DNA of 63,996 nucleotides, the filler included, from Elsinoe ampelina (lineage: Eukaryota), in assembly GCA_010093995.1 (NCBI GenBank). It is 4 parts of 4 records of this genome, joined end to end, with 100 filler letters (N's around TTAATTAATTAA, not from the genome) between each part and the next. Parts side by side here need not be neighbours in the genome. Positions count along the whole stretch, not along the records: positions 27,954 to 55,781 come from ML992558.1; 3 more parts are not named here. One strand, written 5' to 3'. Both the position numbers and the translations under genes were made by a program. Shown piece after piece: positions 1 through 63,996 of the stretch. Numbering within the stretch: the first letter of the stretch is position 1; the number at the start of each line of letters is the position of its first letter. The notes under the pieces are model-generated. The model searched no databases and was not told the origin of the DNA. It worked only from the letters and a program-made list of their open reading frames with translations.

Positions 1-343
1 AAACAATGGCTGCCTAGCTATTATTAATAGTTACTATTGTTGCTAGCAATTATAAGCTAAACTAATAGTAAATTCTCACTAATGATTAGCTAACACTAAC
101 AATTATAAGCAATTACAAAGAGATAAAGTAATAAGCTAATCACTTTACTTACATGTGACAGGACAGTTCTCTAGCTTTAGTAATCTATACCAGAGGGGGA
201 GTGTTATAATGGAAGGCTAGTACAGCTTCTCTGGTACTGAAGAACTGGTACTGATGAGTCAGCGCACGCACAGTAGATAAATCGGTTATTGTAACTCTCT
301 GAATGAAACACACGTCTCTCGATCCGATTTGCTAGTTACAACA
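1..343 (+). mobile_element. 3' end of a RIP-mutated LTR retrotransposon: polypurine tract 192-201 plus 142-bp LTR 202-343
   Basis: AGAGGGGGAG is followed by TGTTATAA...TTACAACA (TG..CA ends, imperfect inverted repeat). Sequence is TpA-rich. A near-identical copy lies at 55936-56278 and similarity stops exactly at the terminal CA. Confidence 0.85.
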
Positions 344-554
344 ATCGTTCCTGATCGCCCGTGACATCACCAGACATCAATTAACGCGTGAAGACGCGAT
401 CCTTGCTGCAGAGCTGCCTGGAGCTTTGGCAGTATTACGGAAGGGCTCGCAGGTAGGGTGGTTTGGTTCTGTCTTTCATCTTTTTCTCTGTCCCATTCCA
501 TCACGCCCCTCACATCCCTCACTCTTCATCATAAATTCGCCACTTTCAACGCTA

Positions 555-1928
555 ATGATGGCTGGCACGAGAGCTTCGACTCAAGCAAATGGAGATTCTG
601 ACTCCGGCAAGAGAAAGGCCGAAGACAGCCCCGCTTCCAAGAATGCGAAGGTAGCCAAGACCGAAGACGGCCAGAAGACTCTTGACGAGACGTTTGCCAA
701 TGGCAAGAAAGACGATCAGGACCAGCAGCTCGACGGGGCGAACGACCAGAATAGTAGCTCCGATTCCAAGGAGAAGGATCAGATTGGGGGAGCCAATGAT
801 GACCCAGACCAGGCGTTGAAGGAGACGCGCGACGGCAAAGGCCTCAACACTGTCGACAGCAAGACCTTTGAGAAGAAGGATATACCACACGACGACGTTC
901 ACGCTCAACAAGACGACAAATCGAAGCCGGCGGAGCCATTCACTGACACCAATGGCGGTGCTATCGAAGATGACAAGCAACGAGAGGAAGCTCTTCCATC
1001 AAACGTGCTCGAGAAGGGTATAATTTACTTCTTCACTCGCGGACGAGTCGGAATCGAGGACATCGAATCCGTCACAGACATCCAGCGCAGTTACTTTGTG
1101 CTCCGACCCCTGCCTGACGGCGGCAAGATCACTGATGGAGCTATGGACGACCTCAAGAACAACAGACTCATCGCCTTGCCCAAGAAAGTCTGGCCAAAGA
1201 GCGGCAAAGACAAGTTCATGGCATTTATCGAAAGTGCTCAGGTCAGCAACAAGGACCTCAAGGAGAACTTTTTCCAGGGCAGCGAATATCAGACCAAGAC
1301 CGTAGGCACCCGACAGACGCCGCCCGTAACACCAGTCGGCGAAGGAGTCTACGCCATTACCTCGACCGGCAACAGAGGCGAGACTCACCTCGCCTATATG
1401 CTCACCGTCCCGAAGGAGCCAGGCGAGCTCCAAGCAGACATGGGCGTGGCAAGCAAGAGCAGCTTCATCCTCAGCCTGAAGAACCCCGAAGTCAAAGGAC
1501 CTGCCAATGCCAGTCTCCCACAAAAGCCTGACTTTCCCAAAGAGTATGCCTTGGCCCCATCTCCAATCTGCCAGCCAGACTGACCACACGCAGATTCATC
1601 GAAGAGTTCAACAACCGCAGCTGGATGCCCGTCGCGCCCAAGCACCTAGACTACCCCAACGCCCAGATGCTCATGATCGGCGAGGACTTTGAATCTGGCC
1701 ACGCTTTGGAGCAGACGAAGAAGGACGAGAATGATGATAAGAAGGAGAGCCCTGAGGAAGAGCTGGAGAAACTGGAGCATGAGGATCAGATCAGGATCAA
1801 TAACCTCAAGGGTGAGTGAAGAGAATTGTAAGCAGAAGAGGAGACTAATTGGTCCAGGTGACGATACTATCTTTGACGATCTTGGGATTAGCAAGAAGGA
1901 CTATCCGGATGTTGCTACTACTTGGTAA
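555..1928 (+). CDS. Conserved fungal hypothetical protein (family often labelled 'BTB domain transcription factor'); introns 1544-1593 and 1812-1857
   Basis: Charged N-terminus, then LEKGIIYFFTRGRV...RSYFVLRP...F.LS.KNP. Two GT-AG introns with CTGAC/CTAAT branch sites join three ORFs in frame, ending DYPDVATTW. Confidence 0.75.
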
Positions 1929-2277
1929 GTAATGGTGGGACCTTGCTGGCGGAGGCTCGTAGAGCATTCGGACTGGAGTTCAGGGAAAGTGGACAAAAGT
2001 ACAATCGACAGTTAGGGTCAACAGGACCGTTGCTTCATGTAAGATTAAAACCATGGATGGAGGATTGTACAATACACTATACGCTCTGCATGCATTAGAG
2101 GTACAGCTCGAGAGACAACACGTGTCTCGCAGCCATGAAATCATTGTGCCCTTTAATCATAGACGAGGACAAGGGAACCAATGTTTACCGACGATGGATT
2201 TACATCAGCATCAACGATCAACGGATGGGTATCTATTCAACCACCTCAAGCAAGCTACATATCTCCCCTCCAACCAC

Positions 2278-5079
2278 TCACCCTCCCTTGGGCCCCCTCC
2301 CCTCCCTCTCCCTCTCATCATCCACATCAACCATATCCACACTCGGCGCCCTCCCCACCACCGCAGGTACCTTCTTCGCCATCGGACCAAGCCAATACTC
2401 CATCAACCTGTCCTTCTCCGTCTTGTCTTCCTCTCGCACACCCACCCTTTCAGCCAATAACCCATCCCCCGCGACCACCTGCCCCGCCGCTCCCTGGCCC
2501 GCCCACTCTCCCTGGCCCCCCATCCCTTGCCCCTCCCCCCCATCCCCCTCATCCAACCTGATCTCATGCGCCTCCGGACTCCCGCTCCCGCTCCCCCTCT
2601 CCCAATCCCCATCCAACAACCCTTTCCCCTCCTCCCTCCACGCCCCATCGAAGCTATAAGCCGGCAAATCCCCGTTCCCATCCTCGCCCTCGTCGAAATT
2701 AACCATCGTGCTCCCCGCACTACCCCTCCTCTCCCTCCCGCCCTCGATATACTCCGCGCCCCACCCTTGGTCCACCACGGCCCCTCGCGCGCCGTTGTGC
2801 TGGAAGTTGCGCAGCTCGTTTTGGAAGAGACGGTTGTCTGCCGCGATGAACCGCCGGAGTTCGTCGGGGAGGTCGGGTTCCGAGGGGAAGGCGACTGCTT
2901 TGTCGGATGCGTAGACGAGGAGGGCGGCGTTGTGTTCTAGCTCCACGGCGCGGAGGACTTCGTCTGTGCTGCTTTCTGTCTTGTGGATGGTTGAGGTGGA
3001 GAGGGTGATGTCGAGTTGGATGCGCCACCAGGTCCAGCCCGGCGGGGCGTCGGGGTCGTCGGGGTTGGGGGTGAGGTCGATTTCGGAGGGGATAGGGGGA
3101 GGGGGGAGGGTGGGGGTGGAGGTTTCCATTACGTCGGGCTGGAGGCCGGGCAGGGGTTTGTAGCGAGGGCGCAGGACGTAGGTGACGTTGGGTTTGGTGG
3201 CGACGCCGCGGAGGGTGTAGTGGTGTTTGAGCTTGTCTTGTTCGAGGCCTGGGGGGTTGGATTGGCTAAGGCGGCTGAGGGCTTCTTTGGCTCTGTGTTT
3301 CTCTTCTTCTAGGGTGGCGATCTTTTCGGTAATACTGGTCCATAGACGGTCGAGTTTTTGGGCCATGGCGGTGTGAGCTTCTTGATCGGCTGGTGGAAGC
3401 GATAATGAATCAGCTGGGAGATCGATGCCACGAGCTTCGTTGTCATCAAGGACCTTCTGTCGAGACGCGCCGGAGAAGTAATCTTTCGTTGAGCGAAGAA
3501 TGTCGAGGGCCTCCAAGTTCTCATTACTTGTGGGATGTTCGACCTTCGCTAGGCTCTGCTGAAGACTCTCCAGGGTAGCTTGCCGTCTCTTCAAGCGTGA
3601 CATTTCCTTTCGCACCGGTCTGGTCATCTCAACGTGCTCTTCGAGATACTTGTCAATGTATAAAGACGTCGGTACGACGAGCCGAAGCTTGTCCTGTGCT
3701 GGATCATCTTCCACGACTCGCATCGGTAAGACTTCGCCACACTGAATCATCCAATTGTCCGCAAAATTCTCATCCTCCGGGTCCATATCCCAGAGAGCAT
3801 GGTCCATCACATCGGCCAACGTCAACTCTCCAGACCGAGGTCGATCCGGAATAGATAACGGTAAAGACCACAGGTTGGGCGTCTGTACCCCTGCACCACT
3901 ACCGACCGTAGAGTGGAAGAGTCGATTGAACACTGTATCATCCTGATTGTCCTGCTCGGCGACCTGTATTGCTGCCTCCTCCCACGCTGCCAAAGTCATG
4001 TCCATCGGTATGTCACCGATATTTGTCGCCAGCTGCTCGGCGATTCGCACCAGGTTCTCTGTAGAGGCGTAAGATCTGTCGCTTGAGTCCAGGAATGCGA
4101 TAAGGCGCTGCATCTCAGCCACCATCTTGTAAGTCTCCGGTTTCACAGACTGAGCAGAATCCCCACCGACCGTGCTGACAATTGTTGGCAGCTTGATCTC
4201 ATGACCCCGCCACCAGTCCGGATCCTGTCCATACCCCGACTGTATGTGATCACGCAACAGAAGCGTCTCGCGCGCAAGAGGAATCGAGTGGGCGATCGTG
4301 AGTAAGTTCGGCAGATAGTCCCCTGACGCGGTATGCTTGAGGAATCGTGGCTCCAACCCATCATTCTTCCTGGCAGATGGCTCCACATCTGGGATAATCT
4401 CCTTCGCTTCGTGAACCTGGGTTGCAGTGGTTGGTACCATAGTCCACTGGCTCGGATCGTATTTCGCTTGAGTGGCTGGACCAAAGTGACTTTGTAGCCT
4501 GTTCCCTGCACTGATTATACCAGATTCTTGCCCAGCATATCCCAGATCTTGCCGCGAGTTCGCCATGGCCTTTTCGAGCTCCTCATCTTCTTCTGCCTTT
4601 GTTGCCGGCTGTCTAAGCGAAGGAACAGGTGAGCTGCCTCGTGTCGGTGCCGCGCTCGTACCGAGAGGGTGAAGGTTTGAATCGCTGTACGGCGCTGGTG
4701 TGACAATTAGAACCACGTCTGCCAGTCTTCCGTTCGCCAGAGTGACGACGCACCTGGCATCTGAGGCCCGTATGAGGTGCCATCCCTGTCCGTCGTCCAA
4801 GCAGAATCATCCCATTGTACTGCCGTCTGTCCTGCATCAGTCGTCTGCTGAGGAGTCCACACTAGCTTCGTCCCACCTCGGCCTTTGAAATGTCCTCTCC
4901 TTCTAGCAGTGCATTTATTGCTTGCTCGACATTGTTGTTCTTCACCTTCTCAGAGTAAGCTTGACCGCACGACCCGTCTGCTGTTGTGCTCAGACCTTTA
5001 AAAATCTCCGAGCAGTTTCTGGGTCTGTGGCAGTGATCTCCACCACCATGGAGATGTCTGCTTCTGTAGGTTCACCCAT
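2278..5079 (-). CDS. Ubiquitin-interaction-motif protein, Rup1-like (N-terminal UBA-like helices plus UIM); short 5' introns
   Basis: Spliced N-terminus MGEPTEADISMVVEITATDPETARRFLK-VKNNNVEQAINALLE; UIM-like EEDEELEKAMANS; YTLRGVATKP and WWRI motifs in the 840-aa ORF. Confidence 0.7.
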
Positions 5080-5646
5080 GTTGAGTCTGACCGGGTGATT
5101 GTCATGGGGCCAAGGATACTGTTATTGTGACATGGATGACAAATGAAGAATGAGCTGTACTGCCCCAGAAAGCCGAAAACGAAGTTCGCTGGTAAATAGG
5201 CACAAAGCGAAGACGTCAGGGGGAGCAAATGGGTTTGAAGCTTGAAGCTTCATGTTTCGGAAACGCACATGTCATCCCACATTTTCGCAGCATAGTAAAC
5301 GATTTCATCTCTGGCATCGTGGATATAGTCACCAGATTTGACGATTCAGCTTGGTGGTCTAATCTGCACCAGACGTCTCGCAATATGTGTTTCAAATATC
5401 CATTGATAAGTATATGAGTGAATCTAAGTCATGCTTCCTGCTAAATGATAATTACCCATATCTACTGAGCAAGGTCCGCTCGTGCTGGCTCGCCGGCACA
5501 GTCTGCCTAGGCGCCTTGCTGAAAGAATCCTCCTCCCGATGCAATGATACTAAAAGTCGTGAATCATGTCCGCTTCCTAGCAATCCCTCCGATCGAGTGT
5601 TGGACGGCATTGCCGGTACAGTGGCATCCATCCTCTTGCCGGCGCA

Positions 5647-6361
5647 TCACTCGCTCTCGTCGCTTGCCTCCTCCATCTGCTCATCCTCATCTTCGTCATC
5701 GAATCCCATTTCCGCATCACTCTCGCTTCCGAAGTCGTCCTCCACTTCCGAATCGGACCAGCTGAAGTTGTACGCTTCTTCCTCCTTCTTGTACGCAGAC
5801 TGTTCTGTAGGCATCTTGAAATCGGCCGGGATATCCTTCTTACTAATGTCGATGTCCTTCTTGACTGCGGCCTTGAACGAGTCGGGATCCTTACGGAAAA
5901 GAACACCGGCGTCCACGTTGGCAGGGGAAGAGACTTCGGGGTCGTCGAGGAGAGACAAGATACTGATGAGGACAGACTCGACGCGCTGAGCAGGGGACCA
6001 GCGCTCGGAGGCGAGCTCGCCAGACATGGTGTCCTCTCCAGGTGGGTGCAGGATGGAGATGCAGAGGCGGCCATCAGGGTAGACATTGGGGTGAGTGAGA
6101 GGGCGCGTGAAGCGGAAGGCTGGGATAGGTCAGTCTCCAATCAATCATGCTGATATGAGCATACTCACTTGGCGGGCTAAAGGGGTAGTCCTTGGGAAAG
6201 GTCATTTTGGACATGAAGTAGCCCCCATAGTAGGTAGACTCCTTGTTGACCGGGATGAGAGCGACGTTCCACTCCATGATGTTTTCGTGAACCAGCTCAA
6301 TGTTTGTCCATGGTTCCTTCGCCAGGGCCCGATATTCGGACATGAGGATCTTCTCAGCCAT
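5647..6361 (-). CDS. CDC34: Ubiquitin-conjugating enzyme E2 Cdc34/Ubc3; intron 6120-6168
   Basis: HPNVYPDGRLCISILHPPGED...ERWSPAQRVESVLISILSLL (catalytic Cys with acidic loop insertion) and an acidic C-terminal tail. Confidence 0.9.
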
Positions 6362-7074
6362 CGTGAAGGTGAAGCCGAGGCGAGCCGATGATGACGACGT
6401 TGAGAGCGCGCAGAAGCAGGGGAAGAGGCGGCCAGTCGAGAATTATGGTCGGCTTGGATGAGGTTCGATGCGCAAGCAAGGGAGGCCGGATCGGGTGATG
6501 GTATGTTTCTGGCCCCTTGTGAACGGATCTGGATTTGGTGGGGGCTTGTAATGGAGGGGTCGACGTCCGCTTCCGGCAAGTGCTGTATTGGTCGACTCTT
6601 CGACTGGGAAGACGCTGGTGGAAGCAAGCAGTGTATGTACGTGAGTAAGTGAAGGTGGTAAGAAGGTCGGTGGATTTCGAGTGCAGATTTGGGAGAAGTA
6701 GATGTGAGCATGTGAGAAGGGAGGCTGTTGATAAGGCGCGAGTCAGTGAACAAGTCATTCACGCGTGCTCATCAGGGTTGGGCGCATTCCCGCCTTTACC
6801 CGACTTTCCGACCACAGGAACAATAACATCGACAATAACATCGACAAGCACAATACAGAATTTGTTGAAAGCTTTTGTATTCGCGTGGCTGATACCGAGC
6901 CAAGCGCATGGCCTAGCATGAGAACTATCCGCCTCGCGCAGACCTGATTGGGTAAAAGTACAAATTACTTCCACCGAGTAGACCATCCCTCGCTCAGCAC
7001 CTTGAACTCCTGGAACTCCTGCGTGACCGACATGCTATGCACAAGCTTGAGGCTTCTCGACAACGTGCGCACAC

Positions 7075-8683
7075 CTAGTCGCTGTCGTCATCGTCGCTCT
7101 CGGCCTTTGACTTGCTCTTCTTGCGCTCCTTCTTCTCTTTCTTCTCCTTCTTGCGCTTCTTGCGTTCTGCCTTCTCATATGCTGTCTCACCCTCATGCTT
7201 GCGCTTCTTCTTCTTCTCGCTGCTCTGCGCGATATCATCCATGGAGGCGTCGACATCGCCGTTGGTCGGTGGTACTGCTGGAGCTGACAGAATCTCATTC
7301 TTGACAGCCGTCTCGTCGGTCTTGCCCAAGTGACCCTCCTTGACTGGTGCAGCCTCGACAGCCTGCTGTTCCGACTTGAACGCGTCCTCGCCGTTGACCT
7401 TGAGGTTGAAATCCTGGTAGTTCTGCTTCCACGACGCCGGAGTTTGCTCATTCTCACGACCAAACTTGTCGAGCTTGCCGCTCTCCTTGAGCTTTTTCTT
7501 CTCGGTCGCGACAGGTCCAAGACCCCACCTGCGAGGATACAAGTCCCTCTCCATGATACACCTCTTGACTTTTGCTACCACACCGTGGTCGCATGATGAC
7601 ATCTCGACCGTGGACATTTGTGCGATGGCGATGGCGATGGCCTCACCCTTCGTGGTGATAAGAACAACTTCCTCGTGAACATCGATGCCGGCTTCGTATC
7701 TCAGCAATCCGGGAATCATGAGCTTGGCGCCATATGTGACAGCGTTGACAGCAGAATCCTTGACGACAATACGCTTGTAGGTGGTAAGAAGAGACTCGAG
7801 GGGGCTGATTACCTTGCGGAGGTACGTCTCGTCGCGCTGGTTGTCGTATAACCACTGTGCGTCCAGAACATCGTGGAGCGTGACCATTCCCTTTTGCTCG
7901 TCCATAGCACCACTACGCACACGGCGCAATTCCTGCATGTGCGCACCGACTCCGAGTAGAAGACCAAGATGCACGCAGAGAGTCCTGATGTAAGTACCAG
8001 CTTCGCAAGAGACCCAGAAGACACCCAGCTGACGGTCGTTGTCGAACTCCAGAAGTTTGCTCTCGTGGATAGTCCTGATACGAAGCTGGCGCTTCACGGC
8101 CGAGATAAGAGGTGGTCGTTGGAAAAGAGCTCCAGTCAAAGTCTCCAGCGCGCGGGCGAATTGCTTCTCTCCTCCTGGCAGCTTGTCGTGCAGACGGATC
8201 ACGGTCATGTATTCCTTACCTGCTCCTTGTTGAGACTTCACCAGCCTCGTCGCCCTATCTATGCAGACGATCAGACACCCGGTGACCTTGGGGTCCAGTG
8301 TACCCGAGTGACCCGTGCGATCCACCCTTAGAATGCGCTTGACCCATGCTACTACTTCATGCGACGAGGGGTTTGACGGCTTGTCGAGGTTGATGACACC
8401 GCTTGAGACGTAGGATTTGAGGTCGCGGCGAAGAGGTGTAGACCCAGCGGGGATGGGTGTAAAATGGCTGGTGCGGACGAGGACTAACAAACCATAGTCA
8501 GTCACATATATAATTGATTGAGAAGAATGCATAGATCGCAGGAATCTCCAGCGGACAGGGTAATAACGTACGCCTCTCCCAGTTCTTGAGCAATAAGGGC
8601 CATTCAGTGGTGTCGAGGACTGGCGCAGAATTCTCTGGCTTGATCACCATCTCGACATCTTCTTCCTTCTTGACCATGGCCAT
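7075..8683 (-). CDS. CBF5: H/ACA snoRNP pseudouridine synthase (dyskerin); intron 8484-8571
   Basis: [12 protein letters not shown]ruB motif, PUA domain, KKE-rich tail; exon 1 ...[10 protein letters not shown] splices to [10 protein letters not shown]. Confidence 0.97.
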
Positions 8684-10536
8684 TGTGTCGGCTAGAGCTA
8701 CCGAGAGCCCGTCCGTTAAGATCAGAGGGGTTGCGAAGTGGTGGCCACCAATTAATGTAGGGTATGAATTTTGCTTGCGAAATATTGGAGCTCTTTGAAG
8801 TTTTTCGAGCTTCAAAAGACCAATTTCTCTCGAAGGTGTGGAGAAGCAGCCTTGGCAGAGCATTTTGCGTGTACGGTACTCTGGACTCGTGGCGGCGCAA
8901 GATCTTGGCAAATAGCCCCCTGGAGAGACGGGACCTTGACGCCCGTGGCCTCTTACGATGTACTCAAACTCGTTCACAACAGCACAGTCTGTCCCGACTT
9001 CATCATGAGGACATGAGCGCCTTGCAGCCGAGTATCGACTTCGAAAACGCCTCATGATGTCCTCATATGGCTGAATGTGCTGCTGGAACGGAGAATCAGA
9101 TCGACTCGGCCTCTAGTCAGCCAAGGAACCACCTCGAACGGGAATGAGGGTCCCATTAAAATGGAATACAGCTGAGCACCTCTGATGCGACAATATGCAA
9201 AAATCTATGTAGCTGGTAAGTACGACCCTGACATTTACAGTCTCTGCTGTTTCCTCTCTCCACTCCCCCTGCAGAGCACATTGGGCAGGATGAAAGGGCT
9301 CCAGTTTTGCATCATCATGTAGGTCCCAATCGAGTTGGCAGACTGGCTGGCCATTCAAAAGTAACGAGCTAGCTCAAGCCACGGTGCGAAGACTGTACGT
9401 CGTCTGATGAGTGGAGGCTGGATAGGTTGTGGTCATTGCAGAACTACCAATTTCGGTTCCTATCGACACATCTGGAATGACGAGTCCATGGATCATCTCC
9501 ATCACGACGGACGTGGTCGACGAGTTCGACAATCACATCCCCCTTTGTGTTGCGATTGCTCTCTCGAAACAGATTGTGGCAGCAACCAACGTTGCGTCCA
9601 CATTCATTGCCATCCGTAGTCTCCATGGAGTCGACGATCAGCTTAGTCGCATCTCGATCGTCCAGCTTGGCTCGAGGTGCCTTCTCGGACCGGCCGTGGG
9701 CATCTTGACATCTGGTCGAGAGGAGTGGGGCTGGCAGGTAGTCGTGTTTTTCGATCGCCTGCATGCTGTTCAAGATCAGCAGTAGTGCCGCACCTCGACA
9801 AGCTACGACTCTCGCACGATTATGAGCAGGAACGACTGTAGTAGCATCATCATCAGGAAAATCAAGCCAGCGACTGCTTCCTCTCGCATACTCGGTACAT
9901 TTCCAAGCTGTCTAGCGACTTCGATTATGCACGTTGTCGGTCCGAGAACAATCAAATCGATGCCACTCAGGACTTCAAGCACCAATGAGAAATTTTATTG
10001 CCAGGCTCGCTGCAACAAATTCTTCCACATGACCTTGGTCGATCATTTTAGAATTTGACCAGAAGCGACCCTAGTGCAACCAAGTGGCGCCATCACGTCG
10101 GCGGTGCCTGCCAAGCCTGCAGCCCCGACCTCATCTCTCACTCCCCCACGGAGGTTTCCCCGCAGCCGCAGACTTCCATGCCAGGCATGCCCTTTCGAGA
10201 GGACTTCCATTCGCTTTAAACTTTTATTCTCCGGAAGCGCATCACCGCTTCGAGTACGTTGGCAACCTTGACCTTCCAGACAAAGCGTTTGATCGCGTAA
10301 GCACGACTCATGACACGCTTATGGCCCGACATGGTCCATCTCACATGCGGCACCACACCCACTCATGATCGCGTTAGGTCACAATACAGATACCCACCCT
10401 GTAAAGCGTCATGTCCACCGACTCGAATATCGCGCAGCGTAAGTCGCACAAAGGTGCCGTCCCTATAAAGCCTTCGAACCATCTCATACCTGCTCAATCC
10501 ATCTCCTTCACAGTCCACCACCCCAGACCACCCATC

Positions 10537-11395
10537 ATGCCCTCCATCCAATCGCTCTCCCTCCTCCTCCCCTTCCTCCCTCTCGTCGCCTCCCACGGCT
10601 ACCTCACCATCCCCTCCTCCCGCTCCCGTCTCGGCGCCGAATCCGGCAAAGACACCTGCCCCGAGTGCTCCATCCTCGAGCCCGTGACCGTCTGGCCATC
10701 CCTCGACACCGCCGCCATCGGCCGCTCCGGACCCTGCGGCTACAACGCCCGGGTGTCGGTCGACTACAACACGCCCGGCAGCTACAACGGCAAAACCTGG
10801 GGCACCACCCCCGTCGCGACCTACCGCCCCGGCGACATCGTCACGGTGGAATGGTGCGTCGACAACAACGGCGACCACGGGGGCATGTTCAGCTACCGGA
10901 TCTGCCAGGACCAGGCGCTGGTCGACAAGCTGATCACGCCCGGGTACACGCCTACGTTGGAGGAGAAGCAGGCGGCGGAAGACTGTTTCGTGGCCGGCAC
11001 GTTGAAGTGCACGGATGTGAGCGGGCAGACGTGTGGGTTCAGCCCGGACTGTGCCGAGGGCCAGGCGTGTTGGCGGAATGATTGGTTCACGTGTAATAAG
11101 TTTGATGCGGGGGATAGGAGGGGGTGTCAGGGGGTGGATGGGAATAGGTTGGGGAGTTGTGAGTATTACCCTTGATGACGGAGGTCCTGGAGATAGGGAG
11201 AGGGGAGACGCTAATGTGGGGATAGGTTATACGTCGATTGCGGGTGGGTATACGGTCACGAAGCAGATTAGGATTCCGGATAATATCTCGAGTAATCATA
11301 CTTTGTTGAGCTTCAAGTGGAATAGCTTACAGACGCCGCAGGCGTATATCAGTTGTGCGGATATTGCGATCAAGGGTTACTCGAGGGGCGGGTAG
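10537..11395 (+). CDS. AA13 starch-active lytic polysaccharide monooxygenase, no CBM20; intron 11159-11225
   Basis: Signal peptide then N-terminal His ([14 protein letters not shown]), [23 protein letters not shown] and [17 protein letters not shown] match AA13 signatures. Confidence 0.93.
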
Positions 11396-11561
11396 GGTGG
11401 ACGTGGGCCCTTGATAGCCAATGTACATAGTTGCTGCCGCTCCTGTACGTAGCCCTGCTTCGAGTCGTCACTTGATATTCAGCACTGCTTACTTTTGTAG
11501 CTTGTCGTACATGGACAAGAAAGGTTGCGCTATGCATCAATTCACAGTTCTATCATGTATT

Positions 11562-12860
11562 TCATGATCCGTTCACATCCAACTTCTTTATCGCTTCGTT
11601 CACATCCTTGCCCAAGTTGACCTCTGCAGCATCTGTCCCCTCCACATGTCCGTCTGCCTCCGCCTTGACACCTCCAGGATGTCTCGTACCCTTGTTCTTC
11701 TCCTTCTTCTTCTTGACCGGCGCGGCGGGTGGTGGGTAGGCTTTTTGCTCAATGTCTTGCCACTCCTTGGATGCCTTGAAAGCTTCTTGTATTGGTGCCA
11801 GGATCTCGTTGAGTGCCGTAGTGACGGCTCCTTTGAGTAGTTGTGGTGTGAGCTGGAATGATTAGCATGTTTGTGAAGGTGGGTCAGTGGGGGAGAGACT
11901 GACAATGTCTGCTTCGTAGTCCTTGTGCATCTGCTTGATGTCACTATAGACGAGTGGCTCACCCTCGCCCTCTCTTCGCTCGACCACAAACTTGGGCTTT
12001 CCACCCTTTAACACGCCTGCAGGAAGAAGTACGTACTCAACGAAACTGAGCACACCGTTCTCCTCGACCACCTTTGGTTGCGCGAAGGCTTTCTTCAACT
12101 TCTTCTTGACTACTTCCGGCCCGTCTAGCACATCGATCTTGCTGTCCGGGTCACTTGCGCTCATCTTTCCTCCAGCCAGTCCAGGTACCATTGGGTTCAT
12201 GAGATGTGCTCGTTCCTTGTAGCCAATCTTTGGAAGAATATCCTTGGCCAGAGCAAAGATCTTCCTCTGATCAACACCGCCGAACTGCGCATCCACCTTG
12301 AGGTACTCCTCGTCCAGTGCTTGCATGACTGGGTAAATCAAGGAACTCAAAGTCGCATTCTCCACCTGCTTCACCACTTCTGCTCCCGCCTTCTTCGCAT
12401 CGTGCTGTGTCACGACACTTTCCAGCCTGAACCGATCCATGGTGTACTCCTTGCTCAACTGGTAGCTGCTCCCCAGCACGAATTCCAGTTTCGAGATGTC
12501 CACTCCTACTGCCTTGAGCAGCTCGGTGATCACGAACTTGTAGTAGACTGCCCTGAACTCCACCAGCTCGATCGGAGCCTTGAGATTGTCCAGAAAGCCA
12601 TGTACGTCGGCTAAGAGAACCTTGACTTTGCAACCTGCAGCTAGGAATTTGGCGATCTGGAGGCATGGTACGAAGTAGCCGCAGTGTGGGCGTCCGGTCG
12701 TAGCAGTCCCCCAGTAGATGCAGAGAGGGCGTTCTTCCTTCTCGAGTACAGCGTGAATGATCTCCGGGTTGAGAACTTCTTGGAGGTTATTGACGATCAG
12801 TTCGTACTTTTCCTTTGGTGTGGTGGGGGTTGTGGTGGAGAGAGGGGTCGAGGATGCCAT
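11562..12860 (-). CDS. TYS1: Cytoplasmic tyrosyl-tRNA synthetase; intron 11853-11903
   Basis: [14 protein letters not shown] (HIGH-like), [17 protein letters not shown] (KMSKS-like). Confidence 0.97.
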
Positions 12861-13013
12861 TGTGCCTTCCAAAGCGCTGAGAGAGCCGATGTTGGACTTG
12901 AAGACCACTGGAGCCTCTATGCCTCTTTTCCACAAGTCGCTGCAGCACTCGGGACTTTGTCGTGCAGAGTCAGAATCGGAGTATGAGCAATGAGTAAATG
13001 GCAGTGAACCCGG

Positions 13014-13029
13014 TCCTTATCGATAAGGA
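13014..13029. promoter_or_regulatory. Perfect 16-bp palindrome TCCTTATCGATAAGGA in the ~315-bp divergent TYS1/PXA promoter
   Basis: Read directly; flanked by CCGG on both sides and contains inverted GATAA half-sites. Regulatory function is inferred. Confidence 0.45.
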
Positions 13030-13175
13030 TCCGGACATGGTCTTGGCACTTCCGGGCTCCAACAACGATGCAACCTAGCTACTCATAAACGTTTTGTGTT
13101 TGCGACGCGCTTCAGCAAAATGTTCATTGCCTCCTTTTAGCGACCTGAAATCTTCTTTACAAATGTTCGGGCGCC

Positions 13176-16100
13176 ATGGACGAGCACGAAATTCGCGACA
13201 ATGTCACTACAGCCGAGAATGACGAAGTGAAGCTGTCAGCTCCTGAGGATGCGCCGGAACATACGGACAAAGGACACCACACCCACTCCGCTTCTGGAAA
13301 GCAGGACTCGCCTCAATTAGGAGCTCTTGTACAATACTGGGTGGACCGAGCTTTACAATTCTTCTCACATGCGAGCAATGAGACTCTGGGAGCTTGCTTC
13401 GTGGGACTTGGAGCATCGACTTACCTGGTGCTCGGACGGGTAGGATTGGTGTTGATCGGTGTGGTGGGTGGTATCGCTCTACATGCCACGTGGGAGAGCT
13501 CGGCAACAGGATCTGAGCTGGGTGGCAACGCCGGCGACCGAGATGCGCAAAGAAGGCGAGAGCTAGGTCTGGAGGTGGTGCAACGAGTATGGAGGTGGAG
13601 AGATCGCAGACAAGATACGGATTCGGAACCAGACAAAGAGGTTGAGGATGATCTCGGACTCAAAATGTTCCAGGGGAAGAGTCTGGACTTCTCGGAATTC
13701 CAACCAGAAACTGCAGAAGCGCTGGACGTCTTCACGACTGCAGTCATCCGGGACTATGTCAAGTGGTGGTACTCGCCTGTATTGCCGGGAGAGGAGGACT
13801 TTCCAGCTGCCTGTCGACAAACTTTCACAGCCTTCTTGCTGTCCTTATCTGGTCATGTCTCGAGGAAGCGACCGACGGAGATGTTCTTAAATTTCGCCAT
13901 CAATTCTTCCTCCATTATGATCGCATTCTTCTCGGAGCTTGCAGCGGCACTGAATGCCTCACCGAACTCGGACGCTGCATCGGCTATAGATACTTACATG
14001 CAAATGAAGCCAGACTCGAGCCTAGCGCAAATGCTGGATCAGGATGCACAAGCGAAAAAGTTGAGTCTAGTATCGGAAGATATCCTGCAGAACTATTTGG
14101 ACCCAAAGGCATACAACTTTCCTCCTGTAAGGGTATTCTTACATCAAGTCATGTCAAAGCTGGTGCTTGGCATGACGCTGGAGAGCTGCTCGAAGCCTGA
14201 CTGGATCAACGGCTGGATTGTGTATCTCTTGGAAGATGGCGAACCGGAGATTATGCAAGTGATCGACGCTAGTGTTGAGAGCGCCACTGAGAAAGCTCCA
14301 TCGAGTGACTCCACTCAGGCTATCCCGAAAGAGGTACTCGAAACAAGCAAGTCGCCGGATCATCAAAGGCACAAAAGCAGAGCCGAAGAAGCAATGGAGG
14401 AGGCGCTGCAAGAGGCAAAGAGGCTGACGGAATTGATCGCTGAAGACGAGTCGAAGAAAGCGCAGGCACAGTCGGACATCCTTGTCAGCAGTGATGTCTC
14501 AGAAGATACCACACAAGGTATCAGGACTCCAACATCGTCTCAAAGCGAATCGGAAAGAAACGAGGCATCGAGAGTGGTCGCCGAAGCAGCGCTCGATCTG
14601 CCCGGGGAAGCAATACCTGCGTCAGCACCACCAACAATACAGACCCAACAGTTCACAAGCTTCGATCAGATACTTCCCTTCCAAGGACCTGAGACGCCTA
14701 GCAGCATGTATGACGAGCCGAAACCGGTGCTCACGTTGCACAATGCCAAAGTCTCAATCTTCGACGATTCTATGCCTGGGGAGAAGACAGTAATGAAGTC
14801 GAAGCCAAACGTCGATTACTTGATCCAGATCGAGCCGGCAGACTCACGCTTCTCTGGGTGGATGATAGCAAGGAAATATATGGACTTTGAAGTGCTCCAT
14901 GAAGTTCTTCGTAGGATATCGGTCATCACTGGTGTCAGGTTTACCGAGCTCCATGGAGATCTTCCGGGCTGGAAGAAAGTCACAAAGCCCGCCTTCAGAG
15001 ACGAACTCGAGAAGTACCTGACCGACGCGATGAAATATCAACAGCTGGCAGAGAGCGAGGGCATGAAACGATTCCTGGACAAGGAGCAGGGTCTTTCCAA
15101 ATCTCCCGCGTCCGGTAAAGGTCTTGGATGGCCAGATCCACTTTCCATGGGCAAAGGCATGATGGACGTGTTAGCTAAAGCACCCAAGGAAGTCGCAGGA
15201 GGCGGCAAAGCAATTTTTGGAGGTGTCGCTGGTGTCTTGGGTGGTGGTAGCAAAAAATCATCGATAGCACCGCAACCAGTCCGGACGGCATCATCAAGCT
15301 CGCTACCATTCAGCATCTCAAGCCCATCGATTGATCGACAAAGTTCGGATCTCGCCAGTCGCCAGCTTAAAGGTAGTCACGACGCTGGCTCCCGGGAGTC
15401 ACTCGAACGACCATCATCAAAACCACTGCCGGTACAAGAGCTGAGATCGAGAGCCAGCACATCATCACAAGCTCGATCCAGCATAGACAATGCACCCGCC
15501 AAAGCACCTGTCCTGGATACTGTACCACCGCTCGAGATTCCAGCCGATCTTGATACGCTGAACCTGCCACCACCGCCATCCGCGATAGACGAGTACGAAA
15601 CACCATCCAGCAGCATCTCACCAATGGCACAACCACGATCCAGCATCGACAGCCCCGGCCCAAGCCTCCCACCCCGACCCACCAACCCCACGCCAACATC
15701 AACCTCCACCTCAGCGCGCCCCTCCACCGACCTCCCCAAACCCTCCAAACCATCCCCTTCCTCCACTCCCTTGACCACGCAAGAAACAACCGTCACCCTC
15801 GACCTCCTCTTCGCCGTCATCTCCGAACTCTACACCCTCTCCTCAGCCTGGACCTTCCGCCGCACCCTCCTACAAGCAGCACGCACCTACCTCCTCCGCC
15901 CAGGCAACCCCCAACTCGAAACCATCCGCCTCACGCTCCAAGAATCCATCATCGACGCGCACAGCTCGGACGCCGGCGTCGCGAGACTCATCCTCAAGAC
16001 GAGGGAGAACAGCTTGCCGACGGAGGAGGAGTTGGCGGGGTGGCCGAAAGAGTTGGGGGAGAGGGAGAGTGAGGCGTTGAGGGTCAAGGCGAGGAGGTTG

Positions 16101-16262
16101 TTGGTCGAGAGGGGCATGCCGATGGCGTTGACGAGTGTGATGGGGCAGGCGGCGAGTGGGGAGGCGCTTGGGAGGGTGTTTGATTGTTTGCAGATCAGGG
16201 GCGTGGCGAGGAGTTTGGAGTTTGGGTTGTTGTTGCAGGGGTTGAGGGCTGTGGTGCAGTGA
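13176..16262 (+). CDS. PXA-PX-nexin C-terminal domain protein (sorting-nexin type) with N-terminal membrane segments
   Basis: 1028-aa ORF; hydrophobic N-terminal stretch; PXA-like VIRDYVKWWY; PX-like YLIQIE...WMIARKYMDFEVLHEVL; C-terminal LLFAVISELYTLSSAW. Confidence 0.8.
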   Translation: MDEHEIRDNVTTAENDEVKLSAPEDAPEHTDKGHHTHSASGKQDSPQLGALVQYWVDRALQFFSHASNETLGACFVGLGASTYLVLGRVGLVLIGVVGGIALHATWESSATGSELGGNAGDRDAQRRRELGLEVVQRVWRWRDRRQDTDSEPDKEVEDDLGLKMFQGKSLDFSEFQPETAEALDVFTTAVIRDYVKWWYSPVLPGEEDFPAACRQTFTAFLLSLSGHVSRKRPTEMFLNFAINSSSIMIAFFSELAAALNASPNSDAASAIDTYMQMKPDSSLAQMLDQDAQAKKLSLVSEDILQNYLDPKAYNFPPVRVFLHQVMSKLVLGMTLESCSKPDWINGWIVYLLEDGEPEIMQVIDASVESATEKAPSSDSTQAIPKEVLETSKSPDHQRHKSRAEEAMEEALQEAKRLTELIAEDESKKAQAQSDILVSSDVSEDTTQGIRTPTSSQSESERNEASRVVAEAALDLPGEAIPASAPPTIQTQQFTSFDQILPFQGPETPSSMYDEPKPVLTLHNAKVSIFDDSMPGEKTVMKSKPNVDYLIQIEPADSRFSGWMIARKYMDFEVLHEVLRRISVITGVRFTELHGDLPGWKKVTKPAFRDELEKYLTDAMKYQQLAESEGMKRFLDKEQGLSKSPASGKGLGWPDPLSMGKGMMDVLAKAPKEVAGGGKAIFGGVAGVLGGGSKKSSIAPQPVRTASSSSLPFSISSPSIDRQSSDLASRQLKGSHDAGSRESLERPSSKPLPVQELRSRASTSSQARSSIDNAPAKAPVLDTVPPLEIPADLDTLNLPPPPSAIDEYETPSSSISPMAQPRSSIDSPGPSLPPRPTNPTPTSTSTSARPSTDLPKPSKPSPSSTPLTTQETTVTLDLLFAVISELYTLSSAWTFRRTLLQAARTYLLRPGNPQLETIRLTLQESIIDAHSSDAGVARLILKTRENSLPTEEELAGWPKELGERESEALRVKARRLLVERGMPMALTSVMGQAASGEALGRVFDCLQIRGVARSLEFGLLLQGLRAVVQ

Positions 16263-17213
16263 GGATGGGGGTTTGGTGGGGCGGGCGGGGGTGGAGGTTT
16301 GATTGGTCTGGGCGAACGTGAATGGGATATGGCACGTGGATGGGAAAGGCTGCATTGGGATGGGGGAATAGCGTCGGGGTCTGTCTGGACATGTACGGAT
16401 GACGATTGTATGGTTGGGTGGTGTACAATAATGCATTTCATGAGCCGTCTGTTCCTGGCCTCTATTCACAAGGACCGTGCTTGCTTTGGACTACCAACTT
16501 CCTTTCATCGCAGCATGCTGCTCTATCCCCCATCCTGGTCCCTCCATGCTTCATCATAAGCAGCCTATTACACACTTCGTCACCCATCTCACTCTCCACG
16601 ATGATACACTGCTTGAGCTCAGCAAGCGACCCACCTCACCACTCCCCTCCCCTTCCGCCCATGTGCCGACCTTTGTGTCAAGGGACAAAGCCCTCTCCCC
16701 CCATCCCGCTTCCCACGTGCCAACAAAGGCCCCCTCGCCTCAAACCCGCGCACGTGGAACCCACGCATTCCACGCGCCCGGAACAAAGCCGTCCCATCCG
16801 GCCCGGCACAAAGCGCCCACCCAAACAGGAAACCAGCAAGCGAGATGACATTTGCTGCACAAAGGACGATTACCAGAAAGGGATGACAGGCAGGACTGAT
16901 CTGGTAGATACACGGTCCGATGGGGTTAGTGCCGCGAGGTGTCCTTTGTCGGATATTTCGGTATATACGTAGGCGGGAGATTGTGGCGTCCGGGACATGG
17001 GTGTCATTGTCCTCTGCTCATGGGAGGGACTCGTGATGTGGGAAGACCTGGGTGGGTGATGCTGGGTAGCCACCGAGGTGCATGGTCAGGTGGACTTTGT
17101 ATTGAACTTTGAAGGTTGTACAAAACCGCTTGAGGCCCCGAGATCGCCGAGCGGTCGTCATTCGTATATTGTAGCAAGGAGGACTTCGACTTTCAAGTTG
17201 AGGATCAAGAGCA

Positions 17214-18143
17214 ATGCAAGACCTCGATATGATCGACATAGCACCACTGGCGGCGTTGACGGCGACGCCAACTTCATCTCCGACTTCGATACCCGCTTCA
17301 CCGATGACTCCATCGTCGTTTGTGAGCTCACCACCATCAGCGATTTCAGTACCAATGAGACCGGCAGATCCGCTCGCTTGGCTGTGGCAGTGTCATGTCT
17401 GCCATCGCACATATCGGCTCGCGGTCACGAGGAGGTGTCTGGATGATGGCCATCGCTTCTGTGCTGGCGTCACCATTGTCCATAAGCGAGACCAGAAGCC
17501 GAAAGTGAAACGCCATAGAGCATGTGCGAGCGAATTCGACTACAACGGCTGGAAGGCGTTTGGCGCATGGCGACGGGCGGTAGCCTATGAGGATGCGGAC
17601 GAGAGTGACAAGGAAAACATCGATGCCAGTCGACCACCCACGAAGCACACCAAAGACTGCTGGAACAAGTGCGACTATCCGAGCCAGTGTAGATGGGGTG
17701 ATCGCTTCTCTCCGGTGGAGTCGAGAGGCGAGACATTGTCTCCAGTAAAGGAGTCGATGGACGAGGACAGGACAGAGCAAGATGAGATTGCCCAGCAGCC
17801 GACACCCAAGACCAGCTTTGAGGATATGCTCGGCGCTGATCATCAGCCAGAAAACTCAGGCAGGGAGTCCAGATTCCACGAGCATATGGACGACATAGAT
17901 CTAACGGACCAGACTGACCAGGTCGCCCCACCGCAGACCATATGCGACGTCGTAGCGTCCAAAAGCTTGGATGACTTTGAAGTTGAGATCCGAAAGAGCA
18001 TCCTGAGAGTCAGCGAGTTGGCAACCGAAGCGATGTTGCAGTTCCGATATCCGAGCCCGAGCTCAGAGTCGCGACCAACGAGTCGGAGAAGCAGGAGCTG
18101 GAGGAAAGATAAAACTCGTGGCGATGAAGTAACTGCCTTCTGA
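17214..18143 (+). CDS. Hypothetical protein with Cys/His clusters (putative zinc-binding)
   Basis: WQCHVC...RRCLDDGHRFC...RACASEFDYNGW...DCWNKCDYPSQC in a 309-aa ORF. Confidence 0.7.
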   Translation: MQDLDMIDIAPLAALTATPTSSPTSIPASPMTPSSFVSSPPSAISVPMRPADPLAWLWQCHVCHRTYRLAVTRRCLDDGHRFCAGVTIVHKRDQKPKVKRHRACASEFDYNGWKAFGAWRRAVAYEDADESDKENIDASRPPTKHTKDCWNKCDYPSQCRWGDRFSPVESRGETLSPVKESMDEDRTEQDEIAQQPTPKTSFEDMLGADHQPENSGRESRFHEHMDDIDLTDQTDQVAPPQTICDVVASKSLDDFEVEIRKSILRVSELATEAMLQFRYPSPSSESRPTSRRSRSWRKDKTRGDEVTAF

Positions 18144-18177
18144 ACATGAAATGCCAGTGTCACTCTTTTCACGTTGA

Positions 18178-19445
18178 TCATCGATTGTGCTGTGCCTTCC
18201 ACTTCTCGATCCATGCCTTGGCTTGAGACCGGGGTACTACGTTGATCTGAAGTAGTCCATCGACGACCTCGACTTTGCCGGAACTGAGGATCTTCAGGAG
18301 AGCCATGTTCTTGCCTGCCTTGACGAGTCCACCACTGATAGTCGCAACGTAGCAATCGACATTGTCAAATGTATATTCTGACTCCTCGTCCCAAGGAAGC
18401 GGGAGGATGTATTCCAGATGAGCGGCCAGATTCTCATTCTCGCAGAATTGTTTGATGAAATCTGACTGGGCGTGTACGGGGTAGAGCAGCATGACGGGGA
18501 AGCGTAGAATCGATTTGGGGTCAAGGGGATCTTCAAGACTGAGCACAGCGTCTTCCATGTCCGGTGCCTTTGCAGTGGTTCTTGCTACAATGTTGCGGGA
18601 CACGAGAGCTGTTCGAAGTGCCGTCTCCTCTGCCCGCTTCCGCTCCTCTCGCTTACGCCGGGCATTCTCCTGGTCCTGGACATACTGCTTGCGTTTGGCA
18701 ATCTTGTTCGCGAGTGTCTGGAGCGCAGCGTTGCTTAAATCGACCCCCAGACCACGATGGCAAGCGTCTTCAGCTTCTGGTAGCTTGTCTAGGGCGAGAC
18801 ATGCTGTGGCTGACCTGTACCATGCCTTGACATTCTGCGGATTCATGAGCAGGGTGGCTGCACAGTCTCTGTTGCAGGATCCATAATTCTCTGTTTTCTG
18901 TTAGTATAGCAGTCTAGGAAAACGAAATTCCATATCGACTTCGTACTTAGCTCAAGATTGCACAACGCTCGATTGACCAGACTTGCTTCCATGATCTGAC
19001 GCTGCCTACGGGTTTCCTCGTCTTCGTCCACATCAAGGACTTCGAAATCGGAGGGTCCCTCCCCGCCCTTTGCTTTTTGAAGCTGTTCATCCGTCATTTT
19101 GAGGCTTTGAATTGCCCGATCATAAAATTCTCTTGCATCCTTCCACAATTTCTGCTTTGCGGCTTCATTTCCTTGTTCTCGGAAGTTACCTGCAATTTCT
19201 GCTCTCGTGCCCTCGTACGCGAGTGCTTTGATGGCTTCGAGTTGAATGTTGTCGCCGTCGCCAATATCATCGAGATTTGTCATGAACAGTGGCACTTTGT
19301 TCATTTGCTCCAAGACCTCGTCAGCAGAGTACTGCTTCACATCCTTCATTGCCGGCGGGATGGAAGCGCCGGCACCCGCGGTTGGTGAAGGCCCGGTCTT
19401 CGCATTTGGGTCAAGAGCGTCCCGAATAGTCTCGAGAGACTCCAT
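18178..19445 (-). CDS. CNS1: Hsp70/Hsp90 TPR co-chaperone Cns1/TTC4; intron 18891-18946
   Basis: MNKVPLFMT, AIKALAYEG, NFREQGNE, TPR NRALCNLELKNYGSCNRDC, C-terminal FPVMLLYPVHAQSDFI wheel domain. Confidence 0.92.
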
Positions 19446-20207
19446 ATTCGAATGCTCAATCAGTGCAATCACACTCGATGCAAGGACATGGAAACAGTGT
19501 AAATGGATCAGCAAGTTACAAAGAAATTCTGTATTCGCGGAGAAAAATCCCGAAATTCCGGAAGCGGTACTCCGATCTCGGCCGATCAAGTTTGGTAGCT
19601 TCTTGCTTACCTAAGTACGTGACATTCAACAGGTACACTTGGTCTGTTGTTGACTTCATCATTGTCAATGGTGTACAACATGTAATGAAGGATACGATTG
19701 AGACGAAGTGCACGGATGTATTTCTCTACAGGGTCATGCTCTGCAGTTGGCAAACCTTTCTCACCACGCCGCACAAATACGCGCCGAACTGTGCCACCGG
19801 AGCCAATGTCTTCTCTTGGATTCCGCGCCCTCGGCGACTTAGCGACCCGGCCTGAGGCACCTTTCATCTCCTATGTGTCTTTTTAATGGATCTAATGCTC
19901 CAACCGTCTCCGATCCTTCGACTAGCGCTGCCGCACGGTCTCGGATTTGCATACACCATCGTCAGAAGACGCGACGAATCGGGCTTTCACAGCCATTCGT
20001 TCTACCAAAATGTAAATGAGTGTCTACTAGGGTCGTTCCTCCAAGATTGGTGAGTCATATTCGCTTATTTCCCTGGAATATCCCTTCCCTGTCCCCTTTC
20101 CAATTTGCACAATAAATTAGAGAAGTTTTGTCCCACTGTTCGTTTTCTCTGTATTTGGGCCTTTTTGAATTGCACTTCTTGTACGGCCATATTTATTCAG
20201 AATCATC

Positions 20208-21953
20208 ATGAGCGGCGGGGTCCCCATTGCAGTCATGGTCAGCGAAGGGCCTGTTGCAGCAAGCCCAACGCCTCCACCACTTGCGTCGGACATTACAAGC
20301 GCCTCACATAATCTGCCGCCGGAATTAAGACGAATACCACATACCAGAGCCGGGCTTCAGAAAGGTCAGGGCTCATCGGGTCTCCAAAGAAGGTTTCGGA
20401 ATTACATCAGTGGTCGGCGGAAATTGCCTGTCTTTCCCAGGGCATTTCTTACGGGGCCCGCCAGGAAATCGGACTCCAATGTGATACAGAAGTATGGTTC
20501 AACGACAGAGATATTCAGGTTGATGAAGACCATGACGATCACCAAGGCCCTTGTAACCTTTTACCAGAAGCATCTACCTGGTCTCCGGCTCGATAGTGGC
20601 ATGTCGATGAGGGAACTCTTGAAGAAACTTCATCTGGTCGACCCTGACGAAGGGACTGAATTTGCGGTCGACGCTCCATGGATGACAACCTACTTGGAGT
20701 GGCAAGACATTGCACACAAGCGTCCCAAAGCCTCGGTGGAATGGCTACCAATGAGGAAGCGAAAGAGAGCGAGTTACCCCACGGATACAAAACGTCGACG
20801 TACAGGCGATGATACCGCTCGTCATAGTATTACTCGAGGGGTCGAACAGTTCGCTGATGATTCGTATCATGGGTCGGACACCGATGAAGAAGTAGACAAT
20901 GCGTTCCCCACGGTCAGACAGCCATTGCTGAGGGACAACATCACGGTCACCCACAACACGATACATCCAAACCACGATAGATCCACACCTGAATCACCAG
21001 TATATGATCATGTGCCGGACCTAGGTCACCGCAGAAGCGAAACATTGAGTCCAACCCACCAAATCGACGAAGCACCACGCCAGGCTCCATCGTCCTCTAC
21101 ATCTACCACGCCATGGTCTCGAAGATCTCCAAGATTACCAATCTTCTTCGCAGGCGAGGGCCGGGACATCAACACCTACAATTTGAGCATAATTGAGAAA
21201 TACTGCTGCAATGAACGCAACCTTTCCAGGGTTCTTCCCGCAGATCTGCAACGTTATATCGCCATGGCCGCATTATTGGCGGAGACAGACCATGGAAGAA
21301 GCCACAAGCATTTGCACCTCTACATAATGTGGCTGAATGACTGGCTGGACACGAATCTTTCAGCAATGGAGCAGCTACAGGAAGCAGAATTCCGCATTTG
21401 CCCTTTCGATGATTATCCTGACGATTGTCAGGCGTACATCAGGACATTCTTTAACAATACATCGTCGGAAAGAGACCAGGAAATTGCGTTTGGTGATCAA
21501 ATCAAGACACTTGCTGCCGGTCAGCTGGTTGATCCAGAGATCTTGTGTACTAGCGACAAGCTTCTGAACTTCGACAAGTCTCAGCTAGCAGAGATGACAA
21601 GGCTAGTAACGAATATAGATGAGAACGCCGATCTCATCTTCTCTCAAGCAGATCTGGATTTTATTGCGGACCAATATCAAATACCGCATCACCTCCGGAC
21701 TATGGATGAAGAGTTGAAAGGCAGCAGGATTCGCATGCTCAATACACTACTACATCAAGGGACACAGCTTCCCCACGGCCGATGTCTGTATCGTACGTAC
21801 TGTGAGTGGGCTTTCAAGTTTGCCCAATGTGTTTGCGAGAATTACCAAGAGATGGTACATGTTTTAGACGCGGACGACGACGGTCGTGGTGAGATTAGTA
21901 GGATGGCAATCATGGGTGCTTATTTCGTGTTGAAGACGTCGATGCAGCAATGA
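20208..21953 (+). CDS. Orphan 581-aa protein, tandem paralogue A
   Basis: Long intronless ORF; colinear motifs shared with 22300-24045; basic NLS-like MRKRKR/KRRR. Confidence 0.8.
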   Translation: MSGGVPIAVMVSEGPVAASPTPPPLASDITSASHNLPPELRRIPHTRAGLQKGQGSSGLQRRFRNYISGRRKLPVFPRAFLTGPARKSDSNVIQKYGSTTEIFRLMKTMTITKALVTFYQKHLPGLRLDSGMSMRELLKKLHLVDPDEGTEFAVDAPWMTTYLEWQDIAHKRPKASVEWLPMRKRKRASYPTDTKRRRTGDDTARHSITRGVEQFADDSYHGSDTDEEVDNAFPTVRQPLLRDNITVTHNTIHPNHDRSTPESPVYDHVPDLGHRRSETLSPTHQIDEAPRQAPSSSTSTTPWSRRSPRLPIFFAGEGRDINTYNLSIIEKYCCNERNLSRVLPADLQRYIAMAALLAETDHGRSHKHLHLYIMWLNDWLDTNLSAMEQLQEAEFRICPFDDYPDDCQAYIRTFFNNTSSERDQEIAFGDQIKTLAAGQLVDPEILCTSDKLLNFDKSQLAEMTRLVTNIDENADLIFSQADLDFIADQYQIPHHLRTMDEELKGSRIRMLNTLLHQGTQLPHGRCLYRTYCEWAFKFAQCVCENYQEMVHVLDADDDGRGEISRMAIMGAYFVLKTSMQQ

Positions 21954-22299
21954 TTGTCCTGGGAAATTGCTTGGTATATTGCCTCGAGAACCTGTTTCAG
22001 ACACAATTTCGTACCATGAGAATCTTCGCCGTAAAGCTCGCGAGGTACAACTATATGCGGAACGAATCTGAAGTTTCTTTACGTTTCCACGGCTACCCGC
22101 CTGGATGGTTGAGGATGCTATTGGTTGCCAAAGTGGTAACAAACGAAGCAATAGCGCTAAGGCCCGAAGTGGCGATACAGGTACGCGTCGCCAAAACATC
22201 TCGCCGAAAACGAAGGATTTTTCATCTCGCGAACGTTGCAGTCAATCATCGTGACAACACTCCAGAATCTCTTCGAGAACATACTTTTGATGAGCAGCG

Positions 22300-24045
22300 A
22301 TGGCAACGTCTCAACAAGCATCGAAAAGTACCACGGGCATCACCTTGCGCCTCCCAGACATCCTCAAGACCGTCCCAGATCCAACATCATGGACGACCCT
22401 CACTGCAAAGCAGAAGTGTGCCTGGACGAAATGGCAGAAGCGACTTGCTGATGTCCTGGCTCTGGACTCTCCAGTAATAATTCCCTACATGTTCTTACAG
22501 GGAGTCGGCCAACGGCCCAATGGCCTCAATCAACGACACAAGGATGCTATGTTGGCGAATATATGTGCCATGCCATTTTTCGAGGCACTGAAGCTGGCAT
22601 TCGACGACAAGCTGTCTAAGATATCGACGCACGCGATGACTCGACCTGGTGAAGTTGCAGCTGCATTGATGCTCGAGGATCCATTCGCAGAAACTCCACT
22701 GGCCATTGACGGACCGTGGATGACTGCATTCTTGGACTGGCAATACACCGCATGCAAAACACCCAAGGACGAGATTGAGACAATTTCTGAGGAGGAACAC
22801 ACTCGTCTGATGAATCTCAACAAAGCTCGTCCTGTTCATACCCGTCGTACCTCGAAAAGGTCCTTGACTGACAGCGACGATGAGGATTCGGATGATGAGA
22901 CGCCACTCGTAAAGGTCAGACGAGTGCTCAGAAAGCGACATCGAATCGAAGAAGAAGGTGATGAAGATGTGCCAGAAGAATCGGCAGACGACGTGTCCCC
23001 GAGATACATCCAAGATGAAAGCGACAGTATGATCAAGAAGCCAACCCTGCATCGTCAGTCGAATGCCTCGGTCTCGACATCAAGGAGCGGGACACTGTCA
23101 AATCATGTGCGCATAATATCCCCATCGACCCTTGCTAAGATCAGTCACGACAATGCGAGAGTGAGCATCTCGGAACTCCTCAACGTCAAGAACAACAACT
23201 ACCACAGTGGTTGGCGTCGCTTTCCGGGACCATTCAAGGGCAAATCCGAGGAGGTCATTGGTGTCAACTTGAGTTTGCTCAAGGCCCTCGCTCTTCAGCA
23301 TGCCGGTTCTTCGCAATTCCATCCCCGCGATCTCGAAAGATACGTCAGGCTTGCAGATGGATATTACGACGGTGACTACTCCACGGACTTCGCTGTTCAA
23401 CATCTGGACATCTTCACTATGCTGCCCGCATTCTCAGAGACTCTCCGCAAGAGAGCTGACACCAATCAAATCAAGATGAAAGAGGATGAGCACGCCAATT
23501 TCGCGATTGATCTCTTTGCCGAGCTTCCTGATCATTGTCAATCATATGTCGTGAAAACGCTCGGTCGCTCCGAACTCACACGTCAAGAAAAGATGCTCGT
23601 CGGTGATTCCATCAAAACACTACCACTTACCGAAGAAGGGATCGACATTTCCCTTATCACCATGGACACGCCCCAATTCTCGACTCTGGAGTTGGAGAAG
23701 ATGCTCGAGACAACCAAGAGGAATCTCCTCCTCGGAACTTCCGATATGACACTGGATCCGGCCCATATCCTGAGCAAATATGACATCGACATGCCATCCG
23801 GTGAACGCTTCTCCCACAGCTACATTGGTGGACTCCTCAGTCACGTTCTGTCTGGTGAATCTGGACAACAGCTTATCTACAATTATTGCGTGTGGTCTGT
23901 CGAGTTTGCGAAACAGATCGAGCGCGGATTTGGCGAGGTCAAGCGCTTCAAAGGGTTCCTGGGAAGTGCCGACTACGAGGAGATGAAGCTGGCGATTGTG
24001 TATGCCTATGCGACCTTGAGCGAAAAGCTTGAGGCAAGCAAATGA
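22300..24045 (+). CDS. Orphan 581-aa protein, tandem paralogue B
   Basis: Long intronless ORF; AIDGPWMTAFLDWQ matches AVDAPWMTTYLEWQ of paralogue A, among other blocks; basic RRVLRKRHR. Confidence 0.8.
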   Translation: MATSQQASKSTTGITLRLPDILKTVPDPTSWTTLTAKQKCAWTKWQKRLADVLALDSPVIIPYMFLQGVGQRPNGLNQRHKDAMLANICAMPFFEALKLAFDDKLSKISTHAMTRPGEVAAALMLEDPFAETPLAIDGPWMTAFLDWQYTACKTPKDEIETISEEEHTRLMNLNKARPVHTRRTSKRSLTDSDDEDSDDETPLVKVRRVLRKRHRIEEEGDEDVPEESADDVSPRYIQDESDSMIKKPTLHRQSNASVSTSRSGTLSNHVRIISPSTLAKISHDNARVSISELLNVKNNNYHSGWRRFPGPFKGKSEEVIGVNLSLLKALALQHAGSSQFHPRDLERYVRLADGYYDGDYSTDFAVQHLDIFTMLPAFSETLRKRADTNQIKMKEDEHANFAIDLFAELPDHCQSYVVKTLGRSELTRQEKMLVGDSIKTLPLTEEGIDISLITMDTPQFSTLELEKMLETTKRNLLLGTSDMTLDPAHILSKYDIDMPSGERFSHSYIGGLLSHVLSGESGQQLIYNYCVWSVEFAKQIERGFGEVKRFKGFLGSADYEEMKLAIVYAYATLSEKLEASK

Positions 24046-24700
24046 GGACAAAGGTTGTAATACTGGGACATAATATGTCTCTGAGCACGGATGAGAATAA
24101 AGATGAAGAGTAAGGTTTCAGAGTCTGTGGTCTCCGACTGTGATCTATCACGCGCCGCCAGACTTCGCATCGCAGTCGACTCAGCATGGACAAGATCAGA
24201 GAGATTGTGACATCAGTCATGGTGTTGCAATTGATTCAGGACCGTCGGTACTGGTACCTATGTACAAAAGCAATCCAGATTCAGACACTGTGCCATCTTC
24301 CAAGTATATCTGTCATGTCCCAGCTGGAGCCATTTGCGAGTGCGATTTGACTTGCACCAGCCATGTCCCAGAAAACGAGACAGACCGTTAACGACAGGCA
24401 TAAAGCTCCTGCACTCGCGGACTCTACTCGAAGTCCTAGTCATTTGAGTCTGCTTGCCCGTGCTTAGTAAGTGAATCCATGTGTGAGGCGACCCACTGCA
24501 TGTAAAACAGCCCAGTCAGAGTGGAAAGTGCAGGGATATCGTTTGTACACTCCACCACACCTTCGTGAATCATTCCAGTGGACTAAGTTTCAAGAGGTAT
24601 TCTATGTCTCACCGGCCAGCTTTGGGTATGTAAGTTCACGAGCGTCCTCCGGCTTCTGCTCTTCTTTCTCTCAACTCGTAATTCTGCGACCGTCGCTCGC

Positions 24701-25409
24701 ATGGTGAGCACACCTGCGCCGTCGCCAAAGCGCCAGAGACTCTCCGACCACGGTAACCCTGCTCCAGAAAACAACAAGACCGGATGCCAACACATCCGAT
24801 GCCACACGGCGGGAGTCTGGATCTACAGGCTCACCCACAGCTCGATTTCGTGGCCACACCGGCATTGAGTAGACGGGACCAATCCGACGGATGGATGTGC
24901 TGCATGAGAATATCCTCAGCAAGCGGTATGATCATACTGTGATCGATATGGCGAAGGCATTCAAGGCATATGACATTGCGCTACTGGCGAGGCAGTATAG
25001 TCTCCTCCACAAGCTCGTGGCGGGCATGGTGGTGCGTTATACTACGTCGGCAGGGGGAAGGCAGTTGACTTTCCGGCATTTTTATTGGTCGTTGAAGCTG
25101 GGAGAGGCGGTGGAGTGGGCGGCAGGGTATCTTGGGCGGATTCTGGAGGAGGGTGAGGCTGAGGACGAGGACGAGGAAGAGAGAGAGAATGAGGGGTAGA
25201 AGGTTGGATATATGATGCAGGGCTGATTGACTGTTGAAGAGGCAGAAAGCGGTGTGGGGGATACGACGTACGTCTCTGCCGAGTTATGGTTCAATCCGGC
25301 TGGCCGGAGGGGCGCACTTGGTGTGGAGCATGTCTGCCAAGTATTGGAGGTGGAAAGTTTTGGTATCAAGGGTATCGAAGGAGAAATCGGGATTGCTGAA
25401 TTGGCATAA
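24701..25409 (+). pseudogene. Truncated, degenerate third member of the 581-aa family
   Basis: ORF 24891-25199 (KAYDI...GGRQLTFRHFYWSLKLGEAVE) aligns with the paralogue B C-terminus (SKYDI...SGQQLIYNYCVWSVEFAKQIE). In-frame stops at 25197 and 25224. ATG 24701 (PSPKRQRL) is in another frame. Confidence 0.5.
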
Positions 25410-25652
25410 TGATTGGAAAGGATCAGGACGGGCTTTCACTTGGGCGGATTCAGCTGGAATGAGGGAATCCGAGGTTCCGAGGATTGTTGTTGTGTAGATT
25501 GAGTGAGATTTGTCCATGATACAGCATCTTCTGTATTTCAGCCTTCTCAGCTGCTCTAGAATGTCCACAGCCACAGCCAGGTCGTGGGAGTCAGGAAAGT
25601 GTCACAGACCTCTACACCGGTACGAGACAGGGCTGCAGCTCGTCTTGCTGGC

Positions 25653-26498
25653 TTAGGCATCACGAGCTCTGCGCATGTACTCGAACCATAATGTTCCAAG
25701 ACCATCGAGTTTCTTGATAGTGATGTTTGCAATCGAAGCGAAATCCAAGCTGTTGTACAATGGATAGCCAGTTGGCGATGCCAGTAGAGTGATTGGTACC
25801 TTCTTGACCAACGCCTCTTTGAATCCTACATTCAGCTGTGCAGCGGCAAATCCGTTGCCGTCCCACTCAGGATGGGTTGCTAAAAGGTTTAGATACAATT
25901 GAGGTTTGTCCGAGCTGTAGATGTATCGCTGCATAGCTGCGTCCATCTGACGCTCCATATCGGCGAGTCGAGTCATATTGGTGTCGAGATGCTTGCTGCA
26001 GTCGAATTCCCCATGGTCACCGGCTTGGACTCTAGTAGTCGATCCTCTGACGAAGCAGGAGGGAGGAATAAAGGGCATGAAGCCGGAGAGCGGCTGCGAG
26101 GCTTGCTGGTCTGGTGATATCCAATTCCAGACTGCGAGTGACACCACTCGTTCCCGGCGAGAGACACGTTCGGTATCATTTATGGGGACTGAAACGACAT
26201 TGACAAAGGTATTGTTAAAGTCTGCATTCTTCCACAGCTCCCCCATGTATCGCCGGGTGCAGTGCCAGGTATAGTTTGTGTAGTCCTTGTCGTGGTAGCG
26301 CCCGTACTGCCACCCTGCGCTCGGCTTGAAAGCGTCTATGAAGACCGTGACAAAATCATCAAGGTCACTCTCTACGACCGGTCGAAGTGTCCAGGCTCTG
26401 TTGGAATTGCTGAGCACATGCTGAGTGTGCCATGGACTGATAGACCACCAGCTTGTCCACTGCAGCGCTGCTGTCAAGATGGTGGTGAAAGGCGCCAT
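25653..26498 (-). CDS. GNAT-family N-acetyltransferase
   Basis: LRPVVESDLDD N-terminal motif; LYLNLLATHPEWDGNGFA (motif A); LASPTGYPLYNSLDF (motif B). Confidence 0.8.
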   Translation of the reverse strand: MAPFTTILTAALQWTSWWSISPWHTQHVLSNSNRAWTLRPVVESDLDDFVTVFIDAFKPSAGWQYGRYHDKDYTNYTWHCTRRYMGELWKNADFNNTFVNVVSVPINDTERVSRRERVVSLAVWNWISPDQQASQPLSGFMPFIPPSCFVRGSTTRVQAGDHGEFDCSKHLDTNMTRLADMERQMDAAMQRYIYSSDKPQLYLNLLATHPEWDGNGFAAAQLNVGFKEALVKKVPITLLASPTGYPLYNSLDFASIANITIKKLDGLGTLWFEYMRRARDA

Positions 26499-27552
26499 AT
26501 CGGTGGAGGTACTGTCGCATAGGAAAATGTTGACATGTTCAAGAACACTCAATCGATGGTGGCCTAGCTACGGGTTACAGCTATGCTATGCTGATGGTGG
26601 CCTGATGATGCTTGAGGTGAGCACTGTGACGTCATATTTGCCCGCCAGTCACGTGCGCTGCCTGGAGCTCCGACTTCCAGGGCAACTTGCATATCTTTGC
26701 CAAACAACTCCATTGCCGTCAGCTGCATGCCTTCCACAGTAACGACGCATGCCTTGAAAGCTCCACGGCCACGACTTCCACTCATGCCGGCCTTACCGTA
26801 ATTTCCACCCGGCAGACCTCCGATTTGGCCTCTCCCACAAATCCGCCTGTCGACGCAGATTCTGCACGAATGTGGTCATAGCTCCTTGCATGTATACCTC
26901 AAATCGCTTCTCGACTCCCAGCCGCCTTGGTCACACAAGCCTAATATGGGATGCAGATCTGCTCGAGCGGACTTGCCGTCGTGCATCCGATGCGCACTCT
27001 GTCAGAATGCCATCTTGAAACCCTGCTAAAATCTGCACGAACCTGGCATTCGCAGGATACAAGCAATGATGCACCCTGCGGTCGATACCTGACGGAAAAC
27101 GCTCCATTGGAGTGCATTTGACCTGCATGGTCGACTGTGCCAGTCGACTGTGGCCTCGTTAGCAGAGACTTAGTCGGACGGCGATGTTGACAGAGCTGAG
27201 AAGATGGATTTTCCGTACAGCACTTGTGAGTCGACGATGACTTTCCATCTTTGCTCCTTTCTGTTTTTCTGCGCTTCCTGAAGCTTCTCACCGTCTCTTT
27301 CGTCCTCTACACTATCTTCCGGCAACGATCACAATTATGACGGCTTCTCAAACCGACCGGCAATCTTCCATCCAGCTGCCTACTATTCTTCTCGAAGAGT
27401 CACGGTATACATGGATTGTCACGGATCGAACTGGCGCCGATTCTCTTGCGGCACAGCCTCCAACTACCACTGGAGGCTGGCTCGGTATTGCGTCACGTTG
27501 TTCACCTGGTAGCTGTCCACCCTGGTCCACTGACTGGACGACCACTCACGTC

Positions 27553-27624
27553 TCGTGCGCTGCAGTGGTTTCGTGCGCTGCAGTGGTTTCGTGCGCTGCA
27601 GTGGTTTCGTGCGCTGCAGTGGTT
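27553..27624. repeat. Perfect tandem repeat, 4 x 18 bp (TCGTGCGCTGCAGTGGTT)
   Basis: Read directly; units are contiguous with no spacers. Confidence 0.95.
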
Positions 27625-27853
27625 TGTCAAGTTAGCACTGTCGATGCAAGAAAGGGCGCAGTTCTTAGGGCTTGTCGGCTCAGATCTCGATCCTCGACAT
27701 CATTCCCCTCCCAGACTTGTTGTCGGAGTATCAATCGGGAGTTCATTGGCCTCGAGCGATGCGGAGAATTCCTCTGGTGAGCACATACAAAACGCAATGC
27801 AAACATGACTTATCCGTCTATCTCGGTGTCTTATCTAATCAGAATGCCGTACG

Positions 27854-27953
27854 NNNNNNNNNNNNNNNNNNNNNNNNNNNNNNNNNNNNNNNNNNNNTTA
27901 ATTAATTAANNNNNNNNNNNNNNNNNNNNNNNNNNNNNNNNNNNNNNNNNNNN
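27854..27953. other. Artificial contig linker (N-run/TTAATTAATTAA/N-run)
   Basis: Identical 100-nt all-frame-stop linker recurs at 55782 and 62562. Confidence 0.97.
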
Positions 27954-28282
27954 ACTAATACACGTTAAAATATCAAAAAACACAAAAATTTCACGAAAAG
28001 TCACGTTGTAATTACTATACTCTAAAGAGTATAGTATTAACCCACTCGACCACCCTAGTATAGTCTAAATAGCCTTTAGCTAGAAGGAACTCTATGTTAG
28101 CTAATTTAGCTAGAGTAATTCGATAGTTTACTATACTAGCTATTATATCTTTTTTTAGCTTCAAAAATCAAGCAATTAACAATAATTACAACTACAATCT
28201 ATCTAGACTTCTGGCTAGCCAAATTTGGTGATGCAACGTCTTAAACGATCACGCCAAGCCTAGGGGTGGCTCGTTTGAACTG
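27954..28282. mobile_element. RIP-degenerate terminus of a Tc1/mariner-like DNA transposon
   Basis: AT- and TpA-rich. The reverse complement begins CAGTTCAAACGAGCCACCCC.AGGCTTGGCG and resembles 62662-62820, the end of the transposase-bearing element. Confidence 0.65.
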
Positions 28283-28610
28283 AAAAGCCCTGTAAACGCT
28301 TCTGCTATAGCTCACGGCAGCCAAAAAGCCCACGCGTCTTTGACAGCGGGCTGCCAGCTCCCTGAAACCTGGCACATCGCGAGTTGCGAAACTGGCTATT
28401 CCGCTTGGAGAGACACAGTGCGTGATGAGGCGTCGCTAGTGCATGGTGGTGATTTCCATGCGCCTGATTTCGACAAGACGGGGATCGTGATCAGGATTGC
28501 GTGCATGGTGGGTGTGAGCTTTTCGATTCTTCTCGGACTGCATCTCTTCTTCTGTTTGTTCAGCACTTCTTGTCACAGGGAGAGTGTACAGCATCTCCAG
28601 ACCATTCACA

Positions 28611-29522
28611 ATGAGGTCGATATCATTACTGTTGCCGTGGCTGGCACTCGTGTCTGCGCAGAGTCTCACATCCTCCGACGGTTATGTTGGCTACAACCTC
28701 GAAGTCACCGGCGATGGCGAATCAGCCGCCTATGAGACAGCCAACACGGACACGAACAACAACACAGCATACACCCCTCCGGACGTCTTTCTCAACGCCA
28801 CTGCCAGCGTCGGCGAGATCAGCATCGGCGTCCAAAACCTCTCAGCCAAGATCAACGTCGACGCCCAAGTCCTCGGCCTCCTCAATTTCGGCGCAGGAGT
28901 CGACCTCTCCATCAACCGCGTAGACCTGATCATCCAGAACGTCAGCGCTCGCGTCCTCCTCGAAGCCCGCCTCGGCAACCTAGTCACCATGATCGACGAC
29001 GTGCTCGACTCCATCGACCTCAACCCACTGCTCGTCTCCCTCGGCCGCACACTCGAGAACGTAGCAGACGGCGTGGGCGACGCTCTCGACGGTGCACTGG
29101 GCGGCGGCTCCACTGGCTCTGGGTCCGGCTCCGGCGCCTCAAACTTGACTGCTCGCTCTGTCCAAACTGTGCTCGACGAGCCGGACAACATCTTGTACTC
29201 TGTCAACGACTACTCGGGCGACACGCACACGAACCGCAAGCTGGAGAACAACGGCGATATCGTGGATCAGTTCCTCGATAACGATGGGCGGGTCAGGAGC
29301 CAGACCACCGTCGGCTCGTATGCCACTGACTTTACCTTTACTGGCCAAGAGAACGAGGTTGTAGTTGATGGCCAGACGTTTAGGTCGAGGGAGTACACGT
29401 ATAAGCCGTTCATCGGGCTTAATATCGTCAGCTATATCTACTTCGATGCGGACGATACTGTGGTCAAGGCGAGAGTGTTTAGTGAGGGTTCGGCGGGTGG
29501 CACCAGCACCATCTCGAATTAG
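28611..29522 (+). CDS. Secreted conserved hypothetical protein
   Basis: Signal peptide MRSISLLLPWLALVSAQ; beta-rich PDVFLNA...LLEARLGNLV domain, Gly/Ser linker, second domain; intronless with coding-like codon usage. Confidence 0.8.
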   Translation: MRSISLLLPWLALVSAQSLTSSDGYVGYNLEVTGDGESAAYETANTDTNNNTAYTPPDVFLNATASVGEISIGVQNLSAKINVDAQVLGLLNFGAGVDLSINRVDLIIQNVSARVLLEARLGNLVTMIDDVLDSIDLNPLLVSLGRTLENVADGVGDALDGALGGGSTGSGSGSGASNLTARSVQTVLDEPDNILYSVNDYSGDTHTNRKLENNGDIVDQFLDNDGRVRSQTTVGSYATDFTFTGQENEVVVDGQTFRSREYTYKPFIGLNIVSYIYFDADDTVVKARVFSEGSAGGTSTISN

Positions 29523-29630
29523 ACATGAGTATTAGCGTAAGCATTAAACGACAGTATATCCCCAACAGCCATGAGTCCAGTCGTGATAGTGCAACAAAAG
29601 CGGGATCTCTTGTGGCACGAAACATTGATA

Positions 29631-30128
29631 TCATGACAATCCGTATTCCACTTTTCTCGTTCCAACGTTGCGTACTTTCGGGTTCGCATCTCGTCCACTT
29701 ATCATCTGCTGTGATTGGTAACTTGTGACATACCGTCCGTCTTTTGTATGCGGCAGCACCCTGCTGACTTCATCTGCGCGACGAAATCCATGCCGGTCGT
29801 CCTCGGGGTGGTAGATCACCCCTCTTATGTTCTTATCACGATCTGTGATTGCCCGCGCATATCCCTTGGGGACTCTTTTGCCGTCTGGGCCGATAGCGTG
29901 GCCCCCGCGGGTCTGTCGCTCGTACGGATACTTCTGAGCCGGAAACTCATAGAGACTGGTGTTGGTACCGAAGAGACCTTCGCCGTCGTGATAGCGGTGG
30001 GGAAAGCCTCTGCTCTTGGCTATCATGGTGGGATCGATGAGGGGCCCTTCGTCCAAGGCTCGTTGCAATTCGGACGTCCTATGAGGTAGCGGACCTGGAC
30101 CGATTTCTGGACGATGCAGTCGATACAT
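29631..30128 (-). CDS. RNase T1/N1/ribotoxin-fold ribonuclease-like protein without signal peptide; possible upstream exon via intron 30138-30183 (start 30312)
   Basis: FPHRYHDGEG...LYEFP...GYARAI...GVIYH...GF reproduces the His-Glu-Arg-His catalytic order of RNase T1 (YPH, EWP, DRV, ITH). Confidence 0.7.
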   Translation of the reverse strand: MYRLHRPEIGPGPLPHRTSELQRALDEGPLIDPTMIAKSRGFPHRYHDGEGLFGTNTSLYEFPAQKYPYERQTRGGHAIGPDGKRVPKGYARAITDRDKNIRGVIYHPEDDRHGFRRADEVSRVLPHTKDGRYVTSYQSQQMISGRDANPKVRNVGTRKVEYGLS

Positions 30129-30883
30129 TTCAGGCTCCTGTTGGAATGAGAGGAGTCGGAGGAATGTGGGTCATTCTACTCACCCCAGCCCATCCCAGCA
30201 ATATTGACGTAGTATGGTCGGTACAGCAGGGATCGTAGAGGGATCGAGGACTTTGGAATGAACGAATTGCTTGCCTTTGTGAGAGACCTACCAGCATACC
30301 ACGACTCATCATATACCAAGTACGCATTCAGCTCAGACGCCGCAGACAAATATAGCTGTAACGATAGGCGCGCAGTCGCACATGAAATTGACTTGATGTG
30401 TGTGCGAGGGGAGCGTGAAACAACTCAAAAGGAAGGCGGGCTGCTTTCACCCATAGGTTCATGACCATGTCATGCAAGAACAAAGTGATAAGGAGAGCGG
30501 AACCATAGCGACTTACCACGTCAAAGGATACCTGTGCATGCATGATACGCTGACAAGTGATAAAATCGAGCGCAGGCAGTCTGACTCTGGTAGTTGTGAT
30601 AGCAGTCTCTGGTTGAGGAAGCGCGCGGCTGGCACACCCCATCTGAGGTGTGATTGGTCGATTTGCCGCTGAAGGCCCCCTGGCCCACTTGCTCACCTTC
30701 ACCATTGGCGCTCATTGTTTCTGCAATTGGGGCGCAAGCTCACTCCAAAACCCTACGCCTGCTGCGGAGAGAAAGGGACGCCAGCAATGCCACAGGACGC
30801 ATCATTGCTGAAGCAAAAGCCAGCTTCTGGAGTAACATAATAAATACTCCGCCACCAGTCTCCAAAGCTTTCCAATAACTACC

Positions 30884-31716
30884 ATGACCACCACATCTGA
30901 GGGGCTCCAGCTCAATGAAGCTGTACTTGACGACGAGGTCAGCTCTGCACCTTACTCGCCAGACCGACAAGTTCTCAATATCTTCCAGAGATACGTCCTA
31001 GCTACGGCCACCACCGATCGGCAAGAGATACTCGATGATCTTGTTGAATTCTATTATGAAGGATACGAGCAGATCCGAGTGATATCAACGGTCCTTCTTG
31101 GTCTCGCAGACATCACGCCCTACAATTCCCCTATCCATATGGAACTGGCGAAACTTGTGCAAGACTTCCGGCAGAATGAGAAGCGTAAAGCCAAATCAAC
31201 AGAGGTGCGTACGCTGCTTTCATTCCGATACCCAAGCTGACCATGTCCCAGTTTCCCAGACCAGAGTACGACTCATTCCTAGGCCAGCTGCTAGAAGACA
31301 TCTCCGACCAGAGGATCGAGCCGCTAGGTGCAGTGCAAGACGGCGTCGATCCGTTGGAATCCGCAAACTTCGACGCCTTTATCGCCCAGCTGTTCGCACT
31401 CGGCATAGACACAGCTTTGTGTCGATACGGTGAAGACGCGATGCACTGCGCATTTGTGTACGACCATTCCGATCAACAGCAGTCTCTCCACGATGCCTAC
31501 ATCATCACTGCGGCGCAATGGATCTTGGTCAGCTCCAGCGCTATGTACGCATCATGTCAGGAGAATCAGTGGACCCTCACGATGACCAAATGGGCGAAGT
31601 GGCGGGAAGGGTTTCTGAGCGTGGCAGAAGATGCACAGCATGGAGCAGAGTGCAGGAAGATTGCTGAGCGTGTAGCTGATATGATGGCTCTGGAGGAGAA
31701 AGCAGCGAAAGGCTGA
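30884..31716 (+). CDS. DUF3632-like helical protein; intron 31205-31251
   Basis: Phase-0 intron joins two ORFs; ANFDAFIAQL, AAQWI, W....WAKWREGF and C-terminal A...ADMM match the recalled DUF3632 pattern. Confidence 0.65.
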
Positions 31717-31927
31717 GGTAGAAGCATCTTAGACCATCTGACTGATGTGGGTCAGGATATATCGCATGACTGTGTGAAATTTGGTTTTGCTTGTTGGGGC
31801 GAAGCTCCACATCTAAATTTGAGCCTGTGACTCTGCGCGAGTGGCCTCATTGAAGAACAATTGGATCCGTAGAGCGGCAATCAGTGAACCCGTTCAACAC
31901 GGGCACTGGTGACTGTCGTACATCGTG

Positions 31928-33849
31928 TCAATCCAGAGGAGCGCAACGACTGCGTTGTCTGATTGCTCGTCCGTACTTGTGGAAGACGTAAGGTACCGGG
32001 ACACAGATGCAGCTGATACAGCCAAGAATCGTTAAGGTGTAGTGTACTCCGAGGTTATGGTAGAACGAAATCTGTTATGAATTAGAATGCATGGCTAACG
32101 ATGAAAAGTCTGTGCGCTTACTCCGACTACTGTCATACCGCCTGCCACCACATATCGGATCAAAGTAACACTGGCCAGCGCACTCGCCGCATAAATCTCG
32201 TACGAGTCTATGATATACTGGTAGCTGCTGATGAAGACGCAGAGGATACCAAAGCCGAAGAAGGCAGATGCGGCGAGTGGTGACCGGATGCTGATATCCT
32301 CGTAGCTAGTCCATCCCATCCAGAGAATACTGATAGGGATGGCCGGTGACCCGTACATGGCGAATCTGAGCCTGAACTCGGGAGGCAAATGCGTGCCACC
32401 TTGTTCTTGAACAGCCCGAAGATTGACCTTTGCTTGGTGGCCAACGAGCGGCACTAGAGCTGTAGCACCGAAGAGACCCACGGCGATACCGACGAAGCAC
32501 AATCCTGTGACGCCTTGTGAGGTGCCGTGGATGTCTTGGAAGATGTACGTGAAGCCGTCCAAGAATGTGAAAAGGACGATATAAATAACTGTGAGGTATA
32601 ATGCAATAAGCAGAATGATCGGTTCAGTAGCAGTCAGAAGGAAAGGTCGGTAGAGTGCTCTACGGAGGCGTGTCAGGAAGTGCTCCTGTCGGACTTCTAC
32701 TTCTGCCCGGTAACGATCGTCTCCAGCGATGTCCCGAAGATGAGAAGCTTTCCACTTGAGGAGTATAGGCGAGAACGTTTCTGGCGCGAAGAGAATGACC
32801 AGGGTGAGCACCAGTCCAGATATGATTAGCGTAATCCATTCAACCCATCTCCATTGCGGTGCTGGTAGTTGGGAAGACCCCTGTGCGATATACCCACCCA
32901 TGACTGGTCCGAGCACAGGGCCAAGGAAAGCTGCATTGGCGAAGACTGGAAATGCGTATACTCTTTCGAATGGATCCCAGATGTCTGATATTGAACCACC
33001 GGCACAAGTCAGAGGCGTTGAGCCGAAGAAACCAGCCAGAAACCGAAATGCCAGTTGAGCGCCAATGTTCGGAGCGAGTGCAGACGCCATGATGAAGATC
33101 ATGTACAACGTGAGCGTGACAATGTAGACCGGGTTACGACCAACAGTCTCTGATATTGGCCCTGCAAACAGAGCGCCGCATCCGAAGCCGACCAGATATA
33201 GTCCAGTTGCAAGAGACTCGACCACTTCTGAGACACCAAATTCTTCCGCCGCTTGTGTCAATGCCATGCTGTCAATGGAGCTGGCGACTCCGACTACAAA
33301 GCCGATGGACGCGATCATTGACGTTATTCCGATTCTGTTCAAGTAGCTCCAATTGTGAGGGTTGGTCGGGTCGTGCTCATCATGATAGCCAACGATGAAG
33401 ACGTTCCCTTCACCACCTTCCTTTGTATGCCGCTTCCGGATGTGTATACCCGTCATGGCTTGTCCAAGTCGACCACCTACCGACTCTTGAGTAGTCAGCC
33501 TTGACAAGTGTCTCCGCATATCTTGGTCCGGCTCGTCTGGCTCATCGCTCGATTCCTCATCTGCTTCCTCCTCCGGCTCTTGTTTTGGTCCCCGTGTGGC
33601 ATCGTGGTCATCTGAGAAAGTGCCAATTGGTCGCCGCGAGTCGACAGCTGCTGAGGTGCTTGGAAGGTGTGAAGATGGACCCGTGCTAACTGCTTTCTCG
33701 GCATCAGTGTCGGAAGGAGCACCAACGTTACGATGGCGGCCAATGGTGTCGCTGAGATCTTGTCTTATTGCATGTATCTTGTCTTCTGCACGGTGTTGCT
33801 GCTGCTCTACGAGCTGTCGACATTGACGATACTATCGAAATGACTGCAT
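31928..33849 (-). CDS. MFS DHA1-type drug:H+ antiporter with premature TAG at codon 6 (33832-33834); 3' intron 32072-32121
   Basis: NPHNWS, GPISETVGRNPVY, PETF, PEFRL, YIIDSY motifs. Frame is open from just after the TAG to the intron; last exon ...LGVHYTLTILG...KYGRAIR ends at 31928. Confidence 0.85.
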
Positions 33850-34497
33850 TTATGGAGTGATGGGATTTGAGCAAATAAGAGCGCAAAGATACCAACCTGG
33901 AATCAACAGCAGCAACGCGCAAATGCTCAACTACTATATCCATGTGCAGAAAATACTGGTGATTTTGTCATCCGGGCCCATCTGCCCGGCCGAACTGCAG
34001 TATCTTCGAAGAGATGCTGCAGTCTAATTGCCGCCGACCCGACCATTGCAGATCTCGTTGGACTGCCAGAGTTTCGGTACTTTGTGTCGTCGATCAAGAT
34101 CTACAATTTCTGCACTTCAGGATGGTCGGAGATGAGTTGACAGCTATGGTCCAGATCGAAACCGGCGAAGGTCGTCTTTGTGCTTAGGTAAGCAGCTACC
34201 GTACCTGCATCTTCTGCACAAGTCGACTCGTTGACAATGATCACTCTGCTACTACCTTTCCTACCTTGACCTTTCCAAATACGCATGCAAGATACACAGC
34301 CTCCATGATGTGGACTACCAGGCTGCCGTCCCATCATGTGCACCGGTCGACTGCTCCTGTCCTGGAACGCTACACGTTCTTTGTGTGCCCCTTGCTTCAT
34401 GTGGATATCTCCACTGGATAATCCCTGCTTTAGCGTAGGCGACGACACGGCATCGCCGGGTGAGTCAGATCTTGTTACAGGCCAATCCTAAGTATAT

Positions 34498-35848
34498 ATG
34501 ACACCTGCCAGAATCGGATTCGCGCCACGCAATTTGTCAACGATGGAACAAGCTGATCGAGCTCACTTTCTTTGTTATGCCGGGCAGACCTCTGACATGA
34601 GGGAGCTGCCGGCGGTCTGGTATGGTGAGCTGGAATTGAACAATTGCCTACCAGATTGCGGACAAATTCAATTGGAAACACAATGGGCTTCGATCCCACT
34701 GTTCTTCCGTTCTTACCAGGGGCCGCTAATTCCCCTTGATCGAAGATCAATCAAACTGTGGAGCCCAATACCGCTTGCAGTCAAGAATGTGAGATCACCG
34801 GACTGACATACCAGGTTGTGGTGCTAAACTTGCCAGAACTTTCAGGAGCTCAAATGCCGGTGCAAGAGCAAAGACGAATGTTCTCTGATCAGGGCCCTTC
34901 TATTCCTCAGTGCAATGCCTGTGGGTTCCTTACCCTCATTCATGTCTCGGCACTGATCATTCGCAGGTGCCCAAGCACATCGACGCTTGTGATCACTGCC
35001 CAAAATCCGTCGGACCACAAGTCTACACACTTCGGTTCGGCCCAGCTTTCAACATTCACTTCAAATACTTCATATCGCTTCCCCAAGAGATACGATACAT
35101 GATCTACCGTCTGGTAGTGGTCAACAGCAGTGCCGATGGAGTCATTACAATGAGCCGGTCAGAGATCAGAGACCCACCAAAGCATAACAAGAGATGCTCA
35201 GGTCCGTACGGGGCTTGGCTGACTTGTGCTCACTCGTATACAACCGTCAGCACTTATCATCCTGGAAAAGAGCACTGGCTGGCACTGCGTCTTGTCAACA
35301 AGCAGATCAGTCAGGAAGTCACAGATCAATTCTTACGAGAGAACGAAATTTGCCTGCAGTCGACCACTGAAACTACCTTCTTCTTGAGGACTTGGATGAC
35401 CTTCGGACAGTCCCTAAGGTCCATTTCTCTTACAGAGATTGACTGGAATTTTGGGCGTGAATTTGTTGTCATGGTCATGGAGTACCCAGATCTATGGCGC
35501 ATCCGGCTCGAACCAACGACTGCCCCATACCAGCTCATGATAGCGGCATGGGCGATGAAGCCTTGGCTGGATCATCTCGGCAGTGACAAAGACGCCGTCA
35601 ATCACATTTGCAAGACTGTCACATTTGGCGATTGCAGGAGATGTAATCTGTCTACCAAGCAGGGCTTCGCAAAGCAGAAAACCTGCCAATGCATGAATGG
35701 TCACAGTCGAAGGCTACGAAGATGCTGGGTAGGCTTCAAAGTGTTGCTGGAGGCACAGTTATTCATCAACAATATGCAGCTGGATGAGGAGTCAAAGGCT
35801 CTTTGGGATGATGTGGACTGCGATATACTGACACAGATGCCGGGATAG
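34498..35848 (+). CDS. F-box-like/Cys-knuckle family member 1 (probable introns 34789-34836, 34921-34966; start uncertain)
   Basis: FISLPQEIRYMIY; LRLVNKQISQEV..FLREN; C-terminal CRRC...CQC. Confidence 0.7.
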
Positions 35849-36198
35849 CCTAGCACGGGTACGGAGACGAATATGATATGGTTTTCAATCAGACTGCGGT
35901 GTTGAGAGATGAACCAGAACCATACTAGGTATTCTTGGCTAGTACTCACATGTCTGTAAGACTATAGACAAAGAACTTTACTCTCGCGAAAAGGCCATGC
36001 CTTTGAGTCCAACGGCGATCGGATTGAGACAAAGCAGGCTTCAGATCCTCTTCTCATGAAAGGTATTGTTCCCTTTCAAATCAAGGACGAAGACCGAGAC
36101 TCACGACTCGTTGGACAGCCTGCTGGAGCCTCTACAAATATGTGACCAGCGGTCCACCATTGACAGGACTACCTTTCTTCTTTTTACAACCCACCACC

Positions 36199-37110
36199 AT
36201 GTCGGACTCCCTCGTGACGATGTTTTCCAGGCTGCGCCTTACAGACATTGACAAGAAGTCCGACAAGAAGCCCGAGAAGAAGCCCGAGAAGCTCGGCTTC
36301 CTTTTCCTGCCCCCCGAGCTGCGTCAGATGGTATACAAGCATGCTATACCTAGTGCCACCTACGTTCAAGTCCCGATCGGCCTCAATACCGTGCATGCTT
36401 CCTCAGACGATGACAAGCACACCACCCTGAGCCTCGCCAGCGCCTGCAGGACCACCCACGCCGAGTTCGCCCACTTGTACTACCAAAACAGCCTCTTCCT
36501 CTTCTGCGACAATGAGGACGCCCGCGCCTTCTTCGCCGCCGTGGGTCGCAACGCACCTCACGTCCGCCGCATTCAGATCCTCGATCCGATGCAGGAGAAC
36601 ATGACCCACTGCTTTATGCCTACAGTCTGGTCTTTCGCCGACAACCTGACTTCCATCCGCCTGGACTTCCCGGCTTCCGTTGTCGATAACGTTCGCCTCC
36701 CCCAGGCCGTCGCTCTGTGGATGACCAAGACCCGCTTTTGCCCAGAGGAGGGTGCCCACAAGTACTTCATCGGGGGCGGCCGTGTGCCCATGTCGATTCT
36801 GAAGCAAGTCATTGCCGGCACCTTCCCCGTCGGGCCCGTCGAGACACGCACTCATTTGGTGGAGAAGATGGTTTTCGCTGTCTGCCCTGGCCATGGCGAG
36901 GGGTCTATCTTCAAGGGCAAGCAGGGTGACCTGGATTGCAAGTGCCGTGGAGGAGTCAACTATCGTAAGCTTTACAAGGTGTTGTGGGAGATGTCGTGCT
37001 TGAGCAAGAGTGCTGTGCTCGATGTGTACGTCGGATATCGTAAGAAGTATGCAGATGGGCAATGGAGGATCAAGACTCTTGAGGAGGACGTTCCTGAGGA
37101 TGCGGAGTAG
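36199..37110 (+). CDS. F-box-like/Cys-knuckle family member 2 (intronless)
   Basis: FLFLPPELRQMVY; ACRTTHAEFAHLYY; CPGH...CKC. Confidence 0.82.
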   Translation: MSDSLVTMFSRLRLTDIDKKSDKKPEKKPEKLGFLFLPPELRQMVYKHAIPSATYVQVPIGLNTVHASSDDDKHTTLSLASACRTTHAEFAHLYYQNSLFLFCDNEDARAFFAAVGRNAPHVRRIQILDPMQENMTHCFMPTVWSFADNLTSIRLDFPASVVDNVRLPQAVALWMTKTRFCPEEGAHKYFIGGGRVPMSILKQVIAGTFPVGPVETRTHLVEKMVFAVCPGHGEGSIFKGKQGDLDCKCRGGVNYRKLYKVLWEMSCLSKSAVLDVYVGYRKKYADGQWRIKTLEEDVPEDAE

Positions 37111-37487
37111 GCTGGGTGCATTTTGATGTGGACGGCGATATACAGACACAAATGTCGGGATAGCTCAGGGTAGACACTACGACCAGCAGTCCCACATATC
37201 ATGGTTGATAGGCAAGCCATCATTCTATCATACATAATGCCGGTCACTAATAATATCAAAGAACTCACACAAAGAATCGTACTCTTTTGACAAAGCCATA
37301 CGTCAAGAACAAAGCAATGTGCCTACATGGAACAAAGTATCGGCGCCCTCTTCATGCGAGTCATTGTCTTGTCCAAGCGTATGACAAAGACTCAACACCG
37401 TCCTTGTCGCCTATCCCAACCTCTACAAATATGCCCCCAACCCTCACCCACTTACAGAACCACCTTTCTTTCTCTTTTCCCACCGTC

Positions 37488-38345
37488 ATGTCTCAATCAC
37501 TCATCAAGATGTTCTCCGACCTCACCATCACCGACAAGGTCCGTTTCCTTGACCTCCCTCCTGAAATCCGTCAGATGGTCTACAAGCATGCCGTCCCCGA
37601 CACGGTGTACGTCCGACAAGACCTGCCCGACTCTACCATGACCGCCACCAACCCAAACAACAACGACCACACCACGCTCAACATCGTCCGCGCCTGCAAG
37701 ACCACCCATGCCGAGTTTGCTCACATGTACTACGGGCGGACCGAGTTCTGGTTCACCGACGTGGAAGACGCCAACCTCTTCTTCGCCACCGTCGGCGCTA
37801 ACAGTGCACAGATCCGCCACGTCCGCATCGAACACCCCGACCCCCTCACCCCATCCCTCGGTTTGCAAAGCGTCAGTTGGGCCTTTACCGAGCACCTGAC
37901 GACCCTCCGTCTCGACCTCCCGGACTCCATCATCGACGACCCCAAGTTGCACAAAGCCCTCGCTCACTGGGTCATCAAGTCTGACTTCTGTCCCGAGAAG
38001 AAGTATATCAAGGCCATGTTGGGTGGTACGCTTCCTCTCGAGACCTTGAGGGAGATTGCCAATGGCAACCACCCGAAGGAGACTTGGACTTCTACGGTTG
38101 AGAAGTTGGTCTTGGCGCCTTGTCCTGGTCATGCCGAGGGGTCGATCTTCAAGGGGAACAAGGGTGATTATAACTGTCAGTGTCGCGGTGGTGTCAAGTA
38201 TCGCAAGGCCTACAAGGTGTTGTGGGAGTTGTCGTTCCTGGACAGGCACAATATCAGTGGTGTCATGCTCCACGGTAAGAGGTTCCAGGATGGTAAGTGG
38301 AGGGTCAAGAAACTCAAGGAGAAGGTCCCCAAGGATGCGGAGTAG
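37488..38345 (+). CDS. F-box-like/Cys-knuckle family member 3 (tandem duplicate of member 2)
   Basis: FLDLPPEIRQMVY; ACKTTHAEFAHMYY; CPGH...CQC; flanks also resemble member 2. Confidence 0.82.
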   Translation: MSQSLIKMFSDLTITDKVRFLDLPPEIRQMVYKHAVPDTVYVRQDLPDSTMTATNPNNNDHTTLNIVRACKTTHAEFAHMYYGRTEFWFTDVEDANLFFATVGANSAQIRHVRIEHPDPLTPSLGLQSVSWAFTEHLTTLRLDLPDSIIDDPKLHKALAHWVIKSDFCPEKKYIKAMLGGTLPLETLREIANGNHPKETWTSTVEKLVLAPCPGHAEGSIFKGNKGDYNCQCRGGVKYRKAYKVLWELSFLDRHNISGVMLHGKRFQDGKWRVKKLKEKVPKDAE

Positions 38346-38690
38346 ATTGGGTGCATCTTGATGTGGTGGTCGTGATATGGTGGCCCAGGTTGAAGACCTG
38401 GTAGCAGTTCGTCTGCTTTTTCCTATGTTCTGACAATGATGGTGGCAGATAGCTATACGGCTTTGAATGAGAAAACTTTCCCGACCAGTGTTCCAGCATC
38501 TGATGTGATATGGTCCGCGCTCGCCACACCGGTCATGTGCTTTCACATGCTCCTTGGCTCCTGCCGCAAATTCTCCGGTCGTGACTCTCAGTCTTTCACG
38601 AAAGCCTTTACCTCTTCTTCTTCATCACCACACTTCCATTCTCTCTTGCACGTCACCAAGTGACATCTATCTCTTGGTAGTCTTTTGATC

Positions 38691-39832
38691 ATGGCGATAG
38701 CACCTGGCGTATTTCGCAACTTGATGGAGAGGCAGGCGATCAGAAAGAGACAGCGTCCAATCGCTGGCACAGATACTGAAGTGACAGCATCACAGACCAC
38801 TCCGGATCAATCAAAGGGCGGTGTGACCATCCTCCAGGAGCCCGGACCGGGAGTCATGCGCAGCCTGCCTACCCTGCTCACCACTTACGGGACCCTCGCC
38901 ACTTCTTTCTCTCTGGCTACTTCAGCGGATCAGGGCTCCGAGGTAAGAGTTCACATAGGTGTGACCAAAGACTTGGACTCACATGCCTTCTAGTTCGACG
39001 CCAGTCGCAATGTCTATCGCCAAGTCGTTACGATTGAGTCTTCCATACCCTTCGAGGTCATTCCGGTTAGTGTCAACAGTGACATCCTATTTATTGTGGG
39101 GATACTGACTAGGATCAGAAACTCGTGAAGAAGCAGCAAGACAAGGACACTCACAACTTCACAATCCGCATGTGCCCGACCGACCGTAACTATTTCCGCT
39201 TCATGGATCTCCCGGCCGAAATCAGAGCCATGGTGCTGAGCCATGTGCTTGCCCGCAGGGAATTCATTCGCCTGGACTTCGACCGTGCTTCAAAAAAGTC
39301 TACCATGCCTCCAAGGGCATACATCGGCAACGACAATGCCATGCTCTTCGTCAACAAGTTCCTACACAACGAATCTGCCGGAATCTTCTATGGAATGAAC
39401 GAATTCCGTTTTGCGTCAACGACTATCTTTGTCCGCTTCATGAAAATGATCGGGAAGAATGCTGGCTTCATCGGTAACCTGAAGATTGAGTACAGATGTC
39501 TCACCAATGGATTTGAGGCCGCGGCGGCACTGTCAACTTGCCACTCGCTCGAGCGACTCCACTGGCCACTCTCTTGGTCTCAGCGCCACACTCACGAAGA
39601 GCAAGTGCAGGCGTTGTACAAAGCCCTGTGGTGTTACTTCGCTAGACATGCCAACTCATCGGGCGGAATTGAGGGTGGCATGGCTGGGATTTCCATCGGA
39701 TCATGTGGTCCGAGGCACGCCCAGTATGCCCCCAACCTGATCCGGCCTTCGGCGACGGACTGTGATGCATGCAAGTTCCGCAACGACCTCCGTGCACTAG
39801 CTCTCGGAGACTTCCCGGTGCAGAAGGAGTAG
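38691..39832 (+). CDS. F-box-like/Cys-knuckle family member 4; introns 38943-38993 and 39066-39112
   Basis: Phase-0 introns join three exons; FRFMDLPAEIRAMVL; IFYGMNEFRF; CGPRH...CDAC. Confidence 0.78.
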
Positions 39833-40163
39833 ATAGGCTATGGCGATGCGTTTGAGGCTGAGAAATGAGGTGTGGCGACAGATGTGGATAGGTGGTTTGC
39901 GTCTGTCATTCTGGCACCAAATTTGTTTGTGGTGCCAGACAAGCAGGAAGACAGTGTGAGATTCCCCAAAAGTGGGCGTCAGATCCGCCACTATCTCAAG
40001 CTGCAGCGCTTGAGGGCTGTACATATAGCATGCATTAGAGATCTCCGATGTCAGCGGCTTTTCAGTTCCGCTAGAATGAAACAAGTTATTGAGAACATGT
40101 TCTTCCGCTTTCACGATCGCTACGTCATGATTCCAGAGTACCAGACTCCGTTCAGTACCAACT

Positions 40164-41436
40164 CTATCCTCCACCTTCAGACGTTGTAGCAATGAACTCC
40201 TCCTCCGTCAGAATATGGTGCGGTCTACAGGCTGGCTTATCCCCGGGACGGAAATCATCAACAAGCTGCCAGATTCGTCTCCTGTTCTTGAGTCCTCGGG
40301 GACACGATGGTGAGTCTGGAGCTGGTAGGAAGACATCGTCCTGTGCCAGGGTACGTGCAAGTGCTTCCCAGTCCCACTCTTTGCCTCCGGGTGCTGCGGG
40401 ATGGGCATTGATTACCGTGCGATCAAGATCCCAGAGCCAGGGTAAGAGACCGTTTAGCAGAGCGTCTCTCCACATGAATGGGGGGAAGAAGTAGTTGGGC
40501 TCGCGGGATATATTGTCGAGCGGTCGGTGCTGAAACAGGATGGCGGATCTCAGCTCTTCCGGTAGAGCTGTGATGCGGTGAAGCAGTTCACCCCGGCCAT
40601 GGTTCGAATTAGGCATGTCTGTTTGCCATACCGAAGCCATGAGTGCCGGAATATGATCTGGTAGTGGTCGGAGGCCGCTCAAAATGGAATCCGTCAGGTC
40701 TGGGACATGCAGTGGATCTACTTCCAGGTACTGCTCCAGCGTTAGCTCGAAGGCGATGAAAGAAGAACAAATAGCGTCGATACTGACGTAGAACTGAGCA
40801 CAATACTTCTCGTAATCCTCGTCCCACCGGGGGTCTTCTTCCTGATTGTCGCTGTCGTCGTCGTCGATCAAATCGGAGAAGAGGTCCCAGCTTTTCATCT
40901 GCCACCGACCTGCACCATAGTATCGACTGGGGATCTCGACAAAATTGGGCAAGTTGTAGATGCTGGCGAACTGCACCAGTGGTTCCACAGTGTCCCAGAA
41001 GTGGCTTGTATTGCTGACCCTCGTCATGGAGTGGCCAGTGTGGCTCGTCGTGAATCTCTTGCAAATCTCCAGACAAGATTCATGGATGGCTATGATGGTT
41101 CTATATCGCTTCTGGTCGGGCGTGAAAGCCCAGTCCTCCCAGGATGCATTTGTGAGCAGCTTCTCACCCGTCTCTTTGACCGTGAAGCCACGAGCCTCCC
41201 ACGAATTCTCATCCCAGGTGGCAGGCAGCTCAATGATCATGGTAGAGTCCATTCCCTTTTCAAATATCGAGCATTTGGTCAGCAGAGTTGAAACTGCGAG
41301 CCAACTTCGCTGCCAGAGTGATCAGCGGGCTCCGCATGAGTGGCGAGCAACTCACCTTGACACTATCCAGAATGCCGGATCCTTGCCGTGAGTGAGGTAC
41401 CCCACATAAGATGCAGTAACAGGAGAAGTCTCCCAT
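40164..41436 (-). CDS. Pezizomycotina F-box protein of a different type (N-terminal CxxCG, C-terminal F-box); intron 41310-41355 and probable in-frame intron ~40732-40788
   Basis: MGDFSCYCILCG start; HESC; LPEELRSAIL; PWLWDL; WDWEAL; GLKNRRRIW. Confidence 0.75.
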
Positions 41437-42121
41437 GACTGAAGCCTTGGTTTTCAGATGCCGACGGAGTGATCTTCCATGAAGATTGAGGGATGGCTAT
41501 TCTGAGGGATGAGCAGCGCAGGGCTTGCCACGAAACACGCATTGACCCGCGCGCGTATGACAACGGATGCAACAGACAACAAAAGGGGAGCCAGCGGTAG
41601 ACCATTTGTCGCTGGGTACCATTTCAAGCATGTTTACATGATGATGATGGGAAGTGTACGCCACAGCTGAGGTTCCAAACGTGAAACTTCAGCCGCAAAA
41701 GCACCCGCCGGCCAAGAAACCTTCACAAACACTGCCTTCCAACCCATTGGGTCTCAAGCTCCGAACCACATTTTTGACGTGAGTACAGACCTACCAGAGA
41801 CTTGTCAGGTTTTCGACCGCGCCGTGCGATGTTCTGCTGCGGCTCAAGCGTACCAGCTCGCGACTAGGTTGGTGATTCAATGACAAGCTGTGGTTGGCTA
41901 TGAGATGCCACTGAGATGTGGTGAAACCAGCCGATCACGATCATGACCGCCTCGACCGACTGCACGAATGCTGCGCCATACTGTGCCACCGAAACCGAAA
42001 GCTGATATGGAGGGACTCACCGTTGTGGGCGCAATGGAGCTGTTGATGGGGTTGTGTATAAGAGCCAGCGGTTTCTTCGAAGGAGTAGAGTGTAAGTTGG
42101 GTTCTTCTTCCACACGTTCTC

Positions 42122-44903
42122 ATGATGACCCTCTCATCCTTATTCCTCTATTTTTCATGCTTGTTCGCACTAGCCAGGGCACGGCATGACGACTTCGCTC
42201 GTCCCTATCGACGCCAGAGTGCTCCAATCGACATAGTCCCATTTCGCAATGACACCCTGAATGCCACGGCTCCCTCGAGCAGCTTCGGACAACAAGGGAC
42301 CTTGGCTCCCATCAGCGACTTGCCGAGCAGCAGTGCTGCCACGAGCCTGTTCAGTACAACGGTATCACAAGATTCCAGTTCTTCGCCGTTCAGTAGTGCC
42401 GAGCTCACGTCTACGGATCTTCACACAATGAGCGACAGCTCCTCGATAATAGAGTTTCCAGTCTCATCCGAGAACACACCTCATACAATCAAGTCGTCCT
42501 TGGAACCTACCAGTAATAGAGCACCTCTTCCCATCATCACGCCTGTTGAATTGAGCACAGCTGCCGTATCTACCTTGTCAGGAGTCTCAACGGATACGCA
42601 GATCCGTACAACAGACAGCCGAGGTAATGAAGTGGTAGCACCTTTCTTCTGGAAATGCTGGTTCGGCTGCGGTAGCGGTGGCATGCTGCTGTTCGGAGTC
42701 GGCCCTGCTCCGGGAATCTACCCACCCCCGATGCCACCACCGTTCCCAGAACTGCCGACGATTACTATTGGTCACAATGGTATTCCTACTGCAGCAACGT
42801 CACCAGTCCCGACGAGACCTGTCTCTCTTCCCTCGGACAGCCCGTCAAAAACTAATGGAGAGAGTACCGAGACGTCATGCTCCGAAGAAGTAGTAACAAA
42901 GACGATGGTGAGCTGTTTAGCTTCTGTTTCTGGTACAGCCTCTGAAAGTGTCTCATGTATCACTTCTTTCGCGCCCCAAACGGGTTGTGAGATTGTTGGG
43001 ACGGTCACTACGACGACTTCCACCACTTCAACGACATGCTCCGCATGTCAATCGCTCTGCACCAGACTCCCAACCCCAACCGAGTGGGAGCAGTCCGACC
43101 AGGAGATAGATATGGCTTTCACTTACAGCGATGATAAGGAACAGAAACGGTCTATTGCTGGAAGAGTCTCGCTAGACAAGCGGAAAGCTGGAGGGACGTG
43201 GCAGAGTGGACCTTCTATCACTGAATTGGGAGGATGCAAGCTTCCAAATTCTGTTAGGTTACCAAGGTGGCCCGGAGGTCCCGCTCTTCTTAAAAGCGAC
43301 ACGTCGTCCAAGCCGGATGCCTCTCTGGGATTTGAGTCGATGGACCGGTGGTACGTTGCGGGTCTGTCTGGCTGCATACCGACGATCAGCAAAGTCTCCG
43401 GGCAGCAACTCAAAGACAATGCCGAGCAATACAAATTGCTGACGCCTGCTAATGTCGTACCCACCCTCGACCATGCGTACGAAAAAGGATGGCTGAGGGC
43501 GTTCTTTGACACTATGTTCAATGCTGACAACTGTGGACCTATGACCAGCTTGCTCTTCCGGCAATGTACTAATCTCCAAAACATCTTCGATGGATTGGCA
43601 GGGCCCGAGCATCTCGACTTTCTCGGTATGTCGCATTATGCTAACAATCGCTGGAAAGCCATGGTGAGTTGTGTAGAACTTGTCCTCCGAGGGCTGTGTC
43701 AGACTGACTATTGTGCAGATCATGCAGGACCAGCTGGCGACCCTTACGTCTAAGTACCGTGCCTGGAAGGTAGGCGCTGGCTACGTGTGGTCCGGCCATG
43801 GATACCCAGAGAACAAGGACGGCTTGCCACCTGCTGCCACGAAGGTGCTCGGCGCCAAACTGGACCTTGTGGTCAGAGTAGTTGGAGGTTCTTTACTCAT
43901 GCGGACTCCGACCAATATGCCACTCATGCAAGCAACTAACAATCGGCTCTATGGATTATTATTGCGTCTAGACAGTGAACTTGGACAAGACCTAGTCGCT
44001 GCTCAAGTGGGCTTTGCCAGTTTCGCTGATCGCTACAAGACCTACATGGACGACTTTGCCGCGGGCAAGAATGAGGCTGTTGCTTTGGTGAGAGAGCTTA
44101 TCAGCACAACTGAAAAGGACATCGAGGCGAGCAGAGTACTACCGGACGTGGTAGAGGACGAACTCCAGATCTATTCCTCAAAGCTGAACGAGCTCAAGGC
44201 TTTTGTCGCCAACGAAGATCAATGGGCGTTCTCGCTGCAATGGGAGTGGAAAGCGACCATACCGCTAGCGAGAAGAGCTGAAGCCTGCACCAAGCAGGAT
44301 GCAAACCCACAAACTACTGTCCAGTCGTCATCCGACCAGATCAGCACAACCTTGGACACCAATTTGACACCAACGCCGACAATGAGTGTCACCAGCTTAC
44401 CAAGCACCACCACGCAACGACCAAATTCTGCAATGGCCGGAGCTCTCATGTCCCTTTGGTCAAAGGCAGCAGCAGCAGCATCATCGGCTTCCGCAAGCGC
44501 AGCATCGGCGTCGTCCGCTTCCGTGGCATCAGCCTCGTCCGCTTCGGCTGCTGCAGCAGCATCCTCTTTGGCCGAAGCATCAAAGACAGTGGAAGCACCT
44601 CCTCCACCTCCGCCCACTGCCAGTTGCAAGGTCTCTTGGAAGGCAGACACCATGGAGTACTACATCTACGGTAAAGCGTGGGATGCAGCGAAGCTCGACA
44701 TTGATGGTGAACCGGGCAAGGGCGTCTTGGAGCAGACCAAGACGTGCGGTGAGATCACTCAGTACAAGTACGAGAAGCTTCCACCTGGAGATCGCTTCGA
44801 TTTTGAGATCTATTTGCACCACTGGCCTCAGCCTCTCAAGTCATGTATGGAGAAGGCGTTGGTTGCAGCTGGTGCACCGCCGGGTGCGTTTTGTGCGGGA
44901 TAA
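42122..44903 (+). CDS. Large modular secreted protein (Ser/Thr linkers, Cys-rich modules, dibasic sites); intron 43664-43718
   Basis: Signal peptide MMTLSSLFLYFSCLFALARA; phase-0 intron joins the 543- and 407-aa ORFs; DHAYE...FF...N..K domain; C-terminal four-Cys domain. Confidence 0.8.
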
Positions 44904-45682
44904 TGTTAGATAGCTGTAATGTCCGATGTCAACAGATGAATGTATGCTGAAAGGTTGTCAGTATCATCTTTTGGAGGTTGTTTCCATGCACAGCGAATTT
45001 TGTGTGTTTGATCATGGCAAATTGCGATCTGGGCTCAAAGCTCGCTTCTTGATATCTCCGAATGCCAAATCACGACGCAGCGTCAATTCATCCTGTCTCT
45101 CAGTCGTCTGTTGACATCGTTTTGAAAGACACGAGTTGTGGGAAGGAGCAAAGGATGGCGGTCAAACAAAGAAAGAGCTTCATTCGTGACCTCGGAGATC
45201 GGCAAGCTTCATTCCGACGTCCTTTCTTTCCACCGTGAGCAACGTTTCTACAATACAAAGCCATCACACCCGAATCTCGAGTCAAAAGTATTGTCCAGTG
45301 CTTGGAAATGAGGACGACGTCTGGATATATGCAATACGAGTCGTCAAGGGCGGTTTTGAGGTCCTCCATCGGATAGTCCACGAGCACATCCTGCAACCCA
45401 GCACCAACTTCGCAATGGTCCACCAAGTCTAGAGGAGTACCAGAAGAGACGGAGCAACATGGAAATGGTCCATATCGATGTCGATGTACAGTGCGATCAA
45501 GACCCTGTCGCCAGACCGAAAATACTACCAGGCACGGCCAGGGCTGGAGCGAGGAGGGTTGGAATGATCCAGGTCGTCTTTCGAGATCGCCATTGAACTA
45601 CCAGGAGCCAGGTACCAGGTACCAGGATGACAGGCGAGCATCCCAATTAACGCTCGCTTCGACTAGGTACTACCAGCACCCC

Positions 45683-47196
45683 TCAGTAATCCTCCAACCC
45701 TGTGTTCAAATACCAGGCTGGGTCTTGCTCGAGTTCTCTTCGAAATGCATTTACCGCCCGAGTGCGGTCTTGCAATCCCTCGTAGCAATTGCATCGGCCC
45801 CAGCATGTGTGGACGCTCTCTATCGACACAATCTGGCAGCGTCGCTGTATCGGCTCTGGGAACGGCATCAAGAAGCTGGCATCCTCCGTGGGCACAGGCT
45901 GGTCGTCAGAGCTATCAGGGCTGTTGGCGTTCTCTATGGAGTTCTTCCATAGTTGCTCGGGTGACGCTTCGCCGATCGTGGGGCATAGGATACCACCGGC
46001 GTACTCGGTCATCCACGCATCGAGCGGGTCGATGGGGGAATCACTAGCCCACACGATGGGGACGCCGCTGAAGTGCACGATAGACTCGTCATCTGAGCTG
46101 GCCTCGGAGCCTCCATCGGACATCACGTCAGCCTCACTCTCACCCTCCATGACGAGCTCCAACTTGACCTCTGGCTCCTGGCAACCGTCGCAGGTATGTA
46201 CCCGCACCTTGCTCAGGACTTCCTCTCGGGCCGCCTTGTCCCCTCCCATGCGCTTCACCCATGCCCTCATGATGAGGACAAAGGTCTGCTTCCAGTCGGA
46301 CGAGATGCAATCGACCTTGCCAAGCCGAAAGCGGGAGACATGGCGGCCCAAGAAGTCGACCTTGCTCGCGACCTCGACCTTCTTTACTGTCAAGAGCTCT
46401 TCCAGCAGCTCCATGCCGGAGGCTTCGTTCCAGGAGCTGACGAACCATTTCCTGGCCATGGTTAGGCCCAACTCTCTCGCCATCGAGCAGTACTTCAGAG
46501 CCGTATCAGACGACTCGAAAATGAAGATGTTCCGCTCGTAGAACATCCTCACTCCAGCGTGGCGGAGGTTGCGGCAGACCTGCAGTATGCAGTGGCGATA
46601 TGCCTTCCAGCTTACATGGTCTTCGGGAGCTTCCGTATCGGAGAACATGGTGGATGAGGGGGCGCCAATCTCTTCGGAATCTTCGACTAGGAGTAGCTCG
46701 AGAATCATGTTTGTAATCTCTCGGGGCAGCTCTAGATCGTGGGCTTTGTTCTTCGGGACAAGGAAGTCTGTCTGGTCGACAGCGTTATGGATGGTCTGAT
46801 TTGGTTAGCAGAGACTTCGCTAGCTGTTGGAGGAGCACTTACTCGAGTGTGGACGTTCAAGGAGATGTAATCATACTCGTCTGCTTCGTTGTTGGGGGTC
46901 GCATTGACTCTGCTCTGGGCATTGGGGTTGCTTCTGATGGTATTTGATGGTTCTGCATCATCCTTTGTTTCGGCGAAGCTGTCAGGAGTGCGATCGGTGG
47001 CTTTGTCGTCTCTCTTTGTCTGAGCGCGCTGCATCTCTTCTGCGCTGGAGGGTTCTCTGCGAGCATGTAGCTTGTTCTGGGACTGTCAGCTTCATTCTTG
47101 ATCTGCATAAACTGCACTCACGAGGATGTGGTTGAGGCGTTGTTGCTGGTGTGGTCTGGATTGATCCGCGGCCGGAGTTGTGGATGAGGACGGCAT
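45683..47196 (-). CDS. F-box-like/Cys-knuckle family member 5; introns 47077-47121 and 46796-46842
   Basis: Spliced LELPREITNMILELLL; ILQVCRNLR...MFYERNIFIF; VHTCDGC...(acidic insert)...VHTCWGRCNC. Confidence 0.78.
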
Positions 47197-48010
47197 TTTG
47201 AGCTTGGATGATTTGCTTCTCTGATTCTGATGGCAATGATCTGATCAATTGTAATCGACGAGGGGAAAGTGCTCAAAATGGTGTGCGCGGTGTTGTTGTT
47301 GTTTGGGCTGTGGGCGAAATCACACGGGAGAAGCCGACTTCACCAGAGGCACTGAAATTCGCTCACAGCTTGCCACCTGCTTTTGGAACATCTTGAGCAT
47401 GCGACACCCGAATTCGTCGAGGGTACACGGGCAACAGACGGGGCTCAATGTCTACCATACCCGAACCATGACAATCACGCTTCAAGATTTCAAGGACTGC
47501 ACTGTCAGCAGCATTTGGTCAAGCTTGACGGAGGCATTGATCAATTTCGCCCCCTGTGACACTCGCTGGCGCCGATATCCCACCAGGCTCGCTATGCATC
47601 CATCAGTCAATCGCATGCCCAGGCTCCCACTCGGGCTCTAGCCATTCTACCATCGTATGGCTGAAATCCTTGCAGACCACATTCGCGCTGACAACGATCA
47701 ATGCGGCGCTCGTGGCAGCATCGTTATGCTCAAGTGGTCACAGCAGCAATATATCATGAAAGGGACAAGCTGAATCGCCGGACTTCTAATTGTGCTCTAA
47801 CTCTGCCTGGTACTGATGCTGGTCTCTATCTCATGCTTGGGGAAATGCTTGGGGATATTGTCAATCATGTGGTCGCTGGCAGTATCTATCCTATTCTCGA
47901 GGAAATTTCTCGACTCTAGCCGTGGCCAGCTTGTTGTCCCTCGTGTATGCCAACACCTTGTTCACTCCTTCCGCCATGTCGCTCGCTGCGCCACTTCCCA
48001 CACCCTCAGC

Positions 48011-49300
48011 CTACATCTTCATGTCGATACGCAGCTTGTTGCCCTCCTTTGTGGTCAACCACGTCTTCTGCTCCTCGAACCACGCCGTCATTCGTGTCGA
48101 GAACCGCTCCCTTATCTCCTGCCAATGGAGGCAGAAGCAATTGTAAGCTCCCGGTTGTCCTGACTGGCATCGCTCGCAAGTACCGATGACTATGGTTCGC
48201 ATGACCGCGTTGAAATTCTCTTCGGTGACTCCTTTGCCGGCGATGGCCCATGTCGCAGAATGGATGAGAGCTCTGAGGTCGATCTCGTCCACTACGGATT
48301 CAGTTGTCATCTTGCAATCTCCGGACATGAGCTTGTCAAACAACTTTCCGGTTTGCTTGCCCGACATGACGCCGATCTTGATGTTTCGGATGTGAGTCGC
48401 GTGGGGCCCAACGCTGTCGAAGAACTTGAGCGCGCCTTCGGCTTCGTGAAAGTAGAAAGACCTTGTGCCGTAGAACATGGGAGCGACCAGGCTACGGAGG
48501 AATCTGTTTTTGACCTTGAGCAGCGCCGGACCAACGGTGTCTCTCGTGTTGCGTGTCTTTCCGGTCGGATAGACGCAGACGTCTCCTTGGTCGATGATGA
48601 CGGCAATGATCATGTTCATGATCTCCTTGGGCAACCTCATGAACGGGAAACCGGCGTGTTTATTGACAACGAGAGTGAGTCCGTCGCTGTGAAATCCGGA
48701 GAGGAGCTGGGTCTATTCAAAATCAGCGTATTTTCATTGACCGAGGACCTTCACGTTACTCACCTCGTGAATGGAGAAAGGCTTGCGAGAGATGATCTCG
48801 ATGACTGTGTGATAACCCTCGTACCCGACAATCGGCTATTGCTGTCAGCTTGACCTCAGCTCGTCGTCTGCAATAAGGTGGACTTACCTCGGCGTTGACA
48901 CCATCACCTGAAATGGACAGCGTGACGTGCTGGTGTGTACCATCCTGGGCTGCGATAAGAGCGCTTTTCTGGTTCGCTGCGCCTTTCCTTTCATGCTACG
49001 CTTGGTGTTAGCGCGCCCAAATCATCTCATGATACTGTAACTCACGAAGAATGGGTTCTTGTCATAAGGCTCCTCGCGATCTGCTCCACGCGTCTTCTTG
49101 TTGAACGCAGTCGTGGCTGCAGGCTTCTTGATTGCTTTCTTGGTAACACCCTCTTGGGGGACCTTGGTCTTCGTGGCAGTCTTCTTCGACTTGATGGAAG
49201 CGCTTTTCGCCTTGGCGACGGAGGTATTGCGTCTCGCTGCGCCACTGGCAGACTTTTTGTTTGCGTTGCGCGAGGCGTTGGCGTTGTTGGAGCGCGCCAT
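48011..49300 (-). CDS. F-box-like/Cys-knuckle family member 6; introns 48996-49045, 48836-48887, 48713-48763
   Basis: Lys/Ala-rich N-terminus; FPFMRLPKEIMNMII; MFYGTRSFYF; CERC...CFC; all three introns are phase-0 GT-AG. Confidence 0.8.
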
Positions 49301-49671
49301 GATGGTGGTTGACTTGGTGAATGTGTTGTGTGATAGGTGAAGTGGAAGAGGTGGCAGATAGGCTTTTATACACAATGCGCACGGACGCGGTATCTTCAAG
49401 CGGCAGGTGCCGCCCTAGCATCTGATCTGGTAGCGGCCGATCCAGTCCCCCGGTACAAGATCTTGAGGTCACGCTCGCTCAGGTATCATACCACTCGAGC
49501 CTATCACTACCAGGAGGCGGTCACAACTCGGTCTGAATCCCTGATTGATGCTCTGATATCTATGCTATCTGTGAAGTCTACTGGCTCCAGCTGCAGGCTT
49601 GCATGCTCAAGATTTTCTCATCTCTTCGACTCGGTCCTCATCCCCTCGACTGAGCTTCTCTGACGACCCGA

Positions 49672-50808
49672 CTACCACTTCTTCCACCCATGAGCCAGCT
49701 GCTTTCCAGCCCTGGTCTTCACAAACGCCTGATTATCCAGCTCCGTCTGCGTCCAATCCTCCATGTTCCTCGCCAGGAGCCCCCTCTCATAGACGGTATT
49801 GTCGCATTCACACCTTCCCCACCTGTCCTGGATCGGACTATCCTTCTCTCCCTCCTTGACCTTCTCACACTCCTCGCAACGATTGAGCAGAAACTTTGCC
49901 CCAATCCTCTCACGATTGGCATGGGAGACTCCAGCCTCGTGAACCTCCGCCATGATACTGCTCATGAAGTTCCTCGCGCCAGTACTCTGCTCCGAGTTCC
50001 CCACGTTCGCAAGACACAGTTTCACACCCTCGTTCCTGGCCACGTACTTGATCACATCGTCGCAGCTGGTCATGTAGTCGACGCCGTGGGCCCAGTCGTC
50101 GATCGTGATGCGCTTGACCTGGAACATGTGCTCTGGCGTCCTGCAGATGAAGTCCCACGCGTCGTCGGCGTTGGCGAAGCGGAACGTGTTGTTCCCGATG
50201 AAGATTGGCCCGGCGATGCGGCGGAGTCTCCAGTTGATCCCGAGCCACTCGGTCACGGGAAGGTCGGGGGCGGGGCGGACAGGGCGGACGCGGCGGCCGT
50301 TGACGGGGCCGGGGCGGGTGATGACCACGTCGGCGTTGTCGCGCTTGAGAGCGAGGGTGAGGATATGGTTCCAGATTTCGGCGGGAAGCTGGGGGTGAGC
50401 CTTGGAGGGGTCGGCGGGGACGACGGTGAACTTGAGTCTGCGTCCACTCCTGTTGGCGCTGCCGTTGTATTCGGTGGTGATAACGGTGCTTCCTGCTGGG
50501 GTTTCCGCATTGGCACGAGCGCTGGTGATTGTGGTACTCTGCCTCGACTTAGCCTCGTCCCTGAGGTTTGAGGAAGGGCTTACCGTATGGGTGGCGCCAT
50601 TCACATCGCGCTGTTGTTCGGCGACCGCATGGTCGAGTCGAGTGTTAACGCTCGTCGCACCAGCGAGGTTCTTGAGGGTGGTGGTTGCTGTCTTTGTCGT
50701 CTTTGTCTTCTTTGTGACTCCACCTTTCACAGCGGTGGAAGTGCGACTGGCCGCATTCTTTATCTCTCTGACACGCTTGGATGGATTGATCTTGCGTGGC
50801 GGAGACAT
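49672..50808 (-). CDS. F-box-like/Cys-knuckle family member 7 (intronless)
   Basis: Basic N-terminus (GGVTKKTKT); QLPAEIWNHILTLAL; IFIGNNTFRF; CEEC...CEC. Confidence 0.8.
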   Translation of the reverse strand: MSPPRKINPSKRVREIKNAASRTSTAVKGGVTKKTKTTKTATTTLKNLAGATSVNTRLDHAVAEQQRDVNGATHTVSPSSNLRDEAKSRQSTTITSARANAETPAGSTVITTEYNGSANRSGRRLKFTVVPADPSKAHPQLPAEIWNHILTLALKRDNADVVITRPGPVNGRRVRPVRPAPDLPVTEWLGINWRLRRIAGPIFIGNNTFRFANADDAWDFICRTPEHMFQVKRITIDDWAHGVDYMTSCDDVIKYVARNEGVKLCLANVGNSEQSTGARNFMSSIMAEVHEAGVSHANRERIGAKFLLNRCEECEKVKEGEKDSPIQDRWGRCECDNTVYERGLLARNMEDWTQTELDNQAFVKTRAGKQLAHGWKKW

Positions 50809-51946
50809 GGTGGTCTTCTTGAAGCTGTTGAAACAACTCGATAAGAAGAACACTCTAGTTGTGGATGGAGTGATGGTAAGAAGGTGACAAAGGAACAAGA
50901 GATGTGCATATGTAAGTCTCTTACACGTGACGAGACCTCACTTTGATGGATGACTAAGGGTCGTCACTTTCATGAAGCATGTGACAGTGCGTGTATGCTC
51001 ACTGTGAAAAGCATCATTCAAGCTGCCCGCAGTCGCCTTGTAGCCTTCAAGTATGCACGCATTCCAGCGTCTCTATCAGGTATCCCCTGGCTATGGACGA
51101 TGACACGACGCCATCTCGGTTCGTACTATATCCCATCGCCAAGGCCCTGCGGAACTCTCCTTCCCAAGTTCTACCAGGAGACGTGATGTCACGTCTTCGG
51201 TCTTGCTCCACGCATAGACCCTTTTGTCATTTGGCAATATATGATAGCGGTACTCTCCATATGAAGTACTGTTGCAGGCGGAAGTTGTCCTGCGATTGCA
51301 TGTGGCGGTCGAACATGCGCTCGCGAATGGAAAGGCGATGATGTGAGACCGTGTAAGAAGTAGTTCACTCTGATTTGGCAGGCATATCGTGTGGCCATAC
51401 ATGAGAATGGCTTCACTTGTACTTCATAACGTTTAATGTTGTGATCGAGACTCGGATGTCATGTGATCTCAATAGATAGTGATCTTAATCTCGGACAGGA
51501 GTACTTCACTCTGGGTTGACGTTCCTCGGCACCTATGTATCGGGCTCGTCCGACAGGGCATCTTGTGAGATCCTTGGGCCAACCCTCGACTGTAAAGAAT
51601 TCACCACGATTTCAGATATTCGCCAATGAGATTGTACAGACCTTGTCTTCAACATGTGATGAGCATACATCCAAGGACCCGAGTAGAAAGTATGAGACTC
51701 GGGCCTGCAAGACAGGTCCGTTTCGAGTAGATCCGCGACTTGCTAGAAGTCCTTGGCCCTCATTGGCGGAGAGCATATCGGACTCTGCATCTCGGAACCG
51801 GGCGATGACACACCTCGCTTGCAGAATGCCTTTACCACGTGCAACTGGCAGCAGAGCAGACACGGTAGCACATGCTTACGAGGATGGGACAAGGAATGGA
51901 TCGTTCTCACGGGATCGACGAGGCAAGACTTGTAGAAGCTGGCGCG

Positions 51947-52565
51947 GCCAGGAGCAAAGGCAATGTGTGTCGGGACGGTAGCCTTTGCTTGGTGCTTGGT
52001 GATCTTGGGTGCAAGCCAAGGAGGTCCTGACGGGCCGAGGTGTTCGTCGCCAGCTGCCGTGCCGTCTAGCGATTACATTGCTACATCCATACCGTCAAAT
52101 TGGGGATGTGCAAGATGATAGAACCATTTTCATGCTTTTAACGACGCTGAACAGAGAAGTCTGAGGTGAAGCACGAAAAGTAGAGGGGGCGGAACGCCAA
52201 GGTCAAGAGGACTCGGCGGAAGAAGATCTTTTTCGTCAAAGTCAGTGGGAGATTGTCTCCTTCGACTTTTTCATCAACCACGTGCGAAGCTGCATCGAAC
52301 CTATTGCTCGCTCGCCTCCCTCTGACCAGTAGGAAGCCGTGTCTGATACTAATCTCAAATACCAAGCGACGGCACCGCTCAGCTCCAGCGGAACCCATCG
52401 GAGGCGAGTGTGGTGCAGAAAATTCAAAGAGCCGCATGTGAAGCTGAAAGAGAGCACACGTGTACACGACATGGGCCCTGGTTCGTCGATGAAACCTCCG
52501 CCGGAATGGTCAAGCACACCGCCGTCTCCACCCCTGGCACTCTTCCCGCTCCGCCAAGTCTTGGC
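51947..52565. promoter_or_regulatory. PHO89 upstream region with CACGTG (Pho4/NUC-1 type) and GCCARG (PacC type) motifs
   Basis: CACGTG at 52279 and 52457; GCCARG at 51947, 52015, 52196, 52553 and on the reverse strand at 52533, 52560. Confidence 0.5.
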
Positions 52566-52826
52566 CTCTGAGCATTACGCCATCATCCAATGATGTCTTC
52601 TATCTACTGTGATTCAAGCATCCAACGAGGACCATACGCTTGGAGTTAAGACCATTGCCGAGCACACGACTCCTGTTGATCTGGCATCGGATGGCGAGTG
52701 GTGAAAAGTGAAGATAACTCGGACGGCATATATTGTAAGTGGCAGAGCGCTCTTCTACTCAGACAATCACCCCATTCTCTTTCCTCTCGTCTCTCACAGA
52801 GTGTGATACTTCGACAACTAGCAGAC

Positions 52827-54613
52827 ATGGCTGCTCTTCCACAATACTCGTACATCTTCGGGATTGGCATGGTGTTTGCCTTCCTTGATGCATGGAACAT
52901 TGGTGCCAACGATGTTGCCAACGCCTTTGCGACCTCGGTCTCTTCGAGATCTTTGACCCTGCCTCAGGCCATGGGCATTGCTGTGGTCATGGAGTTTGCC
53001 GGAGCTGTCCTTGCAGGGTAATATGACACACACGCACCGCCATGTTCAGACGCTGATAGTACAGGTCCCGCGTTGCTGGAACTATCCGTAACGACATTAT
53101 CGCGGTCGAGGCATTCCAGGACTCTCCAAGTGTTCTCATGTTGGGCATGCTCTGCGCCCTGGTCGGTTCCTCCCTCTTCCTCACGCTGGCTACCAAGATC
53201 GGTCTCCCCGTATCGACAACACACTGCATCATTGGTGGTATCATTGGTGTTGGGTTTGCCACAGTCGGAGCACAAGGTGTCGACTGGTCCTGGGAGGGTG
53301 TATCGCAGGTCTTTGCTGCCTGGGGTATCGCTCCTTGCGTCGCGGCTGGCTTCGGTGCTCTGCTCTTCCTATTCACTAAATACGGTGTTCTGCGAGCAAA
53401 GAATCCACTCCGGGCTGGCATGATCACTGTTCCTTTCTACTTCGGCCTCACCAGTGGTATCCTCACCATGCTGGTCGTCTGGAAGGGTGCTGCCTCTCTC
53501 GATCTCGATGAATGGGGAACAGCTCCCACTGTCGGCACCATCTTCGGTGTCGCTGGTGGTGTTGGCCTCCTGTCCATCATCTTCCTCCTTCCCTACATCC
53601 ACGTCCTCCTCGTCAAGGAAGACTGGACTCTCAAGAAGTGGGAGATCATCAAGGGCCCTCTTCTCCTCCGCCGCCCTCCTCCACCACCCATGCCTGAAGA
53701 CACTCTGCTCGTACCAGACTACTACCAGGGCCACAAGACCCGTGAAGAGCTCGAGGCCAGCACCGCCAAAGACACCTCTACCGGCGCCACCAGCGACGAG
53801 GACTCCGTCAAGCACAGCACCACCGACCCAACCGACGAGAAGACCCCCAAAGCCGTCCTCAAGCCCGCCCTCCCCAAAACTCCAGTCGGCAAAGCCATCA
53901 CCCGCCCCCGAGGCTCCTGGCTCTCCCCCATGCACTGGCTCCGCACGCTCAACTGGGCCTTCTGGCGGGGCGTCTCGGTCGACGTCGTAAACCAACAATC
54001 CAGCACCAACGAAGTCAAATGGATCCAACGCTTCCTCGTCGGCAAGAACCTCGCGGACAAGCACGCCCGCGTCAAGCACTACGACCCCAAAGTCGAGCAC
54101 TTGTTCTCTTTCCTGCAGGTCCTCACCGCCGCCACCGCGGCCTTCACCCACGGCGCCAACGACGTCGCCAACGCCATGGGCCCCATGGCGGCCATCTACT
54201 CCATCTGGCAATCTGGCGTCGTGTCCGAGGACTCGGATGTCCCCATTTGGGTGCTCGTGTACGGTGGCGCGGCGATCTCCATCGGGTGCTGGACGTATGG
54301 GTATAACCTCATTCGCAACTTGGGGAATCGTATCACGCTGCACTCGCCCTGCCGTGGTTTCTGTATGGAGTTGGGCGCCGCGTTGACGGTGGTTATGGCG
54401 ACGCGGTTGGCGTTGCCGGTGTCGACGACGCAGTGTATCATTGGGGCGACGGTCGGGGTGGGGCTTTGTGCTGGTGATCTCAAGGCGATTAATTGGAGGA
54501 TGGTGGCGTGGTCGTATTCGGGGTGGTTTATTACGTTGCCGTGTACGGCCGTAGTCGCGGGTTGCTTGATGGCGTTCGTTATCAATGCGCCGCAGTTTGG
54601 CAATGCTTTGTAG
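52827..54613 (+). CDS. PHO89: Na+/phosphate symporter, PiT/PHO4 family; intron 53018-53064
   Basis: Two GANDVANA signatures and PVSTTH/PVSTTQ motifs; multiple transmembrane segments. Confidence 0.95.
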
Positions 54614-54732
54614 AGGGGTGTACGTCCAGGGGAAAGGGGAGGTGTTTGTGACGTTGTTATGGTGGACTGCTTGATAGATCACGTGTCTTCTTATCCCTCA
54701 CGTCTCGCACGTCGTGTCCATTTTCTGAAGTC

Positions 54733-55253
54733 ATGCCGGTCAGCCACTCCCCCCCCCTTCGTCCCCCAGCCCACGCGCCGACTCCATCCCTCGCACCTCC
54801 CCCAACGACATCCCCCACCGCAACGCCACCACTCCAGCCGCCCAAGACCCCTCCCCCGAGCCAATCCACATCGCCAACGACCCGCCCCGCTCACCCCCCA
54901 CCTCCCCCACCTCCCCCAACGGCACCCCCGGATATTCCCACCAAGACCTCCTCGACCTCATCCAACTCCTCCAAGAGGACAACGCTCTGCTCGTCCAAAT
55001 CCGCCTAGAGGACAACGCTCCGCACCAGACCCGCCTCCGCAACTACCATCACGCCATGGGTGCACTACACGCACGTCGCGACGGCTTGCGGGAGGCGAAC
55101 AGAGCGTTGGAGAGGTCCAACGAGGCGTTGCTCGCTTTGAACAGGGATGTGTTCGGGCAGCTGGAGAGGGTCGTTTTGAGGCTGGAGGAGAAGAACCCGG
55201 AGGCGATGGTTGGGAGGGAGGGTGTTGGGTGGGTTGTGGGAGGGTATGCGTAG
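54733..55253 (+). CDS. Small Pro-rich/coiled-coil hypothetical protein with apparent frameshift in the C9 tract 54749-54757
   Basis: ATG 54733 is out of frame with an open coding-like frame (SPRADSIP...QDLLDLIQLLQEDN...LREANRALERSNEALL) ending at 55253; one extra C restores it. Confidence 0.4.
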
Positions 55254-55742
55254 TTGAGAAGGGAGGGGGATGGGGGAGGGGATGGGAGGTCTCGATGATG
55301 GCGTGGTGGGCTGGTAGTACTTTTCGTGGGATGGCGGCTGTGTTGCGGAGCAAGGTGCGGCAGGGATCGGTCGCGGCGTGGCGAGCTGGTAGTACTTCTT
55401 CGGTGGAACTCAGAACGGGAGCTTGGTACTCCGGTAAGAGTGTCGGCCGGTGCTGAAGTTGCTGAGCGTCTTCAAAGGCGCTTCTGGTAGTACTCAGGGT
55501 TTCCTGGTTGTACAATTTCGACAGCAGATTCGACAGATGGACTGGAAGAGCTCACTCTTCTCAAAAACAGCATAATTATAGCGAGCATACTATGCAATAC
55601 CTGTAACAAAGATCAACCAAAAGCTTCAAAGTCACTACCATCTTCTTCATGTGAAAGTATGTGATACAGTCGTTCGTCATTCATAAGTCATCGCTATTTA
55701 CACACATCATATCGTATCACTCTGTACATCGTCCCGTATCCG

Positions 55743-55781
55743 CCCTCTACCTCCCCTCTACCTCCCCTCTACCTCCCCTCT
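55743..55781. repeat. 11-bp tandem repeat (CCCTCTACCTC) running into the gap
   Basis: About 3.5 units read directly. Confidence 0.85.
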
Positions 55782-55881
55782 NNNNNNNNNNNNNNNNNNN
55801 NNNNNNNNNNNNNNNNNNNNNNNNNTTAATTAATTAANNNNNNNNNNNNNNNNNNNNNNNNNNNNNNNNNNNNNNNNNNNN
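55782..55881. other. Artificial contig linker
   Basis: N-run/TTAATTAATTAA/N-run. Confidence 0.97.
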
Positions 55882-56278
55882 TAGTTAGATACTTATATCT
55901 CTTTAATTAAGACTTATAAGCTAGTCTATTTACATAAACAATAGCTGCCTAGCTATTGTTAATAGTTACTATTGTTACTAGCAATTATAAGCCAAACTAA
56001 TAGTAAATTCTTACTAATGATTAGCTAACACTAACAATTATAAGCAATTATAAAGAGATAAAGTGATAAGCTAATTACTTTACTTACATATAACAGGACA
56101 GTTCTCTAGCTTTAGTAATCTATACTAGAGGGGGAGTGTTATAATAGAAGGCTAGTATAGCTTCTCTAGTACTAAAGAACTAGTACTGATAAGTCAGCGC
56201 ACGCACAGTAGATAAATCGGTTATTGTAACTCTCTGAATGAAACACACGTCTCTCGATCCGATTTGCTAGTTACAACA
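55882..56278 (+). mobile_element. Second copy of the LTR-retrotransposon 3' end (LTR 56137-56278)
   Basis: 55936-56278 is colinear with 1-343 and differs only by C/T and G/A transitions. Confidence 0.87.
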
Positions 56279-56933
56279 GATACAGTTGCCGAAATTTTCC
56301 CGGATTGCAGTGTTGCTTAAGAGACGTCCCTAGGTCATATCAAAGTGGGGCAGCGATGAGCTCAGAATAACTCAGGACAGACAAGGTCTCTTATCAAGAG
56401 CTCGCCTTTCGTGGCGTCTTGACTCTCTTTTTGACGACGACGAGATGGCAATCATTATTTCGATCCCTGAACCAAGAAAGGTGAAGATGAAAGATTCCTG
56501 CGAAAGTGGATCATTTCTAGATTTTAATCTACTCTACCACGGCTCCTTCCCAATGAGGGAACCATGTCATCACCTGCGGCTCTGCCACGACAACGATCCT
56601 CATCGGACCCTATTCTCTCAACAATCTCCCCGCACGAGCACAGAGTCGGTATCCTCTCGACCTACCGCTTTGATGATAGCTCCAACCCAGATATCAATCT
56701 TGTCCGCTGGGTCGACCATTCCAAGATGGAAGCCCCATCTGATAGGACGCGATACGGCCAAGATGGCGATTGACGTCTTTGTTGCTGGTCGGGGTGATTT
56801 GGAGCGACCGATAGACTGGAGATTTGGTTGTGGGTAACAATAAGAGTGAGTGATCTGCCCGTGATTCCAAGGAGCAGGTCGCTGCGATTGAGTAGGTACT
56901 ATTCTCACGAGTCCATTTCGCAGCTCCAGCACC

Positions 56934-59441
56934 ATGTACGCTCGTACTATCTTGATAGCTGGCTTTGCCAGTCTAGCAGCAGCAGCTCCACAGGTTAATC
57001 TTTCCAGAGTCGGCATAACAGCTGCTAGGTACGTCGTGACCTTCACCGCGACACTCTTATGCGTCGCTGATTGGAATTCAGTGTCTACGTCCCACCCATG
57101 CCGACAATCCAGACCTTCTACCGCGGGAACGGAGGCGTGACTATTACTCCCAACCCCTCCCCCACGGGCTCACCAACGACCGATGCATGCGCAAAGGTGG
57201 CCGAGTTTTCTGCTTCCTTTGTGGCTGCGAGTCCTTCTGCTGCGCCCTCAGTGCCGGCCAAGGTCGGATTCGAATGTCTGAATTCCATCCCATTCAATCA
57301 GACCGCTGCAGAGGACTTGGTTGATTCTCTGCTCCCATACATTGACTGGCAAACAACTTCTTCGTATCTCGGTCAGCCTCCCGAGGAGGTGAGTCTAGCT
57401 TCGTGAAGAGGCTGGCGCAATTGTTGCTCACGTTCTGCAGTATGCCGAGAAGGTTCAAGCGCCATATGACTTCTTGCAAACCCTCGCTGAGATTCGCGCA
57501 AACGTATCGGCCGGATACTACAAGAGCGAATATGAGTTCGGCTGGACGCTCTACAGACTCTTCCAGCTTTCTCACGATGGTCACTTGGTGTATTTCCCGG
57601 ACACAGTCAACGGACTGATCAGCTTCGGCCGAACCACACCGCTGGTCTCCGTCTCACCAGACGGCAAGAGCGCTCCTCGCCCCTACCTGTATGCTGATGT
57701 GCTTGCTTCGCAACTCGGCAACGGCTCCTTCACCCCATCGGCCATTGTAGAAATCGATGGTGTCGAGGCCACTGACTACTTGGAGGTCTGGTCACAATTC
57801 GGCTCGTTGCAGGATCCAGATGCGTTGTACAACAACTTGTTCTACAACCCTGCTCAGATCGCTCTGGGATCATCAGGTACTGGAACCGGCACATTCTCAG
57901 GCGGTGGACGTGGTCGCTGGCCATACCCAGGTCCCACCACTACACTCACTTTCGAGAACGGCACAGTCCTCGAGACCGAGAACTACGCTCGTCTCCTGGT
58001 CTCCTTTGCCGGAATCCGCAATGGCGCTGATATTTACAATACCTACTTGTCCGTCCCACCTGAGGCATTTGATCGTGTCTTTGAGCTGGCACTTTCTGAT
58101 GCCGCAAGCGCGACCACCACTCTTGCCGGCAACAGCACTACCTCGGCCACACCTACCGCCACATCTGCCCCAGCGCCTACTGTCCCAGCTCCTGGCTACC
58201 CATCCCCAGTGGTTCGTCAACCTCTGAATTTCAACTCTGGCTACTTCCTCGAAGGCGAAGGATACGATGATGTCGCCGTCCTCGCTGTGAACTCTTTCGT
58301 TGGTGCTGTCGGTCAGCAAGTCTCCTTCAAGGATGTCAACACTCGCTTCATTGCCGCAGCAAAGGCTGCAGGCAAGAAGAAGTTGATTATTGATGTGTCT
58401 GCCAACGGCGGTGGTACTATCCTCCTCGGCTACGACCTCTTCGCGCAGCTTTTCCCCAACATTCTTCCATACGGCGCCAACCGCTTCCGTTTCCACGAAG
58501 CCTACGATCTGCTTGGTGAGCAAACCTCTGAACTTGCTGGTCCATTCGAGCGCACTCTCGATCAGAATCAGACCGTGCTCGACCTCCTCGGCACCACCTT
58601 CAACTACCGCACCGACGTCGATGTCAACTACGAGAACTTCGAATCCTGGGACGACAAGACCTCTCCACAAGCTCGCGGCCCTCTCGCCGACAACTTCACC
58701 TCCATCATCCGCTGGAACGTCAGCGACATCCTCACTCCCGAGAACTCCGGCGGCATCTATATCACCGGCTACGGCGACGGCTCCACCCCCGGCGAACAAC
58801 CCTTTGCAACCGAAGACATCATCGTCGTCTACGACGGCTACTGCGCCAGCACCTGCACCATCTTCTCGGAATTCATGCGCCGCCAAGCCGGCGTCAAAAC
58901 CATCGCCCTCGGCGGCCGCAGCAATACCGACATGATCCAAGCCGTAGGCGGCGTCAAGGGGACCAACTCCTACCCGTGGACCTTCATCCTCGGCTCTCTC
59001 CTCGAGACCTACGAGAACAGCAATGCTTCTCTCCAAGAAGCGTGGAAGAGCACCGCCATTGCCAACTACAGCCAGCTTCCTCTCTTCCGCGGCATCAACT
59101 ACGTCGTCAACTCCCGCGATGGCTTCAGCAAGGTCGTCGAGCCCGCGACGCCGCTGCAGTTTGTCTACGAGGAGGCGGATTGCAGAATCCTCTACACGCC
59201 CGGTATGGTGGTCGATCAGAGCGAGGTGTGGCGTACTGTGGCGGATAGTGTGTGGAATGGCGACAGCGCTTGTGTCGCTGGTAATGTGGCGGTCAATGGG
59301 ACTGGGTATAGGCGGACGAAGAGGAGTGCGTTTAGGAAGAGGGCGGTCACTGCGAATGTCGATGTCGATGGCATTTGGAGGAGTTTTAGTCTGGAGACGG
59401 AGAATGGGGCGTTGGATGTTGACGGGTATATGTTGCCGTAG
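56934..59441 (+). CDS. Secreted peptidase S41-family (CPAF-like) protein; introns 57029-57081 and 57389-57440
   Basis: Signal peptide; HDGH; KKLIIDVSANGGG; catalytic-type DGYCASTC; QAVGGVKG. Confidence 0.88.
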
Positions 59442-61120
59442 AGTGGGCAGTGGAATGAAATGGGTGAGGAAGTTGGGCATACATTATCACTGTTGCAGGC
59501 CATGCCTGACAACAAACTCGAGGTGCACGCTACATGTGGAGCTCACTTTGACGGTCCACGTTTCTCAACACAGGTAGATGCCTGTGTCCTCCTAGGGCGG
59601 CTGTCCAAAGGGTTCATTGGATGTTCGGATTCTATTTCCTATCCCGCACTCGTTGCTGTGCGCACTGCCTCATGGCCGGGGAGGAGGGGGGGAATTGAGC
59701 AATACCCAGAGATAGGAATCCGATACCGATTGGGCGTCGGATGTGTCCACCCAGACAATCAGCCTATGGTCCCCGACCTCATATGATCATCCCTCTCACT
59801 CATACCATGCTGGTAAGCTTTCGATACTTGTTTCGCTCCCATGGGTTAGAAGCAGTGAGAACGAGGTGAAAACTTTCGTTGTGGCAAAATTTTCACCTCT
59901 GTCAGGGCTGACCTGGCAGTCCTCGATATTTAAGATTGGCCTGAGGACGCCCTAATGGCCGAGGTACAGTCACCTCAAGTTTCTCAGGACCTCAGCAATA
60001 GTCAGATTCCACCCTCGCCCACCAATCATCAGCGATGCAGCCATTCGCTCTCTGCCTGCTCCTAGGCAGTCTCACTGGACTTGCCTCTGCTGGATGCTCT
60101 CTCTGTCCCCTCTATAGGTGAGAGTGATATTCTTTGCCCCCCTCCATGTATAGACGACGCCGAGAACATGGGAGACGGCAGCTCGACGTGCATTTTTCTC
60201 GTATCCGCGCAGACCACAGCATGTCAAGACACTGACGATCGCCAGCGGACGATGCACAGACGCAAAAGGGAAAAATTGCCGAGAAGGAACCGTGAAGTTC
60301 CAATATGTCGCCGCCCAGAATTATTGCTGCCGGGATCCAGGCTATACAACTGTCAAGTGCTGGAGCTCGTGTTCGACTTGACCACACCAAATCCCGAGGA
60401 TAGTTGGTGTCGAGGACTGGGCAATCTTTTCGTACACAACCTAAGACAATCCCACGCATAGAAAGAGCCAGCCCGGTGCGTCAGGCAAACAGACCCAACA
60501 TCATTCCCTCCTTCACAACTCATGAGCCATCGATCATCCGGTGAAGAGTAAAAGTCCTCTGCGCCAGCCTCTACTCCCACCATCTGCACCAGCTCCCAAG
60601 CCGACATCTGCCATGAACCAAGCCCCAACATGTTCCCTAGACGTCAGCCCTTCGTCTACCAAAAGGTGTACCCCAACGTTCACCTCCCCTTCAAAAGCCG
60701 CATACCAGCTCGTCCTCACGACGTCTCCCGATGCTTTCCTTTTCTCGATCTTCTCCCCCCATCCCTCCTCCATCACCCGGTCGTTCACTCCGTCTCACCT
60801 CCACTCATCTACGCCCCCACCCCATTCATCCTTTTCTACACCTCTCCTCCCACCGAGGCAATCGGTTGGGACTCGAGGCTCGTTCCTCCCCCTCTCCCTC
60901 TCCCCCTCTCCCTCTTCCCCTCTCCTCTCATCACTCATCACTCATCACTCCCATCATTGACCTCCCATCATTGTCCTCCCTCTTTTTCTTTTTCTTCTTC
61001 TTCTCATACTCCTCCAACTTGAAGAAAAGAAAACAGAAAGGTAGTGGGGAGGGAAGGGGTAGATATACCGCTTCTCTTCCTCTCCATGACCTGCATGAGA
61101 CAGGAGACGGGACTTTGGGC

Positions 61121-61290
61121 TGGCATAAGTGGGCATAAGTGGGCATGTGGGCGAACGGGAGGGCAGGTGGGCGAACGGGAGGGCACGGGAGGGCATGGGT
61201 GGGCATGGGTGGGCATGTGGGCGAACGGGAGGGTAGGTGGGGGCAGATGGGGGCAGGCGGGGCCAGGTGGGGGCAGGTGGGAACAGGTGG
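61121..61290. repeat. G-rich degenerate minisatellite (GGGCAnnnnn / GGGCGAACGGGA units, ~10-bp period)
   Basis: Repeated GGG tracts read directly. Confidence 0.8.
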
Positions 61291-62210
61291 TGCCTCGGGA
61301 GCGTATGAGAGGTGATGGGAGACATTCGGGGTGACATGGGCGGACAGGCAGAATCATGAAGAAGCATGACACGGGCAGGTTGAGCTGTCATGAGGGAGGG
61401 ATATAGGTTGCATGAGGAGAGGTAATGTGTAGGGCATGGCATGGAGTGGGAGACATGGGCATGCGAGGCAGGGGTCACGGGGCAGGAGTGGACGATGAGC
61501 ACGTGGGAGAGGGAGAGATGCGGCATTCATGCAGAGCAGGGAGGGGAGAGGCCGGTCTGCTTTTGGGGCGAGAGGGCGGAGAGATGGACTGTACGGGCGA
61601 GCAGTAGTTGGTCGACACATGGAAAAGAGTGTGGGGAGGCAACAAGAGGCATGAGATGTGTTGGCATGTTCAGCGTGGTAGGAAATGCACCATCATGCAA
61701 GTCAATGCATGTGCAGGAGGGAGTTTTGTGACGAGCAGGAGCAAGGAAGCCGGTTCATTAGCGGAAGAACGCGTGGATATCCAGGTGTGGGACCGGTTTG
61801 TGCCAGGAGAAGCACAAAAGGGCCGAAGAAAGCACGATGCCAAAGCGAGGACACACAAGGCTCATAGGAGAAGCTCCAAGTGCTGTACCAGTGGCACGAG
61901 ACAGTCGAGGTGATTGCAAGTGGTAGCAGTCAACCAGCAGTGTCACGGGAGTATGTCTGACACTCTGCAAACATGTTGAAGTTGTAAATTCGAAATCTCA
62001 TCGCAAGGGTATCAAGTCCTCTCTCTATCATACAATCGAAACTAGATCACAATCATCAGTCATGCATCTGACCTATCCTCCGGCCCCTCACATAGTAAAG
62101 CCCGTACAATCCACCATCCCATTCCCTCTATCCCTTCTTCCAGTTTTCCATCCAATGTCCTTTTCCTTCCCTACCATGCTCCCTTCCTCCCTTCCTCCCT
62201 TCCCCCCTTC

Positions 62211-62284
62211 CATAATTCCTTCCTCCCTTTCCTTCCATATTGACATCCATAATTCCTTCCTCCCTTTCCTTCCATATTGACATC
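62211..62284. repeat. Perfect 37-bp tandem duplication abutting the stop codon of the partial gene
   Basis: CATAATTCCTTCCTCCCTTTCCTTCCATATTGACATC x2. Confidence 0.9.
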
Positions 62285-62561
62285 TACCTCCTAGGCCCAG
62301 TCGGTGCGCCCGGCGGCGGCGCCCCCATGCTCTGTCCCTGCCCTCCCTGTCCCGGCCCTTGAGGCGGCCCCTGTGGATGTCTAAACCCCATCGGTCCCTG
62401 ACCTGGCATCATCCCCATCCCCTGCCCCGGCCCCGGTCCTTGTTGCTGCTGCGGCCCTCCCTGTGGTCCAGCAGGCGGATACCCCTGCGCCGAACCCATG
62501 CTACCTCCACTTGCGCTTCTAGGTAGGTAGGGCTCGCGCTGCATCATCCTTATCTCCTCAT
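62284..62561 (-). CDS. 3' fragment of a gene with a Gly/Pro/Gln-rich tail ending PTGPRR, truncated by the gap
   Basis: Open frame from the contig edge to TAG at 62284-62286. Confidence 0.6.
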
Positions 62562-62661
62562 NNNNNNNNNNNNNNNNNNNNNNNNNNNNNNNNNNNNNNN
62601 NNNNNTTAATTAATTAANNNNNNNNNNNNNNNNNNNNNNNNNNNNNNNNNNNNNNNNNNNN
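62562..62661. other. Artificial contig linker
   Basis: N-run/TTAATTAATTAA/N-run. Confidence 0.97.
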
Positions 62662-63996
62662 CGAGCCACCCCGGGCTTGGCGGTACTCTTCACCGACTTC
62701 TGCTCACCAAAATTGGCTGGCTGGAGGTCCAGAGAGAATATAGAGTCGAATAGCTTGACAACGCTGTCTATTTGAATAAAATTAAAGCTGAAAAAAGGTG
62801 TAATAGACCAGTTAGTATATACTAACGTCACTAAATCATAGCTCGTAAGTGTCCTTCTTCTACGACTAACTATTACTCTAGCTATACGAAGAAACCTTTA
62901 AGAGTAGCATAGGAGGCAATTATAATATCCTCTACTCCTCCGTCGTCGCCGCTAGTCTCTTCTTCTTTAAGGCACTCCTTAAGCTTGTTAGAGGAGGTAC
63001 TAGATAACCTTCGTCGTAGTCTAACTATCTAGCTAAAGAGCTATATACTAGCGCCAGCGTAGGTAGCACCTTATCTAGAGGTTACATCCGCTGACCTAGC
63101 TCTTTAGAGGCTTATAGAGCAAGCTATAAACTAAGTTATACTACCTTTACAAGCTAGATCTTAGTAGCTGTCTCTTCGATTAAGGTTTCTAATACCTATA
63201 CTAGACTAGCTAAGGCAGTTAATTAAGTTAGATATAGCACCGGAGGAAGAGCTAGATATATAGGTAATAGAGGTGCTATAGTCGTCGTAAGTGCCGGAGT
63301 TACTAGAGACCGATTCTAGTATAGTAGATTAAGGTACTAGGGAGATAGCTATTAATAGTAATAGCTAGTAACATGCTCCACCTCTTACTACGCTACTTTA
63401 GCTAGATATCTATACACTCCTTACTAACGGGCGCCTACCTATACCTCCTCTACGCTATGCGCTTATTACAAGCCGACTCGTTAATATAAACGATTCTATC
63501 GACTAGCTAAAGCATACACCTTCGAGTCTAATTCGCTCTAAGTATTGTATCTCTTTTAGCTACTACCTTCTTAGCTACCTTTCGAGACTACTACTAGCGC
63601 TAGATCGTGTACTAGATTGTGCTTAAGTATACCTAGCGATTGTATACCTCCCTTAAGAAGGCTTAAACTTCGTTAAGATAAGCAGTAGAAATATTATTTA
63701 GGTAGGCTATTACCTCCTTAGATAGGTTAGTATAGAAAGAGCTTAGCTATAAAGGACTTACATCTTCTAAGAAAGGGGTAAGAGTATAAGGGCATAGTGT
63801 ATAAGCTTTAATAGGAGAATAAGAAGTGCTAAAGAACTTAAGGGATAGTTAAATTCGGCAGATTATAGCTCTAGCTACCTTAGTAGTGGCATAAATAGCA
63901 TAGTCGGTGTACCCTTTAGCAAGTAAGAACTATACGTCTACTAGTTTTAATTTGGCTATCTAATAATTAACTATAATAGTGACAACCTAATTAGAG
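62662..63996 (-). mobile_element. Heavily RIP-mutated Tc1/IS630-type (DDE_3) DNA transposon
   Basis: Extreme TpA excess. Mentally de-RIPped minus strand reads FLREVY..V.LSTI...SRKVAKK...IVYI(D)ESAC...RYG(W)APV...RWSML(P)AITI; terminal sequence resembles 28140-28282. Confidence 0.75.

Follow-up and report, generated by a model that had tools for sequence, protein, structure and literature searches.

How a fungal cell might survive a ribonuclease of its own that it keeps inside is the question raised by a pair of divergent genes in Elsinoe ampelina. Fungal T1-type RNases are textbook secreted enzymes and toxins, exported and held together by disulfide bonds. The pair considered here occupies positions 29631-31716 of the window, by which we mean the whole 63,996-nucleotide stretch of assembly GCA_010093995.1 that was analysed, and lies within the part derived from ML992558.1 (27,954-55,781). 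One gene encodes a T1-like RNase that appears to be intracellular, and its neighbour, which encodes an acidic DUF3632 protein, suggests a concrete and cheaply testable answer.

The minus-strand open reading frame at 29631-30128 (ATG at 30128, stop codon at 29631-29633) encodes 165 aa and contains the entire T1-like domain. It is genuine and expressed, belongs to the RNase T1/N1 family and seems to have kept its active site intact. It matches PF00545 (RNase T1/N1) at 32.6 bits against a curated cut-off of 24, and the profile of its family matches RNase T1 among PDB sequences at E 7e-4. In that alignment H44 (codon 29997-29999), E61 (29946-29948), R92 (29853-29855) and H107 (29808-29810) fall on T1 residues 40, 58, 77 and 92, which we take to be the active-site positions, their numbering being in part visible in PDB titles. 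The four catalytic motifs named in the initial annotation (FPH, YEFP, YAR and IYH) are thus all retained and aligned with the T1 active site. E50 aligns with the guanine-binding Glu46 of T1 and is Glu in 27 of 36 aligned family members.

Relatives of this RNase form a small Ascomycota family: a set of 1.84 billion proteins contains 41 cluster representatives, none of them named. Across the 36 aligned members R92 is invariant (36/36), H107 is present in 34 and E61 in 32, with Ala at position 61 in four. Position 44 is divided equally between His and Lys (16/36 each), and the title of one PDB entry describes the H40K mutant of RNase T1 as 'partially active'. A strongly basic character is also general: the pI of the 165-aa product is 9.79, that of 32 of the 36 members is at least 9.3, and a cluster of Lys and Arg ahead of the YP(H/K) motif recurs throughout the relatives. 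The long basic loop noticed earlier is real, with 30 residues from E61 to R92, compared with 18 from E58 to R77 in T1, and a net charge of about +5. Searches with PADLOC and NCBIfam gave no match for either the RNase or the DUF3632 protein, and in the literature searched nothing was found on an intracellular T1-like RNase of fungi.

Structural comparison places the protein in the same superfamily. Although the AF2 model of the RNase is weak (mean pLDDT 57), all 50 entries listed by VIA-align for it belong to the T1, ribotoxin and RALPH-effector fold group, with T1 itself at Z 8.2 (rmsd 3.4, 90 of 104 residues aligned), and a structure search of the ESM Atlas returned one Ascomycota 'ribonuclease domain' cluster. 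With the same model the best Foldseek match was at E 4.5e-3, T1-type RNases falling at 0.0045-0.05 and ribotoxins at 0.12-0.19. A closer affinity to ribotoxins than to T1 had been proposed for this protein, and this part of the proposal found no support. The fold scores are tied (T1 8.2, restrictocin 7.7, alpha-sarcin 7.4) and the profile finds only T1-type enzymes: T1, Ms, F1, Po1 and He1 are present among the 39 PDB sequences that it matches at E<=1, and ribotoxins are absent from them.

The structure of the RNase gene bears on where its product might act. Three runs from three studies (X1, X2 and X6), recognised as RNA by their spliced contigs and not by record type, show that both the RNase and the DUF3632 gene are transcribed. 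The last exon of the RNase gene (29631..30137, minus strand), defined by the 165-aa frame, PF00545, the T1 profile alignment and the fold matches, lies under RNA contigs across 29502-30136. It is preceded by a 46-nt intron at 30138..30183 on the minus strand (GTGAGT...CAACAG; RNA-contig joint 30136>30183, CT..AC, cut +1), which is removed in X1 and X2 and kept in the contig from X6. The optional upstream exon that had been suggested from the sequence is therefore real at the RNA level, being spliced in frame in two of the three informative runs. This exon (30184..30327, minus strand) is open, is covered by RNA contigs and has a counterpart in a related locus described below. Three candidate start codons lie in it, at 30327, 30312 and 30309, and it would contribute a leader of 45-51 aa that is rich in Arg and Ser and includes a CC pair. 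Since removal of the 46-nt intron puts the upstream exon in frame, the full RNase is probably a protein of 210-216 aa with two Cys, both in the leader.

Neither form of the protein looks like a secreted one. The suggestion that the 165-aa frame lacks both a signal peptide and Cys was borne out, and in the family alignment too the domain is free of Cys; only the CC of the spliced leader adds to this count. The highest 9-mer Kyte-Doolittle mean in the leader is 1.19, which gives no signal-peptide-like hydrophobic core when such a core is defined by a mean of at least 2.0, a crude hydropathy measure distinct from SignalP. By the same measure 47 of 49 RNase homologues in the databases have no hydrophobic 9-mer in their first ~38 residues. 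Twelve of the 49 begin with MC(F/L) or MGC and two more carry the motif internally; to judge by their sequence, these MCFG or MGCG leaders look like acylation sites. An 'MGCASR...' start at 30642 on the minus strand was considered as a lipidation leader for the Elsinoe gene and was rejected; it lies where RNA coverage is absent and is on that account taken as a chance occurrence.

The composition of the Elsinoe leader raises the alternative that in this species the longer product enters mitochondria, its leader serving as a presequence, and acts there on organellar RNA, with the cytosolic DUF3632 protein either guarding the precursor or being irrelevant. The upstream exon is spliced in frame, as described above, and the first 30 residues of the leader contain five Arg, six Ser or Thr and no Asp or Glu, with a peak helical hydrophobic moment of 0.44. 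The argument, however, is purely one of composition; the RNA contigs reach 30315 in X1 and 30263 in X2 and so end before the first ATG at 30327; and the relatives carry MCFG or MGCG leaders, which are not presequence-like, in place of an Arg/Ser-rich one. We regard mitochondrial import as very unlikely, and prefer to see in the RNase an intracellular, disulfide-free, strongly basic T1/N1 enzyme whose location may be decided by its variable N-terminal leader.

The presence nearby of a divergent gene for an acidic DUF3632-like protein was confirmed. Its ATG at 30884 is separated by 755 bp from the start of the 165-aa RNase frame at 30128, and by 556-574 bp from the ATGs of the upstream exon. Exon 1 (30884..31204, plus strand, 107 codons) is supported by its open reading frame, by RNA contigs starting from 30812 and by homology to Elsinoe australis, where the N-terminus of an annotated full-length protein (P0053) is 44% identical to it over 77 aa (E 3e-23). 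It is followed by a 47-nt intron at 31205..31251 on the plus strand (GTGCGT...CCCAG; joint 31202>31250, GT..AG, cut +2), which is spliced in all three informative runs, and by exon 2 (31252..31716, plus strand), with 154 codons and a stop, which was assigned from its homologues, from the predicted interface discussed below and from a match to PF12311 of 33.7 bits (cut-off 23). The two exons together encode a protein of 261 aa with a pI of 4.45. Between the two genes the divergent intergenic region (30328..30883) is probably a shared bidirectional promoter, and its stretch 30431-30804 is covered by no RNA contig of the three runs.

Head-to-head linkage of the two genes is conserved in a distant relative, although the sample is small. 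A scan of metagenomes gave two loci, one of them informative. In this fungal locus (L001) an RNase 37% identical to that of the window (PF00545, 31.1 bits) and a DUF3632 protein with about 30% identity to its counterpart (PF12311, 43.4 bits) are encoded by divergent neighbours whose ATGs are 922 bp apart. The introns of both genes match those of the window in position, that of the RNase following coding exon 1 at nearly the same spot. Adjacency is thus found in both of the two loci with readable flanks, the other metagenome locus (L002) being too short on the relevant side and having no Pfam match in its other reading frames. The closest homologue of the RNase (P0002) lies on a single Logan contig of 59987 bases, and a DUF3632 homologue (P0054) lies on a single Logan contig of this length too; because the sizes are equal we infer that the contig is the same. 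No DUF3632 match was found on a contig equal in size to those of two other RNase homologues (P0003 and P0045), and none of the 15 DUF3632 matches comes from the named RNase-bearing genomes (Aspergillus mulundensis, A. viridinutans, Diaporthe batatas, Imshaugia aleurites and others). These 15 proteins, from the profile search, form a narrow subgroup of RNase-linked type. Scans of viral contigs and of prokaryote genomes matched 27 and 33 pattern stretches, respectively, and yielded no relatives.

It could be argued that the neighbours are functionally unrelated and share a promoter by chance or through local synteny, the RNase being an intracellular paralogue of the secreted T1 enzymes that is minor or in decay. 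Adjacency has been seen directly at two loci only, and DUF3632 is a common Ascomycota family. Against this reading, the divergent layout and both intron positions are kept at such low identity while the flanking genes differ, these being AIP3/Bud6 and a NAD-binding protein in the metagenome locus and, in the window, an MFS transporter and a protein that is secreted. Both genes are moreover transcribed, and the catalytic residues are kept family-wide. The same pairing in a distant fungus suggests instead a conserved module of an intracellular RNase and a binding partner or inhibitor. The initial annotation had also placed a transposon end ~1.4 kb from the RNase stop codon, and this was not substantiated: there is only an AT-rich patch beside the run of N at 27854-27953, with no repeat copy in the window, and no repeat family connects 27954-28300 with other parts of the window. 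An expressed gene for the secreted protein, of 303 aa, lies between this patch and the RNase gene at 28611-29522.

Prediction of the complex between the two proteins also bears on the possibility that they are unrelated. The RNase and the DUF3632 protein gave ipSAE values of 0.65, 0.63 and 0.67, while the best of three controls gave 0.00; at least 79% of contacts were common to the runs and the pLDDT of the partner was at least 59. These values are to be read with the calibration of the tool in mind, in which 51 of 78 solved complexes came up to the mark, as did 2 of 108 mismatched pairs, and with the differences between this job and that calibration, namely the use of three chains, a DUF3632 protein cut in two at its intron, and no input from the alignments. 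When the tool was tested on neighbours drawn blindly, 7 of 44 passed as well, which favours coincidence, but the ipSAE of 0.65 exceeds the range of 0.34-0.59 covered by four mismatches that passed calibration. Taking this together with the evidence from linkage, we think it quite unlikely that the two genes are unrelated.

On the RNase side the predicted interface comprises residues 35-41, 72-75, 85-90, H107 and 111-114, and on the DUF3632 side an acidic segment, residues 11-32 of exon 2 (LLEDISDQRIEPLGAVQDGV). The acidic segment is predicted to lie on the catalytic H107 and the basic loops of the RNase, so that the DUF3632 protein would bind over the active site. Across the DUF3632 relatives the VNYxAF helix is repeatedly preceded by an acidic loop.

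Binding of this kind need not mean inhibition. The DUF3632 protein could instead act as an adaptor or chaperone of helical-repeat type, or as a targeting subunit, bringing the RNase to certain RNAs or to a compartment; the RNase would then have a regulated role in housekeeping or stress, and not that of a toxin. Its model (261-276 aa) is all-helical and resembles an ARM/HEAT/MIF4G-like repeat, the top VIA-align rows, at Z 9.4-10.5, being repeats of eIF4G, Paip1 and importin, but these scores fall below the Z of about 13 from which the tool counts a match between helical proteins as meaningful. The best Foldseek match of the model was at E 0.27, and no barstar was among the Foldseek or VIA matches listed. 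The nearest clusters in the ESM Atlas were DUF3632 in 27 of 30 cases, the remaining rows being helical-repeat proteins with ARM/HEAT listed. Linkage and a predicted complex would suit any stable heterodimer. Since the predicted contacts take in H107 and loops of the active-site face, however, occlusion fits better than an adaptor held on the back of the RNase, and we consider an adaptor role unlikely.

The reading that we favour, and hold to be slightly more likely than not, is that the two genes form a conserved module in which an acidic, all-helical DUF3632 protein binds and covers the catalytic face of an intracellular T1/N1 RNase and so holds it inactive, or at any rate under control, within the cell that makes it. 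For this to be so the two proteins would have to bind each other in the cell, binding would have to inhibit the RNase, and the free enzyme would presumably be active and harmful. Weighing against this reading are the small number of loci, the weak RNase model, the departures of the complex job from its calibration, and Lys at position 44 in half of the RNase family and Ala at position 61 in four members. DUF3632 is also far larger than the RNase family, so that most of its members cannot have this RNase as a partner. Candidate purposes for such a module are the regulated destruction of RNA in stress, cell death or defence, and protection of the producer before export; the initial annotation had put forward suicide defence, incompatibility or drive as its possible role. 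The initial proposal, of a basic T1-like RNase without a signal peptide that is neutralised by an acidic DUF3632 protein, thus draws support from the linkage at 37% identity, from transcription of both genes and, as a prediction, from the complex, and finds none for its ribotoxin affinity and its transposon context.

A bolder form of this idea is that the pair is a eukaryotic toxin-immunity module. Left free, the RNase would arrest or kill the cell; the DUF3632 protein would be its dedicated antidote, and the variable leaders would place the RNase on membranes or in export vesicles. Such a module might serve in regulated self-destruction, as in mycovirus defence or allorecognition, or in attack on neighbours, the producer being shielded in the manner of barnase-barstar, and the DUF3632 family might then be general fungal binding or immunity proteins for varied intracellular effectors. 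We regard this larger scheme as doubtful.

What is new here is the 46-nt intron of the RNase gene with its in-frame upstream exon, the conserved pair in the metagenome locus and a predicted complex that clears its controls. Conserved intracellular, disulfide-free RNases of the T1 family, often with leaders of apparent acylation type, were unexpected. In the literature searched, passages of PMC7670438 included, no function is attached to DUF3632 and no link to an RNase is reported, and the pairing would be the first functional lead for this large Ascomycota family. If the toxin-antidote reading were true, this locus would be one of the rare toxin-immunity modules of filamentous fungi that are built from proteins. 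It could then matter for defence, genetic conflict and cell death, and it might find use as a compact tool for counter-selection.

Comparison with known systems helps to place the pair. With RNases T1, Ms, F1, Po1 and He1 (PF00545) the window RNase has in common the fold group and the catalytic positions, but it differs from T1-type enzymes in lacking a signal peptide and disulfide cysteines, in having an additional N-terminal leader exon and in belonging to a strongly basic family. It also has 12 residues more than T1 between the E and R strands and a family-specific YPY..QN..G motif. The ribotoxins alpha-sarcin, restrictocin and hirsutellin A share its superfamily fold (Z 7.2-7.7, compared with 8.2 for T1) and, like it, are basic with enlarged loops, whereas the 165-aa frame has neither their cysteines nor a signal peptide. 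In mammals the ribonuclease inhibitor, an LRR repeat protein, caps the basic RNase A; the likeness to a cytosolic repeat-type protein capping a basic RNase is one of analogy only, as the folds are unrelated on both sides (LRR versus helical repeat, RNase A versus T1). In design the pair resembles barnase-barstar, a bacterial RNase of the N1/T1 superfamily and its intracellular acidic inhibitor. The Elsinoe pair differs from it in having eukaryotic, intron-containing genes that are transcribed in divergent directions, in an RNase that is apparently not secreted, and in its partner, an all-helical DUF3632 protein of 261 aa with no barstar or other solved inhibitor among the matches listed. Common to both are a basic RNase, from one and the same superfamily, whose gene lies beside a gene for an acidic protein, the conservation of this linkage and, in the Elsinoe pair by prediction, an acidic partner set on the active-site face and touching the general-acid His.

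The minus-strand RNase gene of the window contains a 165-aa ORF (29631-30128) whose score with PF00545 (ribonuclease N1/T1 family) is 32.6 bits, above the curated cut-off of 24. Its product is basic (pI 9.79, 28 K+R against 20 D+E). When a profile of 15 family members was run against PDB sequences it matched RNase T1 at E 7e-4 through two blocks, 'ryPkkYnnrek.lf...lYEyp' and 'gytRtitDRnKnirGviYhp', which place H44, E61, R92 and H107 of the window RNase at T1 positions 40, 58, 77 and 92. With a mean pLDDT of 57 the AlphaFold2 model is weak, yet its matches agree: each of the 50 VIA-align entries shown belongs to the T1-type RNases, the ribotoxins or the RNase-like effectors of powdery mildews. 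T1 is the best match (Z 8.2, rmsd 3.4, 90 of 104 residues), and the tool counts the ribotoxins (Z 7.2-7.7) as tied with it. The suggestion in the initial annotation of features closer to ribotoxins than to T1 is therefore unsupported, since at E<=1 the profile matches T1, Ms, F1, Po1 and He1 but no ribotoxin. The long basic loop described there is real: the segment between the Glu and Arg strands has 18 residues in T1 and 30 in the window RNase, where it is basic and carries a family-specific YPY..QN..G motif.

This RNase family is small. Exhaustive phmmer comparison with 1.84 billion cluster representatives returned only 41 proteins at E<=1e-3, and the named homologues are all 'hypothetical' Ascomycota proteins, from Imshaugia aleurites, Usnea florida, Bogoriella megaspora, Aspergillus mulundensis, A. 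californicus, A. viridinutans, Phialemonium atrogriseum, Diaporthe batatas and Microdochium bolleyi. Among 36 aligned sequences R92 is invariant (36/36), H107 is kept in 34 and E61 in 32, and 27 have Glu at the residue matching the guanine-binding Glu46 of T1. At position 44 His and Lys are equally frequent, with 16 each; the T1 His40Lys mutant is 'partially active' according to its PDB title.

The divergent plus-strand neighbour was called as two ORFs (30884-31240 and 31243-31716), which are two exons of one gene (30884-31204 and 31252-31716). Three sequencing runs from three studies, X1, X2 and X6, contain spliced contigs of the RNase/DUF3632 region and therefore contain RNA; the GT..AG intron of this gene (31205-31251) is spliced in all three. 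Exon 2 scores 33.7 bits with PF12311 (DUF3632), whose cut-off is 23, and exon 1 is 44% identical over 77 residues (E 3e-23) to the N-terminus of P0053, an annotated full-length Elsinoe australis protein. The spliced product has 261 aa and a pI of 4.45. The P0053 model is all-helical, with 10 helices and a mean pLDDT of 69, rising above 90 in the C-terminal half. Foldseek gave no match to it below E 0.27, VIA-align returned HEAT/ARM/MIF4G-type repeats at Z ~9-10.5, below the tool's meaningful level for helical proteins, and ESM Atlas listed DUF3632 clusters followed by ARM/HEAT rows for the DUF3632 protein. No likeness to barstar was seen among the structure matches, and PADLOC and NCBIfam gave no match for either the RNase or the DUF3632 protein. 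An X1 contig (30812-32372) spans the 3' end of the DUF3632 gene and enters that of the convergent MFS transporter gene, where it splices a minus-strand intron (32072-32121); either the two transcripts overlap tail to tail or the assembler merged them.

In JGI metagenome contigs, pattern scanning picked out two loci with RNase homologues, L001 and L002. The divergent pair recurs in L001 (20.3 kb of a 36-kb fungal contig), where the RNase homologue is 37% identical to ours (PF00545, 31.1 bits) and the opposite-strand DUF3632 ORF (PF12311, 43.4 bits), with its own exon 1 just upstream, is the only other relevant one among 65 ORFs of at least 90 aa. The divergent ATGs lie 922 bp apart (8926 and 9848) as against 755 bp in the window, and the DUF3632 intron has the same position in both, before the '...(D/E)xF..L' helix. 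The L001 flanks encode AIP3/Bud6 and an NAD(P)-binding protein, those of the window a secreted 303-aa protein and an MFS transporter, so that the pairing is not accounted for by simple synteny. Assuming a genome of some 10,000 genes with even as many as 50 DUF3632 genes, chance adjacency would be about 1%; we regard it as unlikely that the two are chance neighbours. P0002, the closest RNase homologue at 55% identity, occurs on one Logan contig only, as does the DUF3632 protein P0054; both contigs measure 59987 bases, from which we infer that they are the same. Direct reading of the neighbourhood covered two loci, the window and L001. The L001 intergenic region holds a 122-bp tandem repeat (9149-9546, 3.2 copies, 81% matches), and nothing similar is present between the two genes in the window. 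L002, 2.35 kb long, lacks the flank where a partner gene would lie; in its homologue (406-709) the 'GVAR' and 'TNPEY' stretches lie in different reading frames, the mark of either a frameshifted pseudogene or a faulty assembly.

The RNA contigs also bear on the 5' part of the RNase gene. X1 and X2 splice out an intron of 46 nt on the minus strand (30138-30183, GTGAGT...CAACAG), which lies close upstream of the ATG at 30128; the X6 contig retains it. Splicing joins the proposed upstream exon to the RNase in frame via Glu-Pro-Glu, and candidate ATGs at 30327, 30312 and 30309 predict products of 216, 211 or 210 aa; RNA contigs extend to 30315. The 165-aa ORF has no cysteine, as first noted, and a CC pair lies in the spliced leader. 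The reported absence of a signal peptide also held on hydropathy, as the leader lacks a core of the signal-peptide type (its best 9-mer has a Kyte-Doolittle mean of 1.19). Its first 30 positions contain 5 Arg, 6 Ser/Thr and no acidic residue, a composition that fits the presequence-like character proposed for it in the initial annotation. Set beside the leaders of its relatives, however, we consider it very improbable that the RNase is a mitochondrial enzyme in Elsinoe ampelina. The L001 gene has the same layout, in which exon 1 (ATG 9848) encodes a 17-residue MCFG... leader and the intron (9899-9967, GTAAGT...CAG) ends directly before the conserved AYR motif. Eight of 49 database homologues start with MC(F/L) and four with MGC, and in a further two such a motif is internal; MGCxxS is the classical motif for combined myristoylation and palmitoylation. 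The 'MLT' starts of four ORF-called homologues (P0005, P0012, P0025 and P0031) are probably ATG-CTG-AC within an intron branch site, because P0046 and P0051, the annotated cluster mates of two of them, start with MCFG, and automatic ORF calls would thus systematically drop the leader exon of the family. A hydrophobic N-terminal 9-mer is found in only 2 of 49, one of which has an internal MCFG at residue 79. Judged from these sequences, the family looks intracellular, and many members probably reside on the cytosolic face of membranes.

Complex prediction with three chains (DUF3632 exon 1, exon 2, and the RNase as scored partner) gave ipSAE values of 0.65, 0.63 and 0.67, the best of three controls reaching 0.00; at least 79% of contacts were common to the runs and partner pLDDT was at least 59. 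In the tool's calibration 51 of 78 solved complexes pass the mark, as do 2 of 108 mismatched pairs and 7 of 44 blindly drawn neighbours; this prediction differs from that set in its three chains and in not using alignments. The confidently predicted interface joins RNase residues 35-41, 72-75, 85-90, H107 and 111-114 to exon-2 residues 11-32, the acidic LLEDISDQRIEPLGAVQDGV segment, of which residues 15 and 18 contact H107. An acidic loop ahead of the conserved VNYxAF helix recurs across DUF3632 relatives, as does a K/R cluster ahead of YP(H/K) across those of the RNase, and charge complementarity is therefore a feature of the families. The model supports binding of DUF3632 over the active-site face, not inhibition as such; a non-inhibitory adaptor or chaperone is a less likely alternative. 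We somewhat favour a conserved two-gene module, in which an intracellular T1-family RNase is accompanied by a dedicated DUF3632 partner that would bind across the catalytic face and thereby restrain the enzyme.

The remaining window is ordinary Ascomycota chromosomal DNA, with genes for a dyskerin-type pseudouridine synthase, a class I tRNA synthetase, a sorting nexin, an MFS transporter and 2EXR proteins. The plus-strand gene for the secreted-type 303-aa protein (28611-29522), which begins like a signal peptide (MRSISLLLPWLALVSAQS) and matches no Pfam family, sits between an AT-rich patch and the RNase gene and is covered by an X1 RNA contig. Two plus-strand tandem ORFs of 581 aa each (20208-21953 and 22300-24045; 25% identity over 286 aa, E 4e-18), both without a Pfam match, are on sequence grounds an old tandem duplication of an uncharacterised family. 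Three adjoining plus-strand 2EXR / DUF7730 genes were recognised by domain matches (36199-39832), the first two joined by 74%-identical DNA repeats (36841-37142 with 38079-38377). The N blocks (27854-27953, 55782-55881 and 62562-62661) share a 44-12-44 layout and each adjoins AT-rich DNA. Positions 1-300 are repeated at 55936-56235 (94%), 27954-28300, after the block nearest the RNase, aligns with neither of the other stretches beside N blocks, and a G-rich array of ~210 bp (61097-61306) consists of degenerate 10-nt units of the GGGxGGGCAx type.

The observations of the initial annotation were thus largely confirmed and its interpretation partly so, with its central point strengthened; the ribotoxin affinity found no support, and the transposon context offered in support of suicide defence, incompatibility or drive was not found near the RNase. 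Those three roles are proposals only. Literature listings on DUF3632/PF12311, fungal PF00545, and RNase T1 with barstar, an immunity protein or toxin-antidote systems held nothing relevant, only RNase effectors that are secreted, bacterial toxins and gene lists. In the passages of PMC7670438 concerned, a DUF3632 gene figures solely as a marker that was transferred horizontally, with no function attached. Across this coverage, neither an intracellular family of fungal T1-like RNases nor its link to DUF3632 seems to have been described. The pair is best supported as an RNase with a dedicated binding partner, which is a known kind of arrangement.

Follow-up and report, generated by a model that had tools for sequence, protein, structure and literature searches.

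Genomic context and gene content

The window analyzed here, a 63,996-nt stretch of the genome of the grape pathogen Elsinoe ampelina (GCA_010093995.1), consists of four joined parts, one of which (ML992558.1, positions 27,954-55,781) carries an array of seven related genes (g1-g7) at positions 34498..50808. The initial annotation proposed four genes on the plus strand and three on the minus strand, and all seven open frames were found where it placed them. All are intact, and their products are present in public records as E. ampelina proteins. The features are as follows.

g1, 34543..35848, plus strand: 403 aa; introns 34789-34836 and 34921-34966
Duplication unit, 35804..37124, plus strand: about 1.3 kb, comprising the end of g1, a spacer, and g2
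g2, 36199..37110, plus strand: 303 aa counted from the ATG at 36199; 2EXR match above cut-off; candidate ligands C, H, C, C
g3, 37488..38345, plus strand: 285 aa; 2EXR and DUF7730 matches above cut-off; candidate ligands C, H, C, C
g4, 38691..39832, plus strand: 345 aa; two predicted introns; candidate ligands C304, H308, C323, C326
g8, 40164..41436, minus strand: intervening gene of a different kind; two introns; N-terminal CxxC; LPEEL stretch near the C-terminus
Intervening gene, 42122..44903, plus strand: probably secreted, judged from sequence alone; one intron
g5, 45683..47196, minus strand: main exon 46804-45683; start codon and two introns 5' of that exon placed by eye
g6, 48011..49300, minus strand: 378 aa; three predicted introns; candidate ligands C324, C327, C337, C339
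g7, 49672..50808, minus strand: 378 aa; single exon; candidate ligands C311, C314, C333, C335

The g1 protein has LPQEIR at residue 148 and candidate ligands C333, C336, C350, and C352. The duplication unit is bounded by a shared stretch of ~45 bases, the second copy of which lies 3' of g2. The part of g2 that lies 5' of the F-box is too short to hold the N-terminal beta domain described below. A spliced start upstream of g2, near 36056, would instead give a protein 29 aa longer. A GC-AG intron (37212-37261) lies in the 5' untranslated part of g3. The layout of g4 is an N-terminal beta domain, a putative split F-box, an LRR-like core, and the Cys/His ligands. In g5, CxxC and CxC ligands flank a 129-residue acidic loop, and both g6 and g7 have a basic low-complexity N-terminal tail, with a weak beta-domain match in g6. 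The designation of g8 as an eighth F-box gene of another type is unconfirmed: it contains LPEEL, but the F-box models of Pfam do not match it. The product of the 42122..44903 gene has a hydrophobic N-terminus, Ser/Thr-rich tracts, and a Cys-bearing C-terminal part, and a Pfam search returned no match.

No sequencing run is on record as RNA, and spliced contigs were used as a substitute. Both introns of g1, both introns of g8, and the upstream intron of g2 are spliced out in contigs of three of the four runs, and the intron of the 42122..44903 gene is spliced in run X3. Of the array genes, only g1, g2, and g3 have spliced transcripts among those listed. The introns of g4 itself are absent from the listed joints, where an antisense intron (39105-39154) appears instead, and contigs of run X3 retain the introns predicted for g4, g5, and g6. 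In contigs of three other samples of the species, substitutions affect 0, 2, and 3 positions within the covered parts of 19.9 kb, where cover is patchy.

Shared motifs

When the full 64 kb was translated in six frames, the reported F-box-like pattern, LPxE(I/L)xx(M/H)(I/V), appeared seven times, always between 35,078 and 50,388. In 200 residue shuffles its mean count was 0.015 (maximum 1), odds that are overstated because the pattern was composed after the genes were seen. The C-terminal Cys/His pairs also occur in all seven genes as listed, 9-18 residues apart except in g5, where the 129 acidic residues intervene. Across the seven-gene alignment the invariant residues are L, P, E, three Cys, and one Arg. 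The genes g2 and g3 are a tandem duplicate with 47% identity; all other pairs are very diverged (20-32% identity over the longest aligned stretches).

In an alignment of 94 rows, the L, P, and E of LPxE are 97-99% conserved, which in part reflects selection by the profile used in the search. The Arg after LPxEI is 95% conserved and a later Glu 94%, and the two are absent together in g5, g6, and g7. Among the array genes, the first ExR motif is present in g1-g4 only; the second position reads E-A/S/F/V in g1-g4 and lacks the Glu in g5-g7, so that g5 is missing both the first ExR arginine and the second glutamate.

Family assignment and distribution

The initial annotation assigned no named family, but the front half of these genes corresponds to Pfam 2EXR (PF20150)/DUF7730 (PF24864). 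For 2EXR (cut-off 24.8 bits), g2 (26.8) and g3 (27.2) score above and g4 (23.0) and g1 (17.5) below; for DUF7730 (cut-off 27 bits), g3 (30.2) scores above and g1 (21.7) and g2 (19.5) below, so that g1 is a weak match to both. No Pfam match to either family was found for g5-g7. Close relatives of the minus-strand genes exceed the 2EXR cut-off, specifically a fusion protein in S. murrayae (26.4) and E. australis 0667 (25.1), and g6 is grouped by the Atlas with 2EXR/DUF7730 clusters at 0.95-0.96. At E<=0.01, 80 of 94 aligned relatives match 2EXR and 83 of 94 match DUF7730. More broadly, a search at E<=0.001 gives 3,704 2EXR/DUF7730 representatives after clustering at 50%.

Both are fungal families of unknown function. 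The relevant passage of one paper defines 2EXR by two conserved ExR motifs (PMC9621593), a definition from which the array genes depart, as their second ExR is ExA or absent. PTHR42085 is called "of unknown function" in a passage of one paper. We found no literature on 2EXR/DUF7730 function in a search that left subscription journals and bioRxiv supplements, whose gene-family tables could list these genes, outside its scope, and nothing on this family, as far as listings show, in the Elsinoe genome literature, including that on F-box genes. Strict lineage specificity does not hold, as the same architecture occurs in Fulvia, Oleoguttula, and Vermiconidia records.

Predicted architecture

The proposal of an F-box-derived module is supported by a profile match of helix 1 and by structural comparison. 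Against a profile of 17 canonical F-boxes from the same genome, helix 1 aligns with an HHalign probability of 91-94%; the second half, corresponding to helices 2-3 (LxxVxKxW-type), aligns in register, but with a probability of 2% (P 0.02). PF00646 and PF12937 recognize the canonical F-box as one contiguous motif of 40-50 residues. None of the seven genes is among their 47 and 57 genome-wide matches, respectively, none of which lies on the array's contig, and g3 and g4 alone match F-box-like_2, below cut-off (E 0.01-0.02). The predicted g4 model has a mean pLDDT of 74.7, with most of the core >90. In it, helix 141-152 corresponds to F-box helix 1, with LPxE and a hydrophobic face, and a beta strand (158-160) lies between the two F-box halves. 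Together, profile and model point to a split F-box, of which helix 1 resembles true F-boxes and the remainder does so weakly. The genome has one Skp1 match.

Downstream, strands 203-208, 228-233, 254-257, and 299-301 are interleaved with helices, at high pLDDT, and the family profile matches designed ribonuclease-inhibitor-type LRRs (E 5.7e-9), suggesting a core of three to four beta-alpha LRR-like units. Top structural rows for the g4 model include FBXL3 (Z 5.2, rmsd 6.0, 155 aligned), FBXL5 (Z 5.2, rmsd 3.9, 143 aligned), Dia2 (Z 5.1, rmsd 4.2, 136 aligned), COI1 (Z 4.5, rmsd 4.2, 142 aligned), and Rad7-Elc1 (Z 4.3, rmsd 4.7, 124 aligned; LRR part only, model 151-345), although all Z-scores are <=5.5 and thus within the background range of the tool. 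Several of the best rows are Skp1-bound F-box/LRR proteins that align from about the F-box onward. Foldseek against the PDB returned no match for the g4 model at E<=0.001.

The C-terminal Cys/His module proved to be a conserved four-ligand site in all seven genes. Across five distant pairs 19 of 20 ligand positions are retained, the single miss having a Cys close by, and the four-Cys/His clasp persists at about 30-45% identity. The pattern suggests zinc binding. The loop between the ligands in the g4 model (309-318) has pLDDT <50.

The N-terminal beta domain is carried by some members only. Modeled from a member on contig C27, it comprises 88 aa in seven strands (pLDDT 78, pTM 0.59). A search of 48,161 chains gave a best Z of 2.5, with no Foldseek match and no usable Atlas match; no known fold was found for this predicted domain, which does not make the fold new. 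Neither it nor the clasp matched a Pfam family, and both lie outside the 2EXR/DUF7730 stretches, features of the array beyond what those families describe.

Divergence and copy turnover

Cross-species identities, a loss, a fusion, and a frameshifted copy bear out the claims of unusually fast divergence and copy turnover. Five array genes share 83-89% identity with E. batatas, where the S41 peptidase that flanks the array reaches 97%, and the array shares 41% with E. australis, versus 87% for the flanking gene; the baseline for divergence rate is one flanking gene plus Skp1. The best match of g4 anywhere, which is reciprocal, is only 45% identical and is in E. batatas. A contig of run X12, from a relative, skips the g2 unit (gaps in X12 at the 5' part of g4 and over most of g5-g6 were not counted as absence), and S. 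murrayae has a two-unit fusion.

On contig C27 lies a sister array of six members of this subfamily, which carry the beta domain and the Cys clasp and include one frameshifted copy. Its flanking genes differ from those of the array described here, and locus tags in three other species place the two arrays ~17-30 genes apart on one contig. Related 2EXR/DUF7730 clusters occur elsewhere in the genome (C13 and C15), as do canonical F-box clusters (C4 and C16). A stable, syntenic group had been named as the outcome that would speak against a fast-evolving system. By locus tags the array appears syntenic across Elsinoe, but its sequence is not stable.

A tree built from 61 core sequences over 164 columns recovered five ampelina-batatas pairs at 83-89% identity with support of 0.91-1.0. 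The grouping of C58 and C27 genes has support of only 0.55 and includes two outsiders, so no duplication order is claimed. Repeat-induced point mutation (RIP) was considered as a cause of divergence and rejected, as there is no RIP-like dinucleotide skew relative to two flanking genes.

Interpretation

We give even odds to the reading that the array proteins are miniature F-box/LRR proteins forming a Cys-clasp subfamily of 2EXR/DUF7730, as sequence and predicted model suggest, and that they are SCF-type substrate adaptors evolving by birth and death. In such proteins helix 1 (F-x-x-LPxEIRxMIY) and the displaced second half (LLxVCKQIxxEA) would refold into an F-box split by a variable insertion, followed by three to four beta-alpha LRR-like units, and the four Cys/His would hold one zinc, tying the variable loop to a capping helix. 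We infer that the F-box docks on the genome's single Skp1, within SCF (Skp1-Cul1), and that the LRR face, the insertion, and the zinc-anchored loop select a target for ubiquitination. Turnover of the genes proceeds through unequal tandem duplication and loss, and their divergence is several times faster than that of a neighbor.

The failure of canonical F-box models on all seven genes, the barely F-box-like second half, and the strand between the F-box halves would also suit proteins that act independently of Skp1, in which the F-box-derived helix serves a small LRR solenoid as its structural N-cap, locked by the Arg-Glu pair, and the products are sensors, decoys, or inhibitors without a ligase. 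The joint loss of Arg and Glu in g5, g6, and g7 is what an internal pair would show, although it was probably one event. We nevertheless regard this as rather unlikely, given the nearly invariant LP-x-E start, which in true F-boxes faces Skp1 and Cul1, and the Skp1-bound proteins among the best structural rows. The Rad7-Elc1 row raises the further idea of Elongin C/Cul3-type adaptors like yeast Rad7, whose N-terminal helix would bind Elc1, a relative of Skp1, rather than Skp1 itself; this seems very improbable, as the Rad7-Elc1 alignment is confined to the LRR part and helix 1 has direct matches to F-boxes.

Whatever the biochemistry, the array could be a drifting duplication hotspot in which redundant, weakly expressed paralogues are under relaxed constraint, with no arms race. 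The scarcity of substitutions in the three other samples, the frequency of paralogous clusters in this genome, and the retention of reading frames and ligands fit drift, but a g4 at 45% beside neighbors at 83-89% is hard to obtain if drift is uniform, and seven intact frames with no RIP-like skew also argue against it. We consider drift possible, if on the unlikely side. At the other extreme, the two linked arrays might form a defense repertoire, a fungal counterpart of nematode defense-type F-boxes. Some 13 SCF adaptors would each combine a beta domain whose fold is undescribed with a split F-box, a mini-LRR, and a zinc-clasped hypervariable loop. They would recognize proteins of foreign or selfish origin, such as those of mycoviruses, transposons, or competitors, and have them destroyed, with basic tails directing some of the adaptors to the nucleus; old forms of g4 (45% between sister species) would be kept at single positions, as in allorecognition loci. 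This analogy is improbable, weakened by the apparent synteny of the array across the genus, by the few variants (0-3) in the other samples, and by the failure of canonical F-box models to detect any of the seven genes.

2EXR/DUF7730 proteins are numerous in filamentous ascomycetes, and the array yields a structural reading of them, as a split F-box plus a short LRR, and defines a subfamily through two unlisted modules, the Cys/His clasp and the N-terminal beta domain. It also offers a compact, naturally varying locus for testing Skp1 binding and substrates. If these proteins bind Skp1, the fungal SCF repertoire is larger and faster-evolving than Pfam counts indicate; if they do not, many "F-box domain-containing" labels on such fungal proteins are wrong.

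Comparison with known systems

Like FBXL3, FBXL5, Dia2, and COI1 in solved SCF complexes, the array proteins are predicted to have a first helix of F-box type and, after it, a parallel beta-alpha solenoid, a likeness of Z about 5 only, from the predicted g4 model. They differ in having only three to four repeats, an F-box split by an insertion, and a Cys/His clasp at the cap. Caenorhabditis F-box genes are expanded and fast-evolving, with 330 isolates showing high polymorphism and positive selection (bioRxiv 10.1101/2020.07.09.194670). That polymorphism contrasts with the 0-3 variants in each of the three other E. ampelina samples, but both repertoires combine expansion of the family with rapid change that plausibly falls in the part binding the substrate.

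Family membership and array layout

The array genes are members of a large, catalogued, yet unstudied family. All seven frames, g1 to g4 on the + strand and g5 to g7 on the - strand, were confirmed where the initial annotation had placed them, and two unrelated genes separate the groups. The window is a gapped scaffold, and the array sits on contig C58. One flanking gene encodes an MFS transporter, the other a PHO4 phosphate transporter. The annotated motifs also held up. The LPxE(I/L) start occurs seven times in a six-frame translation of the window, always inside the array, versus 0.015 in shuffles (the pattern was picked post hoc, after the genes were known). Four Cys/His in two pairs, here called the clasp, lie close to the C-terminus in 7/7 proteins. 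Divergence between members is strong, as described, with longest-stretch alignments at 20-32% identity, g2 and g3 excepted (47% across 274 residues).

In Pfam, 2EXR (PF20150) is matched above the cut-off by g2 and g3 and below it by g1 and g4, and DUF7730 (PF24864) above the cut-off by g3; the search gave no match to either for g5-g7. In the ESM Atlas, g6 falls with ascomycete DUF7730/2EXR clusters (0.95-0.96). A profile of the seven genes retrieved 3,704 cluster representatives at E<=0.001. An alignment of 94 sequences (90 library proteins picked as single-unit matches and four genes of the E. ampelina genome) has DUF7730 matches in 83, 2EXR in 80 and F-box-like_2 in 12. For g1, g2, g4 and g6, the identical entries in public records are listed as proteins of Elsinoe ampelina. 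These matches place the array in an already catalogued family, and the Pfam, Atlas and profile results overturn the view that it belongs to no named one. By homology, the array genes belong with 2EXR/DUF7730, as a variant carrying two extra modules. PTHR42085 presumably covers the array proteins. No paper on the function of the 2EXR/DUF7730 family was found in a literature search. The DPCfam account includes a description of PF20150 by two ExR motifs (PMC9621593), and a passage of a preprint describes PTHR42085 domains as of unknown function (10.1101/2022.01.24.477630).

Between g4 and g5, the gene at 42122-44903 encodes a protein of ~900 aa with tracts of Ser/Thr and a DHAYE stretch; its C-terminal part bears Cys residues. 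The product is probably secreted; a Pfam search with it gave no match. E. fawcettii has a single tag between its g4-like and g5-like genes, so either this gene or g8, the other intervening gene, may be absent there. Elsewhere in the window, at 20169-24045, are two convergent orphan-looking ORFs (~590 aa) of similar layout with short motifs in common (WMTxxLxWQ), perhaps diverged paralogues.

Transcripts

Splicing of g1 and of the intron upstream of g2 was seen in 3/4 runs, and that of the intron upstream of g3 in one; predicted introns of g4, g5 and g6 were absent among the splice joints listed, which are all but three of the total. Two introns are of note:

37212-37261: intron with GC-AG ends in g3's 5' untranslated part; the counterpart before g2 is GT-AG
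39105-39154, - strand: spliced GT-AG antisense intron within the g4 coding region, on a contig of run X3

The X3 contig also retains g4's own predicted introns, and the antisense transcript is probably read-through from g8.

Predicted structure

The AlphaFold model of g4 (94 alignment rows, mean pLDDT 74.7, pTM 0.66) begins with a disordered tail, a beta domain (71-126), a helix (141-152), a strand and two helices reaching residue 201. It continues with three to four beta-alpha units and a loop, modelled at low confidence, that joins the ligand pairs, and closes with a last helix. The family profile matched LRR chains (E 5.7e-9). LRR proteins dominate the structural comparison, with FBXL3, FBXL5, Dia2 and COI1 near the top, at Z 4.5-5.5, the background level for the tool; Foldseek with the model gave no match at E<=0.001.

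The N-terminal beta domain (~70 residues) was overlooked in the initial annotation. Its match is strong in the genes of the sister array on contig C27 and in proteins from Fulvia, Oleoguttula and Vermiconidia; g4 has a clear match (15.9 bits) and g6 a weak one (8.5), and the domain was undetected in g7, E. batatas copies of g1-g3 and the E. fawcettii g5-like protein. It co-occurs with the clasp: among selected, related and often truncated sequences, for which a p-value would be unreliable, 25 have both beta domain and clasp, 9 and 20 only one, and 40 neither. Modelled alone, the domain forms seven strands, and a structural search gave no match above Z 2.5. The N-tails of g6 and g7 are basic (21-25% Lys+Arg).

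Judged from sequence, the clasp marks a subfamily. The pattern occurs in every array gene, 4/6 C27 genes and 1/24 other family frames in fetched loci, that single match being mis-anchored and tails being cut short in 5/24. In the wider alignment Cys number and loop length vary widely, and 90% or more of the sequences keep the first Cys. In g5 (45683-46804), the loop between the ligand pairs has 129 residues and is acidic, as it also is in the E. fawcettii counterpart (33% identity). In run X12, from a relative at ~93-95%, compensating one- and two-base gaps within the g4 loop (39728-39745) may stem from how clustered substitutions were aligned.

Copy turnover

A 1.3 kb tandem unit comprises g2 and g3, with upstream DNA and the upstream intron in common; one X12 contig joins 35804 to 37124 and thus is without g2. 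One S. murrayae protein consists of two fused units. A sister-array gene on C27 (L051:7823-8756) shifts frame past the F-box region, with the clasp in another frame, and is either a pseudogene or an assembly error. C27-type and array-type genes lie 17-30 genes apart on one contig by E. fawcettii, E. australis and S. murrayae locus tags; from these other species' tags, the two arrays are probably a single region. In a protein library that hides sequences >50% alike, the best matches seen in E. fawcettii for g4, g5 and g6 carry tags 017220, 017240 and 017250 on one contig, which suggests that gene order is kept.

Candidate function and rival explanations

Our best reading, at about even odds (roughly 0.5), is that the array encodes putative SCF substrate adaptors, each of which would pair a split F-box with a short LRR and carry a variable loop held by a zinc clasp, in a gene set that would evolve by birth-and-death turnover. 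The main rival, a binder that acts independently of Skp1, is unlikely. Helix 1 aligns with canonical F-boxes of the same genome (20 fetched, 3 with stops left out, 17 used) at 91-94% probability. The second conserved block also lines up in register, but at a probability of 2%; from these two alignments we read the array proteins as carrying an F-box that an insertion has split. The central block of the initial annotation is present, and is read here as the F-box second half plus the first LRR strand. The array genes are absent from the genome-wide matches of two canonical F-box models (47 and 57). An Arg after LPxEI and a later Glu, ~95% kept across the rest of the family, are both missing from g5-g7 and their relatives in other Elsinoe, a paired loss that suggests an internal salt bridge.

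For evolutionary speed, relaxed constraint is a separate and somewhat unlikely explanation. Five array genes are 83-89% identical to E. batatas counterparts, compared with 97% for the flanking S41 peptidase; against E. australis, g1 is at 41% and the peptidase at 87%. Skp1 is identical across E. ampelina, E. batatas and E. fawcettii. The E. fawcettii matches of g4, g5 and g6 are at 29-33%; in that library, orthology is sure only where checked. Ligand positions are kept at 19/20 across five distant pairs (~30-45% identity). For g4 the check was made in the 90% database, where it matched only itself and one E. batatas protein at 45%, whose best match in the E. ampelina genome is g4; either old paralogues were lost reciprocally, a gene was left unannotated, or the two are alternative alleles of ancient origin.

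Several observations were counted against a role in conflict, among them the splicing results given above, and none of the results points to a substrate. Contigs of three other samples, few and possibly clonal, vary from the array at 0, 2 and 3 places over covered parts, and clusters of paralogues are commonplace in the E. ampelina genome:

C15:369-376 kb (L053, L054) and C13:603-620 kb (L055, L056): clasp-less 2EXR/DUF7730-like clusters, five or six genes
C4:1382000-1389000: canonical F-box matches, five genes
C16:382000-386000: canonical F-box matches, three genes

The scarcity of variants differs from C. elegans F-box genes, for which one account includes a report of polymorphism (10.1101/2020.07.09.194670). 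Compared with F-box proteins generally, the array failed the contiguous-motif test and Skp1 binding is putative; in architecture, the array proteins and FBXL proteins are alike.
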